In this document: positions 1 through 64,000 of the stretch, one piece after another
Layout: every line of letters begins with the position of its first letter
Position numbering within the stretch: position 1 is the first letter of the stretch
DNA from: Planctomycetota bacterium
GTDB taxonomy: Bacteria > Planctomycetota > PLA2 > JAEUHO01
Direction of reading: 5' to 3'
DNA length: 64,000 nt
Assembly (NCBI GenBank): GCA_965223505.1
Contig: CBDCWP010000005.1
Coordinates: 1 to 64,000 of the forward strand
Position numbers and translations under genes: made by a program
Notes under the pieces: model-generated
What the model saw: the letters and a program-made list of their open reading frames with translations, nothing else
Told to the model about the DNA's origin: nothing
Databases searched by the model: none

Positions 1-50
1 GCCGGCGCCGACGAGCCGTGCGCGCTGAACGTCCGAGCAATCCAACGCGG

Positions 51-77
51 CGGGCGGGGCCCTCGCCCCGCCCCTAC
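51..77 (-). repeat. GTAG-type REP-like palindrome
   Basis: Reverse complement is GTAGGGGCGGGGCGAGGGCCCCGCCCG; overlaps the RHS stop codon; similar copies at 15630 and 28864. Confidence 0.65.
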
Positions 78-3000
78 TCCTCCTCTTGGATGATGATGCG
101 CGGCGTCACCATCAACGTCAGCGACTGCGTTCCGCGACCGATCCCGACGTTCTTGAACAACCGGCTGATGTACGGAATCCGGCTCAACATCGGCACGCCG
201 CGCTCGTTCGCCGGCTTCTTCGTCGTCTTGATTCCACCCAGCAGAATCGTACCCGTCTGGGGGAGCGTGACCTGCGTGCGCACGCGCTGAAGCCGCAGCT
301 CCGGAAGCTGGATGACGATCGGCGCGCTGTCGTCCACGAACGCCGTCGAGAAGGTCTGGATCGGCCGCACCAGCTCCGCGACGGTGGGCTGCAGCGTCAA
401 CCGCACGTAGCGGCGATCGCTGCTGACCGTCGGCCGCACGTCGAGCGTGATGCCGTCCTGAATGATGCCCACGATCGGATCGGCAACGAACGACGTCTGC
501 GCGATCTCGACGTCGAAGTCCCGGATGTACGACGTCTGGTTGATCGCGCCGACGTTCGCGCGCTGGGTGTTGAAGACGGTGATCCGAGGTGCTTGCACCA
601 TCGAGAGACGTTCGCTCCTTTGGACGGCTCGCAGGATGACCTCGAGCTCCGTGTCGTCGAGGAACGTCGGTTGGAACGCCAGTCCGTCACGCGTCGTCTG
701 CGAACCGCCGATCGCCGCGTCGCCAAGCCCCTCGGCGCGGGTCTTGAGCCCGTCGTCGCTTCCGTCGTCGACGCCGCTCCCGAACGTGTCCGAGGGCTGG
801 TTGACCGGCGGACACTCCGCGACCGCGCCGGCGAGCCCCCGAAAATCGACGCCGATGTCGCGCAAGAAGTTGTCCGATACGGTCACGAAGCGCGTCTCGA
901 CGGTCACCTGGAGATCCAGCACCCGACGCAGGTCTTCGAGCAAGTCGGCGATCTTGTCCTGGACCTGCGGCGTGGTCGCTGCCGCGACGGCGTTGGCGTC
1001 GAACCCGCTTCCGGCGCCGCCGGACAGTCGGCCCTGCCGGTCGCCGGTACGGGGGCTCACGGAACCGCTCGCCGAGCGGTAGTGCTGCGTCCCCGCGTCG
1101 TAGAAGGCCCCCTTCTTGAGGAGCGGGTTCCCGCGCGCGCTGAACGCCGCGTCGAGCATGGTCATCGCATCGCGAATCGTCGGAACGCTGAACCCGTCGT
1201 AGTCGTACCACTCGACGGGAATCCCGTTGTCGTCGACGAGCGCGCTCGGTCCGTTCTGGTAGTCGGACGTATAGAAGAAGCTCTGGTCCGGGTCCCCGTC
1301 GGCGTTGGTGTCGCGGTCCATCGCGAAGACGTCGCCGATGCCGCCGAAGAGGAATTGCGCCAGCGTGCGCGTGCTGCCGCCGGGACGAATCTCGATCACC
1401 CGCTCCCCTTGGTAGATGAACACGAGGTCGGTATTGAAGGCCGGAACGTTGGTGACGACCTTGCGAGTGCGCCGGTCGCGCGCGTCGTAGGTGTTTTTCT
1501 CGAAGATGAAGTCCGGCGCGCTCACGAAGCGCGCCACGGCGATCCGCCCCAGGAAGTCGCACTGATATACGAAGAAGTCGTCCTCGGACTCGGTGCCGAT
1601 GCCGGCCGTGCCGCCGTCGTACTCCTTCGAGGTGTCGCCCTGCACGCTGTTGCGCGTGATGTTGGTCGTTTGATTGATCACGCCGTCCGTCTTGAAGATC
1701 CGCGTGACGGCGCCGGTCCCCGTCAATCGCGCGTCGGTCTGCAGGATGCCGAGCCCGAGGATCGTCGCGGTCTCGTCGCGGGTGATGGTGAACGGCCGGC
1801 CGCGTGAGTCGTACGTCGTGCTCGTCGCTCGGGTCACGTTGTTCCCGCCCGGCACGGTGCGCGACGTCGTCAGCTGCGAGAGCAGGTTCGTACGCGTGCG
1901 CCCCACGCCGGTGATCTGCGAGATGACCGCGGCCGCGCCGTTCTGCACGGTCTGCGCGAACGGCAGTCCGAGCTCGTCCGTCGTCGTGCTGGTCTCCAGG
2001 ACCGTGCTTCCGCTCGCCGCCGTCGTCTCCATGAAGGGGAAGCTGTTGCGCCCCTGGTAGTAGCGATCGTTGCGGATCGTCGTGGGGTTCGACACCACGG
2101 TGGGCTGGTTGATCGGGTCGTACTCGTACGACACCACGCGGCTCGCGCCGGGGTAGCGCAGCTCGACCGGATCGTCGGCATCGTAGGACACGCCGACGGC
2201 CAGGCCGTCCTGCACCTCTTCGACCTTGCGGCCGCAGGAGTCCCACTTGAAGACCAGCACCGAGTCGTCCGCCGCGGTGCCGGGTTCGTTGTTGTCCGTC
2301 GCCCGCGTGACGCGCGAGAGCCCGTCGTACTGCCACGTCAGCTCCGTCGAACCCACGTACAGCGGGTGCGCGCCGCCGGCGACCGTGAGCAACGGATCGG
2401 TCACGCCGGTCAGCCGCGTGAGCCGGTCGAGCGCGTCGTACTGGCCGGTCATGACCGTGCCGTTCTCGTCGGTGCGCTGGACCATGTTGTCGTTGAAGTC
2501 GTAGGCGTAGGTCTGTTGGCTCCCGTCGGGATTGAGCATGACCGTGCGCCGGTCGAGCGCGTCGTACTCGTACGTCGTCTGGTTCCCGACGTCGTCGAGC
2601 AGGCTGACCAGCCGGCCGTTGGCGTCGAGCTGCCGAACGATCCGAATCAGCCCGTCCGCGTTGTCGGGGTTGGTCATGTCGAGCGGTTGATCGCCCTGGC
2701 CGTTGACGCGCAGCTCGTGCGTTCGGAGCCACAGCCGGCCCGCCCCGTCGTAGGCGTAATGGTTGCCGTTCCCGCGATCGTTGATGTTGCCCGCCGTGAA
2801 GAGGCCGAGGGGATCCGCGATCGACGCACCGCGCGCGTCCCATCGCGAGACGACGCGGTTCGCGCTGTCGAAGTCGAAATACGTGGTCTGCCCCTTGGCG
2901 TCCGTCACGCGTGTCAGCCGGTGAAGGGCGTCGAACACGACGTGGGACGTCTGGGTCGCGGGGGCGACCAACGAGTCGGGGCTCACGTGGGTCTCTTCGA

Positions 3001-5941
3001 CGCGGATGAGGTCGACGGCGTCGTAGAAGTAGTCGGTCGCCTGCGGCGTCGGACCGGCGGGATCGACGAGCGGGCGGATCTGCCGGACGAGGCGGTCCAG
3101 ACCGTCGTACACGAAGCAGTCCTGCGCCAGATCGTCGGTCGTGATGACGGTCTGCCGGCTGAGCGCGTCGTATTCGTAGCGGGTGCTCTTCTTGCTGTCG
3201 CCCGGCGTGAGCGCGCCGTCCTGCACGGTCGCGCCGGATGTGAGGATGATGCCGGCCGGAACGAACAGGTCGCGATCCACCCCGATCAGCCGTCCGAGCT
3301 CGTCGTACGAGAGATCCGCGCCCGAAAGCGCGACGTTGCCGCCGCCCGAGCCGTCGGCCGGCCCCGTGCAGTCGTATCGAATCAGCCGATCGACAGCGTC
3401 GTACGCGTACGTGCACACGTTCCCGCCGCGGTCGTTTTCCTGGATCATGCGATCGAAACCGTCGTACGCGTAGAAGTGCGTGTTGCCGGCGTTCTGCGTC
3501 CGAATGCCGGTGAGGTTGTCGTTGGCGTCGTAGAAGTAGTTGATGGCCGACGAATCGGCGCCCAAGCCACCGCGCTGACGAATGAACACACGGTCGTGCG
3601 CGTCGTAGGCTTGCAGGACGCGGGCTTCCGGCTGTGCGCCGGTCGTCGACATGGGACTGCGCACGTCGACGATGTTCTCGTTGGCGTCGTAGTGGTAATC
3701 GGTCATCAGCCGCTGTGCTTGCGCGGACGCCGGAATCGCGGCGTCGCGCGTCGCGTCGATGTCGACGCGAATGACCCGGTCGAGGATGTCGAACGTCATG
3801 AGGTGTTGGTAGACGGACGGACTTCCGGGAACGACCTGATGGGTCGACGGGTCCGTCGTCCAGTGTTCGGCGTCCGTGCGAACGACGTTTCCGTTGGCGT
3901 CGTACGTGTAGTGCGTGAGGAAGCCTCGCGCCTGGCCCGGATCGACCTTCGGAGCCTCGCGCTCGACCAGCTCGCCCAGCTCGTTGTGGAGGTAGAGGTA
4001 CTCGTTTCCGTTCGGGTCGGTCAAGGCGACCAGGTTGCCGAGATCGTCGTATCGATAGGACGTCTGGGCGTCGACGGGTGTGGCCGCGTCCTGACGCCCC
4101 GGACCGGCTACGTCCACGCGCATGCTGCTGCGATAGCCGCCCGCCGCGGGGTCGTTGCCGGCGATGAGGTTCGCGCCGTCGCCGTCGGGATCGTTCTCGG
4201 GAAAGTACGCATAGACGTCGCGGTTGCCGCGCGCGTCGATCAGCTCGACGATGCGGCTGAAGTCGTCGTACGCATAACGGGTGACGTGCTCCTGTTGCGT
4301 GTCCCCCTCGTTCACGGCTTGCTTCGAGCCGGCTGCGAGCGCGACCGTGGGGTCCTCGCGCCGAACGAGATTGCCGGCGCGCTGGTCCGTGCGGCCGTCG
4401 CCGTTGAGATCCCCGAGGTTCAGCTCGGAGGGCGGGATCACGAGACCGAATTCGGGCACGCAGGCCGGCGGCGTGTTGCCTTCCTGGTAGTCGTAGAAGT
4501 AATGCGTCGTATATCGCGCGGCCGACTGGGCGCCGCCGTTCTGCGGCACGTACGCGGGGTCGTTGCCCCGCGGATCCGTGATCGTGCGCACCATGTTGTA
4601 GACCGGGTCGTACGTGTAGGTGGTCATCAGCTGCGGATGCGCGCTGGGACGAACGCCGTCCGGTGTCAGCGTGATGCTCAGCACGTTGCGTTGCGCCGAG
4701 CGGTCGGGGTTGACCGTGTCGTAGACGAAGTCGACACGGTTGCCGAGCGGCAACGTCCTGCGCGTCACGAGGCCGTCGGGGTTCACCATGAAGTCCGTGA
4801 CACCGGGTGTGCCGCCGGGGTCGGACACGTACCGCAGGCAGTGGCCCACCGCGTCATGGAAGTACTGCGCGACGTTGTTGCGGCGGTCGCGCACGGTGGT
4901 GAGCGACGCCGTGCCGACCGGCCCGCCGACCGGGGCGAAGTCGTAGGTGAAGCTGAACATCCCTCCCGCGGGGCGTCCCGACGCGTTGGCGCCGCCGCGG
5001 ACCTGCGTCACCACGCGATCGAAGGCGACGCCGGGCCCGCCGTAGGTGTTGACGACGGACGGCGTGTTGGAGGCGTCCGCGACCTCGTTCGGCCGAACGA
5101 TCGTCAGCAGATTGTGATTGAGCTCGGGCGACGCCGATCCACTGACGTAGGTGTACCGCTCCGTGCGGCCCGCGGGGAAGTCGTTGCCGTTCGGCGTGCC
5201 GTTCACGGTCGGTGAGCGTACGGCGACGAGGTTGTCGGCGGCATCGTACGTGTACATCACCTGGTTTCCGGTGAAGTCGGTGATCGTCTCGACGAGGTTG
5301 CCCGTGTACGTGAGCACGACCTCCCGGTTGTACTCGTCGAAGATCGATGTCAGCCGAATGCCCGTGTACTGGTACCGCACCTGGTTGCCGGCGGGGTCCG
5401 TCGTGTTCTGGAGCACGCCGTTCAGGTCGAAGCGGCACTTGAGGCCCTGCGGATAGCGCAGCGTGAAACCCGTCGCGTCCTTGATCAGGCGCGCGAAGAC
5501 GCCGGGTGGCGAGTCGTACGTCCCGCCTCCGGTGTCGGCGAACTCGCGCGCGGTGCCGTTGCCCGGATGCCAGATCACGTCTCCGCCCGACTGCTCGTCG
5601 AGGCGCATGAAGATGTTGGAGTCCCAGCCGAACCCGAACGGTCCCGCTTCGTGAACGAGACTGCCGTAGAACCGCTTCACGACGATCCCGAGGCGCCGAG
5701 CGCGAATCGCCATGTCGACACGCGAGAGACGGAACTCACCGCTGTGAAGCCAGACGCCTGCCGCGCTGTCCTGCGGTGAGAGCCCGGCGCTCGCGTTGGT
5801 CGCCGGCGGCTGCAGGTGCGGTCCGAGCACGACGATGATGCCGCCACCTCCGCCACCACCGCAGCCGGTGCAAAGCAGCACCGCCAACATCCAGAAGAAC
5901 CAACGGACGCGATGCTTCGATCCAAACCCCGTCATCATCAT
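74..5941 (-). CDS. RHS/YD-repeat lipoprotein with C-terminal secretin (GspD/PilQ-like) domain
   Basis: GAGGAG RBS before ATG at 5941; lipobox-like LLCTGC; RHS N-terminal motif (GPFGFGWDS); many YxYD repeats; C-terminal ~300 aa with secretin motifs QVTVETRFVTV, APRITVFNTQRA, GITLDVRPTVS, GVPMLSRIPYISRLF, LMVTPRII. Confidence 0.85.
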   Translation of the reverse strand: MMMTGFGSKHRVRWFFWMLAVLLCTGCGGGGGGGIIVVLGPHLQPPATNASAGLSPQDSAAGVWLHSGEFRLSRVDMAIRARRLGIVVKRFYGSLVHEAGPFGFGWDSNIFMRLDEQSGGDVIWHPGNGTAREFADTGGGTYDSPPGVFARLIKDATGFTLRYPQGLKCRFDLNGVLQNTTDPAGNQVRYQYTGIRLTSIFDEYNREVVLTYTGNLVETITDFTGNQVMYTYDAADNLVAVRSPTVNGTPNGNDFPAGRTERYTYVSGSASPELNHNLLTIVRPNEVADASNTPSVVNTYGGPGVAFDRVVTQVRGGANASGRPAGGMFSFTYDFAPVGGPVGTASLTTVRDRRNNVAQYFHDAVGHCLRYVSDPGGTPGVTDFMVNPDGLVTRRTLPLGNRVDFVYDTVNPDRSAQRNVLSITLTPDGVRPSAHPQLMTTYTYDPVYNMVRTITDPRGNDPAYVPQNGGAQSAARYTTHYFYDYQEGNTPPACVPEFGLVIPPSELNLGDLNGDGRTDQRAGNLVRREDPTVALAAGSKQAVNEGDTQQEHVTRYAYDDFSRIVELIDARGNRDVYAYFPENDPDGDGANLIAGNDPAAGGYRSSMRVDVAGPGRQDAATPVDAQTSYRYDDLGNLVALTDPNGNEYLYLHNELGELVEREAPKVDPGQARGFLTHYTYDANGNVVRTDAEHWTTDPSTHQVVPGSPSVYQHLMTFDILDRVIRVDIDATRDAAIPASAQAQRLMTDYHYDANENIVDVRSPMSTTGAQPEARVLQAYDAHDRVFIRQRGGLGADSSAINYFYDANDNLTGIRTQNAGNTHFYAYDGFDRMIQENDRGGNVCTYAYDAVDRLIRYDCTGPADGSGGGNVALSGADLSYDELGRLIGVDRDLFVPAGIILTSGATVQDGALTPGDSKKSTRYEYDALSRQTVITTDDLAQDCFVYDGLDRLVRQIRPLVDPAGPTPQATDYFYDAVDLIRVEETHVSPDSLVAPATQTSHVVFDALHRLTRVTDAKGQTTYFDFDSANRVVSRWDARGASIADPLGLFTAGNINDRGNGNHYAYDGAGRLWLRTHELRVNGQGDQPLDMTNPDNADGLIRIVRQLDANGRLVSLLDDVGNQTTYEYDALDRRTVMLNPDGSQQTYAYDFNDNMVQRTDENGTVMTGQYDALDRLTRLTGVTDPLLTVAGGAHPLYVGSTELTWQYDGLSRVTRATDNNEPGTAADDSVLVFKWDSCGRKVEEVQDGLAVGVSYDADDPVELRYPGASRVVSYEYDPINQPTVVSNPTTIRNDRYYQGRNSFPFMETTAASGSTVLETSTTTDELGLPFAQTVQNGAAAVISQITGVGRTRTNLLSQLTTSRTVPGGNNVTRATSTTYDSRGRPFTITRDETATILGLGILQTDARLTGTGAVTRIFKTDGVINQTTNITRNSVQGDTSKEYDGGTAGIGTESEDDFFVYQCDFLGRIAVARFVSAPDFIFEKNTYDARDRRTRKVVTNVPAFNTDLVFIYQGERVIEIRPGGSTRTLAQFLFGGIGDVFAMDRDTNADGDPDQSFFYTSDYQNGPSALVDDNGIPVEWYDYDGFSVPTIRDAMTMLDAAFSARGNPLLKKGAFYDAGTQHYRSASGSVSPRTGDRQGRLSGGAGSGFDANAVAAATTPQVQDKIADLLEDLRRVLDLQVTVETRFVTVSDNFLRDIGVDFRGLAGAVAECPPVNQPSDTFGSGVDDGSDDGLKTRAEGLGDAAIGGSQTTRDGLAFQPTFLDDTELEVILRAVQRSERLSMVQAPRITVFNTQRANVGAINQTSYIRDFDVEIAQTSFVADPIVGIIQDGITLDVRPTVSSDRRYVRLTLQPTVAELVRPIQTFSTAFVDDSAPIVIQLPELRLQRVRTQVTLPQTGTILLGGIKTTKKPANERGVPMLSRIPYISRLFKNVGIGRGTQSLTLMVTPRIIIQEEE

Positions 5942-6087
5942 CAACTCCTCACTCCCACGCCCGCGAAGCCCGCTTCCAGGGGCTGGTTCAGCGTAGTCCG
6001 GGCGTGCTTTCCTTCGCAACGCCCCAGTGCGAACCGTCGGATCGTTCGGACGGTTCGGTGTCCCCCGAACGGCGCTACGCTTGGGGT

Positions 6088-7725
6088 GTGCGATGGATCG
6101 TCGTCATCTCGGCGTTGGGCCTGCTGTTCGCACTCGCCCACGTGCTATTGGACGACGGCCGTGCTCCGGACAACGGACGCGACGACGTCATGGCGGCCGA
6201 CACGCGCGACCCCGGGATGTTGTCGGCGGACGCGACGGAACCGGGGAACGTTCGTGCGCGGACCGACGGCGAGAAGGCGAAGCTCGTCGGCCGTCCGGAC
6301 GCGCATCCGGCCGGCGGCTCGACGCCCGCGAACATGCGCAAGATCGAGCTGCACGACATTCACGGCTGCGTCGTCGACGTTCGTGGCAGGGCGATACAGG
6401 GCGCGCTCGTCTACACCACCGGCAAGTCGGCGTCGCGCTGGGGCTCGTTCGACGTCGGCGGCAAGGCGACGACGGACGCGAAGGGCCGGTGGTCGATCCG
6501 CGTGCTGTCGACGAAGGGCCGTTGGATCGGCGCGCGGGCAAAGGGCTTCATGAACGCCTTCGTCGACGGCGACGAGGCCGACGTGTCGCGGTCGATTCGC
6601 ATCGAGATGCCGTACGCCGAACGACTACGCGTGCTCGTTCTCGACGCGAACAACGAACCCGTGCCCGAGGCAGGTGTGCGGCTCAAGCCCATTCCGTCGC
6701 AAGGCATGCAGAGCGAATACCCCAGTCCGAGCCACCGCGGACCCGAGCGGTACGAGGCGACCGACGGCGAGGGCTTCGCCACGTTCGAGCTGAACACCGA
6801 CGGCCCCGTGCTGATCGCGCCCGACATGGACGAGGTGTTCACGGATCCGCCGGAGCAGTGGCTGCCGCGCGCGGCCGGGACCGTCACGTTTCGGATCGGT
6901 TCCGGCGCGGTGCTGAAGCTGCGCGTCGAGAACGAGTCGGGCGACGTCCTCGACGACACCGCGTGGGTCGAGGTGCGCGAAGCCGGCACGGACCGCACAC
7001 TGGACCAGGCCCGCTACAAGCTCATCGAAGGACGGCTGGAGCGGCCGTTCTCCTTCGCGCCGGGCTGGTACGACGTCCGTGTCCACATGAAGGACCGCGA
7101 TCCGGCTTGGCTTCCCAACGTGCGGCTCGGAATGAAAGACGAGACGCCGGAACACGTCGTTTCGATGCGGCCGCTGCCGGAGATGGGCCGGATCGAGGTG
7201 CAGTTCAGCTTGCCGCCGGACACGAAGACGATCTCGCGCCCCGGAATCTTCGTGCGCCGCCAAGAGCCCGGCCGCGACCGGCGCTGGACGCCCGTCGTGG
7301 CAGGCAAGTGGTATGCAGAGAGCGGCGCCGGTCACGTCTTCAGCGCAGAGCTCCATCCCGGGACCTACGAGCTGGCCGCTTCGGCGATCGCCAACGGCCT
7401 TTGCGGCGTGCGCCGGGTCGCGGTCCGGTCCGGCAAGACGACGAAAACCGCACTCACGCTTGCGGCGGGGCTGCGCTTCAAGCTGTTCGACGTGGTGCCG
7501 CGCGATCTCGAGATTCGCCGCATCGACGTCGACGTCGGCCGCCTGGGGATCTTCGCGCCGCTGGGCGCGGCGGGTGCGTCCACGACGCGACACAGCTCGA
7601 GCCTCGAGCAGTTCGTCACGGATTGGCGGTACGCGGATCCGGTGCTCGGTCCCTATCCCGCGACCTCGGCGACGGTCCACGTGACGGCGTGGAACGGCAC
7701 CAAGCACGAATTTCACGTCCGCTGA
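6088..7725 (+). CDS. Membrane-anchored carboxypeptidase-regulatory-like (beta-sandwich repeat) protein
   Basis: N-terminal TM (VRWIVVISALGLLFALA); repeats of GxVVDxxGxxIxGAxV and TDxxGxF; start approximate. Confidence 0.65.
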   Translation: MRWIVVISALGLLFALAHVLLDDGRAPDNGRDDVMAADTRDPGMLSADATEPGNVRARTDGEKAKLVGRPDAHPAGGSTPANMRKIELHDIHGCVVDVRGRAIQGALVYTTGKSASRWGSFDVGGKATTDAKGRWSIRVLSTKGRWIGARAKGFMNAFVDGDEADVSRSIRIEMPYAERLRVLVLDANNEPVPEAGVRLKPIPSQGMQSEYPSPSHRGPERYEATDGEGFATFELNTDGPVLIAPDMDEVFTDPPEQWLPRAAGTVTFRIGSGAVLKLRVENESGDVLDDTAWVEVREAGTDRTLDQARYKLIEGRLERPFSFAPGWYDVRVHMKDRDPAWLPNVRLGMKDETPEHVVSMRPLPEMGRIEVQFSLPPDTKTISRPGIFVRRQEPGRDRRWTPVVAGKWYAESGAGHVFSAELHPGTYELAASAIANGLCGVRRVAVRSGKTTKTALTLAAGLRFKLFDVVPRDLEIRRIDVDVGRLGIFAPLGAAGASTTRHSSSLEQFVTDWRYADPVLGPYPATSATVHVTAWNGTKHEFHVR

Positions 7726-7731
7726 GCGGCG

Positions 7732-8160
7732 CTACTCCGGCTGCTCGGCGGCGAACTCCGTGATGCTGCGCAGCTCGGGGACCTCGTCGGGGCCGACCCG
7801 AATGTCGCCGACGAGCGTGGCGCCCTTGTCGACCACGAGCCACGAGGCGCGCACGTTGCCCTCGACGGAGGCCTTCTTGCCGATGTGAACGCCCTGCAAC
7901 GAGAACACGTTGCCGGTCACGCGGCCTTCGATCTTGAGATCGTCGGCGCGGACGTTCGCGAAGACGAGGCCCTTCCGGGTGATGTGCACGTGGTTGGCGA
8001 CCTTGAAGTTGCGAATCGCCATGTAGTTCGTGACGCGCGACGACTCCGTGATCACGCGCTGATGGCAGTGGCGGCAGCTGACCGACTTGGCATTCACGTT
8101 GATCTGCATCGGCTGATCGCACGACGTGCACAGCGTCAGCCGATCTTTGGAAGCCGCCAT
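7732..8160 (-). CDS. Bactofilin with N-terminal Zn ribbon
   Basis: CTSC...CRHC followed by bactofilin repeats (IEGRVTGNV, VEGNVRA, GATLVGDI). Confidence 0.8.
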   Translation of the reverse strand: MAASKDRLTLCTSCDQPMQINVNAKSVSCRHCHQRVITESSRVTNYMAIRNFKVANHVHITRKGLVFANVRADDLKIEGRVTGNVFSLQGVHIGKKASVEGNVRASWLVVDKGATLVGDIRVGPDEVPELRSITEFAAEQPE

Positions 8161-8266
8161 AGGAGGGGTCCCCGCTCCGAACCTGAATGAGAACGGCCAT
8201 CCGCGCGCCCGTCCCGTGACAGGGGGCGGCGACGCGCGGATGGCTCAGCGGAAGGACGGGCGGTCG

Positions 8267-8677
8267 TTACTTGCGACCGGCAGCCGCGTCGGCGATGGCG
8301 CGCATGTTGTCCGTCGTGGCGGGCTTGCTCGCCTTCACGGTGCCGCCGACCTCGCAGCGACCCACGAACACCGCGCCTTCCTGGACGAGCAGCTTCGCCG
8401 CGCGCACGTCGCCGTGCAGCTTGCCCGACGCGTTGAGCTCGACGCGGTTCTCGGCCATGAGGTTGCCCTCGACGTGGCCTTCGAGTGTGATCGACCCTGC
8501 GTTGATCTCGGCCTTCATCTTGCCGGTCTTGCTGACCAGGACCTTGCCCGGCGTCTTGATGCCCCCCTCGAACTGGCCGTCGATCTTCACGCCGCCGTCG
8601 AACGAAAGCTCGCCTTTGAACTTCGCATCGGCGCCGATGACGGTCGCATAGTCAGGGTTGGTCGGTGTGGATGCCAT
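8267..8677 (-). CDS. Bactofilin (polymer-forming cytoskeletal protein)
   Basis: TVIGADAKFKGEL...IDGQFEG...GKLHGDVRAAKLLVQEGAVFVGRC. Confidence 0.9.
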   Translation of the reverse strand: MASTPTNPDYATVIGADAKFKGELSFDGGVKIDGQFEGGIKTPGKVLVSKTGKMKAEINAGSITLEGHVEGNLMAENRVELNASGKLHGDVRAAKLLVQEGAVFVGRCEVGGTVKASKPATTDNMRAIADAAAGRK

Positions 8678-8825
8678 CGGTGTCTCCTGAGGTGTCTGGG
8701 CTCACTTGCGTGCGCAGACGGGTTTCCCGGATCGGCGGGTCCCCCGGACCCGCGCGTGGCGGACTGTAGCAATGGGGACCCCCGCCTCCCGGCGGCCCTG
8801 ACGCGAAGGGCGACGCTGCGGGACG

Positions 8826-8930
8826 GGATGCGGAACACGGGACGCGGTAGGCGGGAAGCGGCCCATCCAGCGCGGCTTGCCGGGCGCCGAGCAGCCGTCT
8901 CCCGTTTCCCGCCTCCCGCCTCCCGCCTGG
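8826..8930. repeat. Two inverted arrays of degenerate 7-nt tandem repeats
   Basis: GGATGCG/GAACACG/GGACGCG/GTAGGCG/GGAAGCG (8826-8860) and CGTCTCC/CGTTTCC/CGCCTCC/CGCCTCC/CGCCTGG (8896-8930). Confidence 0.6.
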
Positions 8931-8941
8931 CGGGCATCTCC

Positions 8942-10741
8942 CTACCCGATCACGGTCGTCCCCTCTTCCCGTTCCCCGGTCTGCACGCGCCACAGCGCGG
9001 CATAGACGCCGTCCTTCGCCACCAGCTCGTCGTGATGCCCCTGCTCCGACAACCGCCCGCGATCGAGGACGTAGATGCGGTCCGCGTTCCGCACCGTCGA
9101 GAGCCGGTGCGCGATCACGATCGTCGTCCGCCCCACCGCGATGCGCTCCAGCGAACGCTGGATCGCCGCCTCCGTCTCGTTGTCCACCGACGACGTCGCC
9201 TCGTCGAGCACCAGGATCGGCGGGTCCTTCAAGATCGCGCGGGCGATCGAAAGTCGCTGGCGCTGGCCGCCCGACAGCTTCTGTCCCCGCTCGCCCACGA
9301 TCGTGTCGTAGCCCTCGGGGAGCTCCTGGATGAACCCGTGCGCCTCGGCCGTCTTCGCCGCCTCCACGATCTCGTCCATCGTCGCATCGAGCCGCCCGTA
9401 CGCGATGTTCTCGCGCACGCTGCCGTGGAACAGGAACACATCCTGGCTCACGAGCCCGATGGCGTCGCGCAGGCTCCGCAGCTTCAGCTCGTGCAAGTCG
9501 ATCCCGTCCAAGAGCAGTCGGCCGCCCGTCACGTCGTAGAAGCGCAGCAGGAGCTTCACGAGTGTGGTCTTGCCGGACCCGGTCGGACCGACCACCGCCG
9601 TCGTCTCGCCGGCCTTCATGCGCATCGTCAGGTCGCGCACGATCGGGTAGCCCTCACGGTAGTGGAACTCCGTGTTCTCGAAGACGATCTCGCCCTCGAC
9701 GTCCTCCGTCTTCAGCGTGCGCGGGCCGTCGAGCACGCGCGCCTCGGTGTCGAGCAGATCGAAGACCCGGTTGGACGACGCCATCCCCCGCTGGTAGAGG
9801 TCGAACGTCTCGCCGAGCCGCGTCAACGGCCACAACAGCCGCTGCGTCAAGAACGCCATCAGCGCGTAGACCGAGGCGTCGAGCTTGTCGTCGAGCACAC
9901 GCACGCCGCCGTAGATCAGCGTCGCCGTGAAACCGACGACGATCACCATCCGGATCAATGGAGAGAACGCGGCACTGAGCCGGATCGCCGAACGGTTCTT
10001 CAGCCGAAACGTGTTGCTCTCCTCACGCACGCGCTCGACTTCGTGCAGCTCGTTCGTGAAGCTCTTGATTGTCGCCACGCCGCCGAGGTTGTTCGCAAGC
10101 TGGCCGCTGAGGATGCCGACGTGCTCGCGCACGGCGGCGTAGCGCGGAGCGATCCTGCGCTGAAACGTGAACGAACCCCAGAGGATGAACGGAATCGGAA
10201 GCATCGCCAGCCAAGCGACCTCGGGCGCGAACCAGAAGAACGCGGAGCTGATGACGACGACGGTCGTCGCGACGTGCAGCAGGTCCGTCGCGCCGTGGTC
10301 GAGGAAGCGCTCGAGCTGGTTGACGTCGTCGTTGAGGATCGCCATGAGGCCGCCCGTGCTCTGGTCCTCGAAGTAGGCCATCTCCAGTCCCTGGACGTGC
10401 TCGTACGCATCGAGCCTCAGCTCGTGCTCGACGGTCTGCGCGAGGTTGCGCCAGAGCACGCCGTACGCGAACTGGAAGAGCGACTCGAGTCCCCAGATCA
10501 GCAGCGTGAGGATCGCGAGGATCCAGAGCTGGCCCTTGGGGTCGGCCACGCCGAACCCCGAGAGGAACGACGCCTCCTTCTCGATCACCACGTCGATGCC
10601 CATGGCGATCAGGAACGGGGGTGCGAGATCGAAGATCTTGTTGAGCACCGTGCACGCCGACGCCGCCCAGACGCGACCGCGGTGCGGACGCATGTAGCGC
10701 AGCAGGCGGCGCAGCGGGTGGACGAGCTTCGCATCGGGCAT
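8942..10741 (-). CDS. ABC exporter, fused permease/ATPase (MsbA-like)
   Basis: TM domain, Walker A GPTGSGKT, signature LSGGQRQR, Walker [10 protein letters not shown]. Confidence 0.92.
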
Positions 10742-10779
10742 GGGGGCACCTCGCCGAAGCGCAGAGCCTACTGCCCGAA

Positions 10780-11703
10780 TCAGCGCGCGTGCTCAACGGG
10801 CAGGGACAACTCCTGCATCAGCGCGCAGAACGCCCGTCCGGCGGGGCTGACGCTCGAGCCCTCGCGCGTGACGAGGAAGAAGTTGCGCGACGCGCGTCCG
10901 CCTTGCACGGGGATCGCGATCAACGATCCCGCGGCGAGCTCGTCCTCGATCGACAGGTTCGAAACGAACGAGATGCCGAGCCCGGACCGCACGGCCGCCT
11001 TGACCGCGGTCGTGCTGCCGACCTCGCAGACGACGTCGAGGTCGGCCGGGCTCGGATCGCCGAGCAGGCGCATCATCGCGCGGCGCGTGCCCGACCCCTC
11101 TTCGCGCAGCACCATCGGATGGGCCATGACGGTCGCCGGCTCGACCCGCGCCTCGCAGGCCAGCGCGTGGTCGGGCGGCGCGATGAGCACGAGCTCGTCG
11201 CCGCCGACCGCGATGGTCTCCAGTCCGCGACCGCGCGGGCGGATTCCGACCACGCCGACGTCGATCTCGCCGTTGCGAACGAAGTCGACGATCTCCTGGG
11301 AGTCGCCCGTCCGCATGTGCAATTCGATGCCTTCGTAGCGCTCGCGGAACGCGGCGAGCACGGGCGGAATCACGTAGTTCGCCGGGATGGTCGAGCCGCC
11401 GAGCATCAACGCGCCGCGCAGAAGGCCCATGAGGTCGTCGACCGCCATGCGCACGTTGCGCTCGGCCCGCAGCGCGTCCCTCGCCGAGCGAAGGATGGCA
11501 CTGCCCGCCGCGGTCGGCTCCACGCCGGTGCGGTCGCGCCCGACCAGCCGGGATCCCACACGCCGCTCGAGGTCGGCGATGTGACCGCTCACCGTGGACT
11601 GACTCAAACCGAGGTTCTTCGCCGCCTTGGTGAACGATCCCTGATCGATCAGGGCGACGAACACCTGCAACTGGCGGATCGACAGCGGCTCCGACGTGGA
11701 CAT
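10780..11703 (-). CDS. LysR-family regulator (CysL-like; possibly selenium-metabolism associated)
   Basis: [34 protein letters not shown] and REEGSGTR motifs; divergent from the transporter operon. Confidence 0.9.
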
Positions 11704-11768
11704 GGGACCTCCGGGACTGCGAATCCGCTACACACCCGCTGCGCGGCCGACTACTATTCGCTGCTCTT

Positions 11769-11796
11769 CCGATGGAGTCTATCGGAAAAGTCGATA
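11769..11796. promoter_or_regulatory. Putative LysR binding site (T-N11-A dyad)
   Basis: TATCG-N7-CGATA at 11780-11796, overlapped by CCGAT-N7-ATCGG at 11769-11785, in the divergent intergenic region. Confidence 0.6.
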
Positions 11797-11825
11797 AAAG
11801 TCCCCCATGGAACGGAGTTTTCCCG

Positions 11826-12743
11826 ATGCGAGTCTTCTGCGCCCTCGCGCTCGTTTCCCTGCTCGCCGCGTGTGGCGGCGATGACCAGAACGGCGGCACC
11901 AGCGCCGCGGACGGCGACAAGCCGACGCTTCGGTTCACCGCCATCCCCGGCGAGGACCCGACGTTGATGAAGGAGAAGTTCCAGCCGGTGGCGGACCACC
12001 TCTCGAAGGAGCTCGGCGTCCCCGTCGAGTACGTCCACGCGACGAAGTACGCCGCGTCGGTCGAGATGTTCAAGAACGGCGACGTCCTGCTTGCCTGGTT
12101 CGGGGGACTGACGGGCGTTCAAGCACGCGACGCCGTGAAAGGCGCGCGGGCCATCGTGCAGGGCGTCGAGGACCCGAAGTACTTCTCGTACTTCGTCGCG
12201 AACGCGTCCACCGGGTTGGAGCGAAGCGACGACTTTCCGATGGAGATCGCCAAGATGTCGTTCACGTTCGGCTCCGAGTCGTCGACATCCGGCCGGCTCA
12301 TGCCCGAGCACTTCATCCGGACGATGGGCGGCAAGGCGCCGAAGGACTTCTTCGAGACGCCGCCCGTGTACTCCGGCGGGCACGACAAGACGTGCGAGGA
12401 CGTCGAGAACGGTACCGTGCAGGTCGGCGCCGTCAGCTACACGACGTACGACCGGCGCGTGCGCGACTTCAAGGCGGGCAAGAAGCAGCGCGTCACGGAT
12501 CCGTCCAAGTGCAAGGTCGTCTGGAAGACGCCTTACTACGCGGACTACAACCTCACGGCGCACCCTGATCTCGATCGGATCTACGGCGCCGGCTTCACCG
12601 ACAAGGTGCAGGCCGCGTTCGTCGCGATGAAGGGCGACCTGCTCGGCGGGTTCCAGCGCAGCGCGCTCATTCCCGCGAAAAACGAGGACTTCGCCGCGAT
12701 CGAAGAGCTGGCGGCGCAGCTGGGGTTCATCCGCCAGCCGTGA
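11826..12743 (+). CDS. PhnD-like substrate-binding lipoprotein, putative selenate ABC transporter type
   Basis: Lipobox LLAAC; FTAIP, LAWFGGLTGVQAR, FTFGSESSTSGRLMPE motifs, as recalled for the TIGR04553-type family. Confidence 0.8.
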   Translation: MRVFCALALVSLLAACGGDDQNGGTSAADGDKPTLRFTAIPGEDPTLMKEKFQPVADHLSKELGVPVEYVHATKYAASVEMFKNGDVLLAWFGGLTGVQARDAVKGARAIVQGVEDPKYFSYFVANASTGLERSDDFPMEIAKMSFTFGSESSTSGRLMPEHFIRTMGGKAPKDFFETPPVYSGGHDKTCEDVENGTVQVGAVSYTTYDRRVRDFKAGKKQRVTDPSKCKVVWKTPYYADYNLTAHPDLDRIYGAGFTDKVQAAFVAMKGDLLGGFQRSALIPAKNEDFAAIEELAAQLGFIRQP

Positions 12744-13525
12744 ACGCCACGAGCGCCGGTTTCCGACTGGACGGGGTCACGGTCTCGTACCGGGGCGTGC
12801 CGGCGCTGTCGAACGTCGACCTTGAGATCCAGGCCGGATCCGCGGTCGCCTTCGTGGGACCCAGCGGCGCCGGGAAGACCACGCTCAAGCGCGTTCTGAA
12901 CGGCACGTTGCGGCCCGACTCCGGCCGGGTGTGGGTGAACGGCAGCGCGCTCGACGACCTCTCGCCCGCCGCACTCAAGCGCGTGCGGGCGTCGATCGGC
13001 GTCATCCATCAGGACTTCAGCCTCGTGCCGAACCTGCGCGTGTCGCAGAACGTGATCGCCGGCCGGTTGGGTCGTATGGGCTTCTTCCGGTCCGCGCGCG
13101 CGATGCTGTTCCCGTCGAAGGCCGACGTGCAACGCGCCTACGCGCTGCTCGAGCGGGTCGGGATCGCGGAGAAGCTCTTCGAGCGCACGGATCGACTCTC
13201 GGGCGGGCAGCAACAGCGCGTCGCCATCGCGCGCGCGCTGTATCAGGATCCGGTCGCGCTCCTGGCCGACGAACCGGTGTCGAGCGTGGACCCGGCGCGG
13301 GCGCGCGACACGGTCGCGCTGCTCACGCGCATCTCGCGCGAGGAGAACCTCACGCTGTGCATGAGCCTGCACAACCTCGAGCTGGCGCGCGAATTCTTCC
13401 CGCGTCTCGTGGGCTTGCGGGCGGGCCGCGTGGTGTTCGACGAGCCGAGCGAGAACCTGAGCAGCACCGAGTGGGACGCGCTCTACGACCTCGCCCGCGA
13501 CGAGATGTTGGCGGATGGCGCCTGA
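12740..13525 (+). CDS. PhnC-like ABC ATPase
   Basis: GPSGAGKT, LSGGQQQRVAIARAL, LADEPVSSVDP; GTGA overlap with the upstream gene. Confidence 0.9.
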   Translation: MNATSAGFRLDGVTVSYRGVPALSNVDLEIQAGSAVAFVGPSGAGKTTLKRVLNGTLRPDSGRVWVNGSALDDLSPAALKRVRASIGVIHQDFSLVPNLRVSQNVIAGRLGRMGFFRSARAMLFPSKADVQRAYALLERVGIAEKLFERTDRLSGGQQQRVAIARALYQDPVALLADEPVSSVDPARARDTVALLTRISREENLTLCMSLHNLELAREFFPRLVGLRAGRVVFDEPSENLSSTEWDALYDLARDEMLADGA

Positions 13526-14408
13526 CGAAGCGCCGCCCACGAGGCGACCGTCGCCGCTGGGCGTGCGCGGCGGGGTGCTCCTCAGCCTGCTCTTCGCGGG
13601 GCTGTGGGCCTTCTTCCATCTCGACCTGAGCCCGGCGGACCTGTGGCCCAATGAAGGCGGCCTCCAGGTCATGGGCGACTTCTTCGGCCGTGCGTTCTCG
13701 CCGGCACTGCGCTCGGAGGCGACCTTCGTGCCCGAGGGAACGCCGTCGCTCCTGGTGCTGGCGCTCTCGGCGGCGCTCACGACGCTCGTATACGCGGCGG
13801 CCGCGATGGGGCTCTCCCTCGTCGTCGGCGTCGTGCTCGGGTTCTTCGCCTCGACGGCGTGGTGGGCCGGCGACCCCGCCGGCGGACGCTCCCGCCTCAA
13901 GACCGTGCTGCGCCGGACGGTGTGGCCGGCGATCTACGGCGTGACCCGCGTGTTGATCGCGATCATGCGCTCCGTGCACGAGCTGATCTGGGCGGTGCTG
14001 TTCCTCGCAGCGTTCGGACTGACGCCGGTCTCGGCCGTCGTCGCGATCGCAATCCCCTACGGCGGAACGCTCGCGAAGATCTTCTCCGAGATGATCGACG
14101 AGGCGCCGCGCGCGCCCGCCCAGGCCTTGCGCGCCGCGGGGGCGTCGGGGCTGCAGCTCTTCTTCTTCGGACTCGCGCCGCGCGCGCTGCCGGACATGAT
14201 CGCGTACGCGTTCTATCGCTTCGAGTGCGCGCTGCGCTCGTCCGCGATCCTCGGATTCTTCGGATACGAGACGCTCGGCCGCGAGATCCGCCAGTCCTTC
14301 GAGAGCACGAGCTACGGCGAGGTGTGGACGTTCCTCTACGTGCTGATCCTGATGATCGTCGTGTTCGACTGGTGGAGCGGCGCGGTCCGGCGGAGGGTCG
14401 TGCAATGA
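13515..14408 (+). CDS. PhnE-like ABC permease
   Basis: MRSVHELIWA, LAKIFSEMIDE, YRFECALRSSAILG. Confidence 0.88.
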   Translation: MAPDEAPPTRRPSPLGVRGGVLLSLLFAGLWAFFHLDLSPADLWPNEGGLQVMGDFFGRAFSPALRSEATFVPEGTPSLLVLALSAALTTLVYAAAAMGLSLVVGVVLGFFASTAWWAGDPAGGRSRLKTVLRRTVWPAIYGVTRVLIAIMRSVHELIWAVLFLAAFGLTPVSAVVAIAIPYGGTLAKIFSEMIDEAPRAPAQALRAAGASGLQLFFFGLAPRALPDMIAYAFYRFECALRSSAILGFFGYETLGREIRQSFESTSYGEVWTFLYVLILMIVVFDWWSGAVRRRVVQ

Positions 14409-15322
14409 GCGCCGACCCGGGCCGCATCGATTCGCTCTGGCGCGAGCGTCCGCGCAGCCTCTTCGTGCGGATCAGCTTGTGGCTGTTCCTCCTGCTGCTC
14501 GCGGGATCGTGGTTCGTCGGCGACTTTCAGCTCGACGACGCGTTCTCGGACCGGCGCATGCGCAACCTGGACCGGTTTCTCGGCGAGGTGCGCCCCTACG
14601 CGCTCAAGGACCGCGACTGGGACTGGAGCGTGGTCGGCACGTGGGCCGGGGACCTGATGTCGGAGAAGGGCTTCGACGCGGCGATGGCGACACTGGCGAT
14701 CTCGGTGCTCGCGATCGTGCTGGCGGCGCTGGGGAGCCTCGTGCTGATCCTGCCGTCGGCGCGCAACTTCGCGTCACCGGAGCCGTTCGCGCCGGGGCCG
14801 CAGGCGCCGTCGCGCTGGCAGACGGCCTTCTGGAAGGCGGTCATGCTGGGTACGCGCCTGGTGTTGATCTTGCTGCGCTCGCTGCCGGAGTACATCTGGG
14901 CGTTCTTGATCCTGGCGATGGTGGGTCACAACGCGTGGCCGGCGGTCCTGGCGCTGGCGATCCACAACGTCGGCATCCTGGGGCGTCTCAACGCGGAGAC
15001 GGTGGAGAACGTGGAAGCGAAGCCGCTGCGGGCGCTGCGCGCCCTGGGAGCGAACCGCGGCCAGATCGCGTCGGTCGGATTGCTGCCGGCGATCCTGCCG
15101 CGCTTCCTGCTGTACTTCTTCTATCGCTGGGAGACCTGCGTGCGCGAGGCGACGGTGCTGGGGATGCTGGGCATCGTGTCGCTGGGGTATTGGATCGAGG
15201 ACGCGCGGGTGCGGTTCCGCTACGACGACTTGATGTTCTTCGTGTTGTTGGGCGTGGCGATCGTGTTGATCGGCGACTTCCTGTCGGCGATCGCACGCCG
15301 CTTGGTACGCCGGGCGTCGTAG
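14405..15322 (+). CDS. PhnE-like ABC permease 2
   Basis: ATGA overlap; RSLPEYIWA, YRWETCVREATVLG. Confidence 0.88.
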   Translation: MSADPGRIDSLWRERPRSLFVRISLWLFLLLLAGSWFVGDFQLDDAFSDRRMRNLDRFLGEVRPYALKDRDWDWSVVGTWAGDLMSEKGFDAAMATLAISVLAIVLAALGSLVLILPSARNFASPEPFAPGPQAPSRWQTAFWKAVMLGTRLVLILLRSLPEYIWAFLILAMVGHNAWPAVLALAIHNVGILGRLNAETVENVEAKPLRALRALGANRGQIASVGLLPAILPRFLLYFFYRWETCVREATVLGMLGIVSLGYWIEDARVRFRYDDLMFFVLLGVAIVLIGDFLSAIARRLVRRAS

Positions 15323-15629
15323 CGTTCGAACCTGCAATCCGCTGTCGGCGAAACGACGACGCGTCGCGGGCTCGGGGTCGTTCGCCGCTGTTCGCGGTTC
15401 TCGACAGGCGCGGTTGCGTAGGGTGCCTGGCTCGATTGTTGCGTTTTCGGGGCCTGTGGGTGCGAGGGGGTGGCTGAGCCGGCGGTCGGTGTCGTGGGGT
15501 TTCGAAAACGAGACAATCGCTAGCCTGGCACCGTATCCGGCGTAACCGGAGTGGGGTCGTTCGCCGGCCGGGTACGGCCACACGGGCCGCCCCACGGCAA
15601 CCATGTTGGTCGATTGCCGCTGTAGTTCG

Positions 15630-15655
15630 CGGGCGGGGTCAAGCCCCGCCCCTAC
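15630..15655 (-). repeat. GTAG-type REP-like palindrome
   Basis: Reverse complement is GTAGGGGCGGGGCTTGACCCCGCCCG; a GTGG variant lies at ~15570-15595. Confidence 0.7.
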
Positions 15656-15710
15656 AGACCCGTGGCCGCTCGATGAACTCATCGTGACCGTCGGGCGCCA
15701 CCGTGATGCG

Positions 15711-16163
15711 ATGCTTCGCGACACATGTCTGGTTCTTGCGTTCTCGCTCGTCGGTTGTGGCATGAGCGACAGCACTCCAATCGGATGCGCAACGCCGGGC
15801 GCCCTGGTCACACGTGTATACGACATCGACTCATTGACACCGACTCCGCTCAGTTTCGAGGAGCGAAACAGCGCTGTGCCATATTCGGAGGTGTCAGACG
15901 ACGACAACCCGTTCTTCGTGGCCGAGGACGACGACGACCCCTTTCCGTACTATGGTCAGATCGAAGAGGTCGTTGAGTTCGTTCGACAGAACGTCTGTCC
16001 TGAATACTGGAAGGCCAACGGAGAAGTCGTTGGCAAAGGCCATGACGAACTCGTCGTCACGGCATCGCCTGGCGTGCAGTGGGAAGTGAAACGCCTTGTC
16101 GATGGGATGCTCCGTCACAACGCAGAGTGCGAGCGCCGGCGAATCGCCAGGTACGGTCGCTAG
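15711..16163 (+). CDS. Small lipoprotein with a secretin N-domain (NolW-like) segment
   Basis: Lipobox LVGC; TRVYDIDSL...FVRQNVCPEYW...LVVTASPGVQWEVKRLV pattern. Confidence 0.55.
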   Translation: MLRDTCLVLAFSLVGCGMSDSTPIGCATPGALVTRVYDIDSLTPTPLSFEERNSAVPYSEVSDDDNPFFVAEDDDDPFPYYGQIEEVVEFVRQNVCPEYWKANGEVVGKGHDELVVTASPGVQWEVKRLVDGMLRHNAECERRRIARYGR

Positions 16164-16858
16164 AGTCGGTCCAAGATCACCTTCTTCATCAGCCGCCCCA
16201 TCGTGTTCGGCATCAACCGCCCCAGTCGCGCCGCGACGCGGTTGCCGAAGCCGGGCACGACGACGCGCTTGCGGCGGCGCACCGCCCGCTCGACATGCCG
16301 CGCGACGACGGCCGGATCCATCCGCTTGGCTTCGCTGCTGCCGGCCGGGCTGTAGCGCTTCGCGTGCTCCGTTCGGGTCGGCCCGGGGAACACGCGCACG
16401 ACGTGAATGCGCTGCGGCTTCAATGCCGACGCCAAGCTGCGCGCGTACGACGCCAACCCGTCCTTCGTCGCCGCGTACACGCTCGCCCCCGGATAGCCGA
16501 CGTAATGCGACAAGGAGCTCACGAAGACCAGACAGCCGCCGTCCTCGACGCGGCCCGTCTCGAGCAACCTGGCGGTCAGCACCATCGGCGCCGCAAGGTT
16601 GACCTCGAGCACGCGTGCCTGCGCGGCGAGGTCGGACGCGTCGAAACGGCCCACGTGGCTGATGCCCGCGTTGTGGATCACCAGATCGAACGGCGGCGCT
16701 TCCGCGAGCCGCTTCGCGAGCGCATCCACCGCGGCGCGGTCCGACAGGTCGCCGTCCTCGATGTCCACGCCGGTGACGTCGTAGCGGGCGTCCGCGAACC
16801 GCTCGGCGAGCGCCTCTCCGATCCCTTCCGCCGCGCCGGTGATCAACGCCCGCTTCAT
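16160..16858 (-). CDS. Short-chain dehydrogenase/reductase
   Basis: TGAAEGIG, HNAG, YAATK. Confidence 0.88.
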   Translation of the reverse strand: MKRALITGAAEGIGEALAERFADARYDVTGVDIEDGDLSDRAAVDALAKRLAEAPPFDLVIHNAGISHVGRFDASDLAAQARVLEVNLAAPMVLTARLLETGRVEDGGCLVFVSSLSHYVGYPGASVYAATKDGLASYARSLASALKPQRIHVVRVFPGPTRTEHAKRYSPAGSSEAKRMDPAVVARHVERAVRRRKRVVVPGFGNRVAARLGRLMPNTMGRLMKKVILDRL

Positions 16859-17571
16859 CGACCGCATCTCCCGACGAAGCCGATGAGCGCGTTGCCGACG
16901 CCGATGGTGCGCTGCCGGGCGCGGCCGTCGATGGCCCGACGAACCCGCCGTGCAACCCGCTCGACCGGCGGGAACCGGTCCCAGCGCACCTCGTCCCGCG
17001 GGATCTTCGCCTTGGCATGCATGCCCGTTCGCGTCGCACCGGGGTGCAGGACCTGCACGTCGACCGATCCGCGCAGCTCGATCGCGAGGCTGCGGGCGAA
17101 CCCGTCGAGCGCGGCCTTCGAGGCGGCGTACGCGGCGTACTGCGGACAGGCGAACCACGCCGCGACCGAGCTCACGAACACGAGCTTGCCGTGGGCGGCC
17201 TCGACCCGCGGCAGCAGCGCGTGGGTCAGCGCGATCGGTGCGCGCAGGTTCACGTCGAGCAGCGCGCGCGCCGCCGACGACGACTCACGTGCCGGCTCGC
17301 CGTACAACGCGACGGCGGCGTTGTGGACGAGCACGTCGATGCGCTCGATCCCGCGCGCCGCGACGAAGTCCCGCACGGTCTCGTGGGCGTTCGGCGCGGC
17401 GAGGTCCGCGCGGCAGTACGTCTCCTCGGTCAACACGCGCGAGCGCACGTCGTCGAGCGGCCTGCGGCCGACGAGTACGAGACGCGCGCCGTCGTCGTGG
17501 TAGCTCGCCGCGAGCGCCTTTCCGATGCCGTCCGTCGCACCGGTGACGAGGATGGTTCGCGGCGCGGTCAC
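16855..17571 (-). CDS. Short-chain dehydrogenase/reductase
   Basis: TGATDGIG, HNAA, YAASK; ATGA coupling to the downstream SDR. Confidence 0.88.
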   Translation of the reverse strand: MTAPRTILVTGATDGIGKALAASYHDDGARLVLVGRRPLDDVRSRVLTEETYCRADLAAPNAHETVRDFVAARGIERIDVLVHNAAVALYGEPARESSSAARALLDVNLRAPIALTHALLPRVEAAHGKLVFVSSVAAWFACPQYAAYAASKAALDGFARSLAIELRGSVDVQVLHPGATRTGMHAKAKIPRDEVRWDRFPPVERVARRVRRAIDGRARQRTIGVGNALIGFVGRCGR

Positions 17572-17592
17572 GGCGCAGAGTATGCTTCCGCC

Positions 17593-18480
17593 GTGTCGAA
17601 AGTCGATCAGTTCGAGAGCGTATTCAAGGCGGCTGCGAAGACCCCGTTCGCCTACGAGCACGTCGAGGTCAAGTCCGTTCTCGTGCTCACGGACCTCGAG
17701 GGCAAGGAAGCCGACGCGTTCAACGAGCGGGTGCGCGCCTTCCTCGGCACGCTCGATCAGGACGCTGTGGTCGAGTGGAAGCATCTGGGACGGGACGCAT
17801 CCGGCGGCATCGACGACGTCCTCGCGCGCATCGCCGACGAGTCGCCCGATCTGATTTGCACGTACCGCAGCCTGCACAGCCAGGCGTGGCGCTGGTCGTA
17901 CACGCTCGGCAAGTACGTGGACATCCTCGCGCAGGAGACGTCCGTGCCGGTGCTGTTGCTGCCGAACCCGACCGCCGAGCGGGAGGCTCCGGAGATCTTC
18001 CGTCACGGGAAGCCGGTCTACGGCGACAGCGGGACCAAGACGGTCATGGCGATGACGGACCACCTGGCCGGCGATCACCACCTCGTGAGCTGGGCCGTTC
18101 GTTTCACGCAAGCGGCCGGCACGTTGGTGCTGACGCACGTCGAGGACGGCCGGACGTTCGAGCGCTACATGGACGCCATCTCGAAGATCCCGGCGATCGA
18201 CACCGACGACGCGCGCGAAGCGATCCTCAAACAACTCCTCAAGGAGCCGCACGACTACATCCGGTCCTGCGCGCAGGCGCTGACGAGCGTTCGAGACGAC
18301 ATCGCGGTGGCGGAAGTCGTCGCCGTCGGGCACCTGCTCGACGAGTACCGGCGCCTCATCGAGGAACACGACGTCGACCTGCTCGTGCTCAACACCAAGG
18401 ACAAGGACCAGCTGGCCATGCACGGTCTGGCGTACCCGCTCGTCGTCGAGCTACGCCACATTCCCTCCCTGTTGCTCTAG
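17593..18480 (+). CDS. Universal-stress-protein-like tandem-domain protein
   Basis: LVLTHVED, DVDLLVL, ETSVPVLLLP motifs; 7 bp upstream of the permease. Confidence 0.6.
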   Translation: MSKVDQFESVFKAAAKTPFAYEHVEVKSVLVLTDLEGKEADAFNERVRAFLGTLDQDAVVEWKHLGRDASGGIDDVLARIADESPDLICTYRSLHSQAWRWSYTLGKYVDILAQETSVPVLLLPNPTAEREAPEIFRHGKPVYGDSGTKTVMAMTDHLAGDHHLVSWAVRFTQAAGTLVLTHVEDGRTFERYMDAISKIPAIDTDDAREAILKQLLKEPHDYIRSCAQALTSVRDDIAVAEVVAVGHLLDEYRRLIEEHDVDLLVLNTKDKDQLAMHGLAYPLVVELRHIPSLLL

Positions 18481-18487
18481 GAGCGCC

Positions 18488-19867
18488 GTGTTCTTCATCG
18501 CCGCTTCCGAGGTCTCCGGCGCAACGACGGCGCTGTTCGGCGCCTTGCTCGTCGGCCTGATCGTCGCGCTGGCGATGGAGGAGAAGCTGCACGCCAAGAA
18601 GTCGGTGATCGCCGGCCTCTTCGCGATCGTCGGGCTCCTTCTGGCGCAGATCTACCAGCTGATGCCGGGCTCGGTCGAGGTCACCGTCGGCCACACGAAG
18701 TTCGTCCTGCCGAGCTACATCGAGTCGATCAACTGGGAGGTCATCGCGATCATCCTGGGCTCGAGCGTCTTCGTGGACGTCACGTCGAAGTCCGGCCTGT
18801 TCACGTGGATCGCGATCAAGCTGACGAAGGCGTCCAAGGGCGACCCGCGCAGACTGCTCTGGTTCTACGGCGTGATGACGGTGGTCTTCTCGGCGGTGTT
18901 GAACAACGTCACGGCGATGATCATCGTCGGCTCACTGACCGCAGTCTCGCTGGACCGGCTCGCGCGCGCCGAGAAGATGCTCGGGTTCCTGATGGTCGAG
19001 GCATTGTTGACGAACATCGGCGGGCTGCTCACGCTGATCAGTTCCGTGCCCAACATCATCGTCGGCAGCGCGGCCGGCATCTCCTTCGTCGAGTTCTTCC
19101 TGACGGCCGCGCCGTACGTCCTGGTCGCGACCGTGTTCACCATCGCCCTGGGCGCACGACTGTTCCGCATTCCCAAGCTGGTCACGGACGAAGAGAAGGC
19201 GGAGGCCCAGCGGCTCGTCGAGAGCTTCGACGAGAACGACGGCATCGAGTCGCGAGGCTTCTTCTGGTTCGGCGCGATCATGACGGTCGCGTTCATCGGC
19301 GTCATCGCCACGACCTCGGTGCTGCCCTACGTCCGGGAGCTCGGCATGGGCTACGTGGCGCTGGCGTTCGCCGGCATCATGCTGATTCGCTTCAAGGCCG
19401 TCGCCGACCGTTTCTACAAGGCGATCGACTGGGACCTGCTCGGCTTCTTCAGCGCGCTCTTCATCGTGATCCACGTCGTCGAGGAGGCGCGCGTTCTGCA
19501 CGTGATCGGGCAGGGCATCGAGCAGCTCATCGGGCTCGGCCCGGTCCTGGGAACGGGCCTCGTGCTGGTCGGGGCCGCGCTGTTCAGCTCCGTCACGGAC
19601 AACATCCCGCTCTCCGCCATGCTCGCGAACATCCTCTCGGGGCTGGGCACGAGCGGCGACTCGGCGCTCTGGTGGGCCGTCGTCTTCGGCGCCAACCTGG
19701 GCGGCAACCTCACGCCCATCGGCTCGGCATCGACGCTCGTCGCCGTGACGATCATGCACAAGCACGCGCTGCCGATCACGTTCGCGAAGTTCGTCCGGAT
19801 CGCGCTGATCTACGCGGTCTTGCAGATCGCGCTGGCGGCCGTCTACGTTCTGGTTGCGCTCCAGTAG
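18488..19867 (+). CDS. ArsB/NhaD/SLC13-type ion-transporter permease
   Basis: Many TMs; SAVLNNVT, SSVTDNIP, GANLGGNLTPIGSAS. Confidence 0.88.
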   Translation: MFFIAASEVSGATTALFGALLVGLIVALAMEEKLHAKKSVIAGLFAIVGLLLAQIYQLMPGSVEVTVGHTKFVLPSYIESINWEVIAIILGSSVFVDVTSKSGLFTWIAIKLTKASKGDPRRLLWFYGVMTVVFSAVLNNVTAMIIVGSLTAVSLDRLARAEKMLGFLMVEALLTNIGGLLTLISSVPNIIVGSAAGISFVEFFLTAAPYVLVATVFTIALGARLFRIPKLVTDEEKAEAQRLVESFDENDGIESRGFFWFGAIMTVAFIGVIATTSVLPYVRELGMGYVALAFAGIMLIRFKAVADRFYKAIDWDLLGFFSALFIVIHVVEEARVLHVIGQGIEQLIGLGPVLGTGLVLVGAALFSSVTDNIPLSAMLANILSGLGTSGDSALWWAVVFGANLGGNLTPIGSASTLVAVTIMHKHALPITFAKFVRIALIYAVLQIALAAVYVLVALQ

Positions 19868-19952
19868 GGGCCCGAGGGTTCCCGCGAGGGCCAATGTCGG
19901 GGGACCGCGGGGATCTTCCCTATACTGAGCGTGCCCTACGTTCGGAGCCTTC

Positions 19953-20582
19953 ATGCGCCGCGCCCCCGTCCCTTCGATGCTCGCTACGGTTTGCCTCGCC
20001 GTGCTGCTCGTCGCCTGCGGCGGCGACAAGAAGGACAAGACGCCCATTCAGGGATCCATGCTGCTGGGCAGCGAGCCGCTCGACGGCTCCGTCAACGGGA
20101 ACGGCGTCATCGACATCAACGACGACGCGGTCGCCGGCGACAACGTCGGCAACGCCGAGGTGCGCGGCTTCATCAGCTTCGACATCTCGGTCATCCCGGC
20201 CGGCGCCCAGATCGTCGAGGCGATCCTGACGGTCACGCAGAACGCCGTAGCAGGCGACCCGTACGGCTTGTGGGGCCCCTGCGAGATCGACCACGTCACG
20301 CTCGGCGGCGCGCTCGACGCGGGTGACTTCACCGGCGGCTCGCTCAACCTGAACATCGGCCCCATCTCGACCGACGCGTCGCTGAGCGCCAAGACGCTGA
20401 ACGTGACGGCGCAGGTTGCGCTCGACATCACCCAGGGCCGTTCCTTCACCGACTTCCGGCTGCACTTCAACGGCATGCCGGGCTCGAATGCCGACGGCGT
20501 CGAGGACTCGGCTCGCTTCGGCACCTCCCTGGGGCCCAACGTACCGACGCTCGAGGTCACCTATCTCACGTTCCCGCCGTAG
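19953..20582 (+). CDS. Hypothetical lipoprotein (beta-sandwich, DNRLRE-like)
   Basis: Lipobox LVAC; RGFISFDISVIP...AILTV...PTLEVTY. Confidence 0.6.
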   Translation: MRRAPVPSMLATVCLAVLLVACGGDKKDKTPIQGSMLLGSEPLDGSVNGNGVIDINDDAVAGDNVGNAEVRGFISFDISVIPAGAQIVEAILTVTQNAVAGDPYGLWGPCEIDHVTLGGALDAGDFTGGSLNLNIGPISTDASLSAKTLNVTAQVALDITQGRSFTDFRLHFNGMPGSNADGVEDSARFGTSLGPNVPTLEVTYLTFPP

Positions 20583-20722
20583 GACGGGGCGGGCCGGCCC
20601 GGTCGCGCCTGGACGCCTTCGGAGCGCGTCGAGATGTCGCCCCGAGGCGGGTCGGCAACGGGCTCCGTTGCGCGCGCGCCCTCGATGTGCTACCCCGGTG
20701 TCGGTTGCAAAGGGAGATCGCG

Positions 20723-21466
20723 ATGCTCAAGAAGGCAATGATCGCCGCCGTGCTCTTGGGATGCATGGTGGGCATGGGGACGGGCTGCGGCGGGAGCGAC
20801 GCGCTCTTCGAGCCGTTCGCCTTCCTGGCCGGCGCGTGGTTCGGAACCATCACGACGGACTCCGGGCCGACGACCATGGAGTGGATGATCGCCTCGAACG
20901 GCACCATCGAGGAGGTGCGTGAGGGCGGAGGTCTCCTGAGCGGCGTCACCGGCACGATCGTGTCGGACCAGGGCAACGCCTATCAGGCGACGCTGAGCGA
21001 CGGCCGTCTGTTCCGGTTCCTCCTGCACTCGTCGTTTCTGTGCATGGGCCTCGTGTACCTCACCGCCAGCGAGTTCCATCTGGGGATCCTCGAGAAGGGC
21101 TCGACCTCGCTGCCCGCGTATTCCGAGGCGATGATCCGCAACCGGCTCTGGGCGGGCGCCGTGATGTCGTTCACCGTCGGCTTTCTCTTAGCACAGCTCT
21201 TCAACGGCAGCCTGCTGACCGACGCGTCGGGCGGGTTCACCGGCCAGTACAGCAACGGCGAGACGTTCACGGACGGCGGAAGCCCGTTCACTCTGTCGGA
21301 CGCCGTCTTCGGCATCTGGACGGCGGGCTACTTTCTGAACGCGGTCGCGGTCGGCTTCATGACGGCGCTGCTGAGCCCGAGCGGACGCTTCATGATGTTC
21401 GGCGCCGCCAAGGGGGTCGCCGCACCACTCGACGAGGTGTACTGGGGACTGTTCGAGGAACAGTAG
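20723..21466 (+). CDS. Hypothetical lipoprotein
   Basis: GGGAG RBS; signal peptide ending GTGC; coding-like codon usage. Confidence 0.6.
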   Translation: MLKKAMIAAVLLGCMVGMGTGCGGSDALFEPFAFLAGAWFGTITTDSGPTTMEWMIASNGTIEEVREGGGLLSGVTGTIVSDQGNAYQATLSDGRLFRFLLHSSFLCMGLVYLTASEFHLGILEKGSTSLPAYSEAMIRNRLWAGAVMSFTVGFLLAQLFNGSLLTDASGGFTGQYSNGETFTDGGSPFTLSDAVFGIWTAGYFLNAVAVGFMTALLSPSGRFMMFGAAKGVAAPLDEVYWGLFEEQ

Positions 21467-21472
21467 CCGCGG

Positions 21473-22012
21473 TCAGCGCGGCGCCCATTCTTCCGCGAGC
21501 AACGCCCAGCGCTCGTGGTCCGACCAGCGGCCCGCGATCTTCAGGTACTTGCGTGACAGGCCTTCCAACCGAAAGCCGGCGCGTTTCACGAGCGCGATCG
21601 AGGCGGTGTTGTGGGGCATGATGTTCGCCTCGACGCGGTGTAGCGAGCACGTCTCGAACGCGTGCCGCAACGCGAGCTGCAGCGCGTCCCCCATGTAGCC
21701 CCTGCGCGCATACGGGGCGCCGATCCAGTACCCCAGCATCCCGTTGCGGAAGACACCGAGCACGATGTTGTTGATGTTCATGCAGCCGACGATGGCATCG
21801 TCCTCATTGCGGCAGACGAAGAACTTGAGGTTGTGCCCGTCGTCACGCAGCCGGATGATCCGGTCGAAGCGCGACTCGCCGCGCTCGGGAACACGCGGCT
21901 CCCAAGGCGCGAGGAACGCGCGGCTTTGCTCGACGAGCGCGTCGAACTCGACGCGGTCCTCCGATTCGGGACGACGCAGGTACACCCGCTCGCCCTGCCG
22001 AACGCGCTGCAT
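21473..22012 (-). CDS. RimJ/RimL-family GNAT acetyltransferase
   Basis: LGYWIG, RRGYM, LHRVEANIMPHNTAS, GRWSDHERWA. Confidence 0.88.
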   Translation of the reverse strand: MQRVRQGERVYLRRPESEDRVEFDALVEQSRAFLAPWEPRVPERGESRFDRIIRLRDDGHNLKFFVCRNEDDAIVGCMNINNIVLGVFRNGMLGYWIGAPYARRGYMGDALQLALRHAFETCSLHRVEANIMPHNTASIALVKRAGFRLEGLSRKYLKIAGRWSDHERWALLAEEWAPR

Positions 22013-22978
22013 CTACGCGCGTTCCAGGTGCTCGTTGATCAACCGCTCGAGCGTCTTGGGATCCAGCTTGCTGCCGCCGATGCGGGGGGAGCCGCCGATC
22101 GTGTTGCTGCCGCCCCAGCCGTCGGCCCCGTGTGAAATGCCCTCTACCTCGTTGAGGCGCCGGAAGAGCTCGTCGATGGGGAATCGGACGAAGGGCGACA
22201 TCCGGCCGAGCGTATACGTCCACGAGCCGTCGTCGTTGTCGCGCACGGAGACGAATGCGCGCACACCCGAGGAGAAGAGCTCCGTGCGCGCATGCGGCCC
22301 GTGCTCGACGATCATCTTCCAGCCGGGTCCGCCGCCGATCTCTTCGAGGTCGGTGTCCAAATCGACTTCCTGGCCGTCGCCGTCCGCGAGCATCGTGATG
22401 CGATCGCAGACGGTGTCGATCAAGGCGCGCATGTCGTCGGCCGTCATGTCCGGCACCTTGCCGGCGGTGCGCGCGTCGAAGTAGGGTCCGAACACCCATG
22501 CCATCTGCCGCATGCCGGGCCGGTTCGGCGCGACGGGATACGCGCCCCCGGTGCAGTCGAGAATGTCCTCGGCGAGCAAGAGCCGCGCGAGCGGCTGCAC
22601 GATGCGCGCATTGGCGATCCGCCCGGGGTTGCGAAGCAACCAGACGGCGAGGCAGGTGTCCTGATCGGGATCGTTCACGAAGACGTGGGCGTGCGGATCG
22701 CCGTCCTTCTGGAAGACTTCGAAGAACCCGACGGAGATCGCCATGAACACCTGCATGCACGTGCTGCGTGTGGCGAGCCGGTCGACGTCGGCGTGGTGGT
22801 CGAAGTTGGCGTGAGGTCCTTTGGGGTCGAACGCGGGCGCACCGATCACGTAGCCGTCCAGCGCGATCGAGTACGGCGGGTTCTCGGCGCGGAACGCGTC
22901 CCAGGTCTTGCTGACGCGGGGCTCGACGTGCAGTTCCATCGCCGTCACGGTATCAAGTTCGCGGATCGGGCGCGTCAT
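22013..22978 (-). CDS. Hypothetical protein, DHH-like motifs in permuted order
   Basis: IALDG, NFDHH, RSTC, then NDPDQD; C-terminal GWGGSNTIGGSP. Confidence 0.55.
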   Translation of the reverse strand: MTRPIRELDTVTAMELHVEPRVSKTWDAFRAENPPYSIALDGYVIGAPAFDPKGPHANFDHHADVDRLATRSTCMQVFMAISVGFFEVFQKDGDPHAHVFVNDPDQDTCLAVWLLRNPGRIANARIVQPLARLLLAEDILDCTGGAYPVAPNRPGMRQMAWVFGPYFDARTAGKVPDMTADDMRALIDTVCDRITMLADGDGQEVDLDTDLEEIGGGPGWKMIVEHGPHARTELFSSGVRAFVSVRDNDDGSWTYTLGRMSPFVRFPIDELFRRLNEVEGISHGADGWGGSNTIGGSPRIGGSKLDPKTLERLINEHLERA

Positions 22979-23648
22979 GTCCGTTGTGCTCGAGCAGATA
23001 GGCGACGGCTTCGTCGCAATCGTCCGTCTCGCGCGCCATCACCTCGTTGTGCGCGATCGTGCCGGCCTGCAGCATCTTGGTGCGGATGAAGTCGAGCAGC
23101 GGCGCCCAGTAGTCCATCCCCATCACGACGATCGGAACGGGGGTCATCTTGCCGGTCTGCTGCAGCGTGGCGGTCTCGAAGATCTCGTCGAGCGTCCCGT
23201 AGCCGCCGGGCATGACGACGACGCCCGACGAGTACTTCAGGAGCATCACCTTGCGCACGAAGAAGTAATGGAAGCTCACGAGCCGTTCGACGTACGGATT
23301 CGGCTCCTGCTCCACCGGCAGGACGATGTTGCAGCCGACCGAGATGCCGCCGGCCTCGCGCGCGCCGCGGTTGGCGGCCTCCATGATGCCGGGTCCCCCG
23401 CCGGTGACCACCGCGTAGCCGGCGCGCGCGAGCTTGGCGCCGAGCTCGCGGGCGAGGCGGTACCAGCGATGGTCTTCGTCGAAGCGCGCCGAGCCGAAGA
23501 CGGTGATCGCGGGCCCCAGGTCGTACAGCGCGCGAAAGCCGCGGACCATCTCGTCGAAGACGTGGTTCGCGCGCTCGAGGTCGGTCTGGAGCTCGTCGGG
23601 TCCCCGCAGGAGCGACTCGATCGCGGATTCCTTGCGCTTCGCGTTCAC
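22953..23648 (-). CDS. LOG-family (TIGR00730) nucleotide phosphoribohydrolase
   Basis: VFGSAR, TGGGPGIMEAAN, FFVRK, PGGYGTLDE. Confidence 0.92.
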   Translation of the reverse strand: MNAKRKESAIESLLRGPDELQTDLERANHVFDEMVRGFRALYDLGPAITVFGSARFDEDHRWYRLARELGAKLARAGYAVVTGGGPGIMEAANRGAREAGGISVGCNIVLPVEQEPNPYVERLVSFHYFFVRKVMLLKYSSGVVVMPGGYGTLDEIFETATLQQTGKMTPVPIVVMGMDYWAPLLDFIRTKMLQAGTIAHNEVMARETDDCDEAVAYLLEHNGHDAPDPRT

Positions 23649-23710
23649 GCGGGGATTCGACGGCCGTCCGGGACCCTTGTCAAGCGGACGCGCGGGTAGG
23701 ATGCGCAGCC

Positions 23711-25054
23711 ATGCGCAACTGGGTTTGGCTCGCGGTCTGTTGTTCGATGATCGGCTCGGCGGAGGCGGAGGAACCCGTTGCCGGGAAACCGGTGCCGGAG
23801 CTGCGGCTGCCGACGATCGATCGCGACAAGACCATCGGCCTGCACGGGCTGCGCGGCAAGAAGGTGTTGCTGATCGAGTTCGCGTCGTGGTGAGCGGGCT
23901 GCCGCAAGCACGTGCCGGTCTGGCACAAAGCGACCAAGAAGTGGCGCGACAGCGGCGCGCTCGCGCTCGTCGGCATTACGCAGGAGCAGCATCCCGACCG
24001 CTGCCGCCTGTTCGCGCAGTGGCACGGCATCGACTGGCCGATCCTGTGGGACCCGTTCAACATGACGGGCTCGAAGGTCGTTCCGCGTTTCTTCCTGATC
24101 GACGAGCACGGGATCGTGCGCTCGAAGCGCGCGAACCCGGAGTCGATCGAGGAGATGTTCCTCTCGAAGGCCTTCCCGAAGCCCGCGTCGTTCCCGCAGC
24201 ACCCGAAGGGGACCGGCAGGGAGCTGATCGAGTGCCTCACGACGCCGAAGGACGACCCAGAACACGCGATCTACCGCGCGCTCTCGGATCTGTTGTGGCC
24301 GCCGAAGCCGGGTGATTGGTCGGCGATCGACGTGCTGAGCAACGCGGCGGCGGACACGGAGAGCGCCTTTGGGCGGGCCACGATCTTCAGACTGGGTGCG
24401 GCGCACTGCCTGCGGCGCGACTCGCCGCAGCGCGCAGCCGGCGACTTCGAGCTCGCGCTGCGAAGCTGGGGGCTGGCGCTGAAGGCGGACCCGCAGCAGT
24501 ACATCTGGCGCCGGCGCATCCAGCAGTACGGGCCGCGCATGGACAAGCCGTATCCCTTCTATGACTGGGTTTCGAAGGCGCAGGCCGACATCCGCGCGCG
24601 CGGCGAGACGCCGATCGAGCTGCCGGTCGCCTTGACGGCGGCGGAGCTGGCCAAGCGCAGCGGCGATCCGGAGCCGGGCGTCGGAGACGAGGAACCGGAC
24701 CCGAAACGCCAAATCGAGAGCATGGACGGCGTGGTTCGCATGGAGAGCGCGGTGGCGTTCGACACGAGCCGGCGCAAGGCGAGCGCGGCGCGGGTCCATC
24801 TGACGCTGTGGCCGGGAAAGCAAACGGTGAAGTGGGATCCGGCGGCCGGCGTGCCCCGGGTATGGCTCGCGGGCAAGCTGGTGAAGCCCCGGTTCGCGGT
24901 GCGGCCGGGCGCCGGCATCGCGTTCGAGCTGGACGCGACGTTCGAGGCGGGCGTGCCGCTGCGGGGGTACGTGCTGTACTACGCGTGTCTGGACGACACG
25001 GGGCAGTGCCGGTACCTGCGGCACGATTTCGAAGTGAAGGTGGAACGGCCGTAG
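23711..25054 (+). CDS. Secreted TlpA/peroxiredoxin-like selenoprotein (UxxC; Sec at TGA 23891-23893)
   Basis: ORFs 23711-23893 and 23912-25054 are in one frame; readthrough gives KKVLLIEFASW-U-AGC-RKHVP at the WCxxC site; downstream hairpin. Confidence 0.85.
23912..23926 (+). promoter_or_regulatory. Putative bacterial SECIS hairpin
   Basis: GTGCC-GGTCT-GGCAC; loop starts 24 nt after the UGA. Confidence 0.7.
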
Positions 25055-25102
25055 CTCGCGGGCGACCTCGAGGGTCGCCAGCACCGGTTGCTGTGGATCG
25101 GT

Positions 25103-25173
25103 GTAGGGGCAGCCCTTGTGGCTGCTCATTTCAGGGACACGCCTCATTGGGCGGCCACAAGCGCTGCCCCTAC
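25103..25173. repeat. Inverted REP doublet (REPIN-like)
   Basis: GTAGGGGCAGCCCTTGTGGCTGC ... GCGGCCACAAGCGCTGCCCCTAC. Confidence 0.75.
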
Positions 25174-25203
25174 AGCATCCGACATTCGGGTAGTCTCCCC
25201 CCC

Positions 25204-26106
25204 ATGACACACAGCCGGATCGCCCTGTTGTTGTCCGTCGTCGGGTTCTCGTTGGCGATGATCGGCGGTGCGGTCGCGCTATCGAGCTACGTGGAGGCGG
25301 AGAACGAGCGGCGGTTGATGGCCGCTGCTGCTCAGACGGAACTCGAAGTGGCGAAAGCACGAGAGCGGCTCATTCGGCTCGCGAAACTCGTCACGACGTT
25401 CGACTCAGAAGACGGTTGGGTGCCGTTGGAGGAGCTATCCGCTTCCGAGAAAGCGCAGACACACATCGCTGCCTACAAGCTCGCGAATTCGAAGTGGCGG
25501 ATCACATGCGTGTGTACGCTCACGAAGGTCGGAAAAATCGAGTCCTGGAGTCATCGACTCGACGATCGATTTCTGGACTTGATCAATCAAACCTCCTTCA
25601 CGAACAAGCGCCGGTACACAACCTGGTTCGAGCCGGAAACATCTGGCGGAGTCAGGCTGCACGTCGCATTCTTCGGTTCTCAGAACTCCCGGGGAGGCAC
25701 GCTACACCATGCCTCGACCCCGATTCACGCCCCACAGGGCACGGGGTTGCTCGCTCGCTGCGAGGTCGTGAACGGCTGGTACGTGCACGAGGCGTTTCCC
25801 GTTCACGAGGCGTCGAATTCGATGACGGGTGCCACGGGCTGGCCAAGCCGTGAGTTCCTTCGTCCAGCGGATCTACCGGGCTCGGACGTAATACCCGAGA
25901 GCCCGGGTGTGGGCTTCATGAAGCAGATCGACCCATCCGCGCGCCTCGTCATCCGCATCCCCCCATCCGGTCCGCCGCCCGGCGTCGTCACCATCTGGAC
26001 CCTCGCCGTCTCGATGTCCCTGATCGCGCTCGCGCTGTTCGTCGTGCGAGGACGCAGATCCGATGCGGACATCGAGGGGCCGGCCGCAACGACCACGCCT
26101 CGTTGA
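25204..26106 (+). CDS. Hypothetical membrane protein
   Basis: N- and C-terminal hydrophobic helices; no recognisable motif; weaker codon bias than neighbours. Confidence 0.5.
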   Translation: MTHSRIALLLSVVGFSLAMIGGAVALSSYVEAENERRLMAAAAQTELEVAKARERLIRLAKLVTTFDSEDGWVPLEELSASEKAQTHIAAYKLANSKWRITCVCTLTKVGKIESWSHRLDDRFLDLINQTSFTNKRRYTTWFEPETSGGVRLHVAFFGSQNSRGGTLHHASTPIHAPQGTGLLARCEVVNGWYVHEAFPVHEASNSMTGATGWPSREFLRPADLPGSDVIPESPGVGFMKQIDPSARLVIRIPPSGPPPGVVTIWTLAVSMSLIALALFVVRGRRSDADIEGPAATTTPR

Positions 26107-26264
26107 CGGCGGCTCGGCGGACGACCCCCGTCCGGTCACGCCGGATACCGAGCCCGGTTCGCGATCTCATCACTCTGGAATCTCACCAAACCGCTTCATC
26201 CAGCCGCGAGCCGAAAGTCGACCGACACCCCGAATGTGATGCAATCGAACCGGGCTCGCGTGGA

Positions 26265-27926
<1,662 letters not shown>

Positions 27927-27967
27927 GGACCTACGGTAGAGGCCCCGCTAGGCGGCGCCAGAAACGG

Positions 27968-28276
27968 TCAGGCGGGCGGATTGCTCTTGATGAGGGCGAT
28001 GGCCTTGGCGGCGTCGATGCGCACGTCGGGGTTGTCGCCTTCGAGCGCCTCCTGGAGCAGGGGCAGCGCTTCCTCGCCGATCTCGGCGAGCTGTTCGATG
28101 GCCTCTTCGCATTGGATGGGATCGCCTTCGTGGAGCACGGCGATGAGAGCGGCGGGGTCCGGCGTGACGACGCCGGGTTCCTCGTCGGCGGGCACTTTCC
28201 AATATTCGCCTTCGGGCAGCTGCGCCTCGCCTTCGTCCTCGGGTCGTTCGACGGGCTCTTGCTCTTGCTCGGACAC
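27968..28276 (-). CDS. Small acidic HEAT-repeat protein
   Basis: GGAGG RBS; AIEQLAEIGEEALPLLQEALEGDNPDVRIDAAKAI. Confidence 0.65.
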   Translation of the reverse strand: MSEQEQEPVERPEDEGEAQLPEGEYWKVPADEEPGVVTPDPAALIAVLHEGDPIQCEEAIEQLAEIGEEALPLLQEALEGDNPDVRIDAAKAIALIKSNPPA

Positions 28277-28400
28277 GTTGGGACCTCCGGCCGGGGATGA
28301 TACGCGATCCCGGTCCCGCCGGCATCCCGCCGTGATTCCCGGCGACGACGGCAATCGAACCGGGGAACCCCCCGAGCCACATTCGGCTACCATCCCCGCG

Positions 28401-28835
28401 ATGCGCATTCTGGGTTTCTTCGCCACATGTCTGTGCCTCGCCGCCTGTGCCGAGGAGGAACCGGTCTTCCTGCCCGGCTTGGCCTTCGTCGACGCGTACG
28501 AAACCGCGTACGAAGCCAATGACGCGCAAGCGTTCTTCAAGCTCCACACCAAGGCTTCGCAGCGCCACCTCGTCACGCACGGCATGCCGGAGAACCGCGA
28601 GCGCACCCCCGAGGGTTGGTTCATGGAGTTCCGGCGACAGATCGACCCCAAGGCGCCGTCGCCGCTCGGCGGGCCCTACGCGCGCGAGCGCCGCGAAGGC
28701 GGCAAGGTCATCTGCGTCATCCGCCAGGCCGGCGGCACGAAGGAGCGCGAGCTGACACTCGTCGAAGAGGACGGCGCCTGGAAGCTCGACCTGCTCGACA
28801 CGTACATGCCGTTCGTCGAACCGGATCGTCACTAG
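28401..28835 (+). CDS. Hypothetical lipoprotein (NTF2-like)
   Basis: Lipobox LAAC; ends with LVEEDGAWKL. Confidence 0.65.
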   Translation: MRILGFFATCLCLAACAEEEPVFLPGLAFVDAYETAYEANDAQAFFKLHTKASQRHLVTHGMPENRERTPEGWFMEFRRQIDPKAPSPLGGPYARERREGGKVICVIRQAGGTKERELTLVEEDGAWKLDLLDTYMPFVEPDRH

Positions 28836-28863
28836 GAACCGCTGCTCGCGGGCCCACGTTGCT

Positions 28864-28889
28864 GTCGGGGCGGGGCTTGACCTCGCCCG
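28864..28889 (+). repeat. REP-like palindrome (degenerate)
   Basis: GTCGGGGCGGGGCTTGACCTCGCCCG between convergent genes. Confidence 0.6.
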
Positions 28890-28916
28890 CGAACGACAGC
28901 GCGCACACGCATGTAC

Positions 28917-29882
28917 CTAGTCCGCGACCCCGCCGCGCTCCTTCAGCTTCTTGATGCGGTCCGGCTCGTTCTCGACCAGCCAGGTGTCTTTCGACAGCTT
29001 CTCGTACGCCGTCTTGTAGTGCGGCGCGGCCTCGTCCTTGCGATCGAGCGCCCACAGGCACTCGGCGATCTCCTCCGACGCGTATCCCGCCTCCGGCTCG
29101 CCGGCCGCTTCGTACTCCGCGAGCAGGGCGAGCTGCGACTTCAGCGCCTCTTCCGTCTTCCCGCTCTTGCGTAGCGTCTGTCCGATGAACCACTTCGCGA
29201 CGCGTGCGCGCTGGACGTTCTCCTGCGCCTCGCAGAACGCGCGCATGTTCTCGAACAGCCCCATCGCGAGGTCGTACTCGCCCCGCTGCAGACGCGTGTA
29301 GCCCTGATTCTGGTACATCGTCGCCAGCCACGCGCGCGCGCGCTCCTGCTTGGACGCCTGTGCGATGTGGATCGCGAGGTCGTTCCACGCGATCGCCTCT
29401 TCCTTCTCCGCGTCCGTCTCGAGCTTCAGGATGTACGCCAACATGTGCACGGCATCGACGGCGTAGAGGTCGGCGCCCGCCTTCAGGGCCCCCGTGTACG
29501 CGCGGATGAAGTGCGGGCGCGACGCGTCGGGCTTGCCGGACGAGTTCAGTGTCCGACCGCGCTCGAGCGCCGAGCGAACGCGGCCGACCTCGCAGCCGTC
29601 GGCCTTCAAGATGTCGTCGGCTTCGTCGAGCAGCGCGTGCGCGCCTTCGTAGTCCTTCTGCAGCCCGCGTGCGCGCGCGATCTGCGTGAGCAGCTCACCG
29701 AGGTAGTTCGGGTCGTTCGCCTCGCGCGCCCGCGGCAGGATGTCGCGCAGCACCTTCTCCGTGTCCGCCGGCTTGCGCCACTTCAGCAGCGGATACAGAT
29801 CCGGCAGCTTCTCCTCCTCCGCCATGCCCCATCCTCCCGCGCAGACCACGGCCGTCATCGTCAGTCCGGCAACGAATCGCAT
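28917..29882 (-). CDS. TPR-like helical repeat protein
   Basis: ELLTQIARARGLQ, LERGRTLNSSG, AVDAVHMLA; TAATG coupling to the M18 gene. Confidence 0.75.
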   Translation of the reverse strand: MRFVAGLTMTAVVCAGGWGMAEEEKLPDLYPLLKWRKPADTEKVLRDILPRAREANDPNYLGELLTQIARARGLQKDYEGAHALLDEADDILKADGCEVGRVRSALERGRTLNSSGKPDASRPHFIRAYTGALKAGADLYAVDAVHMLAYILKLETDAEKEEAIAWNDLAIHIAQASKQERARAWLATMYQNQGYTRLQRGEYDLAMGLFENMRAFCEAQENVQRARVAKWFIGQTLRKSGKTEEALKSQLALLAEYEAAGEPEAGYASEEIAECLWALDRKDEAAPHYKTAYEKLSKDTWLVENEPDRIKKLKERGGVAD

Positions 29883-31165
29883 TACAAGACCTCGTAGAAC
29901 GCCTTCATCACGTCGATCATCATCGGCACGTCGGCCGCGCCGGCCATCTCGCGCGCCGAGTGCATCGAGAGCATCGGATTGCCGACGTCCACCGTGCGCA
30001 CGCCCAACGCCGCGGCGGTCGCCGGGCCAATCGTCGATCCGCACGCGAGATCGGCGCGGTTTGCGAACTGCTGCGGGGTCACGCCGGCGCGTTCGCAGCA
30101 GTTCATGAAACGCGCGATCGACTCCGCCTCGCTGGCGTAGCGCTGATTGATGTTCGACTTGATCACCGGACCGCGCCCGAGCACCGGACGATGCGCCGGC
30201 TCGTGCCGGTCCGGGTAGTTCGGGTGCACGGCGTGTGCCATGTCCGCCGAGATGAGCAGACTCTTCGCGAGCGCGCGCCGCAGCTCGTTTTCGCCGTCCG
30301 TCAGTCGCGCGAGCACGTCGCGCAAGAGGGGCCCGTCCGCGCCGTGGGCGGTGCGACTGCCGATCTCCTCGTGATCCCACAGCGCCAGCACGCGCGTGAA
30401 CGAGGCCGGCGCGTCGGCGCCGGCCAGCAACGCGGACAGCCCCGCGTGACACGAGCCCTGGTTGTCCAGCCGCGGCGCGTGGATGAAGTCGCCGCCGGCG
30501 CCCGAGACGATGGACGGCTGCAGGTCGTACACCATCAGGTCGTAGGACAGCACGTCGCCCGGCGCGACGTCGCCGATCGCTTCCGCGAGTAGCGTCGCGA
30601 GCGACGGCGCGTCGTCCATGCCGAGCAGGCCGTGCACGTGCTGCTGGTGATTCGGCTTGAACCCGTCGGTCATCAGCTCGCGCTGGAGGTGAATCGCGAG
30701 GTTGGCTACGCGCAGCAGCGCGCGCTCGAGGTCCACCAGCACCATGCGCGTGCCGCCCTGCGGCGTGCGCACACCGACGCGCCCCGCGAGCGAGAGATCG
30801 CGGTCGAACCAGGTGTGGGTCAGGACGCCGCCGTAAGGCTCGAGCGCGATGCGTCGATAGCCCTCACCGGCAAGATCGGCGTTCGGTTTCACCCGCAGAT
30901 TCGGCGAGTCCGTGTGCGCGCCCACGACCTGGAAGCCCTCGTCGGCCGGATCGCCCGAACCGCGCTGGAAGGCGACGATGCTTCCGCCGCCGCGGATCAC
31001 GTAGTGCTTGTCGCCGGGCGCCGCTTTCCACGTCTGGTCCTCGTCGAGCCGGCTGTAGCCCGCGGCGTCGAGGCGGCGGGCCGTCTCCGCGACGCAGTGG
31101 TACGGCGTCGGCGACGCATCGATGTAGGCGAGCAGGTCCTGAACCGCGTTCGGGGCGTTCGACAT
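29882..31165 (-). CDS. M18-family aspartyl aminopeptidase
   Basis: SPTPYH, GAHTDSP, RLDN, DHEEIGS, SADMAHAVHPNY, CGSTIGP, SMHSARE. Confidence 0.93.
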   Translation of the reverse strand: MSNAPNAVQDLLAYIDASPTPYHCVAETARRLDAAGYSRLDEDQTWKAAPGDKHYVIRGGGSIVAFQRGSGDPADEGFQVVGAHTDSPNLRVKPNADLAGEGYRRIALEPYGGVLTHTWFDRDLSLAGRVGVRTPQGGTRMVLVDLERALLRVANLAIHLQRELMTDGFKPNHQQHVHGLLGMDDAPSLATLLAEAIGDVAPGDVLSYDLMVYDLQPSIVSGAGGDFIHAPRLDNQGSCHAGLSALLAGADAPASFTRVLALWDHEEIGSRTAHGADGPLLRDVLARLTDGENELRRALAKSLLISADMAHAVHPNYPDRHEPAHRPVLGRGPVIKSNINQRYASEAESIARFMNCCERAGVTPQQFANRADLACGSTIGPATAAALGVRTVDVGNPMLSMHSAREMAGAADVPMMIDVMKAFYEVL

Positions 31166-31174
31166 GCGCGCAGT

Positions 31175-31231
31175 GTAGGGGCAGCCCTGGTGGCTGCCCA
31201 CGAGTCGCCCCATTGCACCGCCCGCCCCTAC
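31175..31231. repeat. REP doublet (one arm degenerate)
   Basis: GTAGGGGCAGCCCTGGTGGCTGCCC ... CGCCCGCCCCTAC. Confidence 0.65.
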
Positions 31232-32568
31232 TTGGGCACCGGAAGGCCGTCGAAGACGTCGTCGCGGTGCAGCCCCAGCCACGGGTCGCTGGACGGCGTG
31301 AGGAACAGCTCCGCGTACACCCACTCGTTCAACGCCTCGACGTCGCTCTGGAAGCCCGTCAGGAAGCGCTCGTGGATCTCGACGTGGAGCTTGTACTCGT
31401 TGCGCACGGTGTCTTCGGCGATCGAACGCTGCAGGTTGCGGATCATCCGCAGCATCGGGGTCTCGGCGATCGACTTCGAGACGGCGACGAGCGCCGCTCT
31501 GCGCGCCGTCGGCGGCTGCGTCGTGCGCTCGATGTGGCGGCGCGCCGATCCGTCGAGACGCGCGTCGTCGCCGTGGCGCGCGGCGATCTGCTGCCAGCGC
31601 TCGTCGTTGAGCCGCTGGTAGATGTACTTGAAGTGTTGACGCCGCGTGGCAACGCTCGCGTTCGTGGACATCCCACCGAGGTAGCAGTCGAGCTTCAGCG
31701 CGTCGAGATCCGTCATGATCTCCGCGTAGATGCGATGAATGGCGTCGGTGTGGTAGCGCTCGAGCGCCCGGAGGCGCTCGTGGCCGGTCAGCTTGGCAAC
31801 GGCCGCATGCAGGTCGCGCACGCGCTCGAGCCAGCGCTGGAACGCCTTGGCTCCGTACAGTCCAGGCAACGCATCCAGCGGTTCGCCGCGGCTGTCCACG
31901 ACGTAGTGCGCGCTGTTGCCGGTGATCGTCTTCTCGAGCTTGCGACCGTCGCCGAAGTCGATCGTGATGCGCGGAATCGGCCGCACGGACCTCCAATGCA
32001 GCACGAAGTGCTTGCGCAGCGACGCCGAGATCGTCGCGTTGGGATAGAGCGTCTTGCGGAAGAAGCGGCTGTTCGCGCACGAGACGGCCTCGTCCAGGTT
32101 GCCGAGCAGGCGCAGCGTCAGGATGGGCTTGCCACTCTCCTTCGCGGCGGCTTTCGCCGCTTCGAAGTCCGTGTACCAGTACAGCCGCGACGCCCACGCT
32201 TCGTGCTGGGCCGCGATCGCGTCGACAGCCGCGTGAAGGCGCGTGGTGTCCAGCTGCTTTGCCGGCGCGTAGCTCCGCGCAGCGCCCGGCGACGCGATCA
32301 GGCCGACGGGGGGATGGAGCTCCTTGGCGTAGACGACGAACATCGCTTCCAGCCCTTTCGGACCCATGGCGCGCAGGGCCTGGGCGGCGGCGTCCGCCTT
32401 GGCGTCGTCATCGGCGACGGCGTCGAGGCACAGCTGTCGCACCGCTGGATCGAGCATCGAAGACGCGGGCAGGACCGGCACGGCGGGCGCCGACTCCTCG
32501 TCGGCGGGGGCAACGGACGGAAGCGCGAGTACGAAGAAGAGAGCGAGAACGAACGTGAGCTGACGCAT
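31228..32568 (-). CDS. Secreted thioredoxin-fold protein with single Cys (SELENON-like motif)
   Basis: Signal peptide; WYTDFEAAKAAAKESGKPIL...LLGNLDEAVSCANSRFFR...HFVLHW. Confidence 0.65.
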   Translation of the reverse strand: MRQLTFVLALFFVLALPSVAPADEESAPAVPVLPASSMLDPAVRQLCLDAVADDDAKADAAAQALRAMGPKGLEAMFVVYAKELHPPVGLIASPGAARSYAPAKQLDTTRLHAAVDAIAAQHEAWASRLYWYTDFEAAKAAAKESGKPILTLRLLGNLDEAVSCANSRFFRKTLYPNATISASLRKHFVLHWRSVRPIPRITIDFGDGRKLEKTITGNSAHYVVDSRGEPLDALPGLYGAKAFQRWLERVRDLHAAVAKLTGHERLRALERYHTDAIHRIYAEIMTDLDALKLDCYLGGMSTNASVATRRQHFKYIYQRLNDERWQQIAARHGDDARLDGSARRHIERTTQPPTARRAALVAVSKSIAETPMLRMIRNLQRSIAEDTVRNEYKLHVEIHERFLTGFQSDVEALNEWVYAELFLTPSSDPWLGLHRDDVFDGLPVPK

Positions 32569-32662
32569 CGAGTACCTCCACTAGGAGGTGTAGCGCGTAC
32601 GGCGCATGCACACCGTCAAAGCTGTGTCCAATCGATGCAAGAGTTGTGTAAGCGCTCGCTGG

Positions 32663-33862
32663 TTACAGCGCGCTGCGACAGCGCGGGCAGCTCTTGATCC
32701 TGCTCACCATCTCCGGCGGGATCTTGAGCGCCGCGCCGCACGCGTCGCAGTCCACCTTCTGATAGCCCGACGCCGACAGGAACGCGTCCGAGGCTCGGCG
32801 CCGGCGCTGCGTGGTCGTCGAGTCGTCCTTGGACTCGGGCTTGCGGATCTCGAACGACTGCGCGTCGCCCAGCGTGCGCGCGCCGATGACGCCCTTCTTC
32901 TTCACCTTGCGAAAGGCCGCCTCGTACGCGTCGAAGCCCGCGCCGCCGGCCATGGTGCGCAGCACCCTGATGCGATCGGCCAACGGTGGGTGCGTCGAGA
33001 AGGCGCTCGACAGGCTGCGCTTCTCGCCCTCCTTGAGCGGATGAACGATGTACATCGGCGCGGTGACCCGGCTGTCGTCGGCTTGCGGAAGCTGGTTGTG
33101 GCCGAGCTTCTCCAGCGCGGACGCGAGGCCGTCCGGGTAGCGCGTGAACATGGCCCCCGACGCGTCGGCGAGGTACTCGCGTTTGCGCGACAGCGCGAAG
33201 TAGATGAGCTGAGAGAGGATCGGCGCAAGGATCAGAAGCAGCACGGCGACGATCATCAAGATCGCCTGCGCGCCGCCCTGGTCGTTCGACGAGCGCGAAC
33301 GGCGTGCGCCGCCGCCCCACCACAGCGCGCGGATGCCGACCTCGGCCAGCAGCACGATGCAGCCGACCATGATGCCGGCGGTGGTCATCAAGGCGACGTC
33401 ACGGTTCTTGATGTGCCCGATCTCGTGGGCGACCACGCCCTGCAGCTCGTCGCGGTCGAGCATGCGCAGGAGCCCCGTGGTCACGGACACGCCCGCGTTC
33501 TCCGGCTTGCGACCGGTCGCGAACGCGTTCGGCGAGGGGTCGTCGACGATGAAGACCTTCGGCATCTTGGGCAGCGCCGACGCGATCGTCATCTCTTCGA
33601 CGATGTTGAAGAGCTGCGGATGGTCCTTGTGCTGGATCTCGCGCGCGCCGGCGATCTGCAGCAGCACGTTGTCGCCGTTGGACACAGTGACGAGCCACAT
33701 GACCAGCCAGAGGCCGAACGCGATGATGCCGCCGCCGATCATGCCGCCGTCGCTGCCGGTCAGCAGGATGCCGAGCGCCATGCCCATGGCGACGAGTAGC
33801 ACGCCCATGCCGGTGATGACGAAGGCGCTGCGCCTACGGTTGAACCGGATCTGTTCCCACAT
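32663..33862 (-). CDS. M48/HtpX-family zinc metalloprotease with C-terminal Zn ribbon
   Basis: PNAFATG, HEIGH, REYLADA, STHPP; CDAC...CPRC. Confidence 0.9.
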   Translation of the reverse strand: MWEQIRFNRRRSAFVITGMGVLLVAMGMALGILLTGSDGGMIGGGIIAFGLWLVMWLVTVSNGDNVLLQIAGAREIQHKDHPQLFNIVEEMTIASALPKMPKVFIVDDPSPNAFATGRKPENAGVSVTTGLLRMLDRDELQGVVAHEIGHIKNRDVALMTTAGIMVGCIVLLAEVGIRALWWGGGARRSRSSNDQGGAQAILMIVAVLLLILAPILSQLIYFALSRKREYLADASGAMFTRYPDGLASALEKLGHNQLPQADDSRVTAPMYIVHPLKEGEKRSLSSAFSTHPPLADRIRVLRTMAGGAGFDAYEAAFRKVKKKGVIGARTLGDAQSFEIRKPESKDDSTTTQRRRRASDAFLSASGYQKVDCDACGAALKIPPEMVSRIKSCPRCRSAL

Positions 33863-33874
33863 GGGTCGGCCGTT

Positions 33875-34432
33875 CTAGCTCGAGAAATCGACCTTCGGCA
33901 CTTCGCGCTCCGCCGCGACCTCTACCTCGAACAGCTCGGCTTCCTCGAAGCTGCCGCTGATCAGGTTCGCGGGGAACACCTCGCGCTTGTTGTTGTAGCG
34001 GGTCGCGGCGTCGTTGTACGCCTGACGCGCGAAGCCGATCCGGTTCTCCGTCGAAGCCAGCTCTTCCTGCAACGCGAGGAAGTTCGTGTTGGCCTTCAGG
34101 TCCGGGTAGCTCTCGACCAGCCCGAAGAAGCCGGTCAGCGCGGCGCCGAGCGCGCCTTCGGCCTTGCCGACGGCCGCGGGCCCCTGGTTGGCGGCGCCGA
34201 CCGCCTGGTTGCGGGCCGCGACGACCTTCTCGAGGGTCTCCGCCTCGTGCTTCATGTAGCCCTTGGCGGTCTCGACCAGGTTCGGGATCAGGTCGTGACG
34301 GCGCTTGAGCTGCACGTCGATCTGCGCCCAGCCGTTCTTGGCCTCGTTGCGCGCCCGGACGAGGCCGTTGTAGATCCCGATGAAGTAGAGAACGAGGAGA
34401 AAGACGGCACCGAGAACGATGAACAGGGTCAT
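33875..34432 (-). CDS. lemA: LemA-family protein
   Basis: YNGLV, QIDVQLKRRHDLIPNLVE, ESYPDLKAN, ARQAYN. Confidence 0.95.
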   Translation of the reverse strand: MTLFIVLGAVFLLVLYFIGIYNGLVRARNEAKNGWAQIDVQLKRRHDLIPNLVETAKGYMKHEAETLEKVVAARNQAVGAANQGPAAVGKAEGALGAALTGFFGLVESYPDLKANTNFLALQEELASTENRIGFARQAYNDAATRYNNKREVFPANLISGSFEEAELFEVEVAAEREVPKVDFSS

Positions 34433-34486
34433 GCGGATTCGACTCCCACTTGGCCAGGGGCGCCCAGCATACCCTCCCCGCGGCGG

Positions 34487-35719
34487 TCAATGCGCAGGTG
34501 CGTCACTGACCCGGCCGAGCAACACGTGTCCGATCACGTAGAAGGCGATCACGGACAGCAGCGCGGTGCGTTGGTCGCCGCCGAGCGTCGAGGTGATCGT
34601 GATGAAGACGAGCGGTCCGATGATGGCGCCCGACTTGCCGCAGAGGGCGTAGAAGCCGAACATCTCCGCCTCGCGTCCGTCCGGAATGAGCCGCGAGACG
34701 AAGGCGCGCGACGCCGATTGGATGCTGCCGAGCCCCAGCCCCGCCAGCGCGCCGACGATCGTGAAGCCGATCTTGGACGGGGCGAAGTACGCGGCGACGA
34801 CCACCCCCACCCACCAGACGAGGAGCACGCGCACCGTCCAGCGCGGTCCCTTCACGTCCGCGGGCTTCGCCATGATGAGCGCACCGAGCAGCGCGGTCAC
34901 CTGCACGACCGCTACGAGCCCCAGGAGCTGCGGTCGCGTGAACCCGAGCTCCTTGCTCGCGTAGAGCGACGCGAACACGATCACCGTGTGCACGCCGTCC
35001 ATGTAGAAGAAGTACGAGACGAGGAACCGGCGCAGGTTGCGCATCGCCCACACGTCGGAGAGCGTCTTGCGCGTCTGCCGCACCCCCTCGATGCCCGCCG
35101 CCACCAGGCCGAGCTGCGTCGGCCGGTCCGGCGGCAGGCGGCGGAATGCCGGGATCGAGGCCAGACCCCACTGGAGCGCGAGCGCGACCCAGACCCACGC
35201 CAGCCAGCCTTCCTGCAGCAACAGCGCCGCGACGCCCAACGCGAGCAACGATCCCGCGTAGCCGACGGCGAACCCGAGGGCGGAGAGCCGCCCCTGCTCG
35301 TCGGTCGGCGCGAGATCCGGCAGATACGCGTTGTAGAAGACGTTGCTCGCTTCGAAGCACACGCTCGCCAGCACGCCGACGACGAACCCGCCCCACACCA
35401 TGCCGGGCGCCAGTCCGGCGAAGCCGAGCACGCTCGCGATCCCGCCCAAGGTGAACACCAGGAGCATGCGCTTGCGCCGGTTGGTGTGGTCGGCGATGCC
35501 GCCGAGGAACGGCGCCGACAGCGCGGCGGTGAACATCGCCGTCGACAGCACCATGCCCCACCACCAGGAGCCCTCTCCGTCTTCGTTGCCCACGACGGTC
35601 TCGGCGTAGAAGACGGCGAAGACCACGGGATAGAGGACGGCGAAGGCCGAATTGCCGAGGTCGTAGAGGCACCACGCGCGGACGTTAGGGTTAGAGAAGA
35701 GTCGTTTCGCCGCGGACAC
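34487..35719 (-). CDS. MFS transporter (UMF1/ATG22-like)
   Basis: WCLYDLGNSAF, VFYNAYLP, FFYMDG, EMFGFY. Confidence 0.88.
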   Translation of the reverse strand: MSAAKRLFSNPNVRAWCLYDLGNSAFAVLYPVVFAVFYAETVVGNEDGEGSWWWGMVLSTAMFTAALSAPFLGGIADHTNRRKRMLLVFTLGGIASVLGFAGLAPGMVWGGFVVGVLASVCFEASNVFYNAYLPDLAPTDEQGRLSALGFAVGYAGSLLALGVAALLLQEGWLAWVWVALALQWGLASIPAFRRLPPDRPTQLGLVAAGIEGVRQTRKTLSDVWAMRNLRRFLVSYFFYMDGVHTVIVFASLYASKELGFTRPQLLGLVAVVQVTALLGALIMAKPADVKGPRWTVRVLLVWWVGVVVAAYFAPSKIGFTIVGALAGLGLGSIQSASRAFVSRLIPDGREAEMFGFYALCGKSGAIIGPLVFITITSTLGGDQRTALLSVIAFYVIGHVLLGRVSDAPAH

Positions 35720-35838
35720 GGGCGGATTATGTGCGGAGCGGCCGCGCCGCGGAGGGAACCCTGCGGCCGGGGGCCCCCTTTCCGAACGAAAACGGTATTT
35801 TTGAAGGTCCCAACGAGTGCGGAAGAGGTAGGAACGTC

Positions 35839-36867
35839 ATGAACACGTCGGAGCTGGAACGTACGGCCCAGGCGATCGTCGCGCCGGGCAAGGGCATCTT
35901 GGCTGCGGACGAGAGCACGCCCACGATCGCGAAGCGGTTCGCGTCGATCGACACGGAATCGACCGAGGAGAACCGGCGCGCGTATCGCGGCATGCTGTTC
36001 ACCACGGAGGGCGCCGCGGAGAACATCAGCGGCGTCATCTTGTTCGACGAGACCCTGCGCCAGTCGGCCGACGACGGGACGCCGTTCCCGAAGCTCCTGC
36101 AAGATCAGGGCATCATTCCGGGCATCAAGGTCGACAAGGGCGCCAAGCCGCTCGCCGGTTCGACCGACGAGAAGGTGACCGAGGGGCTCGACGGCCTGCG
36201 TGAGCGGCTCGCGGAGTACTACGAGCTCGGCGCGCGCTTCGCGAAGTGGCGCGCGGTCATCACCATCGGCGACGGCATCCCCTCCGACTACTGCATCGAG
36301 GCGAACGCGCACGCGCTCGCGCGCTACGCGGCCTTGTCGCAGGAGGCCGGCCTGGTTCCGATCGTGGAGCCCGAGGTGCTCATGGACGGCGCCCACACGA
36401 TCGAGCGCTGCGAAGAGGTGACGACGCGCACGCTGCACGTCACCTTCGACCGGCTCTACCACCAGGGCGTGCACCTCGAGGGGATGCTGCTCAAGCCGAA
36501 CATGGTCTTGTCGGGGAGCGAGTGCCCGGTGCAGGCCGACGTCCAGACGGTCGCGCAAGCCACCGTGCGGTGCTTCTTGCGCTCGGTTCCCGCCGCGGTG
36601 CCCGGGATCGTGTTCCTGTCGGGCGGACAGAGCGACGAGTTGGCGACGGCGCACCTCAACGCCATGAACCAGATAGGCGACCACCCGTGGGAGCTCAGCT
36701 ACTCGTACGGCCGAGCGCTCCAAGCGCCCGCGCTGAAGGCGTGGGGCGGCAACCCGGACAACCTCGATGCGGGACGGGCGGCGTATCTGCATCGCGCGCG
36801 GTGCAACGGCGCGGCGCGCTACGGCAAGTACTCCGAGGAGATGGAGACCGCGGCCGCCGGCGCGTAG
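35839..36867 (+). CDS. fba: Class I fructose-bisphosphate aldolase
   Basis: GKGILAADES, GIKVDKG, FAKWR, VPIVEPE, LLKPNMV, FLSGGQ, SYGRALQ. Confidence 0.95.
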   Translation: MNTSELERTAQAIVAPGKGILAADESTPTIAKRFASIDTESTEENRRAYRGMLFTTEGAAENISGVILFDETLRQSADDGTPFPKLLQDQGIIPGIKVDKGAKPLAGSTDEKVTEGLDGLRERLAEYYELGARFAKWRAVITIGDGIPSDYCIEANAHALARYAALSQEAGLVPIVEPEVLMDGAHTIERCEEVTTRTLHVTFDRLYHQGVHLEGMLLKPNMVLSGSECPVQADVQTVAQATVRCFLRSVPAAVPGIVFLSGGQSDELATAHLNAMNQIGDHPWELSYSYGRALQAPALKAWGGNPDNLDAGRAAYLHRARCNGAARYGKYSEEMETAAAGA

Positions 36868-36956
36868 ACGTTCGAACCCACCGCGTGCGGAACGTACCCG
36901 AACGCGGCACGGGACGCGCATCGGAACGATGCAAGCCAAGAGCCTGCGCCACGCTC

Positions 36957-37536
36957 TCACGCACGGCGCGCGCGCCCAGGCGCTCTTTCGCCGGGCCAAC
37001 ATCGTCGAGATGAGGAGAGCACCCCGTCTTCCTTGATTGGCTTCGTGGTGTACCCGTCCATCCCCGCCTCGAGACAGCGCTCCCGGTCGCCCTTCATCGC
37101 ATGCGCGGTCAAGGCGATGATCGGGATGTGCCCGCCGTGGGACGCCTCGGCCTCGCGGATCGCGGCCGTCGCTTTCAAACCGTCCATGACCGACATCTGA
37201 ACGTCCATCAGGATGAACTCGAACCTGTCGGCGTGATAGGCCTCGAGCGCGAGCTTGCCGTTGGCGGCATGCATGACCGCGATTCCGTTGCGCTCCGACA
37301 TGCGCCGGGCCACGAGCACGTTGACGCGGTTGTCCTCGACGAGCAGGACCTTGCGCGTCGCGCCGCTCGCCGGCGCGGCGCGCGACGTCTTGGGCGCGGG
37401 CGCGGGTTCGGCGGGATTCGGGCGCCTTCGAGACCGTCGGCTCGAACGCCCTGCCGAGCAGCCGGATGACGTCCGCCTCCCCGTACGGATTCTCGAGTGC
37501 GGCGGCCGCAACGAGGCTCGACCGCACGCCCGGCAC
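36957..37536 (-). pseudogene. Remnant of a hybrid histidine kinase C-terminus (receiver domain)
   Basis: VLLVEDNRVN...ILMDVQM...IPIIALTAHAMKGDRERCLEAGMDGYTTKP at ~37030-37360 with no in-frame start; flanking protein-like sequence lies in another frame. Confidence 0.6.
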
Positions 37537-37578
37537 GGAGGCAGGCGTCGTCCGAAGCCGGCCCTATCCTCCCCGTCG

Positions 37579-38478
37579 ATGGCCCTGTCCCGGCGCTCCG
37601 CACTGATCCTCCTCGCCGCGATCGGGCTCCTGCTCGTGCTGCCGCTGCCGCTCTTCGGACGGGTAGCGACGTCGATCCTCGACATCGGCCACATCCCGGC
37701 GGCGGGCCTCGTCGCGCTCGCGATCCTCTACGGCTTCCGGCACCGGCTCCCTCGGTCGAACGCGGCGGCCGCGTGGTGCGCGTGGGCCGTGACGACGGCC
37801 GGCTTCGGCGGGATCGAGCTGCTCCAAGGCGCGATCGGTCGCAACGCGTCGTGGCAGGACGCGGTCACGAACGCGCTGGGCGCCGGCGCGTTCCTCCTGT
37901 TCGCCCGTGGCTCGACGCCGCGCCGCGTCGCTGCGATCGCCCTGGTGCTCGTCGCGCTCGTGCTTCCTGTCCGCACGCTGGTCGACGCCTTTCGTCAACG
38001 GACGCAGATGCCGGTGCTCGCGTCGTTCGAGGACGACCTCGAGATGACCCGTTGGTTCTTTCAGGAGGCCGACGGCGAGCGCAGCGACACCAACGCGACC
38101 GACGGATCATCGAGCTTGCGTCTCTCCCTTCACGCGGGCCGATACCCGGGCGGCGCGTTCATCCCGTACGCGGACTGGCGCGACTACCGCACACTGATGT
38201 TCGAGCTGGTGATCACGGGCAACGAACCGCTCGAGCTGATCCTGAAGATCGAAGACGATGCGCACGACGACACGTACCACGATCGCTTCCACAAGACGCT
38301 GAAGCTCACGCCGGGCCCCCATCAGCTGTTCGTTTCGCTGGACGAGGTGCGCGCCGGACCGCGCAGCCGCGAGATGGACCTGGGGCGCATTCGCGTGGTG
38401 CAGTGGTTCGTGAACGGCCTGCCGCGGCCGCGAACCGTCTACCTCGACAACGTGCGGCTGCTGAAGCAGAAGCGCTGA
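37579..38478 (+). CDS. VanZ-like membrane domain fused to a CBM-like/galactose-binding domain
   Basis: GH...IELLQ..IGRNASWQD..NALG; C-terminal ASFED...DWRDY...VYLDNVRL. Confidence 0.7.
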   Translation: MALSRRSALILLAAIGLLLVLPLPLFGRVATSILDIGHIPAAGLVALAILYGFRHRLPRSNAAAAWCAWAVTTAGFGGIELLQGAIGRNASWQDAVTNALGAGAFLLFARGSTPRRVAAIALVLVALVLPVRTLVDAFRQRTQMPVLASFEDDLEMTRWFFQEADGERSDTNATDGSSSLRLSLHAGRYPGGAFIPYADWRDYRTLMFELVITGNEPLELILKIEDDAHDDTYHDRFHKTLKLTPGPHQLFVSLDEVRAGPRSREMDLGRIRVVQWFVNGLPRPRTVYLDNVRLLKQKR

Positions 38479-38517
38479 GCGATCCCCTCGGCTCACGCCG
38501 TTCGCGCGGGACCGGGT

Positions 38518-41500
38518 CTACTTGGCGGTCACGTCGATGACGGTCTCGCCGGTTCCGTCGAGCTCGACCTCTTCGTCGTAGATCGGCTCCTGGTTGTTCA
38601 CGAACCCTTGCCCGAACACGCGCACCGTCACCTTGAACCGGCCGGCGCCGAGGCCCTTGACGACGAGGTCCTTGCCGTCCGCCATCTGGAGCCACATCGA
38701 TCGCTGGTACTTGGGCTCACCCTGGTGATGCACCTGCACCCACGTCTGCGGCTTGGTGTCGCTCTGCGTTGCGACACGCACGCGGATCGTCGCGCCCACG
38801 GGCTGCTGCAGCATGCCGAGGTCGGTGACGCCTTCGCCGACGGTGACGTTCTTCTTGATGATCGGCGCCTTCTGATACGCCTCGATCCACAGCGTGTACT
38901 TGCCCGGCGGGAGCCCGCCGAGCCGCCACGTCGTCCCCTTGAGCGTCGGATTGATGCTCTTGACGGTCTTCTCGAGCGTCCCGCCCTCGAAGACGACGAC
39001 GCGCACTTGCCCGCCGCCCCCCGGCATCGGCATCGAGGGCACCGGGATCGCGCCCGACGTGCTGCTCGGATCCTTCGGCTCCGGCGTGTCGGGGTGTTTG
39101 AAGTGGATCTCGCTGCCCGCGACCATCGTGATGGTGATCGGACCGCCGCCGGCGACGACCGCGATGTTCGTGTTGCCGCCGGCGACGCCGAGCACCGGAT
39201 GGCGAACCATCAACATCACCTCTTGGCCGGCGACGCCGCGGATCTTGAAGTTGCCCTTCTGATCCGGACGGCGTCCCGCCCACTGATTCGCCGGATCGTC
39301 CTGGCCTTGCACCAGGATGCGCGTCTGCTGCGCCGACTCGCCCTCGGGCACCTCCACCTTGCCCTCGATCCAAACGGAGGTCGTCAGATCGAGCATGATC
39401 TCCGACGGCGGGCCCCCGAGCGTCACCTCGACGGAGTTGCTCTCGATGCGCGACGTGGCGTCGCGAGCGCGGTACGTCCCCGCCTTCAGGCCTTCGAACT
39501 TCTGTGAGCCGTCGTCGGCTCGCCCGCCCGCCCGATTGCCGCTCATCGGGTTGAACCCGCTGTTCCCCCCTGAGTGGTCCCACTTCTGGGTCTCGTCGTT
39601 CCACTTCTGCAGCTGCAGGTTGTACGAGCCGTCGGAAGGCTTCTCGACGTACACGATGACCGTGCCTGCTGCGGGCATCTCGACCTTGACGGTCTGCTCG
39701 GCCTGGCCCTTGCCGGGCACGATCTCGGCTTTGCCCTGCAGATAGCCCTGCGCGTTCACGATGACCGGGACCGGCTTCTCGGACTCGATCTGCTGCTCGC
39801 TCCAGCGATGTGCCACGCGCAGCTCGCCGGCGTCGGGGTCCTCGGTGATCTCGTTGACGTTCTTCCACGCGCCGCCGATGGTCACGTTGAACTGGGGCGG
39901 AAGACGGTCTTCGCCGTCGATGTTGATGCGGATGACGATCGGCGCCTCCGGCTCCATGTCGATCTCGTAGAGGTCCTTGCCCTCTTCGATCTTGAAGTTG
40001 CCGATCATGGCGCCGCCCCACGCCTGGTGCGGCGGCAGCATGTAGACCTGAACCTGGATCCCGTCCTGGACATCGACCTCGACCTTGCCTTCCGGGTCGG
40101 TGGTCATCGGCTCCATCGTTTGCATCGCCATCGAACCCTGAAGGCGAATGCGCGCGTCGGCGACCGGCCCGGCGCCCTTCTCCTTGATGGCGATCGTGAC
40201 CTTGCGACTGGCGGCGAACGAGACCGGGTTGCCCTTCTCGGCGCCCGCCTGACACCAGAAGGCCGCCTCGGCGTTCTCGGCGACGACGCGCCCGTTCATC
40301 CAGCTGTCCGGCAGCCCCTCGATGACGAGCTCCCCGTCCTTCATGTACGCCTTCATCTCCTTGCTGGCGAAGTTACGCATCCAGAACTGGAGCTCCACGC
40401 GCAGCTCGGTTCCGTCCGGCGGCGGATCGACCTTGGCGTTGTCGGCGATCGGGAACGTGACGGTGCGGAACTTACCGAGCTTGATCGTCCCCTCCGTGTC
40501 GTCGGCCTTGACGGAGTTGGACGGGGTTCCGCCCCATGGGTTCGGCTTGGGATAGCCCTGAGCCTCCGCAACGAACCGGTAGGTCTTCTTGGGCGTCAGG
40601 CCGGTGACGCGGGTCTTGCCTTCCTCGTTCGTGGGTTCGACCTCGAGCGGCGGCAGCATGCCGGACGCGTTGATGTTTCCGAAGTTGCCCTGCACGGAGA
40701 CCTTGGCGCCGGGAATGGGCTCCTCGGTCTCCTTGTCGACGACCGTGAGCTCGATGATGCGCTCCTCCGGCAGCTCGACCTTGAATACGTCTTTGGACGT
40801 GCGCGGGAGCGTCACCATCTTCTGACCGCGGCCGTAGCCTTTCGCCGCGCACAGGGCCGTCACGTTGCCCTCGGGAAGCAACGACGCTTCGAACACGCCG
40901 GCTTCGTTGGTCTTGCCTTCGGCGACGGGCGTCATCTGTCCCCAGACCGTCGACGTCACGACGACGTCCGCGTTCGGAACAGGCGCCTCCTGATGCACGA
41001 CGTGAACCGCGAGCTTGTGCGCGGTCCCCAGGATGATCGGGTTGACGACGACGACCTCCCCCGATTGCTGGGAAAGCCACATGCCGCTCACGCCGGTCAG
41101 CGGACCGGGTGCGTTGGCGCGCACGAGCCCCATCGCCCAGCCCGTCTCGGGCGCGTCACCCGCGTAGAACTGGTACTCACCGTTCGCGTCCGTCTTCGTC
41201 GCGATCTTGTCGCGATCCTTGAAGCGCGCCACCACCTCGGCATCCGCGACGGGTCTGCGGCGGTCGTCGAGGACGCGCCCCTTGACGAGAATCCCGCCCA
41301 GCTCGTCGGGTCCGACGAGCCCCTCGGGGAGCTCGGCGGCCTTCGCGGCGGCGGCTTCTTCGGCGGCGCGGCGGCGGGCGGCTTCCTCGTCGCCCTTGAG
41401 CAGCGCGCGCGACGCCTCGTCGTCGTAGTCGTCTTCGTAGCCGGCGCCGTCGTACCCGTCGTCGGTTCCTGTGAGCATCTCGCCGAAGAGCAGCCACATC

Positions 41501-41547
41501 AGCCCCAGCACTACGACGGCAACCGCGCCGACTACCAGTACGCGCAT
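38518..41547 (-). CDS. Large membrane-anchored carboxypeptidase-regulatory-like repeat protein
   Basis: N-terminal TM; repeated GRVLD..PVADAEV and TDANGEY; GLPPGKY. Confidence 0.75.
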   Translation of the reverse strand: MRVLVVGAVAVVVLGLMWLLFGEMLTGTDDGYDGAGYEDDYDDEASRALLKGDEEAARRRAAEEAAAAKAAELPEGLVGPDELGGILVKGRVLDDRRRPVADAEVVARFKDRDKIATKTDANGEYQFYAGDAPETGWAMGLVRANAPGPLTGVSGMWLSQQSGEVVVVNPIILGTAHKLAVHVVHQEAPVPNADVVVTSTVWGQMTPVAEGKTNEAGVFEASLLPEGNVTALCAAKGYGRGQKMVTLPRTSKDVFKVELPEERIIELTVVDKETEEPIPGAKVSVQGNFGNINASGMLPPLEVEPTNEEGKTRVTGLTPKKTYRFVAEAQGYPKPNPWGGTPSNSVKADDTEGTIKLGKFRTVTFPIADNAKVDPPPDGTELRVELQFWMRNFASKEMKAYMKDGELVIEGLPDSWMNGRVVAENAEAAFWCQAGAEKGNPVSFAASRKVTIAIKEKGAGPVADARIRLQGSMAMQTMEPMTTDPEGKVEVDVQDGIQVQVYMLPPHQAWGGAMIGNFKIEEGKDLYEIDMEPEAPIVIRINIDGEDRLPPQFNVTIGGAWKNVNEITEDPDAGELRVAHRWSEQQIESEKPVPVIVNAQGYLQGKAEIVPGKGQAEQTVKVEMPAAGTVIVYVEKPSDGSYNLQLQKWNDETQKWDHSGGNSGFNPMSGNRAGGRADDGSQKFEGLKAGTYRARDATSRIESNSVEVTLGGPPSEIMLDLTTSVWIEGKVEVPEGESAQQTRILVQGQDDPANQWAGRRPDQKGNFKIRGVAGQEVMLMVRHPVLGVAGGNTNIAVVAGGGPITITMVAGSEIHFKHPDTPEPKDPSSTSGAIPVPSMPMPGGGGQVRVVVFEGGTLEKTVKSINPTLKGTTWRLGGLPPGKYTLWIEAYQKAPIIKKNVTVGEGVTDLGMLQQPVGATIRVRVATQSDTKPQTWVQVHHQGEPKYQRSMWLQMADGKDLVVKGLGAGRFKVTVRVFGQGFVNNQEPIYDEEVELDGTGETVIDVTAK

Positions 41548-41731
41548 CTCGTGGCCCTCCCAAGCACACCGGACATCCGCGCGCCCATCGTAGGCCGAAC
41601 CGCGGGGCTGTGGTCACGCCCCGGGGTGTTGTTTGGACGCCTCGCAGGTGCGGCTCCAGGCTCAATTTGGTACCACCTGGGATCGAGGCCGCGCGTTCCG
41701 GATCGAGCGGCAAACACGACGGAGGTGCCCG

Positions 41732-43051
41732 ATGGCGTTCAAGCTTCGCTTCACATGGCTCGTGTTGCTGGCGGCACTTTGGATGGCGGCGCCGAGCCTC
41801 GCCGAGGAGGAGGGGACCGAGCCCGTTGCGGCCGATCCGAAGGCCGCGCCGGAGGCGGAGTCGAAGGAGCAGATCGAGGCCCGGTCCGCCTTCACCTGGC
41901 TCAAGGCCGCGGAAGAGTTCCGAACGAAGATCGCGCAGAGCGGCCGCGTCCTGATGGAGGCCGCGCGCGAAGGCAAGGGCTTCGACCCGCAGAAGCGTCA
42001 GGACTGGATCGACGCTTCGAGCAAGCTGCGTCAGGTCACCGGGCCGGTCGTGAAGAAGGCGCAGGAGGCATTCCGGGCCGCGTTCGCGAAGACCGCCTGG
42101 GACGCCTGGGACGCGGAGAAGGACGCCGAGATCCTGGAGCGCGGGCTGGACGCCACCGCGCGCCACGAGCTGGAGCACGACCCGGCCAAGGCGGTCGCGG
42201 CTTTGGAGCACTTGCTCGAGCACTGCCCTGACGCGCGCGCGGCGTCCTACGCCAAGTCGACCTGGCTGCCGATCGCGCTCTCTTCGACCGGCGACTTCGA
42301 GCACGCCCGCAAGCGGATGCAGGAGCTGCACGACGAGGCGGACGAGAAGGACCAGCCGGGCATGCTGATGAACATCGGCGACGCGTACGCGATGGAGGGC
42401 AAGTACCAGGAAGCGCTCGACACGTACGCGAAGGCGAAGGCGGCCATTCCCGCGGAGATCACGGACCGCCGCGACCCGCGGGGACGCGTGGCGCGCTACC
42501 TCGACCTACGCACCGGTCTGCTGGGCAAGCCGGCGCCGGCGCTGGGCGACGGCACGTGGCTGGGCGCGGAGCGGAAGACGTTGGCTTCGCTGAAGGGTCA
42601 GGTCGTCCTGCTCGACTTCTGGGCGACGTGGTGCGGGCCGTGCCTGCGCGGCATGCCCGGGCTGCAGAAGATGCACGAGCACCTGGGCGCTACGGGCCTG
42701 AACGTGATCGGTGTGACACGCGAGTACAAGAAGCGCGGCGTGCTGCCGGAGGTCGAAGCGAAGGACGGCAAGCCGGCCTTGCCGCGCGAGCTCTACAAGG
42801 GCGAGACGATGGAGGCGTACATCGAACACCTGAGCGCGTTCCGCACGCGCCAGGAGATCACGTATCCGTTCGCCGTGGTCGCGGGCGACGTGATCAGCAA
42901 GCAGTACCTCGTGACGGGCATTCCCACGATGGTCGTGATCGACCCGGACGGGACGGTCGGGTTCATCGCGGTCGGCGGCGCGCGCGAGAAGATGTTGGAG
43001 GTCGCCATCGCGCGGCGGCTGAACACCCTGAAGAGCGCCGGCTCGGACTAG
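41732..43051 (+). CDS. Secreted TPR + TlpA thiol-disulfide oxidoreductase
   Basis: GGAGG RBS; signal peptide; GQVVLLDFWATWCGPC; GIPTMVVID. Confidence 0.9.
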   Translation: MAFKLRFTWLVLLAALWMAAPSLAEEEGTEPVAADPKAAPEAESKEQIEARSAFTWLKAAEEFRTKIAQSGRVLMEAAREGKGFDPQKRQDWIDASSKLRQVTGPVVKKAQEAFRAAFAKTAWDAWDAEKDAEILERGLDATARHELEHDPAKAVAALEHLLEHCPDARAASYAKSTWLPIALSSTGDFEHARKRMQELHDEADEKDQPGMLMNIGDAYAMEGKYQEALDTYAKAKAAIPAEITDRRDPRGRVARYLDLRTGLLGKPAPALGDGTWLGAERKTLASLKGQVVLLDFWATWCGPCLRGMPGLQKMHEHLGATGLNVIGVTREYKKRGVLPEVEAKDGKPALPRELYKGETMEAYIEHLSAFRTRQEITYPFAVVAGDVISKQYLVTGIPTMVVIDPDGTVGFIAVGGAREKMLEVAIARRLNTLKSAGSD

Positions 43052-43229
43052 GCTCTGTTTCGAAACTGCCGCTGCTGCGCCCGGCGATCCTCTTGCTGCG
43101 CCCCGCCCGAACTCGGAACCTCGTCCTCGACGGGCACAGAGCCCGCCTGCGGCGAGAACCGCTCGTTCAGACTCGGGCTCGCATCGGTCTCCCCGGGCTC
43201 GCGACGCGGCATTTCGAAACAGAGCCTAG
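43048..43229. mobile_element. MITE-like element with terminal inverted repeats and CTAG flanks
   Basis: CTAGGCTCTGTTTCGAAA(C)TGCCGC ... GCGGCATTTCGAAACAGAGCCTAG: 18-bp perfect inverted repeat including CTAG; no transposase. Confidence 0.7.
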
Positions 43230-43314
43230 GCTCGAAGTCCCGGTTCCGGCCGGCGCGGCCGTGATCCGCCAACAACTCGGCGCCCGGCTGCGTCTGGATG
43301 GTGGAGGTCCCGAA

Positions 43315-44394
43315 ATGCGCACTGTCGTCATGTTGTTCGCCGCGTCGTTGCTGGCGCCCACCGTCGCGCTCGCCGAGGAGAGCTGCCTCTCCAAGGACAA
43401 GACCGGGATGGCCTGGGTGCACCCTTTCACGTCCGCGCTGGAGAAGGCCAAGAACGACAATCGCATCCTCCTCATCAAGCCGGTCGCCTTCGGCACCAGC
43501 CAAGACGGCGGGTGGTGACCCGCCGCCGAAGTCCTGAGAGCGGGTCCGTTCTCCGACGAGCGCATCATCCGGCTGGCCAACCGGCGCTTCGTGCCCTTCT
43601 TCTTCGATCTCTCCAACCGCGGCGCCGCCGGTGACCCGCAAGCGCGCGCGTTCCTCGTCAAGGCCAAGCCCCAGTTCGGCAAGGGCATGGTGCCGACGCC
43701 GCCCGTCTTCTTCATGAACGCGCAAGGCAAAGTGCTGGGCGAGATCAGCAACTACGCCAAGCCGGACGACGTGCTGAAGACGATGCTCCACGTCCTCGCG
43801 ATCAACCCGGCGTACGCGAAGCCGAGCGACGCCGAGAAGGCGATCAAGGATCCGATCGAGCTCGCCAACCTGCGCATCGATCTCCAGGACTACGCCGGTG
43901 CCCAGAGCGCCATCGCACACGAGAAGTCCGAAGACGCGGCGTACCTGCGGGGCCGCATCGCGCGCTTCCAGAAGGACTGGAAGACGATGGAGACCAACCT
44001 CGCCCCGCTGAAGAAGAGCGAGAAGTACGGCGCCGACGTGCGCATGGAAACGGCGTACAAGCTCTGGTTCGCGTCCGACTTCGAGGGCCTGCGCAAGCAC
44101 CTCGAAGGGTTCCCCGAGGACAGCAACCGCTACACGGAGGCGCGCTACTACGAAGGCCTCGCCGCCTTCCACCTGAAGGACAAGGAAGCGGCGATGAAGA
44201 TCTGGTCCTCGACGATCAGGGCGTGCGCGCAGGACCCGTGGATCTACCGCGCGGACTGGGCGTACACCCAGTCCAAGAAGGGCGGAAGCGGCCGCGGCGG
44301 TTTCTCGAGCGCCGGCCCGCGCGACTCGTTGCTCAACCGCATCGGCTACATGGGCAACCCGAACCCGGATCTGAAGGGCCCGAGCTCGTCCTAG
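43315..44394 (+). CDS. Secreted thioredoxin-fold + TPR selenoprotein (Sec at TGA 43516-43518)
   Basis: GGAGG RBS, signal peptide; readthrough gives ALEKAKNDNRILLIK...GGW-U-PAAEVLRAGPFSDERIIRLANRRFVPFFFD, in frame with ORF 43591-44394. Confidence 0.8.
43531..43557 (+). promoter_or_regulatory. Putative bacterial SECIS hairpin
   Basis: GAGAGCG-GGTC-CGTTCTC (43536-43553), extended by GTC/GAC; loop starts 25 nt after the UGA. Confidence 0.7.
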
Positions 44395-44870
44395 CCCTTC
44401 CGATAGAGGCGACGCCCGACGGCGATCTGCGCGGCATGCCAGACGTCGTGCCGGATGGCCATCGCCAGGAACTCGTCCATCGGCATCGAGTTTCCCGCGA
44501 GCAATGACAGCTCATCCGGTCGTACCTCGGCGATCGCTGCCCGCTGCTCGAGATGGGCCGCCTCGAGCTCGGCCAAGTACGCGGCGAACGAGTCTCGCGG
44601 CGTGAAGGGACCGGACTCAGGACGCTCGACGCTTCGGCCGCGCTCGCAAATCAGGAGCGTGTAGTACCGCTTGCAGTGCGCGACGTGCGCGACCTGCCAG
44701 GCGATCGAGCCGGGCGGTGGCCAGCCTTCCTCGCGCTCGTCGTCCGCGTAGCACGCCGCCTGGAAGAACGCCTCCTCCTCGGTGACGTCGCGGGTCGCTT
44801 CCGTGAGCGACTCCCACTTGTGCGCCCAGCCGTCGTCGAGCTGTCTCAAGAAGGCCTCGACCGCGCTCAT
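44391..44870 (-). CDS. DinB/YfiT-family protein
   Basis: SIAWQVAHVAH ... IRHDVWHAAQI metal-binding histidines. Confidence 0.8.
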   Translation of the reverse strand: MSAVEAFLRQLDDGWAHKWESLTEATRDVTEEEAFFQAACYADDEREEGWPPPGSIAWQVAHVAHCKRYYTLLICERGRSVERPESGPFTPRDSFAAYLAELEAAHLEQRAAIAEVRPDELSLLAGNSMPMDEFLAMAIRHDVWHAAQIAVGRRLYRKG

Positions 44871-44879
44871 GGTGCGCTC

Positions 44880-47800
44880 CTACTCGCGCTTCTCGTACTG
44901 GAGCAGAACACCGGTGCTGCCGGCCGCGACCGCGGCGGGCGGCTCCGCCACGTTGCCACCGCGTACGCTCGCACGAATCTGGTAGTCCCCGGGCGGCAGG
45001 CCCGGAATGCGAAACGAGCCGTCCTTCGACACCGTTCCGTCCGCGCGGGCGGAGCCGGTACGGGCGCTGACACTACCCCGGCCGCCGCTCGGGAAGCCCT
45101 CGATGCGGCCCTCGATTGCGAGTCCCGTCTTCAGCACGAGCTTGAACGGACCTTCGGAGGGGCGTACGGCTTCCACCAGCGCGTAGCGATCGTCTGCCGC
45201 GCTCTGCGCGAAGAGCGTGCCGGGCTCGTCGTCGCCGAGCTCCATCTCGAAGTGGCCCGTGCCGTCGACCCCCGTGCCCCGACTCGCTCCCGGCTTCATG
45301 AACGTGACGGAGAATCCGGACACGTTCTTCCCGGTGACGACGCCCGTCAGCTTGAACGTCTTCGGGGCGCGCAGCACGAGGTCGTCGGTCGGCGCGTCGA
45401 CGAGAACGCGCTGGGGCTCGCCCGCTCGCGATGAGCGCATCGGTCGCACCGTCACCGTGTAGCGCCCCGCACGCAGCGGCCCCAAGCGGAACTCCCCCGG
45501 GGCCTGATGCACCCACGTGCTGAACGTGCCTGTCACGCCGTCGACCCCTTTGGCTTCGATGCTCACGTTCCAGGTCGGGTTGCCTTCGGTGTCGAGCACG
45601 CGGCCTTCGATGTAGACGCCTTTCACGAGTGTCACACCGACATCGGTCGCGCCCGTCGCGACCTCGGGCAGGGTCTCGGTGACGTACCCGGCGCCGGAAC
45701 GAGGCTGGAAGCTCACGCTCAGCGAAACCGTCACGTCCGAGGGCAAGCCGGGCAGCCGGAAGCGACCGTCGGGCTCACACTGCGTGTTCCAGTTGGTGCG
45801 CGGAACTTGCTTCTCGCGCAGCGCTTCCCGCGCGGCCCTCGTGAGCCGCGCGCTCACCGTCGCCCGAAGTCCGTTGCCGCCCTCGTCCGTCACGCGCCCT
45901 TCGATGGCGGCGCCGCGCTGCACCACGAACAACACGTCGGTTGCGCCGGCCTTCACCGTCTGCTTGGGCGGCGCGGTCCACTCGCCCGCGGCATGCACCT
46001 GGAGCTCCACGTCCGAGTCGTCGAGGCCCGGAAACGTGAACGCGCCGTCCTCGGTGGTCGTCACCACTCGCTCGTACCAACGCTCGCCCGACGCCGGCGT
46101 TGCGCGCGCCGATACCGCCAGTCCCGAGACGCCCGTCCCGTTCGCGCTCGTTACGCGTCCCGACACCGTCGTACCGGTTTCGAGCCGGACCTCGACCGCT
46201 CCCGACCGATCGATCTCGAGCGCCGTGACCGGCCTGAGGTTCAAGGGCCGACCCGCCGCGTCGCGCGGATCCCGGATCTCGAGCCTCAGCGTCCCCTTGT
46301 CGGGCACCTCGATGGCAAAACGGCCGTTGGCAACCTGGCCGCCGAAGCCCTGGCGACTGTTGTTGTGCTCGGCGTAGACGGTCACGTTCGCCGAGCCGAT
46401 GGGCGTACCGCTCTGATCGAGGATCTGCCCCGTGACGGTCACTCGCTTCGGCGCTTCGTAGACGATGCGCAGGTTCGTGGCGCCGGGATCGTACGTGCCG
46501 ACGGGCTCGGTGCCGTTCCCGATTCTCAGGCTCTTCCGCCCCTCGGTCAGCCCCACGATCTCGAAGCGGCCGTCGAAATTCGTCCGTCCGGTCCAGAAGC
46601 CGATGACGCTGCGATCGAGGTTCTGCAGCACGATGTTCACGTTCGGGACCGGCTCGCCGGCCGGATCGACCACGACACCCGCGAGCCTGAGGGCCGCGTC
46701 CGTGGTGAGCACGAAGTCGTCGCGCAGCTCGCCCCACCCGAGCTCGACGGTCTCCTGCTTCTGCCGGGGATTCATGTTGCCGTAGGCGCCGCTCTGAAAG
46801 AGCCCGTAGGTCCCCGCGGCGAGGCCGTCGAACCGGAACGCGCCGCTTGTGTCGCTGATCGCCCACACGCTCCGGCCGCCTTCGGGCCGCAGTGTGACGT
46901 TCGCATTCGCAATCGGCTCGCCGTCGGTCGTCTCGACCCTGCCGGCCAAGGCGGATGTTCGATACAACACCAGATGGAGCACGTTCTCGCCGGACGGCGT
47001 CAGCCGGAACCCCGTGGACGCGCTACGGCGACCGCCCTGACGGGCGGTGACGGTCCAATCGACACCGGGGAACAGTGCCGGCAACACGAAGACGCCGTCC
47101 GCGTCGGTTTGCACGACGTGCGGATCCGCCATCAGGCCGACGTACGGCATGGTCGTCACCACCGCCTCGACGAGCGCCTCGGGAACGGCGCGGCCGGCAT
47201 CGTCCGATACGGTGCCGCGCAGGGGCGTACCCGCTCGAACCACGATGTCGCGCGTCACCGTAGCGCCCTCCGGCTCGAGCTCGACGGGCACGCTGCTCTC
47301 GAGCCGTCGCCCGAAGCGCCCGCCCAGCTCCGGAAGCGGCTGGAAGTGATCGGCACAAAGCGCGTGCAGATAGCCACGGCCGGGTGAAACCTCGTTCAAG
47401 ACGAACGAACCGTCGTCGGACGACGTCGCTTCGGCGCGCTGACTCTGAACGTGGTGGTGCCCGGATCCGGGGTCGCTCACCCAAATGACGCGCGCGGCGG
47501 CGACGCCGGCGCCGTCCTCGTCTAGCACGCGTCCTCGGATGGTCCCGCCCTTGACCAGCGTCGCGTCGATCCCCGCGGCCGAACCGCCCGGCATCGGGAC
47601 GTTGATGCCGTTCTGACCCCAAGGGATGTAGCCGTCGGCGACGACCGCGATGCCTTGCACGCGGCCGGCGAACATGTTCTCGACGCGGTAGCGGCCCGCG
47701 CCGTCGGTCGTAGCCTGGCGCATCATCGCGCGCGTCCAGGATTGCAGCGGCGCATCGGTCGTGGTGACGGCGACGCGCGCTCCCGCGACCGGCTCCCCCA

Positions 47801-48617
47801 CCATGTCGCGAATCACACCGGTGACGCTTCCGGTTCCCGCAATGCGAATCACGACCTCTTCGTCGCTGGGCGACCGCACGGGAATGTCACTGATGCGCAG
47901 GACGCCGGGCACGACGACCGTGAGCTTGAGCTCTCCTGCGGGCGCGTCGTGGATCTGAAACGTACCGTCGGCCGCGGTCGCCGTGCGCGAGAGCTGCCAG
48001 TTTCCGGTGACCACCGGCATGCGGTTGTCGGTCTGGTGAAAACCGGTGAGCCACGCGACCACGCCCTTGCCGTTGGCGTCGACGACCCTGCCGTTCAGTC
48101 GCGCGCCCTCGCGCGCCACCAGGCGCACGATTTGGGCCTCGAACGAGGCGACCGCGATGGTCCTCGTCACGCCGAGCGGGCGCGGCGGGCTCGCGACGAC
48201 TGCGTACGAACGGTGGTTGATCAGCCGATCGAGCATGAACCGGCCCTCGGCGTCGGTGGTCGCGTTCGCGACGACCGCGCCCTCCGGCCTCGGGACGGCA
48301 AGCGCCGTCTCGACCTGATTGCGCACCCAGTCGTAGTGCTTGGGTCCTTTCGGAACCACGATGGCGGCGATCGGAACGCGGGGCAACGGCCGGCCGGCCG
48401 CGTCGACGACGACCCCGCGGATGTGGGCCGACCGTGCGACGGACCCGGCCGTGTTCTCCTTGATGAGGCGCTCGCGTCCCTTCAGCTCTGCAGGGATCTC
48501 CTCGTCGCGGATGTCCTCTGCGATGCGCGTTTCGTCGTCGAACGGATCGAAGACGAAGAACGCCAATACGACGCCGACAGCCAGCAAGACGACCAGACCG
48601 ATGACGAAGCGACCCAT
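44880..48617 (-). CDS. Large membrane-anchored carboxypeptidase-regulatory-like repeat protein
   Basis: N-terminal TM; ~12 repeats of the form GRVxDxxGxxVxxAxV...TDxxGxF. Confidence 0.8.
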   Translation of the reverse strand: MGRFVIGLVVLLAVGVVLAFFVFDPFDDETRIAEDIRDEEIPAELKGRERLIKENTAGSVARSAHIRGVVVDAAGRPLPRVPIAAIVVPKGPKHYDWVRNQVETALAVPRPEGAVVANATTDAEGRFMLDRLINHRSYAVVASPPRPLGVTRTIAVASFEAQIVRLVAREGARLNGRVVDANGKGVVAWLTGFHQTDNRMPVVTGNWQLSRTATAADGTFQIHDAPAGELKLTVVVPGVLRISDIPVRSPSDEEVVIRIAGTGSVTGVIRDMVGEPVAGARVAVTTTDAPLQSWTRAMMRQATTDGAGRYRVENMFAGRVQGIAVVADGYIPWGQNGINVPMPGGSAAGIDATLVKGGTIRGRVLDEDGAGVAAARVIWVSDPGSGHHHVQSQRAEATSSDDGSFVLNEVSPGRGYLHALCADHFQPLPELGGRFGRRLESSVPVELEPEGATVTRDIVVRAGTPLRGTVSDDAGRAVPEALVEAVVTTMPYVGLMADPHVVQTDADGVFVLPALFPGVDWTVTARQGGRRSASTGFRLTPSGENVLHLVLYRTSALAGRVETTDGEPIANANVTLRPEGGRSVWAISDTSGAFRFDGLAAGTYGLFQSGAYGNMNPRQKQETVELGWGELRDDFVLTTDAALRLAGVVVDPAGEPVPNVNIVLQNLDRSVIGFWTGRTNFDGRFEIVGLTEGRKSLRIGNGTEPVGTYDPGATNLRIVYEAPKRVTVTGQILDQSGTPIGSANVTVYAEHNNSRQGFGGQVANGRFAIEVPDKGTLRLEIRDPRDAAGRPLNLRPVTALEIDRSGAVEVRLETGTTVSGRVTSANGTGVSGLAVSARATPASGERWYERVVTTTEDGAFTFPGLDDSDVELQVHAAGEWTAPPKQTVKAGATDVLFVVQRGAAIEGRVTDEGGNGLRATVSARLTRAAREALREKQVPRTNWNTQCEPDGRFRLPGLPSDVTVSLSVSFQPRSGAGYVTETLPEVATGATDVGVTLVKGVYIEGRVLDTEGNPTWNVSIEAKGVDGVTGTFSTWVHQAPGEFRLGPLRAGRYTVTVRPMRSSRAGEPQRVLVDAPTDDLVLRAPKTFKLTGVVTGKNVSGFSVTFMKPGASRGTGVDGTGHFEMELGDDEPGTLFAQSAADDRYALVEAVRPSEGPFKLVLKTGLAIEGRIEGFPSGGRGSVSARTGSARADGTVSKDGSFRIPGLPPGDYQIRASVRGGNVAEPPAAVAAGSTGVLLQYEKRE

Positions 48618-48689
48618 CTTGTCTCCCGCGACCTGCCGTCATCGTACCGTCGCCCGCGGGACCGTCGCTTGCGGGCGCGGTCGAACGAC

Positions 48690-50303
48690 CTATGCGTTGA
48701 CGCCGCCGTAGGCGATCCCCGTCAAGTGCGCCATGTCGCGATGGTACGTGGTCAGGTCGTCGATACAGAGCTCACGCAGATGCTCGTGACCGCATGCGCG
48801 CGCCAGCACCTGCATGAGTTCGACGGCCGACGCGAAGAAGCGCTGTAGCCGTTGCGCGGCCTCGTCGATCGGAAGGCGCGCGCGCAAGTGCGGCTTCTGG
48901 GTCGCGATCCCGACAGGGCAGTTGTTGGTGTGACACGCGCGCATCGCCAGACAGCCGATCGCCTGCAGCGCCGCGTTCGAGACGGCGACGCCGTCGGCGC
49001 CGAGCGCCATCGCCTTGGCGAAGTCGGCCGGCGTGCGCAGGCCGCCGGTGATGATCAGGGTCACGTCGGGGCCGCAGCGATCCAGGTGCCGGCGCGCGCG
49101 CGCGAGCGCGGGAATGGTCGGTACGGAGATGTTGTCGCGGAAGATGAGCGGCGCGGCGCCCGTCCCCCCGCCGCGACCGTCGAGGATCACGTAGTCGCAG
49201 CCGATCCGCAGCGCGACGTCGATGTCCTTCTCGATGTGCTGCGCGGACAGCTTGAACCCGATGGGAATCCCACCCGTCGCCTCGCGCACCTCGTTCGCGA
49301 AGTCGCGGTACTGATCCTCGCGGTCCCAGTCCGGGAACCGCGCGGGCGAGACGGCCGGCTGCCCGGGCTCGAGCCCGCGCACCTCGGCGATCTTGCCGAT
49401 GACCTTCTTGCCAGGGAGATGGCCGCCGGTGCCGGTCTTCGCGCCTTGGCCGCCTTTGAAGTGGAAGGCCTGCACCTTCTTCAGCTTGTCCATGGAGAAG
49501 CCGAACCGTCCCGACGCGAGCTCGTAGAAGTAGCGGCTGTTCTCGGCCTGTTCCTCCGGCAGCATGCCGCCTTCGCCGGAGCAGATGCCCGTGCCGGCCA
49601 GCTCGGCGCCCCTGGAGAGCGCGACCTTGGCCTCCTCCGAAAGCGCCCCGAAGCTCATGTCCGAGACGAACAGAGGGATGTCGAGCTCGAGCGGCTTGGC
49701 CGCCTTGGGTCCGATGACGAGCTCCGTGCCGACGGGCACGTCGTCGAGCTTCGGCAGTCGCGCGAGCTGCGCGGTGACGAATTGAATGTCTTTCCAGCCC
49801 GGCAGCTCGGGGCCGGGAACCCCCATCGCCGAAGCGGGACCGTGGTGACCCGTCTTCGAGAGTCCCTGCGAGGCGAGCTTGTGAATGAACTTCGTGTGCG
49901 GCTCGTCGGTCGTGCCGTGAAAGTCCTGATAGTCGCCTTGATAGTCGTCGCGATCGAAGGCCTGCGGGTGCTCGCGCTCCCACGACTCGATCTCGGCCGC
50001 GTCGACGAAGACGCCGTCGTCCGCGATCCAGGCGTCGAACTTCGCGAGTCGCTCGTCGTTCGCGTACGCGCTCACGCCCGTACGAAAACGAAAGTCCCAG
50101 CTGTGCACGCCGCAGACGATGTCCTCGCCCTCGACGGTGCCGTCGGCGAGCCGCGCGCCGCGATGCGGGCAGCGACCGTACAGGGCGAAGACCTCGTCAC
50201 CGTCTCGAACGAGCACGATGTCGACGCCCTTGACGTGCGCGCCGAACGGCTTACGTTCCGCGATGTCCGCCAGGTCGGCCACCTTGTGCTCTTTGCGCGG
50301 CAT
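48690..50303 (-). CDS. Rieske [2Fe-2S] + FMN-binding glutamate-synthase-like protein
   Basis: CPH...CGVH Rieske ligands; MSFGALS, SGEGG, GQGAKTG, C-x5-C-x4-CPVG. Confidence 0.88.
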   Translation of the reverse strand: MPRKEHKVADLADIAERKPFGAHVKGVDIVLVRDGDEVFALYGRCPHRGARLADGTVEGEDIVCGVHSWDFRFRTGVSAYANDERLAKFDAWIADDGVFVDAAEIESWEREHPQAFDRDDYQGDYQDFHGTTDEPHTKFIHKLASQGLSKTGHHGPASAMGVPGPELPGWKDIQFVTAQLARLPKLDDVPVGTELVIGPKAAKPLELDIPLFVSDMSFGALSEEAKVALSRGAELAGTGICSGEGGMLPEEQAENSRYFYELASGRFGFSMDKLKKVQAFHFKGGQGAKTGTGGHLPGKKVIGKIAEVRGLEPGQPAVSPARFPDWDREDQYRDFANEVREATGGIPIGFKLSAQHIEKDIDVALRIGCDYVILDGRGGGTGAAPLIFRDNISVPTIPALARARRHLDRCGPDVTLIITGGLRTPADFAKAMALGADGVAVSNAALQAIGCLAMRACHTNNCPVGIATQKPHLRARLPIDEAAQRLQRFFASAVELMQVLARACGHEHLRELCIDDLTTYHRDMAHLTGIAYGGVNA

Positions 50304-50582
50304 GCCGCCCCCTTTCAGCGTGGGTTGCGGAGTCTAGAGCGTTCCACGCCCGCCAACAAGGGAGCGGCGCTTGCCGTCCAACATGCACGTCCCGGCCGCC
50401 TGGCACACGCCGGTTTGCATGAACGCGTGCCGGCGGCGCAGCCCACGCGCGTTGACGTCGCGCGCGCGAGCACCGGTCTCGTATCGAAAGCCGTAGCCGG
50501 GCGCATCAAGAGGATCGCCGACCGAAGCAGGACGAGCCTTCGGACAGACTCTGGTTCCGGAATGCCCGATTCCCGGAATGCC

Positions 50583-51569
50583 CTAGTTCCGGAAGGCCTT
50601 ATGGCACTGGCTGCACAGGTTCTTCAACGTGCCGTAGGCGCGGTCGGCGGCGGCATGGTTGTCCGCACGCAGTGCCTTCTCGAGCGCGACACCGGCCTTC
50701 TCGCTGTCCCGGTTGAAGCGCTTGAACGCGGCGCCATGCGCTTCGATCTCCTCGAGGCGATCGATCTCCCGGCAAAGCTCCCACAACATGCGCGCCTCGT
50801 GCGGCGGGTTGATGTCGGGGTGATCCGGCAGCTTCTTCCAGCCCAGCAGCTTCGACGCCTTCAGGTACTCGAAGCGGTGCGAGAGGTCGACCATCATCGC
50901 CCGCATGCCCTGCGGAACGACGCGGCTCGGAAGATCGGCGGACACCTTCGCGACGGCTTCGGCGCTCGGCACCTCGAAGTTGCGCACGTCGCGCCAGAGA
51001 CCTTCGTAGTTCTCGCTCGTGCCGCTCAACACCAGACCCTGAACGCCGTCCTCGTTCGAGATCCCGTCGGCGCACATCCGCGCGATCTGCGCGGCCGCGG
51101 GGCCTCGATGCTTGCCGTGGTGGCAGTGCACGTAGATGGGCCCTTCCGTGATCTTCACGGTCTTCGCGATCTGGAGCGCGACATCGTGCGGCACGGCGTC
51201 GTAACCGATCGGAAGGTGCACGTAGCGAAGGCCGTAGCGCTTCGCGAGCTCGACCTCCGGCAGCGCTCCGTCGACCGTCAGGATCGTCTTGTAGCCGAGC
51301 GCGGCCAGGTTCTTGAACGCGATCTCTCCGACGGGCTGCGCGCCCTGACCGATCTGGTCCGACCAACGGCGATGGCGGTGGAGGCCCTCGGGCTCGCCGT
51401 TCTCGTCGTAGAGCACGCGCTCCTGGGCCTGGCGCCGCTCGGCCTCCGTCGGCATCAAGCGGTTGCCGCCCTGTGCCTCGATCTCTTCCCCGGAGCCGAT
51501 GAACGAGCCCACGGCCAAGGTCAGGATGCCGACGACGAGCAGCACGGAGATGGAGAGCAACGCCTTCAC
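50583..51569 (-). CDS. Exported CX5R phosphatase/sulfurtransferase-like domain fused to cytochrome c'
   Basis: Signal peptide; GAQP, YVHLPI, VHCHHGKHRG; C-terminal CSQCHKAFR. Confidence 0.75.
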   Translation of the reverse strand: MKALLSISVLLVVGILTLAVGSFIGSGEEIEAQGGNRLMPTEAERRQAQERVLYDENGEPEGLHRHRRWSDQIGQGAQPVGEIAFKNLAALGYKTILTVDGALPEVELAKRYGLRYVHLPIGYDAVPHDVALQIAKTVKITEGPIYVHCHHGKHRGPAAAQIARMCADGISNEDGVQGLVLSGTSENYEGLWRDVRNFEVPSAEAVAKVSADLPSRVVPQGMRAMMVDLSHRFEYLKASKLLGWKKLPDHPDINPPHEARMLWELCREIDRLEEIEAHGAAFKRFNRDSEKAGVALEKALRADNHAAADRAYGTLKNLCSQCHKAFRN

Positions 51570-51783
51570 GCCCCTCGCAGCGCAAGTCCCGTACCCCCGG
51601 TGCCGGCCCCTTGAAATAGGGCTTTGCGCGCCGCGGCCGTATCGGAGGCGCAACACACGTCGCGGATCGGTAGCGGCCGAGGGTTCCCGCCCGTATCGCG
51701 GCCCCGGGAATCGGCGCCGCCCCGTCCCGGGCGGCCGAGGGGCGCCCCGCCACCCACGAATATCATGCCGGGCGGAGGTGGCG

Positions 51784-52137
51784 ATGAGCTTGATGAAGTA
51801 CCTGTTCGACCACGATCTGCTGCAGCGCGGGGACATCGAAGATCTGCGTCGACGCAGTTCCGCCGCCGAGCGCCGATCCCGGCGGCAGAGCCGGAACACG
51901 GCAAAGCGCATCGACGATCTCGAGGGCGAGGTCGCCGAGCTGGCGTTGTTGTGCCGCGCGCTGCTGACGGTGCTGCACGAGTCCGACGTCATCGACGCCC
52001 AGCAATTCTCCGACGTCATGCGCCGCATCGACGCGGAAGACGGCGTCATCGACGGCAAGATCACGCCGGACGACGAACGGCCGCGCGCCCCGCAGCCGCC
52101 GATCGCGGCGCCCCAACGTTCGCGACGCAATCGCTAG
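51784..52137 (+). CDS. Hypothetical coiled-coil protein
   Basis: GGAGGT RBS; ID..DGVIDGK tail. Confidence 0.7.
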   Translation: MSLMKYLFDHDLLQRGDIEDLRRRSSAAERRSRRQSRNTAKRIDDLEGEVAELALLCRALLTVLHESDVIDAQQFSDVMRRIDAEDGVIDGKITPDDERPRAPQPPIAAPQRSRRNR

Positions 52138-53177
52138 TGCGCGCGGCGATCCGACACGGATTGATCTATGCCGCGCTGCTCGGATCGGCTGGTTGCGGCG
52201 AGAACACCGCGCCGTCGTTGCCGCCGGAGCCCGCGATCGAGAGCACGCTGAACGAACGGGTGCAAGCCGAGGAGGCGAAGCGCTTGGGTGTTCCCGTCTC
52301 GTTCGAGAACGACCTGGGCATGACGTTCGTGTTCGTGCCCGCGGGTTCCTTCGGAATGGGGTCGCCGCGGCAAGCACCCGGACATCAGGACGACGAGACG
52401 TTGCACCGGGTGCAGATGCGGGTTCCGTTCTACATCCAGACGGAGGCGGTCACGGTGAGCCAGCTGCGCCGCTTCTTGGATACGTCGGGCGCAGGAACCG
52501 ATACCGCGACGAACGTGTCGTACGCACAGGCGACGTCTTTCGCCGGCTCGCTGTCCGCACAGAGCCCCTCACGCCGGTACCGGCTTCCGACCGAGGCCGA
52601 GTGGGCCTATGCCGTCCTCGGGCTGTCGAGTCTGCGGCGCTCGCACGCCGAGTGGTGCCACGACTGGTACGCGCCCTATCCGGATTGGACGGTGCAGAAC
52701 TACGCCGGGCCGAACGAGGGCACGAAACGGGTCGTGCGCGGTTGGAACGACGGCGACCAACCCGCGCGGACGACACGACGGCACGCCCTGGCGCCGACGG
52801 AACGACACCCCGACGTCGGCTTCCGGCTCGTCGCCGAGGTCGGCTACGGCGGTGCGAACCTCGGATCGGTCGCCGTCACGATCGAGAGTCGCGTGCGTGA
52901 CGCGGAAGGCGTCGATCGAGAACGCAAGAACGGCTATCGCGTCCGCGTGATCAGCGTGCTCGACCGGCTCGCGGATCGACAGGCGGGGGACGAGGAGACG
53001 TGGCGCGAGTTCGAAGGCGCGACGCCGCTGTCGCTCAAGATGATCCCCGCGCGCTACTACCTTTACGTGTACCGCGAGGACGGCGATCGGGAGGTGCGCG
53101 GCCGGGAGGAGAAGGTCGACGTGCGCGGCGAGGCGCTGACGATCACGCTCCCGATTCCCGCGGAAGACGCGCCGTAG
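52137..53177 (+). CDS. FGE-sulfatase (SUMF1)-domain lipoprotein
   Basis: GMTFVFVPAGSFGMGSP, YRLPTEAEW, EWCHDWY, RVVRG, GFRLV. Confidence 0.8.
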   Translation: MRAAIRHGLIYAALLGSAGCGENTAPSLPPEPAIESTLNERVQAEEAKRLGVPVSFENDLGMTFVFVPAGSFGMGSPRQAPGHQDDETLHRVQMRVPFYIQTEAVTVSQLRRFLDTSGAGTDTATNVSYAQATSFAGSLSAQSPSRRYRLPTEAEWAYAVLGLSSLRRSHAEWCHDWYAPYPDWTVQNYAGPNEGTKRVVRGWNDGDQPARTTRRHALAPTERHPDVGFRLVAEVGYGGANLGSVAVTIESRVRDAEGVDRERKNGYRVRVISVLDRLADRQAGDEETWREFEGATPLSLKMIPARYYLYVYREDGDREVRGREEKVDVRGEALTITLPIPAEDAP

Positions 53178-53207
53178 CATCGCCGTCGATCCCCGTACAA
53201 TCCGCCC

Positions 53208-54056
53208 GTGTGGGTCGCCGCCGCCCTTCTCGTGTCCGTCGCATTCTCGGGGCCGGGCTCGGATGACATCCAGCGCGCGGCGCGCAAGGTCGTGTCGGAT
53301 AGCGACTACCAGTCGAAGCACCAGCTGCGCAAGCCGCGCTCCGAAGGCGGGAACGACGTCCGGCTCGACGAAGACTGGGACGACCTCCAGAACTGGGAGC
53401 GCAGAGGTGGCGGCGCGCCGGCGCCCGAGGACGACGGCGGTGTAGTGGACCGCACCGACCGCGACGATCTCGGCGAGCGACGACGCAACCGGCGCGGGAT
53501 CGACCGCACGGCACGCCGCAGGCCGCGTGACATCCCACGGCGGGACGAGCCGGAGATCGACAGCTCGTCGGGCTCGATGGACCTGTCCGGCGTCTTCACC
53601 GTGCTGGGCTGGACCGTCGTCGGCGTCATCGCCGTGCTCGCCGTGGTCTGGCTGGTCAACGCGCTCACGGGCTACAACCAGAACGTCAAGGCCAAGAAAG
53701 ACGCGGATCCGCCGGTGCCGGACACCGAGAAGACCGCCGCGCTGGTGCGCCCGAAGAGCGAGGCCGAGCTGCTGGCCGAAGCGGGCAAGTTCGGCGAAGC
53801 GATTCACGTCCTGCTCCTGCTCACGTTGGCCGAGCTGGCCCGCAACCAGAAGGGTGTTCTGCGGGACTCCATGACGAGTCGCGAGATCGTCGCCGGTGTA
53901 CCGGTGCCTGAGTCCGCGCGTCCGTCGCTGGCCGGGCTGGTGCAGGCGGTGGAGCGCTCGTTGTTCGGCGGGGTCGAGCCGGCTCGCGCCGACTTCGAGG
54001 TCTGCCTCGACCACTTCAACACCTTCGCTGCCGCCTACGCCGAGGGCGCGGCGTGA
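53208..54056 (+). CDS. DUF4129-type membrane protein
   Basis: AEAGKFGEAI, SMTSRE, ERSLFGG; first gene of the MoxR operon. Confidence 0.75.
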   Translation: MWVAAALLVSVAFSGPGSDDIQRAARKVVSDSDYQSKHQLRKPRSEGGNDVRLDEDWDDLQNWERRGGGAPAPEDDGGVVDRTDRDDLGERRRNRRGIDRTARRRPRDIPRRDEPEIDSSSGSMDLSGVFTVLGWTVVGVIAVLAVVWLVNALTGYNQNVKAKKDADPPVPDTEKTAALVRPKSEAELLAEAGKFGEAIHVLLLLTLAELARNQKGVLRDSMTSREIVAGVPVPESARPSLAGLVQAVERSLFGGVEPARADFEVCLDHFNTFAAAYAEGAA

Positions 54057-55259
54057 GCGCACCCGCTTTCTCCCGGCGTGCCACGCAGATCCTCGTCGGC
54101 GTCACCACCCTTTCGTTCCTCGCCGCGTTGGCGCTCTCGGTCTTCGGTCCGGAGCTGATGCCGGTCGAATCGCACGAGGCCGACGCGTACAGCTACTCGT
54201 CGGTCGGGCACGGCGCGCTGGTCGACACGCTGCGCGAGCTCGACATTCCGGTTTTCGTGAGCTCGTGGCAGTCCGGCCGGCGCGCGGGCAAGCGCGGCGT
54301 CCTCGTGTTGATCGAACCTCGAGTGGGCCGGCACTTCGAGCCGATCACGGACGAGGACTTCCTCGCCGAGATCACACAGGCCGAGGCGTGCCTGCTGGTG
54401 CTGCCGAAGTGGCGGGTGCGCGAGAGCCGCGGCAAAGCAGGCTGGGCGGAGGACGCGACGCCTCGATTGGAAGCCGAGGTGCTCGAGTCGCTGGACGCCG
54501 TCGAGGTGCCGGCCGAGATCGCCCGCGTGGAGGTGACGAGCACCTGGCGCATGAACGAATTCGGCGAACCGCCGGTCCTGGCACATCCACAGCTGCTGCG
54601 GTCGCAGACGCTCGACCCGTTGATCGCGTGCGACGAAGGCATGCTCGCGGGGGAGACGATGTTCGACGGAACACGCCTGATCGTCGTGTCGGATCCGGAC
54701 CTGCTGTCGAACGTGGGCATGCGCGAGGGCGCCAACGCCGTGCTCGCGGTGCGGCTGATCGAGCACCTGCGTCGCGACGGCGCCGTCGTCGTCGACGAGA
54801 CGCTGCACGGGTACTACTTCGAGCCGTCGATCTGGCGGGAGCTGTTCACGTTTCCGCTCTCGCTCATCGTCGCGCACGTGGTTCTCTGGCTGGTCGTCCT
54901 GCTGTGGGCGGCCATGGGCCGCTTCGGCTCGCCGAAGCGCGAGGCGCCGCCGCTCGAACCCGGCAACCGCTTCCTGATCCGCAACACCGCGGACCTGCTG
55001 CGGTTCGGCGGACACAAGGGACACGTCGTCGAGCGCTACCTCGCGGACAGCGTGCGCCAGGTGGCCGAGACGCTGCACGCGCCGCGGGACGCGCGGAGCG
55101 GCAAGCCGCTGCAAGACTGGATCGCGCACATCGAGGAAGCGCGCGGCGTCGGGACGCCCCTCTCGAGCTTCGCGCACCCATCCCAGGTGGCGCAGGCCGG
55201 TGAAGAGCGCGCGGTGGCAATCGCCGTGCAGATCCATGAATGGAAACAGGAGATCCTGG

Positions 55260-55282
<23 letters not shown>
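54053..55282 (+). CDS. DUF4350-type membrane protein
   Basis: [30 protein letters not shown]. Confidence 0.75.
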
Positions 55283-56216
<934 letters not shown>

Positions 56217-56218
56217 CC

Positions 56219-57523
56219 ATGCGCCCGACGGCTCGCACACTCTGGTTGTTCGCGCTCGGCCTTCCCCTCGCGGCGGCACCGGCGATCCTCTCGACGCGGT
56301 TGTGGCCCTTCTGGCTCATGTTCGTCGCGTTCGCGCTGCTGGCCGTCGGCATCGACGTGTTGCTCTGCCTGCCGCGCCGGTACATCACGTCCAAGGTCAC
56401 CGTGCCGCCGCAGATCGCCATCGGACTTCCCGCGCACGCCACGCTCGAGCTCACCGCGCCGCGCGCCGCGACGATCGACGTGCTCGTCGAGCTCAGCGCG
56501 CGGCTGCGTCCGCAGCCCCAAACGCGCGCGCAGCTGGCGCGGGACGCGACGACGCGCGTGACCATCGAGCTCGCGGCCCTGCGGCGGGGCACAGCGCGGC
56601 TCGAGCGCATGTGGTTGCGTTGGTACGGTCCCTTGGGCCTCATCGCGGCGCAGCAGCAGCGCGCGATCGACGAGGAGGTCGCGGTCGTCCCGAACATCGC
56701 GCCCGTCCAAAGCGTCGCGCTGCGCTACTTCACGCCGCGCGAGGCGGCTTCGGGCCTGAAGGTCGAGCGCTACGTCGGAGACGGCACCGAGTTCGAGGCG
56801 CTGCGCGAGTACGTGCCCGGTTTCGACGCGCGTTCGCTGAACTGGCGCGCGACGGCGCGCCACCGCAAGCTGATCTGCAACGAATTCCGCGCGGAGCGCA
56901 ACCATCAGGTCGTGCTGGCCTTCGACACGGGACACCTGATGAGCGAGCCGATCGAGGGGATTCCGAAGCTGGACCACGCCATTACCGCTGGTTTGGTGAC
57001 GGGGTACGCCTGCTTGCGCACGGGCGACCGGGTGGGCCTGTTCGCGTTCGACGAGCAGGTGCGCACGTACTCGGAGCCGCAGGGGGGCGTCCACAACTTC
57101 CACCGGATTCAGCGCCTCACGTCGAACCTGTCGTACCACGCGACCGAAAGCAACTTCACGCTGGGGCTCGCCGAGCTGTCGAGCCGGCTGCGCCGCCGAT
57201 CGCTCGTGGTGTTGCTGACCGACTTCGTCGACACGGTGACGACGGAGTTGATGCTCGACAACATCGCGCTGCTGTCGAAACGTCATCTCGTCATCTTCGT
57301 GGCGATTCGCGACGTCGGTCCGCAGATCATTCGCGCGCGCGAGCCTCGATCGCTCCGGACGTTGTACGAGTCGGTCGTCGCGACGGATTTCGTACGAGAA
57401 CGCGAGCTCGTCTTGAAGCGGCTGCGGCGCATGGGCGTCCACTGTCTGGATGCGCCGCCGTCGCACGTCGGCCCGAAGCTGCTCAACCGCTACCTCGACA
57501 TCAAGCGCAGGGAGCTCGTCTGA
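56219..57523 (+). CDS. DUF58 (vWA-like) protein
   Basis: [27 protein letters not shown]. Confidence 0.9.
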
Positions 57524-58539
57524 TGCACGGGGAGGTCCTGAAGAGCTACAAGTTCCGGAAGGAGCGCGAGAAGACCTGGCGGCGCCTGGAGCACCTCGTG
57601 ACCATGGTCGAGGGGCAGGGCCTGAAGGCGCTCAGCGGCAAGCAGCTCTCCCAGCTTCCGGTGCTGTATCGCGCCGCCCTCTCTTCGCTGAGCGTCGCGC
57701 GCTCCATCTCGCTCGACAAGAACCTCCTCGAATACCTCGAGACGCTGTGCCAACGCGCCTACTTCTGCGTCTACGGGACGAAGCGCCACTTGCGCGAGGT
57801 CGTCGCCGAATTCTTCCTGTTGCGCTTTCCCCAGAGCGTGCGCCGGTTTCGATGGCATCTGGTGGCCTCGACGGTGTTCCTCCTGATGGGCACGGCGGCC
57901 GGCTACTTCCTCACGATCGAGAACCCCGACAACTTCTACGCCTTCGTCGCGGAGGACTACGCGCAGGGTCGTGGACCGCACGCCACGACGCAGTCCATGC
58001 GCGAAGGCCTGTACGACGACGGCGGCGCCGGCGCCGGCGCGCTCAGCTACTTCTCGTCGTATCTGTTCACGCACAACGCGCGGGTGGGCATCCTCTGTTT
58101 CGCGCTGGGATTCCTGGCCGGGGTCCCGGTGTTCCTGTTGATGGTCACGAACGGACTTCTGCTCGGCGCCTTCGCGGCCGCATACGAGATTCACGGACTG
58201 TCGGTGGACCTCTGGGGCTGGTTGCTTCCCCACGGCGTCACCGAGTTGCTGGCGATCCTGCTGTGCGGCGCGGCGGGGCTCGCGCTGGGGCAGTCCCTCG
58301 TCTTTCCGGGACGCGAGCGACGGTTGCGCAACCTCGCCAACGCCGGCCGTGAGGCGGGCATCATGGTGATGGGCTCCATCGTCATGCTGTTCTTTGCGGG
58401 CCTCATCGAGGGCATCTTCCGGCAGACCGTCAAGGACATCAACGTGCGCTACGCCGTCGTGTTCTCGAGCGTCGCGTTCTGGGTCTGGTACCTGGGGTTC
58501 GTCGGACGCGGCCGCGCGCGCCGGGGGACGGACGCATGA
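57523..58539 (+). CDS. SpoIIM-family membrane protein
   Basis: [27 protein letters not shown]. Confidence 0.88.
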
Positions 58540-59438
58540 CCGCGGCCGTGGGCGACCGCTACCTGGACCGGCGCGAGCGCGGACGACGCCTGAACATCGT
58601 GACGCCCGAAGGCGTGCCGCTGGGCTTCTCCATCGCGCTCGTCGGCGATCGCATCGGCGCATTCCTGCTCGACTTTCTGATCAGCCACGTGGCGATGCTC
58701 GTCATCTTCTTTCTGTTCGTGATCCTCTCGCTGTTCAACGAAGGGCTGCTGCTGGCGTTCATGCTGCTGGCCATCTTCGTGCTGCAGAATTTCTACTTCA
58801 TCTTCTTCGAGATTCGCTGGCAGGGGATGACACCCGGAAAGAAAGCGGTCGGCATCCGCGTCATCAACGCCGACGGCGGCCCCATCACCACCGATGCCAT
58901 CATCGTTCGCAACCTCACTCGTGTCGTCGAGGTCCAGCTGCCGCTCGCCGTGCTGCTACAGCAGATGTTCACGGAGGTTCCGGGTTGGATGACGCTGCTC
59001 GCGTCGATCTGGGTGATCGTGTTCGCCGGCATGCCGCTGTTCAACCGTCTGCGACTGCGCGTCGGCGACATGGTGGCGGGCACGATCGTGGTGTTGCGGC
59101 CGCGCTCGATGCTGCTCGCGGATCTCGGCGGCGCGTCGGAGCGGCGCAGCGTCAAATACGGTTCGATCTTCCGGTTCACGGAGGAACAGATGTCGGTCTA
59201 CGGCATCTACGAGCTCCAGGTGCTCGAGGAGCTCCTGCGTCACAAGCACCTGGACCGGCGCGATGCGATGCGCGTGGTGGGCAACAAGATCCGCAAGAAG
59301 ATCCGCTGGCCGTTCCCGGTCGAGCCGCGCGACGAGCAGCGCTTCCTGGAGGAGTTCTACGCGGCGCTTCGCGCGCACCTGGAACGCCGGATGTTGTTCG
59401 GCAAGCGCAAGGAGGACAAGCACTCCGAGGAGTCGTAG
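58536..59438 (+). CDS. RDD-family membrane protein
   Basis: [28 protein letters not shown]. Confidence 0.9.
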
Positions 59439-59450
59439 CCTCGCGCAGCG

Positions 59451-62400
59451 TCAGGCGCCGTGTTCCTTCCATGCCGCGTCGATCTCGGCGTGCAGCGGTA
59501 CGTTCTCGATCATGGTTCGACGGTGCTCGGGCGCCGTGCGATCCAAGGCGAGTTGCAGCAGTCGATGCGCCTCTTCGAGGTGCGCGCGCTCTCCGGTGAG
59601 CTGCCAGATTCGGTAGCGCGCCTCGAGCCTCGCGCGCAGGTCCGAACGGCCCTCGTACGCATCGATCGCCTCGACCAGGTCCGAAACGGGGCAACCGGAC
59701 GCCACGATGCGAAGCATCGTCGCGACGAGAATTGTCGCCGGACGGTCGTGCTCGCGCGCCAGCGCCAACGACTCTTCGATCATCGGAAGGGCCGTTTCGG
59801 CGTCCCCGCGCGCCAGGGCGACGCGTGCGAGACCGATCAGCGGCGCCGTCGTGTACGCGTCGGCCATGCCTCTGCGAATCACGAGCGCTTCCTGGTGAAG
59901 CCGCTGCGCTTCGCCCAGGTCGCCCCGGTCGAGCGCGACGTCCGCGAGCTGCGTCAGCGCGTTGGCTTCCTGCTTCCCCTCACCGATCTCGCGTGCGATG
60001 GCGAGCTGCACACGCATGGCCGTCTGCGCCTCTGCGAACCGTCCCCGGGCGTGCTCGATCTCACCCATGCTGCCGTTCGCCCGCCCCTCGGTGACCCGGT
60101 CTCCGATCTCGCGAGCGATCGCGAGCTTGTGCTCGACGTTCGCCTCGGCTTCCTGGTACCGACCGAGAGCGATGAGGACCTGGGCGAGGTTTCCGATCGC
60201 GGCCGCTTCGCCTCCTCGATCCCCGATCTCCTGGGTGAGACGCCGCCACTGCTCGATCTGCTCCCGCGCCTCGTCCAGATAGCCGAGTCCCCAGAGCACC
60301 ATGCCGAGGTTGCCCGTGGCAACGGCTTCGCCGCGACGGAAGCCGATCGACCGCGCGACCTCGAGACCGCGCTCGACGTAGGCGCGCGCCTCCTCGTACC
60401 GCCCCCGAGAGACGATCGCGAAGGAGGCTGCGCCGAGCGCTTGCGCCTCGAGGTGCGGGTCGCCGCTTTGCTCCGCACGTTCGAGCATCGCGGGGATGCG
60501 CGCCTGCGCCTCCTCGTTGCGTCCCAACCTCGTCAACGAGGCGATCACGAATCGCTCGGCCTGGATCTGGCCCTGCACGTCGCCGACCCGCGACGCCATC
60601 TCGAGGTGTCGCTCCGCGTCGGCGCGCGCCTCCTCGAACTGGCCCAGGAAGAACCGGACGGTGCCGAGGTTGCCGGTCGCCTCCGCTTCCCTGCGCGGGT
60701 CGCCGAGCTCACGAGCGAGCGCGAGACACCGCTCGAATCGCTCTTGGGCCGACGGGTAGCGCGCGGTCGCCAAGGCGAGCTGGGCCGCCGCGCGCTCGAC
60801 CGTCAGCACCGACGCGGGATCGGATTCGTCGACCAGTGCGCGCGCCTCTTGCAGCACCTCTTCCTGCGCTTCCCGCCGCCCCATCAGATCGAGCCGCGCG
60901 TTCTTCTCGAGCAGGACGTCCCGTCGCGCCGCGCCGGTGAGCAACCGCGGCACGGCGAGCGCGCGGTCGGCCAGCTCGACCGCCTGCTCGTTCAGGAAGT
61001 TCGCCTCGAGGTGCTTGAGGGCAACCGGCAGATAGCGAAGTGCCCGCGCCCCCCGCGCACCCTTCAGGAAGTGGCCGCACAGCTCGACGGACAGCGCCCC
61101 GGCGCGTCGTTCGTCGTCGGGGTGTTTCGCCTCGAGCGCTTCGGCGATCGCCGCGTGGTAGCGCGTCCGCAGTCGTTCGAGCAGAGCGGCGTACAGGGTC
61201 TCCTGCACTTGATGATGATCGAAGACGAGATCGGCGCCTGCGGATCGAACCAGGCGGTGGCGGCTTTCGATCCTGCCGAACGATCGCAGGGCTGGAATCA
61301 TGGCCATGCCGGCGACGCGTCCGACGAGCTCCGGGTCGAACGAGAACCCCACGCACGACGCGACGTCCAGAAGCTCCCGTTCCTCCTCCGAGAGGTCCTG
61401 CAGCCGCGCCTGCACGAGATCCGTCACCGTCGACGGCACCTGGATCTCGTCGATCACGTTCGTTCGGAACCAGGTTCCATCCGGACGGCGACTGATGAGC
61501 TGACCTTCGCGCAGCCCACGAATGATCTCGAAGACGAAGAACGGGTTGCCGTCGCTCTTGTGCGCGATGCGAAACCCGAGCTCTTCGGCGAGACGCTGCG
61601 ACTGGAACGCGTCGACGAGCAGCTCCGTCAGATCCTTCGCGCCCAGGCGTCCGAGCCTGATCTGCGTCGTCTGGTCCATGCGCGTGCAGTTCGCGACCCA
61701 CGCGTCGGGAACACCGGGCCGCATCGTGCCGATCATGAGCACGCGATGGCCCGCCGCGGCCGCGGCGAGCTGGAGGAACAAGGACCGAGACTCCTCGGAC
61801 GCGAAGTGGAGATCGTCGATCAGCAGGATCATCGTGCGCTCGGCCGCGACGTTGTGGGTGACGTGAACGAAGCACGACGTCAGCGACTCGCTGGTCAGCT
61901 CCAAGGCGCCGGTCGGGGCCGGTTCGCGGCGCAGCAACGCGTCGAATGCCGGCGCGAGCAGCGGCACGTTCCGCAAATACGACGCGGAGCCGCTTCGTCC
62001 GAAGTGCTCGCCGAACGCTTCGGAGAACGCGCCCGCCGACATGCCTGCCCCGCCGGGCGCATGGGATCCGAAGAGGAAGCTGAACTCGGCCCCCTCCTGG
62101 CGCAGCCGCGCGGCGAACTCGTCCACGAGGCGGGTCTTCCCGATGCCCGCTTCGCCTTCGATGAGCACGACGCGCCCCTCGCCGTGACGCGCCGCCTCGT
62201 ACGCTTCGCGAAGCTGCGCGAGCTCCGTGTCGCGACCGCACAGAACCGTCTCGCGGGGAATGCGGATGCGCCGCAGCGGCTGCTTGGTTCGCAGGCGAAT
62301 CCCCTGGGCGCGGGACGCCCACCAGGGCCCTTCGTCGCCCTCGCCGAGGACCTCCACCAGATCCCGCGCGGATGCGAAGCGCTCGGCCGGATCCTTCGCG

Positions 62401-63465
62401 ATCAACGTGTGAACGACTTCCTCGAAGAACGGCGAGATCTGCGGGTTGACGTCGCCTGCCCGGCGCGGCTCGGCTTCGAGCACGCCGCGTATCACCGTGC
62501 GCGCATCGTCGCGCCGGTAGGGATGCTGCCCTGTCGCGAGCTCGTAGAGCACGATGCCGAGCGCGTAGAGATCGGCGCGCCCGTCGGTGGCGTTGTCCGC
62601 GCGATCGAGCTGCTCCGGCGCGGCGTACTCGATCGAGCCGACGAACCCGCCGGCGCGCGATAGTCGCAACGCCTCGTCCTGGAGTCGCGCGACGCCGAAG
62701 TCCATGACCTTGACCACGTGTTCCGCCGTGATGAGGACGTTCTCGGGCTTGATGTCCCGATGCACGGCGCCGTGATCGTGGATCGCCGCGAGCCCCCTCG
62801 CGACCTCGAGGCCGATGTGGCGGCAGAGCTCCTCGGGAACGCGGTGAAGCTCGCGCAAACAGATCGCGCAGGTGCTGCCCCTCGACGTACTCCATGACCA
62901 GGAAGTGGTGCTGATGACCGCCGAGCGATACGGCGTCGCAGTCCAGCGTGCGCACGACGTTGTCGTTCTCGATCGCCTGCCCGACCCGGGCTTCACGCAA
63001 GAAGCGCTTGAAGAACCCTTCGGTCTCCAGCAGGTGCGGATGGACGACCTTCACGGCCACGCGGCCGCCGACGTCCAGTCCCGCCGCCGGTCGAGTCAGC
63101 TCGGCGCTGTAGACGGTGCCCATGCCCCCGGTCCCCAGCTTCGCGACGAGCCGGTACGCCGTCAGCTCGTCACCGGTCTGCAGCGGCGTGGCGCGCGCAA
63201 CGCCCAGCGCCTGGCCGATCGCCTGCCACAACGTGCCGCGTCCCGTGTCGCCGGCGTCGGCATCCGCGGCGTGGGTAGCGCGCTTCGGCGGCTCGGCGAG
63301 GAACGCGCCCGCGCGATCGTGCGCGTCGAGCAGACGTTCGACGCGGCGGGCCAGCCGTGCGTCGCCGGCACATCGCTCGCTCAGGAAGGCGGCACGTTCG
63401 GACGGGCAAAGCTCCACCGCTTCGACGAAGAGCGACTTGGCCTTGTGTTCCGGTCCGCCCGACAT
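59451..63465 (-). pseudogene. Ser/Thr kinase + AAA ATPase + TPR protein, interrupted by a +1 frameshift at 62857-62859
   Basis: GTGGMG, VAVK and LVMEY in one frame; HRDIKPEN, DFG, GEAGIGKT and TPRs in another; removing one T from CTGTTTGCGC restores LRDLLRELH. Confidence 0.8.
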
Positions 63466-63469
63466 CGCG

Positions 63470-63988
63470 CTACGCGCCCCCGTCTCCGAGCTGGTCAAAC
63501 AGCCAGGCGCGCGCCCACGCCCAGTCCCGCATCACGGTCCGCAACGAGCAGCCCAGCAGCTCCGCCACCTGGACCGACTCGAGGCCCGCGAAGAAACGCA
63601 GGCGCACGATCCCGGCCGCCCGTGCATCCACCTCTTCCAGGCGCTCAATCGCTTCGTCGACTGCCAGGAGGTCTTCGGGGTCCTCGTCCGCGGCCAGGTC
63701 CAAGCGCGACAGACCGATGCGTCGCCGGCCGCCGCAGCGCTTCTTGCGTCCGCGCGCTCGCGCGTGATCGATCAGGATCTCGCGCATCGCGCGGGCTGCG
63801 GCGAAGAAGAAGTGCGCGCGATCGACGCGCGCCGGATCGACGCCGGCCTTCTCCAGGCGCATCCACGCCTCGTGCACGAGTGCCGTCGCCTGCAGCGTGT
63901 GTGCCGAGCGCTCGCGTCCCATCTGCCGCCGCGCGATCTGCCGCAGCTCGGCATAGACGCGCCCGAACAGCTCGTCCGGCTCCGGCAA
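63470..63988 (-). CDS. ECF sigma factor (TIGR02999 planctomycete type); true start may lie beyond the window
   Basis: VYAELRQIA, HTLQATALVHEAW, AARAMREILIDHAR, LRFFAGL, RDWAWARAWL. Confidence 0.92.
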   Translation of the reverse strand: MPEPDELFGRVYAELRQIARRQMGRERSAHTLQATALVHEAWMRLEKAGVDPARVDRAHFFFAAARAMREILIDHARARGRKKRCGGRRRIGLSRLDLAADEDPEDLLAVDEAIERLEEVDARAAGIVRLRFFAGLESVQVAELLGCSLRTVMRDWAWARAWLFDQLGDGGA

Positions 63989-64000
63989 CGTGGGCTCGGT

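Follow-up and report, generated by a model that had tools for sequence, protein, structure and literature searches.

An RHS/YD shell without its autoprotease, joined in frame to a hybrid secretin end in a Planctomycetota contig

RHS/YD polymorphic toxins, among them the T6SS proteins RhsA, Rhs1 and Tse5 as well as the TcB-TcC cocoons, share with the protein described here a DUF6531 domain and a long shell of YD repeats. They differ from it in the end of the shell, since the core of our protein stops before the PxxxxDPxGL/DPxG protease motif and is followed by no recognizable toxin. They also differ in that our protein starts with a Sec signal, and T6SS, PAAR and VgrG families were not found in the window, that is, in the whole 64,000-bp stretch of DNA that was analysed. 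The tips of RHS proteins are reportedly displaced by recombination (Jackson et al. 2009, cited in PMC8765631). Teneurins have a full Rhs-associated core and an internal linker of ~125 aa, whereas our protein has a truncated core and a spacer of only 38 aa between its shell and the appended module. In addition, teneurins append ABD/Tox-GHH, while the domain appended here is a subunit of a membrane β-barrel. In teneurins, an uncleaved shell carries a further C-terminal domain that lies outside it (PMC5851990, PMC8765631). Their conserved C-terminal region is described as an uncleaved plug, and a gap in the shell lets the C terminus out (PMC8765631, PMC5851990). Our protein may resemble teneurins and bacterial teneurin-like YD shells in having an uncleaved shell with an added C-terminal domain; its missing protease motif fits this comparison, its truncated core does not.

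As for secretins, the relevant proteins of Planctomycetota are the TPR-secretins of ~870 aa (short family) and a type of 1100-1450 aa (long family). With both of them the protein shares a complete secretin domain, as judged by HMM, conserved columns and predicted fold. In contrast to them, it has neither a TPR region nor STN/N0 nor an intact N-domain ahead of the barrel, its barrel and tail come from different families, and the motif PDGGT is changed to PQTGT. Also unlike in other secretins, T2SS, T4P and Tad genes are absent nearby: of the 52 ORFs scanned in the 64-kb window (38 + 14), none matches a Pfam family of T2SS, T4P or T6SS, including any inner-membrane platform, ATPase or pilin that a secretin would serve, as the preliminary description of this DNA had noted for the genes of these three systems. 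Type V autotransporters offer an analogy only, namely, the same order of N-terminal signal, large passenger-like module and C-terminal outer-membrane β-barrel. There is no homology, and autotransporter barrels appear only as non-significant fold matches (E about 0.1). Moreover, the secretin barrel is a 12-15-mer, unlike the autotransporter barrel, and a folded shell of ~170 kDa is probably too wide for the secretin lumen.

The gene ends 73 nt from the start of the window and thus sits at the window edge, possibly beside the contig end; the window takes up all but 6.9 kb of the contig (70,932 bp). The open frame (74..6019, minus strand) comprises 1981 codons when counted from an upstream TTG at 6019, and residue numbers follow this version (P0001), although translation likely starts at the ATG at 5941 rather than at the TTG. 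The public protein set holds an identical protein of 1954 aa (P0002), with a single member from a single contig of 70,932 bp. Its precomputed Pfam list includes PF25023, which we take to be TEN_YD-shell. In agreement with the preliminary description, the frame is uninterrupted and runs from RHS repeats into a Secretin domain; it also carries a signal peptide and DUF6531 (Table 1). Codon usage is even along the ORF and the same as in other window genes: 150-codon windows of the ORF score from -0.655 to -0.965, and the window genes average -0.788 (sd 0.079). The tetranucleotide correlation between the secretin part and the rest of the window is 0.906.

Table 1. Features of the RHS-secretin gene and its flanks (window coordinates; residues of P0001)
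Feature	Position (nt)	Strand	Residues and remarks
Shine-Dalgarno-like GAGGAG	5945..5950	-	read off the sequence; 3 nt 5' of the first of three ATGs
Whole CDS	74..5941	-	ATG at 5941, stop TAG 74-76
Signal peptide with near-lipobox LLCTGC, then Gly7 run	5861..5941	-	Cys at residues 50 and 53
DUF6531	5540..5749	-	91-160; Pfam, 41.6 bits
Complete RHS/YD shell	1079..5806	-	~72-1647, ~1,580 aa; Pfam, NCBIfam, alignment to relatives
Start of RHS-associated core	1079..1141	-	first ~21 aa recognizable; rest, including both DPxG, gone
Joint 1: G/S/A/R-rich orphan segment of 38 aa	965..1078	-	1648-1685; fits neither parent
Secretin helix + β-barrel, short (TPR-secretin, Planctomycetota) type	269..964	-	1686-1917
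Joint 2: secretin-family switch at the xPDGGT-LLGG motif	248..268	-	1918-1924; reads LPQTGT
Secretin C-terminal tail, long (Pirellulales-type, 1100-1450 aa) family	77..247	-	1925-1981
G+C hairpin, 9 bp, no U-run	52..73	-	directly 3' of the stop codon

The stretch of ~1600 aa of RHS/YD repeats recognized earlier from the sequence alone was recovered in the HMM scan, which besides DUF6531 yielded RHS_repeat (PF05593; 179 bits over nine stretches) in Pfam and YD_repeat (TIGR01643; 112 bits) in NCBIfam. The shell is 40-44% identical to its closest relatives, P0122-P0136, over ~80% of its length, and it has no indels of at least 8 aa relative to 15 relatives. Its nearest relatives are environmental RHS proteins with variable C-terminal tips, and the nearest solved structures are T6SS Rhs cores and Tse5. 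By these comparisons, the RHS shell is typical and complete from DUF6531 through to the start of the core. RHS homology then ends within the core, at residue 1647. The match to the core start is short (11.2 bits), but none of 2000 shuffles was equally good; the string GNPLLKKG..., which the preliminary description had quoted for this region, begins at residue 1630 (nt 1132). The loss of DPxG, which had been claimed before, holds: the motif is absent anywhere past residue 1069, no other reading frame encodes it, and at E≤0.1 the protein has no match to the NCBIfam model TIGR03696. Of the 13 closest RHS relatives, 11 exceed the cut-off of this model, and the other two, P0124 and P0133, likewise lack a scoring core. 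Because the core is cut off ahead of the first DPxG, canonical aspartyl self-cleavage by the RHS part is impossible. Toxin families are not among the Pfam and NCBIfam matches of the protein, and the secretin domain takes the tail position.

That this tail is a secretin C-domain, as initially proposed, is supported by HMM scores, predicted fold and structural matches. The Pfam Secretin domain (PF00263) covers residues 1798-1976 with 80.6 bits (cut-off 27.5), compared with 77-104 bits in 10 relatives, and partial NCBIfam matches to PilQ/GspD/MshL span residues 1671-1980. AlphaFold modelled most of residues 1680-1981 with pLDDT of 76-97. A Foldseek search against PDB gave 40 matches at E≤1e-3, of which the top-ranked were all secretins, with PilQ and GspD at E-values of 1e-15 to 1e-17 and PilQ 6w6m as the best match (8e-17). 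The closest secretin relatives, annotated as GspD/CpaC-like in Planctomycetota MAGs, are up to about 47% identical overall. All 22 of the 22 family-conserved columns in residues 1686-1727 are matched (family mean 0.93), as are 92% of 98 such columns (family mean 0.90), and the terminal branch of the secretin is 0.38 against a median of 0.29. On this evidence, the secretin module is without decay. Its homology begins only at residue 1686, and thus the N-domains are missing. Neither Secretin_N nor STN has a Pfam match in the protein, and of the last N-domain only the final helix and strand are kept (column match 0.50; family mean 0.88). For PulD, N3 is reported to be the one region on which prepore formation critically depends (PMC6946019).

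The secretin end proved to be composite. Its barrel has the best identities, 64-70%, to short-family proteins, and in the tree of this segment it falls into a clade of 83 leaves, 82 of which are short proteins (support 0.963). The tail is most similar to a long-family protein (P0099, 78% identity) and belongs to a long-type clade of 29 leaves (support 0.995). None of 350 homologs combines a short-type barrel with a long-type tail. The switch occurs at the xPDGGT-LLGG motif, conserved in both secretin families, where the change of PDGGT to PQTGT removes a near-invariant Asp; the P-D pair is kept by all 15 commonest variants among 362 homolog motif instances. Judged by sequence, the secretin end is a unique recombinant of two secretin families, something that the preliminary description had not seen. 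The 38-aa segment of the first joint resembles neither the N-domain profile of the secretins nor the remaining part of the RHS core, its scores being equalled by 497 and 1426 of 2000 shuffles, respectively. None of its alternative frames gives a match, no DNA repeat was seen there, and its pLDDT is 41-56 in a model built without the RHS shell. At this joint both partners are, by the extent of their homology, cut within domains.

RHS and secretin parts were found together only in the window's own protein (one member, one contig) in all three architecture searches, two of them word-indexed over 5.8 billion proteins and one exhaustive over 1.84 billion representatives. None of the 378 secretin-side matches carried an RHS part, and none of the 119 RHS-side matches carried a secretin part. 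In the literature, no paper was found that combines 'secretin domain' and 'RHS repeat'. As the fusion was found in no other genome, the suggestion that it represents a new architecture was not upheld. The proposal of a non-cleaving RHS shell tethered to a secretin is supported in part: DPxG is gone and the secretin is in frame, but the protein is a singleton and both joints lie inside domains.

These features would best be explained if, in an uncultured Planctomycetota-like bacterium, the 3' end of a gene for an RHS polymorphic toxin had been rearranged. The encoded shell, full-length and exported by Sec, would have been deprived of its toxin tip and of the final ~35 aa of the core, where the aspartyl autoprotease resides. 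What remained would have been joined via the unstructured 38-aa segment to the C-terminal ~300 aa of a secretin, a piece in which two paralogous secretin types would themselves be combined. If translated, the protein would be exported by means of its signal peptide and perhaps lipidated. As in teneurins, the shell would not be cleaved and would contain no toxin, while the secretin module would multimerize and insert into the outer membrane, serving as membrane anchor and oligomerization platform with the RHS shells held on the periplasmic side. The canonical toxin role would fail because nothing could be released, and the canonical role of a secretion gate would fail because N0-N3 domains and nearby partner genes are lacking.

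We consider such a real but one-off rearrangement, functional or not, slightly more probable than not. It is favoured by the native composition on both sides, the complete shell, the undecayed secretin, the Shine-Dalgarno sequence with ATG and the hairpin after the stop. Neither joint is clean, which a simple k-mer bridge of two natural genes would not predict. Under a relaxed rule the N-terminus resembles that of a lipoprotein, a trait common in the nearest secretin family and rare in RHS relatives; teneurins provide a precedent for uncleaved shells, and P0124 and P0133 also have no scoring core. Its singleton status, domain-internal joints, two-family hybrid, lost Asp and a lipobox failing a PROSITE-like rule argue against this explanation, as does the heavy crowding expected from rough geometry, since 12-15 shells of ~170 kDa on 38-aa tethers would surround each ring. 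Alternatively, the gene may not exist in cells at all, if the contig end is an assembly chimera that ran through ambiguous graph paths from RHS to short-type to long-type secretin, with all three source genes belonging to one genome or to close relatives. Assemblies break and tangle at multi-copy families such as those of RHS and secretin genes. A stretch of about 0.8 kb contains two unprecedented joints (nt 248-268 and 965-1078) in a singleton protein known from one contig, the second joint falls on a motif common to both secretin families that could give a shared k-mer, and the gene is at the window edge of a contig that extends little further. All this makes a chimera a possibility to be taken seriously, if short of likely, but several observations fit it poorly. 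Joint 1 shows no repeat or shared sequence, and RHS and secretin genes have no bridging homology; the sequence is non-canonical at both joints, although a chimera should switch cleanly; codon usage does not change abruptly; and no donor at least 95% identical to any piece was present among 497 homologs, which are not a sample of the source (best identities 70%, 65% and 78%).

Within the preferred rearrangement, and overlapping with it in probability, is the case of a real, recent and unselected accident, which we regard as rather unlikely. An RHS 'rearrangement hot spot' would have undergone one or two deletions or illegitimate recombination events that fused co-oriented gene remnants in frame, and the product, useless or mildly harmful, would be due to be lost. 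Breakpoints inside domains, at the cost of the RHS protease and toxin as well as the N-domains of the secretin, are consistent with an accident, and so are the singleton, the lost invariant Asp of PDGGT, the absence of partner genes from the window and the known displacement of RHS tips. However, if the accident was recent, other causes must be sought for the 38-aa orphan segment and the LPQTGT scar, and if it was old and unselected, decay of the secretin would be expected, yet 92-100% of conserved columns are kept and the 5.9-kb frame is intact. Very improbable, in our view, is that the secretin is RHS cargo, a tail of ~334 aa placed in the toxin slot within the shell and delivered to a competitor's envelope, where its subunits would enter the membrane and make it leaky in the manner of a pore-forming RHS toxin. 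The tail does occupy the variable-toxin position and is just longer than the tails of 147-311 aa in relatives with an intact terminal DPxG. PulD without its pilotin reportedly inserts into the inner membrane (Guilvout 2006, cited in PMC6946019). Furthermore, Tse5 is an RHS protein that encapsulates a pore-forming toxin (PMC10684867). On the other hand, the autoprotease is absent, whereas toxin release is reported to need cleavage (PMC8765631) and D-to-A mutants of Tse5 were not cleaved (PMC10684867). The solved T6SS Rhs cavities, of ~32,000 Å3, have room for only ~15-16 kDa (PMC10684867). Besides, a secretin pore requires 12-15 subunits, and no immunity gene is visible in the 73 nt that the window offers downstream of the gene, where the hairpin sits.

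A working RHS-on-secretin device kept by selection accounts for a minor share of the total probability. In its most specific form, which is quite unlikely, a lipid-anchored uncleavable RHS shell would have taken the place of the TPR region and N-domains of a Planctomycetota liposecretin, self-piloting and selected; its outer-membrane ring would then bear 12-15 closed cages as decoration or as gates. If selected, it might constitute a new envelope machine, e.g. a pore linked to a periplasmic chamber for capture and release, or else the secretin might serve purely as a multimerizing membrane anchor for a teneurin-like surface scaffold. A genuine and functional protein would be the first secretin in which an RHS cage stands in for the periplasmic domains, as well as the first case of a bacterial RHS shell that is part of a membrane complex without undergoing autoproteolysis. 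Such a protein would bear on secretin assembly without N3 and on roles of RHS shells beyond toxin delivery. A one-off rearrangement would illustrate the capture of arbitrary gene fragments by RHS 3' ends, and an assembly chimera would be a warning, the architecture resting on two joints unmatched in about 15 billion public proteins.

The ends of the gene deserve separate comment. Lipoprotein secretins are known as liposecretins, and a lipobox had been noted in the N-terminus. It stands only under a relaxed rule of our own: LLCTGC has a Cys at position -3 and fails a rule modelled on PROSITE PS51257 (pattern tested, [LVI][ASTVI][GAS]C at the signal-peptide end; regex rules). Under the relaxed rule, a lipoprotein-like N-terminus is present in 152 of 190 members of the nearest secretin family versus 2 of 110 RHS relatives, and 141 of the 190 TPR-secretin relatives have a lipoprotein-like appearance. 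Compared with the N-termini of the two parent families, that of our protein is specifically similar to none (best E-value of 0.028). The hairpin at the other end is not listed by a consensus terminator scan. Its 61-nt fold has a free energy of -36.1 kcal/mol (z -2.67; 3 of 200 shuffles equally good), and it may act as a terminator or stability element.

Pfam and NCBIfam searches found in the protein of the RHS-secretin gene what the preliminary description had seen there, namely, one open frame with RHS repeats and then a secretin domain (see Table). NCBIfam detected YD repeats and, over residues 1671-1980 (numbering of the 1981-codon frame, P0001), partial matches to PilQ/GspD/MshL, with no match to the RHS-associated core, TIGR03696. 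In the public protein set the same protein (P0002, 1954 aa) is a single-member entry from a single 70,932-bp contig. Its N-terminus is a signal peptide closing in LLCTGC, followed by seven glycines. The lipobox claimed at this site is better called lipobox-like, since it satisfies our own relaxed rule but, with Cys at position -3, not a PROSITE-type rule. Such N-termini are rare in RHS relatives (2-5 of 110, relaxed and PS51257-like rules). Inheritance of the signal peptide from a secretin parent was also considered, and no specific similarity was found. The T2SS/T4P/Tad/T3SS/T6SS families are absent from all 52 further ORFs of the 64-kb window, as had been stated for T2SS, T4P and T6SS genes; together with the domain matches, this shows the initial observation to be correct. 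Rfam and tRNA scans found nothing.

Table. Features of the RHS-secretin gene, its protein and neighbouring genes
Feature	Position (nt unless stated)	Strand	Basis or remarks
Open frame, 1981 codons	74..6019	-	sequence
Probable start, first of three ATGs	5941	-	GAGGAG three bases before
Stop TAG	74-76	-	sequence
9-bp G+C hairpin	directly 3' of stop TAG	-	sequence
DUF6531	residues 91-160	-	Pfam
RHS_repeat, nine stretches	within the RHS-secretin protein	-	Pfam, 179 bits
Joint 1, orphan 38-aa segment	965-1078 (residues 1648-1685)	-	profile-plus-shuffle tests
Short-type barrel	residues 1686-1917	-	64-70% identity to best short-family proteins
Secretin	residues 1798-1976	-	Pfam, 80.6 bits (cut-off 27.5)
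Joint 2, family switch	248-268	-	at motif xPDGGT-LLGG, here LPQTGT
Long-type tail	residues 1918-1981	-	78% identity to long-family proteins
Divergently transcribed neighbour, ~565 aa	6027-7722	+	single CarboxypepD_reg domain, no NCBIfam match
Two adjacent bactofilin genes	7735-8244, 8270-8701	-	PF04519
Two very large CarboxypepD_reg/Ig-like repeat proteins	38521-41613, 44883-48638	-	PF13620, up to 300 bits
Rieske [2Fe-2S] plus glutamate-synthase-type FMN domain, single ORF	48693-50333	-	
Cluster of DUF4129, DUF4350, MoxR-type AAA_3 ATPase, DUF58 and RDD-family protein	53178-59435	+	
Ser/Thr kinase-AAA_16-TPR protein, ~1200 aa	59454-63050	-	
PF07638-type ECF sigma factor	63470-64000	-	

The closest RHS relatives (P0122-P0136) are 40-44% identical to the protein over about 80% of the query, corresponding to its RHS part. 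Similarity is even along the whole shell, and alignment of residues 60-1668 with 15 of these relatives shows no insertion or deletion as long as 8 aa. Residues 1400-1555 are less conserved (0.45), from which nothing is drawn because every relative varies there. In most of these relatives the C-terminus runs DPxG, about 27 aa, a further DPxG and then a variable tail, which measures 147-311 aa where the terminal motif is intact; TIGR03696 scores above cut-off in 11 of 13, P0124 falling below it and P0133 giving no match. One close relative, P0122, has an intact TIGR03696 core and bears, where the toxin would sit (residues 1713-1805), an HU/IHF-like DNA-binding domain that scores 70 bits against HU-beta, short of the cut-off for that model; here too an RHS tip has captured a domain of housekeeping type. 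In the RHS-secretin protein the core is recognisable only to residue 1647 (SARGNPLLKKGAFYDAGTQHY; 11.2 bits, matched by 0 of 2000 shuffles), and the portion expected to hold both aspartates is gone. A frameshift concealing a normal RHS tip was rejected, the other frames containing neither DPxG nor N-domain-like sequence. Two papers describe the DPxG motif as needed for C-terminal cleavage and toxin release (PMC8765631, PMC10684867). Because the required motif is gone, canonical self-cleavage is predicted to be lost, in agreement with the earlier claim.

The 38 residues following the RHS core (joint 1) could be assigned to neither partner, even as a decayed remnant, in profile-plus-shuffle tests: 1426 of 2000 shuffles scored as well against the rest of the RHS core, and 497 of 2000 against the last N-domain of the secretin relatives. 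A phmmer alignment to PilQ does extend through the segment, carried by a flanking conserved helix. The secretin match starts at residue 1686, with 22 of 22 family-conserved columns from there onward. In relatives the last N-domain begins about 40 residues before the equivalent position, with a helix and two strands. This domain is missing or unrecognisable here (column match 0.50 versus a family mean of 0.88, a value this low occurring in 1 of 123 relatives). In an AlphaFold model of residues 1600-1981, built with 53 homologs and excluding the shell, pLDDT is 37-56 up to about residue 1679; on this shell-less model, residues 1648-1685 may form a flexible linker. Neither a DNA repeat or microhomology nor a step in codon usage was found at joint 1, and composition tests gave no signal of an inter-species chimera.

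The C-terminal module is a true secretin, as originally described. In Pfam score it falls among ten relatives (77-104 bits), 92% of 98 conserved columns are matched in residues 1787-1980, and pLDDT reaches 76-97 over most of the secretin part of the same model. Foldseek returned 40 PDB matches at E<=1e-3, of which the top-ranked are all secretins (6w6m PilQ, 8e-17, then GspD, BfpB, InvG, RcpA and pIV). The terminal branch of the module measures 0.38 against a median of 0.29.

Secretin relatives split into two Planctomycetota families, ~870-aa TPR-secretins (short family) and secretins of 1100-1450 aa (long family), the latter including those of Pirellula and Lignipirellula. Under a PS51257-like rule, 141 of 190 TPR-secretins (among P0241-P0499) start with a lipoprotein-type signal, whereas only 4 of 99 long-family proteins do, a pattern that points to a large clade of self-piloting liposecretins among uncultured Planctomycetota. 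The module (window 77-964) resembles both families, in different segments. Both segments could be aligned in 350 homologs. Of these, barrel identity is at least 50% in 179, whose best tail identity is 43.5%, and tail identity is at least 60% in 119, whose best barrel identity is 37.1%; none is high in both, and the correlation is -0.90. In FastTree segment trees the barrel (232 residues) nests in the short family, within an 83-leaf clade (local support 0.963), and the tail (64 residues) in the long family, within a 29-leaf clade (0.995). Judged from these comparisons, the module is identifiable as a recombinant of the two families. The alternative of heterotachy is disfavoured, since in these trees the protein sits inside each family with local supports of 0.96-0.995. 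For the motif at the switch (joint 2), homologs supplied 362 instances, whose 15 most frequent variants all retain P-D. A rare-codon cluster there is unremarkable, five such clusters occurring in the ORF. Thus, the last kilobase of the gene consists of RHS, orphan segment, short-type barrel and long-type tail.

Other proteins of the fused architecture were sought, as the preliminary description had proposed, and only the protein itself was found. In a word-indexed search of proteins of 1089-3467 aa with residues 1480-1981, 119 of the 120 matches listed were secretins without RHS domains and the remaining one was the protein itself; in a second word-indexed search, with the whole protein, 119 of the 120 matches listed were RHS proteins without PF00263. 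In an exhaustive HMMER search of 1.84 billion representatives with residues 1250-1981, among the matches listed only the protein itself covers the whole query; the 149 others align only from query position ~401 (residue ~1650) on. In local checks, none of 378 secretin-side matches contained an RHS part, nor did any of 119 RHS-side matches contain a secretin part. Among shorter proteins only secretins were returned, none nearly identical; the genome-contig search turned up no more than two RHS loci, from Sphingomonas and unrelated (33% over 96 aa), and the ESM Atlas gave no usable match. No account of an RHS-secretin fusion was found in the literature, judged in part from titles. For both halves, overall identity to any relative stops at about 50%. 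The lineage is therefore poorly sampled, and failure to find the fusion elsewhere counts for less than it might seem to.

As it stands, the protein appears to be an RHS shell plus a secretin, both of known kinds, in a combination seen once. The best explanation, towards which we lean, is that the fusion is real in the genome, whether as an unselected rearrangement or as a selected fusion. That the gene is an assembly chimera is a serious possibility, if short of probable: a stretch of 0.8 kb contains two unprecedented joints, the gene families involved are multi-copy and a contig end is probably near, but there is nothing to bridge joint 1, the sequence is non-canonical at both joints and composition is uniform. 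Taken separately, the two forms of a real fusion are each somewhat less probable than the chimera. A one-off rearrangement without selected function would fit the domain-internal breakpoints, the loss of the N-domain and the loss of the Asp of PDGGT; N3 is reported as critical for prepore formation in PulD (PMC6946019). Maintenance by selection, the least probable of these three readings, is favoured by a secretin that has not decayed, by a 5.9-kb frame that is still intact and by the lipoprotein-like N-terminus, typical of the nearest secretin family and rare in RHS relatives. Confidence in a working machine is lowered by the secretin-internal joint, which the preliminary description had not seen. 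Its interpretation of a non-cleaving RHS cage tethered to a secretin thus holds for the predicted loss of self-cleavage and for the reality of the secretin domain, and is weakened by the single occurrence of the fusion and by this second joint. Its alternative proposal of a pore-forming cargo, read here as a secretin encapsulated as a toxin in the manner of Tse5, is unlikely because the protease is missing and a 12-15-mer would be needed.

If a real fusion is made as protein, teneurin-like behaviour is the best-supported analogy. The shell would remain uncleaved and empty of toxin, a short flexible segment would tether it to the C-terminal module, and this module would multimerise in the outer membrane; we infer export, lipidation, multimerisation and topology alike.

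Neighbours in the window include bactofilins, ABC transporters, a LysR regulator, a MoxR/DUF58 cluster, a Ser/Thr kinase and a PF07638 ECF sigma factor; for neighbouring ORFs of no known family, NCBIfam found nothing relevant. The RHS-secretin gene and its divergently transcribed neighbour, which the two bactofilin genes adjoin, have a common promoter region shorter than 100 nt. Two very large repeat proteins and a Rieske-FMN ORF are also encoded. At the far end, the kinase-AAA_16-TPR protein adjoins the ECF sigma factor, a pairing typical of Planctomycetota-like genomes.

Follow-up and report, generated by a model that had tools for sequence, protein, structure and literature searches.

Does the TGA at positions 23891-23893 end a short gene, or is it read as selenocysteine (Sec) within one long gene? 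The stretch of DNA analysed here, 64,000 nucleotides in length and called the window throughout, carries on its forward strand a single frame that runs from an ATG at 23711 to a TAG at 25052-25054 and yields 447 residues when the TGA is translated as U. That TGA, at codon 61, is the sole in-frame break; the translation holds no further stop and no frameshift. A first-pass annotation had described a hidden selenoprotein of 447 residues with TGA at the first Cys of a WCxxC motif, and coordinates and translation both agree with it: the peptide around codon 61 reads FASW-U-AGC, with U61 where a TlpA/ResA-type WCxxC motif has its first Cys. Under translation table 11 the same DNA gives two ORFs, 23711-23893 (60 aa) and 23912-25054 (380 aa). 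In our judgement, reached by comparing sequences, 23711-25054 is very probably a genuine selenoprotein gene with the SECIS hairpin described below. The features on which this reading turns are the following.

23711..25054, + strand: putative complete selenoprotein gene, 447 codons plus TAG stop, with TGA 23891-23893 read as Sec
23711..23767, + strand: signal-peptide-like N-terminus, residues 1-19, MRNWVWLAVCCSMIGSAEA, inferred from the translation
23780..24145, + strand: thioredoxin-fold TlpA/ResA/CcmG-like domain, residues 24-145, active site U61-A-G-C64 (Pfam, Foldseek, phmmer against PDB)
23891..23893, + strand: Sec codon UGA, residue 61 (TGA in 80/80 loci; aligns with the N-terminal Cys of CxxC)
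23900..23902, + strand: codon TGC of the resolving Cys64 (UxxC in 80/80 loci; C64 invariant in a 24-sequence alignment)
23912..23926, + strand: SECIS upper stem-loop, stem GUGCC/GGCAC, loop GGUCU (covariation)

Conservation of the TGA codon

Relatives of the protein are numerous: at least 283 stretches in species-representative genomes, and 281 protein clusters (at 50% identity) that match at E <= 1e-30. The family is widespread in Planctomycetota. Comparison was made with the 80 best-scoring of the 283 relatives, nearly all of them Planctomycetota MAGs with 37-52% protein identity to the query, a sample that therefore leans towards its close relatives. At every one of these 80 loci a TGA occupies exactly the aligned codon, inside FASW*AGCR..VPVWH. 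Protein conservation extends over both flanks, with tblastn matches that cross the site, and the upstream 60 codons are kept as protein, in frame with the downstream part, in 80/80. In 78 loci the frame is open between flanking stops and offers a start codon 48-120 codons upstream; the other two run off their contigs. Codon 61 is thus a conserved sense position, and in the thioredoxin-fold U-x-x-C site it is the one that encodes the leading, nucleophilic residue.

The first-pass annotation had proposed to align homologues for pairing of Cys with TGA, and had held that homologues with neither at this site would speak against a selenoprotein. Close relatives keep TGA, and Cys stands at the U61 position in thioredoxin-fold homologues, namely PDB oxidoreductases, a paralogue in the window (P0123) and one full-length relative (P0128). 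However, among the full-length relatives without TGA that lie nearest to the query, 10 of 11 have Ser at position 61 in place of the Cys that is customary in Sec/Cys pairs, P0128 being the one with Cys, and neither TGC nor TGT is found at codon 61 in the 80 loci. The paralogue had been pointed out as a Cys version of the fold at 41732. Its gene (41732-43051, from the ATG at 41732, within an ORF at 41633-43051) does carry the motif WATWCGPC, which BLASTP places on FASW-U-AGC with 34% identity over 68 aa (pairwise E 3e-6).

SECIS hairpin and decoding of the UGA

The hairpin GTGCC-GGTCT-GGCAC that the first-pass annotation placed after the TGA lies at 23912-23926, its three parts occupying 23912-23916, 23917-23921 and 23922-23926. 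The loop, of 5 nt, begins 23 nt past the UGA and is carried on a stem of 5 bp (6 bp in most relatives), with an energy of -8.3 kcal/mol. Like the SECIS consensus, the hairpin has a small apical loop that opens with GG and then U. The published bSECIS model allows a loop of 3-9 nt, an upper stem of 4-16 bp, a G in the first two loop positions, a distance of 16-37 nt from the UGA and an MFE <= -7.5 kcal/mol (PMC13188914, Fig. 2); the window hairpin lies within every one of the limits given in that figure. The first-pass proposal of a SECIS immediately downstream of the UGA, whose loop begins with G, fits these constraints and is backed by covariation.

Folding of the single sequence after the UGA does no better than shuffles (z = 0.58) at 68% GC and is therefore uninformative, and Rfam at gathering thresholds finds no match in the window; the hairpin is supported instead by comparing loci, since the window fold alone is not significant. 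Over 81 sequences, 97.3% of cells are paired, with compensatory changes at 5 of the 7 pairs. None of 500 shuffles matches the covariation observed, and slid controls pair in just 27-37%. Loop positions 1 and 4 (23917 and 23920) covary as a pair, leaving an apex of G23918-U23919 and a bulge at U23921. This loop-closing pair (33-36), which is GC in 65 sequences, CG in 10, AU in 3 and otherwise in 2, joins two synonymous third positions. Third-position entropy within the hairpin is 0.19, 0.86 and 0.76 bits, as against 1.13-1.87 at six other conserved four-fold codons. The predicted energy is -7.5 kcal/mol or below in 75 of the 81 sequences and weaker in six; a G-A mismatch is present in the stem at three loci (L072, L077, L080). 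The apex G never varies among relatives, nor does the U that lies 3' of the covarying pair. In bacterial SECIS elements the apical G and U are contacts for SelB.

The nearest known counterpart in form is the SECIS of fdhF. A GGUC in the E. coli fdhF loop had been mentioned in the first pass, and the K-12 sequence after the UGA indeed shows an apical GCA-GGUC-UGC. Both hairpins are located in coding sequence just 3' of the UGA and share an identical GGUC apex, but the fdhF loop starts 18 nt past the UGA rather than 23, and the unpaired U of fdhF is on the 5' side (in a computed fold) whereas that of the window hairpin is on the 3' side. An fdhF-type SECIS apex is thus present in a distant phylum.

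Genes for Sec decoding (selA, selB, selD and tRNA-Sec) were sought within the 64-kb window and none was seen, so we infer the Sec trait of the source organism. At one of the 80 loci (L047) a tRNA-Sec lies 80 nt from the homologue (ARAGORN; Rfam 67.5 bits against a cut-off of 47), and selA and selB come after it. This linkage of sel genes to the homologue is confined to 1/80 loci, and tblastn with the SelA and SelB of L047 against all 80 loci and the window gave matches in L047 only. Full sets of Sec genes are reported in several Planctomycetes in the available text of PMC4807772.

Reading of the UGA as Trp, Cys or Gly, by genome-wide reassignment or near-cognate read-through, is very unlikely. 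It would accord with a window devoid of visible Sec machinery; however, 14 of the 35 predicted genes in the window finish with TGA, so the codon is not reassigned genome-wide, and it occupies here the redox-active Cys position, followed at bSECIS distance by a covarying hairpin with the fdhF-type apex. The tRNA-Sec, selA and selB beside the homologue in L047 weigh in the same direction. Were Cys sufficient, TGC or TGT would be predicted in some of the 80 loci, and their absence counts against decoding as Cys.

The chance is slimmer still that the TGA is a true stop, in which case a 60-codon ORF would precede an independent protein of 380 residues translated from GTG 23912. Table 11 does predict this very pair of ORFs, and TGA is a normal stop elsewhere in the window. 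Moreover, the best 120 database homologues are all called at ~361-413 aa, start past the TGA and cover 81-86% of the protein, the kind of split that the first-pass annotation had foreseen. Against this, the break would fall within the thioredoxin fold at the active site, so that neither piece is a domain; the upstream codons are conserved as protein; and the starts chosen by gene callers sit inside the SECIS hairpin, which covaries as RNA. Truncated calls are, in addition, the usual output of gene finders for any selenoprotein. A pseudogene, or a TGC or TGT misread in sequencing or assembly, has a negligible probability. Either would typically leave a lone in-frame stop in a single sequence, and the window by itself cannot rule against them, but the same TGA in 80 independent assemblies from different species effectively refutes both. 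The strong conservation on its two sides and a window gene otherwise intact also count against them.

Public annotation truncates this protein in the source organism and in hundreds of related bacteria, because the active-site Sec codon is written as 'stop'. Among the best-listed homologues, 120/120 in one set and 139/150 in another are N-terminally truncated, bear 'hypothetical' or 'TPR' names and are missing the active site. No NCBIfam model (June 2026) captures the family. Its recognition would correct the selenoproteome of a whole phylum.

Domain architecture and known relatives

From N- to C-terminus the protein has a probable signal peptide, a Sec-thioredoxin domain, a helical domain conserved in the family, and a beta-sandwich that bears an invariant CX6C. 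The features downstream of the thioredoxin domain are these.

24218..24649, + strand: helical domain in the middle of the protein, about residues 170-313, resembling TPR in some homologues (AF2 helices)
24497..24568, + strand: QYIWRRRIQQYGPRMDKPYPFYDW, residues 263-286, the peptide block with the highest conservation in the family (invariant and near-invariant columns)
24728..25045, + strand: C-terminal Ig-like beta-sandwich, about residues 340-445 (AF2 strands; domain model pLDDT 85.1)
24986..25009, + strand: Cys pair C426-x6-C433, codons 24986-24988 and 25007-25009 (invariant in three alignments)

Export was part of the original claim, and the protein is probably exported: its N-terminus, read by eye as a signal peptide, has a basic residue, a hydrophobic run and then A-E-A, and hydrophobic N-termini also open the homologues. 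It is on this reading of the N-terminus that the claim stands; pLDDT is low at residues 1-20. The description of the next domain as a TlpA-like UxxC redoxin is borne out by several lines of evidence. Residues 24-145 match PF00578 AhpC-TSA (41.8 bits, cut-off 26), the best Pfam match of the protein, and PF08534 Redoxin (38.4, cut-off 26.6). The top Foldseek matches are structures of the ResA, CcmG, DsbE and TlpA types (TM 0.62-0.80, target-normalised), including 2ls5, 4nmu, 3gl3, ResA 1st9 and CcmG 3k8n. In phmmer searches against the PDB, U61 is aligned with the leading Cys of CxxC (ASWCGVCRK in 2ls5, TWCKPC in 4nmu, ASWCGPC in 2yp6). The AF2 model is unbroken across the TGA site (pLDDT 88.1, pTM 0.88), with a strand at 51-57 and then a helix at 62-74, which places U-x-x-C at the N-terminus of helix 1. 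V124-P125, invariant in the family alignments, would by its conservation be the place of the cis-proline loop.

An extra helical region had also been proposed, and the AF2 model, helical across residues 173-313, confirms it. In the window protein itself the middle domain has no Pfam match, TPR at E <= 0.1 included; some homologues have precomputed TPR Pfam families or TPR names. The suggestion that the C-terminal region is DsbD-N-like fared less well. The region is an Ig-like beta-sandwich with CX6C, and DsbD-N was not recovered as a homologue: no whole-protein Pfam match to it was obtained, none of 73 members matched it in Pfam (E <= 1), no PDB profile match appeared (E <= 10), and no DsbD entry stands among the Foldseek matches down to rank 50. 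Foldseek returned, within these 50 ranks, weak and generic beta-sandwich matches, the best of them DUF4426 (E 9.7e-4); CopC and P19, which are copper-binding beta-sandwiches, and SoxYZ are among them, those to metal proteins having E > 0.01 and TM < 0.5. In the periplasmic reducing pathway, the N-terminal domain of DsbD hands electrons to CcmG. The likeness to that pair is conceptual, an Ig-like beta-sandwich with a close Cys pair beside a CcmG/TlpA-like redoxin, but here both parts are fused in one chain and homology is not detectable.

With the TlpA/ResA/CcmG (DsbE) proteins the window protein shares the fold, an active site where helix 1 begins, the W-[C/U]-x-x-C motif and an N-terminal export signal. 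It differs in having Sec for the nucleophilic Cys and in being ~3x longer, with the helical domain and the Ig-like CX6C domain added. The corresponding NCBIfam equivalogs score far under their cut-offs (ResA NF002854, 36.6 against 170 bits; DsbE TIGR00385, 24 against 123; TlpA NF047696, 19.9 against 230). The best NCBIfam match is NF041054 (WAxxUGC_long, 'ResA-like WAxxUGC motif-containing protein'; E 1.6e-16), in which residues 24-296 align with positions 80-342 of a 354-position model, an alignment that takes in the thioredoxin domain and a large part of the helical region. At 60.5 bits against a cut-off of 300, the window protein is therefore not a member of that family; moreover, the family name has U-G-C where U-A-G-C is found here, and the model stops before the C-terminal beta-sandwich. 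The term 'WAxxUGC' is not mentioned in the literature searched.

Sec-containing UxxC redoxin families are tabulated in PMC1088965, PMC2398784 and PMC13188914, the first two of which describe 'Prx-like' UxxC selenoproteins. By description rather than by sequence, and as far as the available text of these papers extends, they resemble the present protein in being thioredoxin-fold selenoproteins with UxxC that match AhpC-TSA/TlpA-like models; the same text contains no mention of Planctomycetes, of a form with three domains and ~450 residues, or of a C-terminal CX6C. Likewise, supplementary family lists aside, the available text of BSepDB (PMC13326102) and deep-Sep (PMC12013277) makes no mention of Planctomycetes, TlpA or thiol-disulfide. 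Sec UxxC redoxins are thus known, and the three-domain Planctomycetota family looks undescribed, set apart from them by their descriptions; the BSepDB and deep-Sep supplements could list it.

The conserved Cys pair and a possible redox relay

The two residues of the C-terminal Cys pair, C426 and C433, are invariant in alignments of 26, 24 and 73 sequences, and a C-terminal CX5-7C is present at 75 of the 80 loci; of the five without it, one is at a contig end, two are apparently frameshifted and two (L040, L043) are genuinely different. None of the 10 non-Sec full-length relatives that reach the C-terminus keeps both Cys. Sec is never swapped for Cys among the 80 loci, and the Ser clade has neither Sec nor the complete Cys pair.

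In the mechanism that we propose, SelB with Sec-tRNA(Sec) would be bound to the hairpin as the ribosome stands at the UGA, and would there insert selenocysteine. The signal peptide would export the protein, whose TlpA/ResA/CcmG-like domain could then act in the periplasm as a thiol-disulfide (selenylsulfide) oxidoreductase by means of U61/C64. More speculatively, the C426-x6-C433 hairpin on the Ig-like domain may be a second redox centre that exchanges electrons with U61/C64. The idea of such a relay step, in the manner of a fused carrier-plus-redoxin pair, arises because Sec forms retain both centres whereas Ser forms have lost both, and we offer it tentatively.

Possible as well, if on balance doubtful, is a selenoprotein with no relay, in which the Sec domain would work by itself (it could, for example, be a peroxidase of the peroxiredoxin-like kind or reduce some unrelated client in the periplasm), and the Cys pair would form a structural disulfide or bind a metal or chalcogen. 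Exported Ig-like domains often have structural disulfides. The AhpC-TSA match at the head of the Pfam results, the 'Prx-like' UxxC families already published, and CopC, P19 and SoxYZ among the matches of the C-terminal domain are all in keeping with this reading. However, the closest structures are reductases of the TlpA, ResA and CcmG types and not peroxiredoxins; the Foldseek matches to metal proteins are weak; and the Cys pair is lost along with Sec in the Ser clade, where a purely structural disulfide predicts otherwise.

The fullest form of the relay proposal is unlikely as a whole. It holds that the protein might be an obligately selenium-dependent, self-contained periplasmic relay, a Sec-thioredoxin fused to an Ig-like CX6C carrier and joined to it by the helical domain (with its QYIWRRRIQQYGPR.DKPYPFYDW block), for a chemistry impossible with Cys. 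A chemistry of this kind is what a family that either retains Sec or drops both centres would suggest. If the relay is real, that chemistry may involve a chalcogen, polysulfide or metal substrate, for example, rather than ordinary disulfides. The loci that keep Sec and their Ser sister clade offer a natural test of the reason for retaining Sec and of whether the two centres pair.

Gene context contributes little to these questions. A GNAT acetyltransferase gene is nearby in 6 of the 80 loci, with no other recurring neighbour; the neighbourhood is not conserved and therefore gives no substrate hint and no operon partner. Cytochrome-maturation and Sco/Cox genes were not found in the gene context, nor was a membrane DsbD-beta-like partner nearby.

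The window was also surveyed for other Sec codons. A listing of TGA read-through in all ORFs was flooded by spurious frames in this GC-rich DNA and was set aside; a stricter GC1/2/3 filter, which asks for a coding-type GC profile over 50 stop-free codons on either side, left two TGAs in the whole window, that at 23891-23893 among them. A Pfam scan of five readthrough and four table-11 ORFs in annotation gaps yielded no further selenoprotein candidate, its sole match being an M18 aminopeptidase domain. A second gene of the window, 20 kb away, displays the same pattern of truncation at TGA, which suggests that the organism has more hidden selenoproteins.

A frame interrupted by a single TGA

The gene at 23711-25054 (+) is very probably a real selenoprotein gene. 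It begins with an ATG at 23711 (window 23500-25200) and encodes 447 residues when TGA is translated as U, the TGA at 23891-23893 (codon 61, within the peptide LLIEFASW-U-AGCRKHVPVWH) being the sole in-frame stop before the TAG at 25052-25054. Translation table 11 cuts the region in two: a 60-aa ORF (23711-23893) and a 380-aa ORF (23912-25054). A hairpin 3' of the UGA comprises:

23912-23916, GTGCC
23917-23921, GGTCT
23922-23926, GGCAC

Sequence and translation thus bear out the start, the TGA at codon 61, the open frame, the product length and the hairpin described in the first-pass annotation. TGA is the terminal stop of 14 of 35 predicted window genes and is therefore not reassigned genome-wide. 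Since the window is 67.8% G+C, long spurious frames are common and single-sequence thermodynamic folding says little; with the window sequence alone, the 76 nt 3' of the UGA show no folding advantage over shuffles (z = 0.58).

Of 8000 candidate proteins scored in the homologue search with the window protein, 1968 reached E <= 1e-3. The best 120 (361-413 aa each; 'hypothetical' or 'TPR' where named) cover 81-86% of the query. Of 25 aligned homologues, none reaches upstream of residue 62 and 23 begin at the M/V of (M/V)P(V/G)W(H/Y), as would be expected of gene callers that resume beyond the stop; standard annotation does split the gene, as had been predicted. Species-representative genomes hold 283 stretches encoding a relative, and in the codon census of TGA/Cys pairing the codon aligned with U61 was TGA in 80 of 80 loci, within FASW*[AVSER][GS]CR and with UxxC throughout, these 80 being the top-scoring of the 283 and so a sample that leans to close relatives. 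In 78 the upstream frame is stop-bounded and a start codon lies 48-120 codons 5' of the TGA; in two the frame runs off the contig. Planctomycetota lineages label 75 of the 80. Three other loci carrying the family (L020, L038 and L071) are labeled as Pseudohongiellaceae, Actinomycetota and Armatimonadaceae MAGs, a placement that could stem from lateral transfer or from contamination during binning.

The hairpin was predicted by RNAalifold unaided from a gap-free alignment of the window and the 80 loci (positions -6 to +62 around the TGA). When columns 27-33 were scored as paired to 36-43, 97.3% of 560 cells were paired (shuffle mean 91.1%; 0 of 500 shuffles that high), and sliding the 3' partners by 1-3 columns lowered pairing to 27-37%. 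Changes occur on both sides in five of seven pairs. The most telling joins the third positions of the Pro69 and Val70 codons, both synonymous sites: G-C in 65, C-G in 10, A-U in 3 and other in 2. Inside it the apex has a G that never varies; the next base is U in 72 of 81 sequences and G or C in the rest, and an invariant U is placed after the pair in the alignment. At V68, P69 and V70 the third codon position has an entropy of 0.19, 0.86 and 0.76 bits, compared with 1.13-1.87 bits for six further four-fold codons conserved in the gene. Double substitutions alter two stem pairs in L035, where the peptide changes too (HVPVWH to RTPGWR).

The bacterial SECIS model, as given in Fig. 2 of PMC13188914, has an apical loop of 3-9 nt, an upper stem of 4-16 bp, G within the first two loop positions with G or U usually next, 16-37 nt from UGA to loop, and MFE <= -7.5 kcal/mol. 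The window hairpin (-8.3 kcal/mol alone) agrees with that figure at every point, and together with the covariation this upholds the earlier SECIS claim; 75 of 81 family hairpins lie at or below -7.5 kcal/mol, the weaker ones including L072, L077 and L080 (G-A mismatch). The fetched E. coli K-12 fdhF sequence has the apex GCA-GGUC-UGC, confirming the GGUC given for that loop in the first-pass annotation, and places it 18 nt downstream of the UGA, whereas the window spacing is 23 nt. An Rfam search of the window gave no match.

A redoxin within a three-domain protein

Pfam assigns residues 24-145 to AhpC-TSA (41.8 bits) and Redoxin (38.4 bits), both over cut-off. The top NCBIfam match is the selenoprotein model NF041054, 'ResA-like WAxxUGC motif-containing protein' (60.5 bits vs a cut-off of 300); the ResA, DsbE and TlpA models score far under their cut-offs, and no NCBIfam model captures the family. 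Against PDB chains, phmmer aligns FASW-U-AGCRK on ASWCGVCRK (2ls5), TWCKPCEK (4nmu, ResA) and ASWCGPCKK (2yp6), which puts U61 at the first, nucleophilic Cys of CxxC, where the first-pass annotation had placed the TGA, and C64 at the second. The Cys version reported at 41732, an ATG within ORF 41633-43051, also holds: its WATWCGPC aligns with FASW-U-AGC (34% identity over 68 aa, pairwise E 3e-6). Its architecture differs, the N-terminus being helical and the redoxin domain C-terminal.

Given 24 readthrough translations, AF2 produced a confident model (pLDDT 88.1, pTM 0.88), organized as follows:

residues 1-20, N-terminus, disordered or hydrophobic
residues ~25-150, thioredoxin fold
residues ~170-313, helical domain
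residues ~340-445, beta-sandwich

The extra helical region proposed earlier is thus present in the model, and it holds the family's best conserved block, QYIWRRRIQQYGPR.DKPYPFYDW (residues 263-286). Foldseek against PDB matched the thioredoxin domain only (2ls5, 4nmu, 3gl3, ResA 1st9, CcmG 3k8n; target-normalised TM 0.62-0.80). Modeled separately (pLDDT 85.1), the C-terminal domain gave weak matches to generic beta-sandwiches (best DUF4426, E 9.7e-4; query-normalised TM <= 0.55). Pfam found NPCBM_assoc/NEW3 in 15 of 73 such domains and DsbD-N in none, and a PDB profile search with the domain returned nothing; 'DsbD-N-like' is therefore an analogy, with no relationship demonstrated.

Catalogues have listed Sec-containing thioredoxin-fold UxxC proteins since 2005, so the kind of protein is already known: tabulated entries include 'Prx-like protein' and 'Thiol-disulfide isomerase-like protein' (PMC1088965), 'Prx-like 1, pfam00578, UxxC' (PMC2398784) and cd02966 TlpA-like proteins (2026 review, PMC13188914). 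In the available text of these papers, BSepDB and deep-Sep, whose supplementary lists may include the family, no mention of Planctomycetes or of the three-domain architecture was found, nor does the term 'WAxxUGC' occur in the literature searched. The family is rated as an apparently new variant of the known UxxC Sec redoxin kind as far as these sources extend: a solid finding, useful for annotation and no surprise in principle, with an interesting pattern of Sec/Ser and a Cys pair.

The distal cysteine pair and stop-free relatives

C426 and C433 form a CX6C on a beta-hairpin, invariant in all three family alignments, and CX5-7C occurs in 75 of 80 loci. In the remainder, L037 is cut by the contig end, L048 and L056 look frameshifted, and L040 and L043 genuinely differ. 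The 73-domain alignment omits these five plus L041 and L064 (ORF off the contig end, CX6C present). The L048 and L056 ORFs end prematurely, and their C-terminal peptides seem to be read in the wrong frame, which suggests assembly indel errors or real gene decay.

An exhaustive representative search gave 11,100 matches at E <= 1e-3 (281 at E <= 1e-30), and only 11 of the best 150 span residue 61. These full-length relatives have Ser (10) or Cys (1) at the U position; C64 is retained in 7 of 11, and among the 10 whose sequence extends to the C-terminus none keeps both C426 and C433. As judged from these sequences, Sec and the distal pair are kept or lost together, and because of this we propose that they cooperate. 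A single loss event plus relatedness could alone yield the same pattern, and a two-centre relay in detail is much less certain than the selenoprotein gene. The 11 stop-free proteins (P0125, P0128, P0131, P0140, P0171, P0180, P0182, P0209, P0227, P0231 and P0250) form a sister clade at 29-41% identity, the Ser forms reading ASW-S-ExCR, and may be redox-dead or single-Cys derivatives.

Sec machinery and genomic surroundings

No tRNA genes were found in the 64-kb window, nor SelA, SelB or SelD domains among its 36 mapped proteins. Complete Sec-insertion gene sets are reported for several Planctomycetes in PMC4807772. Linkage of Sec genes to the family was found in 1 of 80 loci, with no Sec machinery in the flanks of the other 79. 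This one, L047, a Pirellulales MAG, carries:

4893-6377 (+), homologue, family member
6458-6555 (-), tRNA-Sec(UCA), by ARAGORN; Rfam RF01852, 67.5 bits vs cut-off 47
6963-8096 (-), selA, PF03841, E 2.7e-113
8128-10110 (-), selB, GTP_EFTU with SelB winged-helix and beta-barrel domains

The tRNA starts 80 nt past the homologue's stop; the selA ORF spans only model positions 1-270 of 367 and may be truncated or mis-started. At another locus (L007, 6122-6657) ARAGORN calls a permuted 'tmRNA*' that overlaps the homologue's ORF at its 3' end. In this GC-rich coding sequence the call is probably spurious.

The candidate gene stands alone in its neighborhood, followed by ~1.2 kb without a confident gene and then a convergent ETF-QO gene. 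Neither a sigma-70-like promoter nor an intrinsic terminator was found at it, and a GNAT acetyltransferase is the sole recurrent neighbor of homologues (6 of 80 loci). Two window features are:

22953-23648 (-), LOG-family gene, divergent, upstream
43315-44394 (+), second selenoprotein candidate, TGA 43516-43518 in ...DGGW-U-PAAE

The latter looks like a second hidden selenoprotein. Apart from the TGA at codon 61 of the first gene, its TGA is the only one in the window flanked on either side by sequence of coding-type composition; the N-terminus is hydrophobic and signal-peptide-like, with no Cys near the TGA. Its best 120 homologues (Planctomycetota or TPR-like where named) all have <= 82% coverage (79% for most), as would fit gene calls that begin immediately 3' of the TGA. 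The product has no Pfam match, and against the TsoB selenoprotein model it scores only 16 bits, in the model's C-terminal part. Very large proteins with repeated CarboxypepD_reg/Ig-like domains, 38518-41547 (-) and 44880-48617 (-), flank this candidate and the Cys-type TlpA-like gene.

Elsewhere in the window, a 1981-residue ORF at 74-6019 (-) unites DUF6531, many RHS repeats and a C-terminal secretin domain, an unusual combination that might reflect a genuine fusion or else two genes sharing an open frame. At 48690-50303 (-), an N-terminal Rieske [2Fe-2S] domain is fused to a glutamate-synthase-type FMN domain.

Follow-up and report, generated by a model that had tools for sequence, protein, structure and literature searches.

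The window analyzed here, a 64-kb stretch of planctomycete DNA, contains at positions 43315 to 44394 a reading frame that very probably codes for a thioredoxin-like secreted protein with selenocysteine (Sec) as its only reactive residue. The gene appears complete and, like all of its features described below, lies on the plus strand. Its frame runs from the ATG at 43315 through 359 codons to a TAG stop at 44392 to 44394, with one UGA very probably read through. That UGA, the TGA at 43516 to 43518, is codon 68 and the sole internal stop, in the context GGW-U-PAAEVLRAGPFSDERIIRLANRRFVP; there are no frameshifts or extra stops. A putative ribosome-binding site, GGAGG (43303 to 43307), lies 7 nt 5' of the ATG. 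The first 20 residues (43315 to 43374), MRTVVMLFAASLLAPTVALA, ending in VALA and followed by EES, resemble a signal peptide when inspected by eye. They have pLDDT values of 58 to 59 in the AlphaFold model, and a hydrophobic N-terminus is present in 14 of 14 orthologues. The predicted mature protein has ~339 residues. A first-pass annotation of this DNA had reported the ribosome-binding site, the TGA at codon 68 and the length of 359 amino acids, all of which agree with our reading of the frame, and its signal peptide stands as a putative one. Cysteines elsewhere in the protein include C24 and C304.

Orthologous full-length frames were found at 13 loci, and the in-frame TGA is kept in all 13 of the related loci that cover the site, aligned with that of the window, within the motif G[G/C]W-TGA-PA[A/G]E[V/I][L/F]RAGP. 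These loci come from MAGs of Planctomycetota, Gemmatales, Mariniblastus and Brocadiia among them. Locus L012, the fourteenth, ends before the TGA site and was left out of the count. In 3 of the 14 orthologues G-C-W-U takes the place of G-G-W-U. Pairwise identity averages 58% across the 43 residues that precede U and 55% across the 102 that follow it, and upstream nucleotide identity by codon position is 0.66, 0.75 and 0.46. Judged from these alignments, coding constraint acts on both flanks of the TGA. A Cys-type thioredoxin-TPR gene that had suffered a nonsense mutation, or an assembly error, would also show a single internal stop, and the window is unannotated there. A pseudogene of this kind is effectively refuted, since the same TGA recurs in each of the 13 independent assemblies, which represent different orders, the coding pattern is kept on both sides of it, and the frame carries no other lesion. 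The TGA conservation that the first-pass annotation had proposed to look for is thus present.

The AlphaFold model of the whole chain is a single confident fold (pLDDT 93.5, pTM 0.89). By this model, by profile and by Foldseek, residues ~33 to 165 (43411 to 43809) make up a predicted thioredoxin-fold domain that is split by the UGA. The modeled secondary structure consists of helices 38-48, 69-76, 82-91, 108-122 and 150-163 and strands 51-57, 92-98, 131-134 and 140-144. U68 comes after strand 51-57 and directly before the N-terminus of helix 69-76 in the model, where Sec68 occupies the nucleophilic first-Cys position of a CxxC motif. Residue +3 is Ala71, in agreement with the original observation that a resolving Cys is lacking there. 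The dithiol CxxC motif is absent throughout: all 14 sequences read U-P-A-[A/G], and the window protein has U-P-A-A. A candidate cis-proline loop, T128-P129-P130 (43696 to 43704), sits just before strand 131-134; P129 does not vary among the 14 sequences and may be the cis-Pro. Profile matches in the PDB include 2kuc (E 3.9e-5) and 2lst (E 4.8e-4), and Foldseek gave TMt values of 0.60 to 0.73 to 2lst, 3f9u and AGR2, with no match at E <= 0.001. The Pfam model Thioredox_DsbH scores the window protein under its cut-off (16.6 versus 27 bits, E 0.0079), and no family member reaches the curated cut-off of a thioredoxin-type Pfam or NCBIfam model.

A TPR-like helical repeat domain follows, extending in the model from residue ~172 to 322 (43828 to 44280). 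Up to 21 of the 44 family members have matches to Pfam TPR families, and the Foldseek and PDB profile matches of this region are TPR proteins. The thioredoxin head and TPR tail claimed from the sequence at first sight are therefore borne out by the structure prediction that had been suggested as a check, and by both kinds of PDB match. The last residues, 323 to 359 (44281 to 44391), form a conserved C-terminal tail, ...F..AG.R.SLLNRIGYMG..NPDL.GP, which is mostly non-helical, with little secondary structure of any kind and pLDDT values of 74 to 92. Alignment A1 has no variation at F330, L340, R342, Y345 or P351-D352-L353, and the most invariant residues of the protein sit in the end of the TPR domain and in this tail.

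Public databases label the relatives of this protein as truncated "TPR protein" or "hypothetical protein" entries. Among the best 150 matches of an exhaustive phmmer search, which we examined for break points, 47 begin at query residues 73 to 78, 24 are short proteins that stop exactly at residue 67, and only 15 cross the TGA site. In a separate search, query coverage was at most 82% in all 120 among the matches listed. Gene callers thus split the locus everywhere, as they would if the UGA were a true stop that separates a 67-residue exported peptide from a TPR protein started at an internal GTG, CTG or TTG. An in-frame GTG is present at 43591 in the window, and TGA serves as an ordinary stop for 11 of the 26 window genes with Pfam support, so the genetic code is not reassigned. 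We nevertheless regard a true stop as very improbable. No conserved ATG or ribosome-binding site is found 3' of the TGA, the start codons chosen by the callers being V73, L74 or later ones, and the putative signal peptide is on the first piece only. The predicted sheet uses strand 51-57 from before the TGA together with strands 92-98, 131-134 and 140-144 from after it, in one confidently modeled unit. In each of the 14 sequences the TGA coincides exactly with the position of the CxxC nucleophile, and 17 TGA-free relatives are continuous across the site. It had been foreseen that the selenoprotein reading would fail if homologues encoded the two halves as separate genes; the sheet that spans the TGA, and the confinement of the signal peptide to the first piece, argue that the halves are not separately functional genes. 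If the UGA is indeed translated, hundreds of "TPR repeat protein" and "hypothetical protein" entries are systematically misannotated, each being the 3' four-fifths of a selenoprotein gene.

Just downstream of the UGA is a bSECIS-like hairpin (43536 to 43553), with arms at 43536 to 43542 and 43547 to 43553 and the loop GGUC at 43543 to 43546. All 7 of its 7 positions pair, and the minimum free energy (MFE) of the 27-nt segment is -10.6 kcal/mol. The 7-bp stem and GGTC loop of the first-pass annotation are thus confirmed, and its placement of the hairpin at +25 was only approximate: measured from the U of the UGA, the stem begins at 20 nt and the loop at 27 nt. For the window hairpin, just 1.7% of synonymous recodings reach the same stability. 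When each of the 14 sequences is set against 1000 synonymous recodings, the native hairpin is the more stable in all 14, with a fraction of 0 to 0.039 of the recodings folding equally well. A hairpin of 7 to 8 bp forms in every one of these 14, in six of them in register A (7/7 pairs, loop GGUC) and in eight in register B (7-8/8 pairs, loop CGGGUC). The string GCG-GGT-CC is invariant in 14 of 14, wobble bases included. Within the hairpin Arg is always AGA or AGG and Gly always GGT, codons that make up 1.0%, 3.3% and 8.9%, respectively, of their codon families in window genes. The published bSECIS model has an apical loop of 3 to 9 nt, a stem of 4 to 16 bp, G at loop position 1 or 2, a spacing of 16 to 37 nt and an MFE <= -7.5 kcal/mol (PMC13188914, Fig. 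2 legend). All 14 sequences fall within these ranges, with loops of 4 or 6 nt, stems of 7 to 8 bp, a spacing of 22 to 24 nt, G at loop position 1 or 2 and MFEs of -9.1 to -13.0 kcal/mol. The hairpin, whose conservation had been named as another point to check, thus recurs in all 14.

Other measures of the hairpin gave it no such support. Base-pair covariation was not significant, with 326 of 500 shuffles scoring as high for register A and 57 of 500 for register B, and a single double compensatory change was seen. One or two events on the tree suffice for the register switch, which for that reason was not counted as independent covariation. The 81-nt fold did not stand out from dinucleotide shuffles (z = -0.10, single sequence), but such single-sequence z-scores are uninformative in DNA of 68% GC. 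GGTC-loop hairpins in the window are no commoner than chance (36 versus a shuffle mean of 33.6); those with a TGA 22 to 31 nt upstream number 9, versus a shuffle mean of 3.06 and a shuffle maximum of 10. The GGTC-loop hairpin motif alone is not diagnostic. An Rfam search returned noise only (E > 2).

The 17 relatives that run continuously across the site have a variety of residues at the Sec column, and Cys in only 4 of them. P0154, P0179 and P0264 have Cys there, and the first Cys of P0257, a generic thioredoxin-like protein with a canonical WCxxC motif, aligns with U68. Cys homologues, for which the first-pass annotation had recommended a search, thus exist. The remaining 13 have Gly (three: P0065, P0132 and P0168), Asp (two), Ser (two), Tyr (one) or a 2-residue gap (five). 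In the tree, P0065 with Gly groups with the Sec form L002 (support 96/93), and P0123 with Asp groups with the Sec forms L013 and L014 (support 95/96). Since Gly and Asp forms are nested beside Sec forms in this way, some lineages can do without the reactive residue, which makes a strictly catalytic reading of the family less secure.

The Gly in the close relatives P0065, P0132 and P0168 would also be compatible with read-through of the UGA as something other than Sec, namely Trp, Cys, Arg or Gly by a near-cognate tRNA or some other recoding, with the hairpin as a generic stimulator. No selA, selB, selD or tRNA-Sec gene was found within the 64-kb window, which fits such recoding, and a tRNA scan of the stretches around the 14 loci found no tRNA-Sec. 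We consider this explanation improbable, though somewhat less so than a true stop. The loop content and spacing of the hairpin match the SelB-type bSECIS model, and the same loop and spacing recur at a second W-UGA thioredoxin-like gene in the window, which also speaks indirectly for Sec machinery in this genome. The UGA stands at the classical Sec/Cys position of the thioredoxin-fold selenoproteins listed in Table 1 of PMC13188914, and Cys homologues occur. Complete Sec machinery has been described in some Planctomycetes (PMC4807772), and Table S9 of that paper holds one "hypothetical" planctomycete candidate.

The first-pass annotation had called the family possibly uncatalogued, and a comparison with the catalogued selenoproteins, made through NCBIfam models and review descriptions, turned up no match; the family, spread across Planctomycetota, is very probably uncatalogued as a selenoprotein. 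A 2026 review counts 119 prokaryotic selenoprotein families and subfamilies (PMC13188914), to which this one would be an addition. The thioredoxin-like members in its Table 1 include Trx UxxC, thiol:disulfide interchange protein UxxC, Trx7/PDZ NF041199 CxxU, TsoY UxxV and VPGUxxT. Like the window protein, they have Sec at the active site of a thioredoxin fold, a SECIS within the reading frame close behind the UGA, and homologues with Cys. Table 1 has no thioredoxin-TPR entry and none with a TPR, and the motif U-x-x-A does not occur among the Table 1 entries examined. "Planctomycet," "TPR" and "DUF255" are absent from the text of the review, and the main texts of BSepDB (PMC13326102) and deep-Sep (PMC12013277) mention neither TPR nor Planctomycet; Planctomycetota thus go unmentioned in all three of these texts. 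In the literature on planctomycete, tetratricopeptide or SECIS-linked selenoproteins we found no such family described. Searched with the NCBIfam selenoprotein models, NF041199 included, the thioredoxin parts of the window protein and of 10 orthologues gave no match. NF041199 does match the PDZ-fused relatives P0091, P0131 and P0135, but only at its positions 190 to 273, which are its PDZ part.

The sequence matches of the thioredoxin domain, weak but consistent, are to exported folds of the DsbD-gamma, Thioredoxin_7 and Thioredox_DsbH (DUF255) type. In 9 of the 44 family members there is a Thioredox_DsbH match, the best at E 3.5e-4; DsbH NF043050 matches L006, and the DsbD-like part of the TsoB C-terminus matches with E 0.002; PDB entries 3ira, 3f9u and 7tkv match in addition to 2kuc and 2lst. 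These folds share with the window protein the W-[C/U] nucleophile and a following segment of the type ...F.D..V..L.N..FV...D. The scores, however, are below the curated cut-offs, and the window protein differs in an 8-residue insertion before W-U, in having U-P-A-A rather than CxxC, and in its fusion to a TPR domain and tail. The monothiol PDI family member AGR2 is alike in its thioredoxin fold and single reactive residue (TMt 0.60 to 0.62 to 9i3u and 9i3f). AGR2-type proteins have a CxxS motif and belong to the secretory pathway. AGR2 is eukaryotic, though, has Cys in place of Sec and no TPR, and is 21% identical in the Foldseek alignment.

A resemblance to eukaryotic SELENON, raised in the first-pass annotation from the pattern U-x5-LR...L.N..F, found no support in the features compared. 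SELENON too is a selenoprotein, and its thioredoxin-like region faces a compartment other than the cytosol; its described features are an SCUG redox motif, an EF-hand and a transmembrane anchor (PMC12839072). In SCUG a Cys precedes Sec, whereas the window protein has Trp there (GGW-U-PAA) and no Pfam match to an EF-hand or membrane anchor. A search with the thioredoxin-domain profile for longer or fused proteins, or for SELENON-like names, returned the family itself only, and neither Foldseek nor the profile search gave a PDB match named SELENON.

The best Foldseek matches are to YbbN/CnoX (PDB 3qou, E 4.4e-3, and 3qdn, E 5.3e-3), which also has a thioredoxin fold followed by TPRs and an incomplete thioredoxin motif, SQHC in E. 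coli YbbN (PMC10998233). CnoX is an HOCl-induced thioredoxin-plus-TPR holdase (PMC10998233, PMC8129009), and the window protein could likewise be a true selenoprotein whose main job is non-catalytic. As a CnoX-like periplasmic holdase or adaptor, it would use Sec to tether clients, to sense oxidants or to bind metal or selenium. The persistence of relatives with Gly, Asp, Ser or a gap, some of them nested beside Sec forms, speaks for such a role, as does the concentration of invariance in the TPR end and tail. We hold it to be a possibility, but a rather doubtful one. The costly Sec is kept in all 14 orthologues, and the modeled active-site geometry is retained (W-U-P, helix N-terminus and conserved T-P loop). 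There is no sequence match to YbbN/CnoX, and whole-chain superposition is poor (TM 0.21 to 0.27 over both entries and 0.23 to 0.27 on 3qou, rmsd 22 Å). CnoX is cytoplasmic and has no Sec, whereas the window protein has a putative signal peptide, Sec and an extra C-terminal tail. Homology to YbbN was not found, and domain order alone is common to both.

We consider it probable that 43315 to 44394 is a single gene for an exported thioredoxin-TPR-tail protein in which UGA68 is decoded as Sec and which acts as a one-selenol oxidoreductase. The central proposal of the first-pass annotation, a real bacterial selenoprotein with a lone Sec, is supported by the TGA, the hairpin, the Cys homologues, the model and the lack of a catalogued match. 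What the analysis shows directly is the structure of the gene, its conserved UGA and hairpin, the predicted fold and the missing catalogue entry, while Sec insertion itself, export, redox chemistry and a role for the TPR domain are inferred. The hairpin, 20 to 38 nt downstream of the UGA, would recruit SelB, its apical loop presenting GGU, for decoding of codon 68 as selenocysteine. Sec68 would lie at the N-terminus of helix alpha-1 opposite the conserved Thr-Pro loop, with Ala replacing the second Cys, and in the periplasm its selenolate might attack a client disulfide, a sulfenic acid or an oxidant. The resulting selenenylsulfide or selenenic acid intermediate could be resolved by an outside thiol, such as that of a TlpA-like reductase coded just upstream (41633 to 43051), or alternatively by a distal Cys of the selenoprotein itself, while the choice of client or partner would fall to the TPR domain and tail. 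Only the window and L005 have the TlpA-like gene next to the selenoprotein gene, and comparison of the flanking ORFs by tblastn, Pfam and all-against-all BLASTP gave no conserved gene neighborhood. A bolder version of this scheme, which we think unlikely, would make the protein the first selenium-based "chaperedoxin," its lone selenol capturing oxidized or unfolded envelope proteins as selenenylsulfide adducts and passing them to a TlpA-type reductase, with a thioredoxin module that might be distantly related to the redox domain of SELENON. With one Sec and no resolving Cys in its thioredoxin fold, the protein would offer a test case for what one selenol can do, the more so with a protein-binding TPR module attached and with close relatives that have replaced Sec by Cys, Gly or Asp.

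A codon-usage scan of both strands, for TGA codons with 40 open coding-like codons before them and 60 after, gave three sites in the 64 kb: the one in the gene at 43315 to 44394, one at 23891 and one at 34489. The site at 34489, on the minus strand, was rejected as a recoded TGA, being the ordinary stop of an MFS gene with a LemA gene next in frame. The sites at 23891 and 43516 both have W-TGA at the active site of a thioredoxin fold. The former belongs to a second TGA-containing thioredoxin-like gene, at 23711 to 25054, with W-TGA-AGC inside an AhpC-TSA/Redoxin domain and a GGUCU-loop hairpin at the same distance from the TGA as in 43315 to 44394. The two genes are unrelated by BLASTP (E 0.6), and the single-sequence fold of the second gives z = -0.52. 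The best 120 homologues listed for 23711 to 25054 cover 81 to 86% of the query, a coverage consistent with starts immediately 3' of the TGA. This second family would carry the same annotation defect into about two thousand entries.

The gene at 43315-44394 (+) is a real feature and very probably a genuine selenoprotein gene. It is a frame of 359 codons whose single internal stop, the TGA at 43516-43518 (codon 68), lies in the context GGW-U-PAAEVLRAGPF, and a GGAGG ribosome-binding site stands 7 nt upstream of the ATG. These elements, reported in the first-pass annotation, are all present in the window sequence, as is the 7-bp GGTC-loop hairpin that it placed after the TGA, a perfect 7-bp stem with a GGUC loop at 43536-43553 (+). 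Its remark that there is no resolving Cys at +3 is also correct: the residue there is Ala71, and the CxxC partner is absent. Residues 1-20 (…VALA|EES) look like a signal peptide. Under translation table 11, the gene is called only as its 3' part (43591-44394, 267 aa).

A codon-usage scan of both strands of the 64 kb for TGA codons with open, coding-like sequence on either side returned three sites, at 34489 (-), at 23891, and in the target. The first was rejected as a recoded codon, being the ordinary stop of an MFS gene with LemA then in frame; the other two are both W-TGA at a thioredoxin-type active site. TGA is the stop of 11 of the 26 Pfam-supported window genes, and thus the genetic code is standard. 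A genome scan yielded 14 orthologous loci (L001-L014) in MAGs titled as Planctomycetota (Gemmatales, Mariniblastus, Brocadiia, Phycisphaerales, and Planctomycetia). The TGA, whose conservation had been proposed as a check, is kept in all 13 loci that reach the site, where upstream translation places it in frame within G[G/C]W-*-PA[A/G]E[V/I][L/F]RAGP; L012 stops short. In each locus, an ATG and a hydrophobic N-terminus precede the site by 62-90 codons. Mean pairwise identity is 58% before the TGA versus 55% after it, and identities at the three codon positions before it (0.66, 0.75, and 0.46) show a coding pattern.

In protein databases, relatives of the target mostly break at the TGA. A word-indexed search gave 144 relatives, the best 120 of which each cover ≤82% of the query, and most of the matches listed are 260-300 aa long. 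Nine of 13 aligned relatives begin (M/V)LRAGP or MRAGP, immediately after the TGA, and P0065 alone is full length. An exhaustive phmmer search at E ≤ 0.001 gave 213 relatives. Of the 150 best, 47 begin at query residues 73-78, 24 are short proteins whose own C-terminus falls exactly at residue 67, 15 run across the site, and the other 64 are fragments beginning further downstream.

The alternative that homologues encode the two halves as separate genes is opposed by the AlphaFold2 model, calculated on a 44-sequence alignment (mean pLDDT, 93.5; pTM, 0.89): the sheet draws its strands from before and after the TGA, so neither of the two database "genes" can fold by itself. The model has the thioredoxin topology that had been claimed (H38-48, E51-57, H69-76, H82-91, E92-98, H108-122, E131-134, E140-144, and H150-163), with U68 immediately before helix 69-76. 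The TPR-like part appears as helical repeats at residues 172 to 322, and the conserved tail is mostly without secondary structure (pLDDT, 74-92). P129, invariant and within a T-P-P loop preceding strand 131-134, would be the thioredoxin cis-proline. Searched against the PDB, the family profile matched 2kuc, a putative disulfide isomerase (E = 3.9e-5), 2lst, a thioredoxin (E = 4.8e-4), and also TPR proteins. Pfam gave sub-threshold matches only, to Thioredox_DsbH (16.6 bits versus 27) and TPR_16; Thioredox_DsbH is touched by 9 of the 44 family members and a single TPR family by up to 21. Foldseek found no PDB match to the model at E ≤ 0.001. Among its best matches were YbbN/CnoX (3qou and 3qdn), which also combine thioredoxin and TPR parts (TM, 0.21-0.27; rmsd, 22 Å), and 7tkv (a Thioredox_DsbH protein), AGR2, 2lst, and 3f9u, with domain-level TMt of 0.6-0.73.

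For the hairpin, the 60 nt from the TGA were aligned without gaps across the window and 13 loci. GCG-GGT-CC is invariant in all 14 sequences, wobble bases included, and every sequence forms one of two hairpin registers. Register A (window, L001, L002, L005, L006, and L008) has 7/7 pairs and a GGUC loop, with Pro as CCG and Ser as UCN (Cys UGC in L002); register B, in the remaining eight, has 7-8 of 8 pairs and a CGGGUC loop, with Pro as CCC and Ser as AGC. The 27-nt hairpin segment is more stable than synonymous recodings (n = 1000, each gene's own codon usage) in 14/14 cases, the fraction folding as well being 0-0.039 and the observed MFE -9.1 to -13.0 kcal/mol. Its Arg codons are AGA/AGG and its Gly codon GGT throughout; window-gene usage within the codon families is 1.0% for AGA, 3.3% for AGG, and 8.9% for GGT. 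The apical loop of the Escherichia coli fdhF SECIS is GGUC. The target hairpin falls within the bacterial SECIS model as given in PMC13188914 (loop of 3-9 nt, stem of 4-16 bp, G at loop position 1/2, spacing of 16-37 nt, and MFE ≤ -7.5 kcal/mol).

Counting against the hairpin evidence, the register switch is explained by only one or two events on the tree. With either register held fixed, covariation is not significant, 326/500 shuffles scoring as high for register A and 57/500 for register B. The single-sequence fold z-score of the target is -0.10, the window shows no excess of GGTC-loop hairpins, and Rfam has no match for the hairpin. An 8-bp GGTC-loop hairpin also lies downstream of a TGA at 41283-41320 (+), with the same offset (26 nt). 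That pair is antisense to the 38518-41547 gene and is not flanked on both sides by an open frame, so it is probably due to chance.

The expectation of Cys homologues was borne out in part: Sec/Cys pairs exist, but Cys forms are a minority among the 17 site-spanning relatives without a TGA. Four have Cys at the Sec column (P0154, P0179, P0264, and P0257, the last a generic DsbD-gamma-like tandem protein, with its WCxxC aligned to W-U), three Gly (P0065, P0132, and P0168), two Asp (P0123 and P0219), two Ser (P0145 and P0149), one Tyr (P0186), and five a 2-residue gap (P0129, P0137, P0236, P0269, and P0273). In the maximum-likelihood tree, L002 has full-length P0065 (Gly) as its sister (support, 96/93), and L013+L014 have full-length P0123 (Asp) as theirs (95/96); Sec has therefore been replaced by residues other than Cys more than once inside the Sec-bearing group. 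This loss to Gly or Asp counts against a strictly catalytic, indispensable role of the reactive residue. The main functional rival is a CnoX-like holdase or adaptor with Sec as an accessory, for which the Gly and Asp relatives speak, as does conservation that is strongest in the TPR end and tail. Three relatives (P0091, P0131, and P0135) carry an additional C-terminal PDZ domain beyond the conserved tail.

Gene structure, conservation, and fold are shown; the chemistry is what we infer, most likely that of an exported thioredoxin-fold oxidoreductase with one selenol. The selenolate of Sec68 would attack a client disulfide, sulfenate, or oxidant, an external thiol or distal Cys would resolve the selenenylsulfide or selenenic intermediate, and selection of the client or partner would fall to the TPR domain and tail. 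Candidate partner Cys residues occur 42-44 residues before U in 8/14 sequences (C24 in window numbering), at -2 (C-W-U) in three (L005, L006, and L008), and at +234 to +236 in four (C304 in the window, and L001-L003), with at least one of these positions occupied in every sequence. Directly upstream of the target, at 41633-43051 (+), is a Cys-type AhpC-TSA/Redoxin gene, TlpA-like, with WATWCGPC and a long helical N-terminal part. In L005, an AhpC-TSA/Redoxin gene (L005:3169-5772, +) likewise stands directly upstream of the orthologue, and none occupies that position at the other 12 loci; the neighborhood is otherwise not conserved.

No tRNA genes were found in the 64-kb window, no sel genes among the 38 window ORFs scanned, and no tRNA-Sec in the 14 loci. 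Complete Sec machinery is reported for several Planctomycetes in PMC4807772. Indirect support that the organism decodes Sec comes from the second W-TGA gene, at 23711-25054 (+), with its TGA at 23891-23893 in the context VLLIEFASW-U-AGC. Read through, it exceeds the Pfam cut-offs for AhpC-TSA and Redoxin and weakly matches a ResA-like WAxxUGC model. Its hairpin (23912-23926, GUGCC-GGUCU-GGCAC) has a loop beginning 26 nt past the U of UGA, versus 27 nt in the target. Coverage of the query is 81-86% for all of the best 120 of its 1968 relatives, consistent with a start immediately after the TGA. It is likely another selenoprotein, exported and ResA/TlpA-like with a long C-terminal extension, and has no detectable relatedness to the target (best BLASTP E, 0.6).

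Comparison with catalogued prokaryotic selenoprotein families gave no matching model or entry. In NCBIfam release 20 (June 2026), the target has only a far-sub-threshold match to the TsoB DsbD-like C-terminus (16 bits versus 805), and 10 orthologues match no selenoprotein model; the Trx7/PDZ selenoprotein model is reached by the PDZ-fused relatives alone, through their PDZ domain. Within the portion covered of Table 1 (119 families) of the 2026 review PMC13188914, there is no TPR or DUF255 entry and no UxxA motif. The terms "Planctomycet" and "TPR" are absent from the text of that review and from the main texts of BSepDB (PMC13326102) and deep-Sep (PMC12013277), and no such family is described in the papers listed by full-text literature searches. 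The resemblance to SELENON suggested in the first-pass annotation does not extend to its defining features as given in PMC12839072, since the SCUG motif, EF-hand, and membrane anchor are all absent from the target. To judge by these sources, no member of this Planctomycetota-wide lone-Sec thioredoxin-TPR family had been described before the target, and it is a new family inside the well-known kind of thioredoxin-fold selenoproteins with an intragenic SECIS.

Elsewhere in the window, some 2.5 kb at 28651-31228 contain no ORF that passes the GC3 filter. In a Pfam scan, the single 1981-codon ORF at 74-6019 (-) showed DUF6531 and RHS repeats together with a secretin domain at its C-terminus; the combination is unusual, and the ORF call may have merged two genes.
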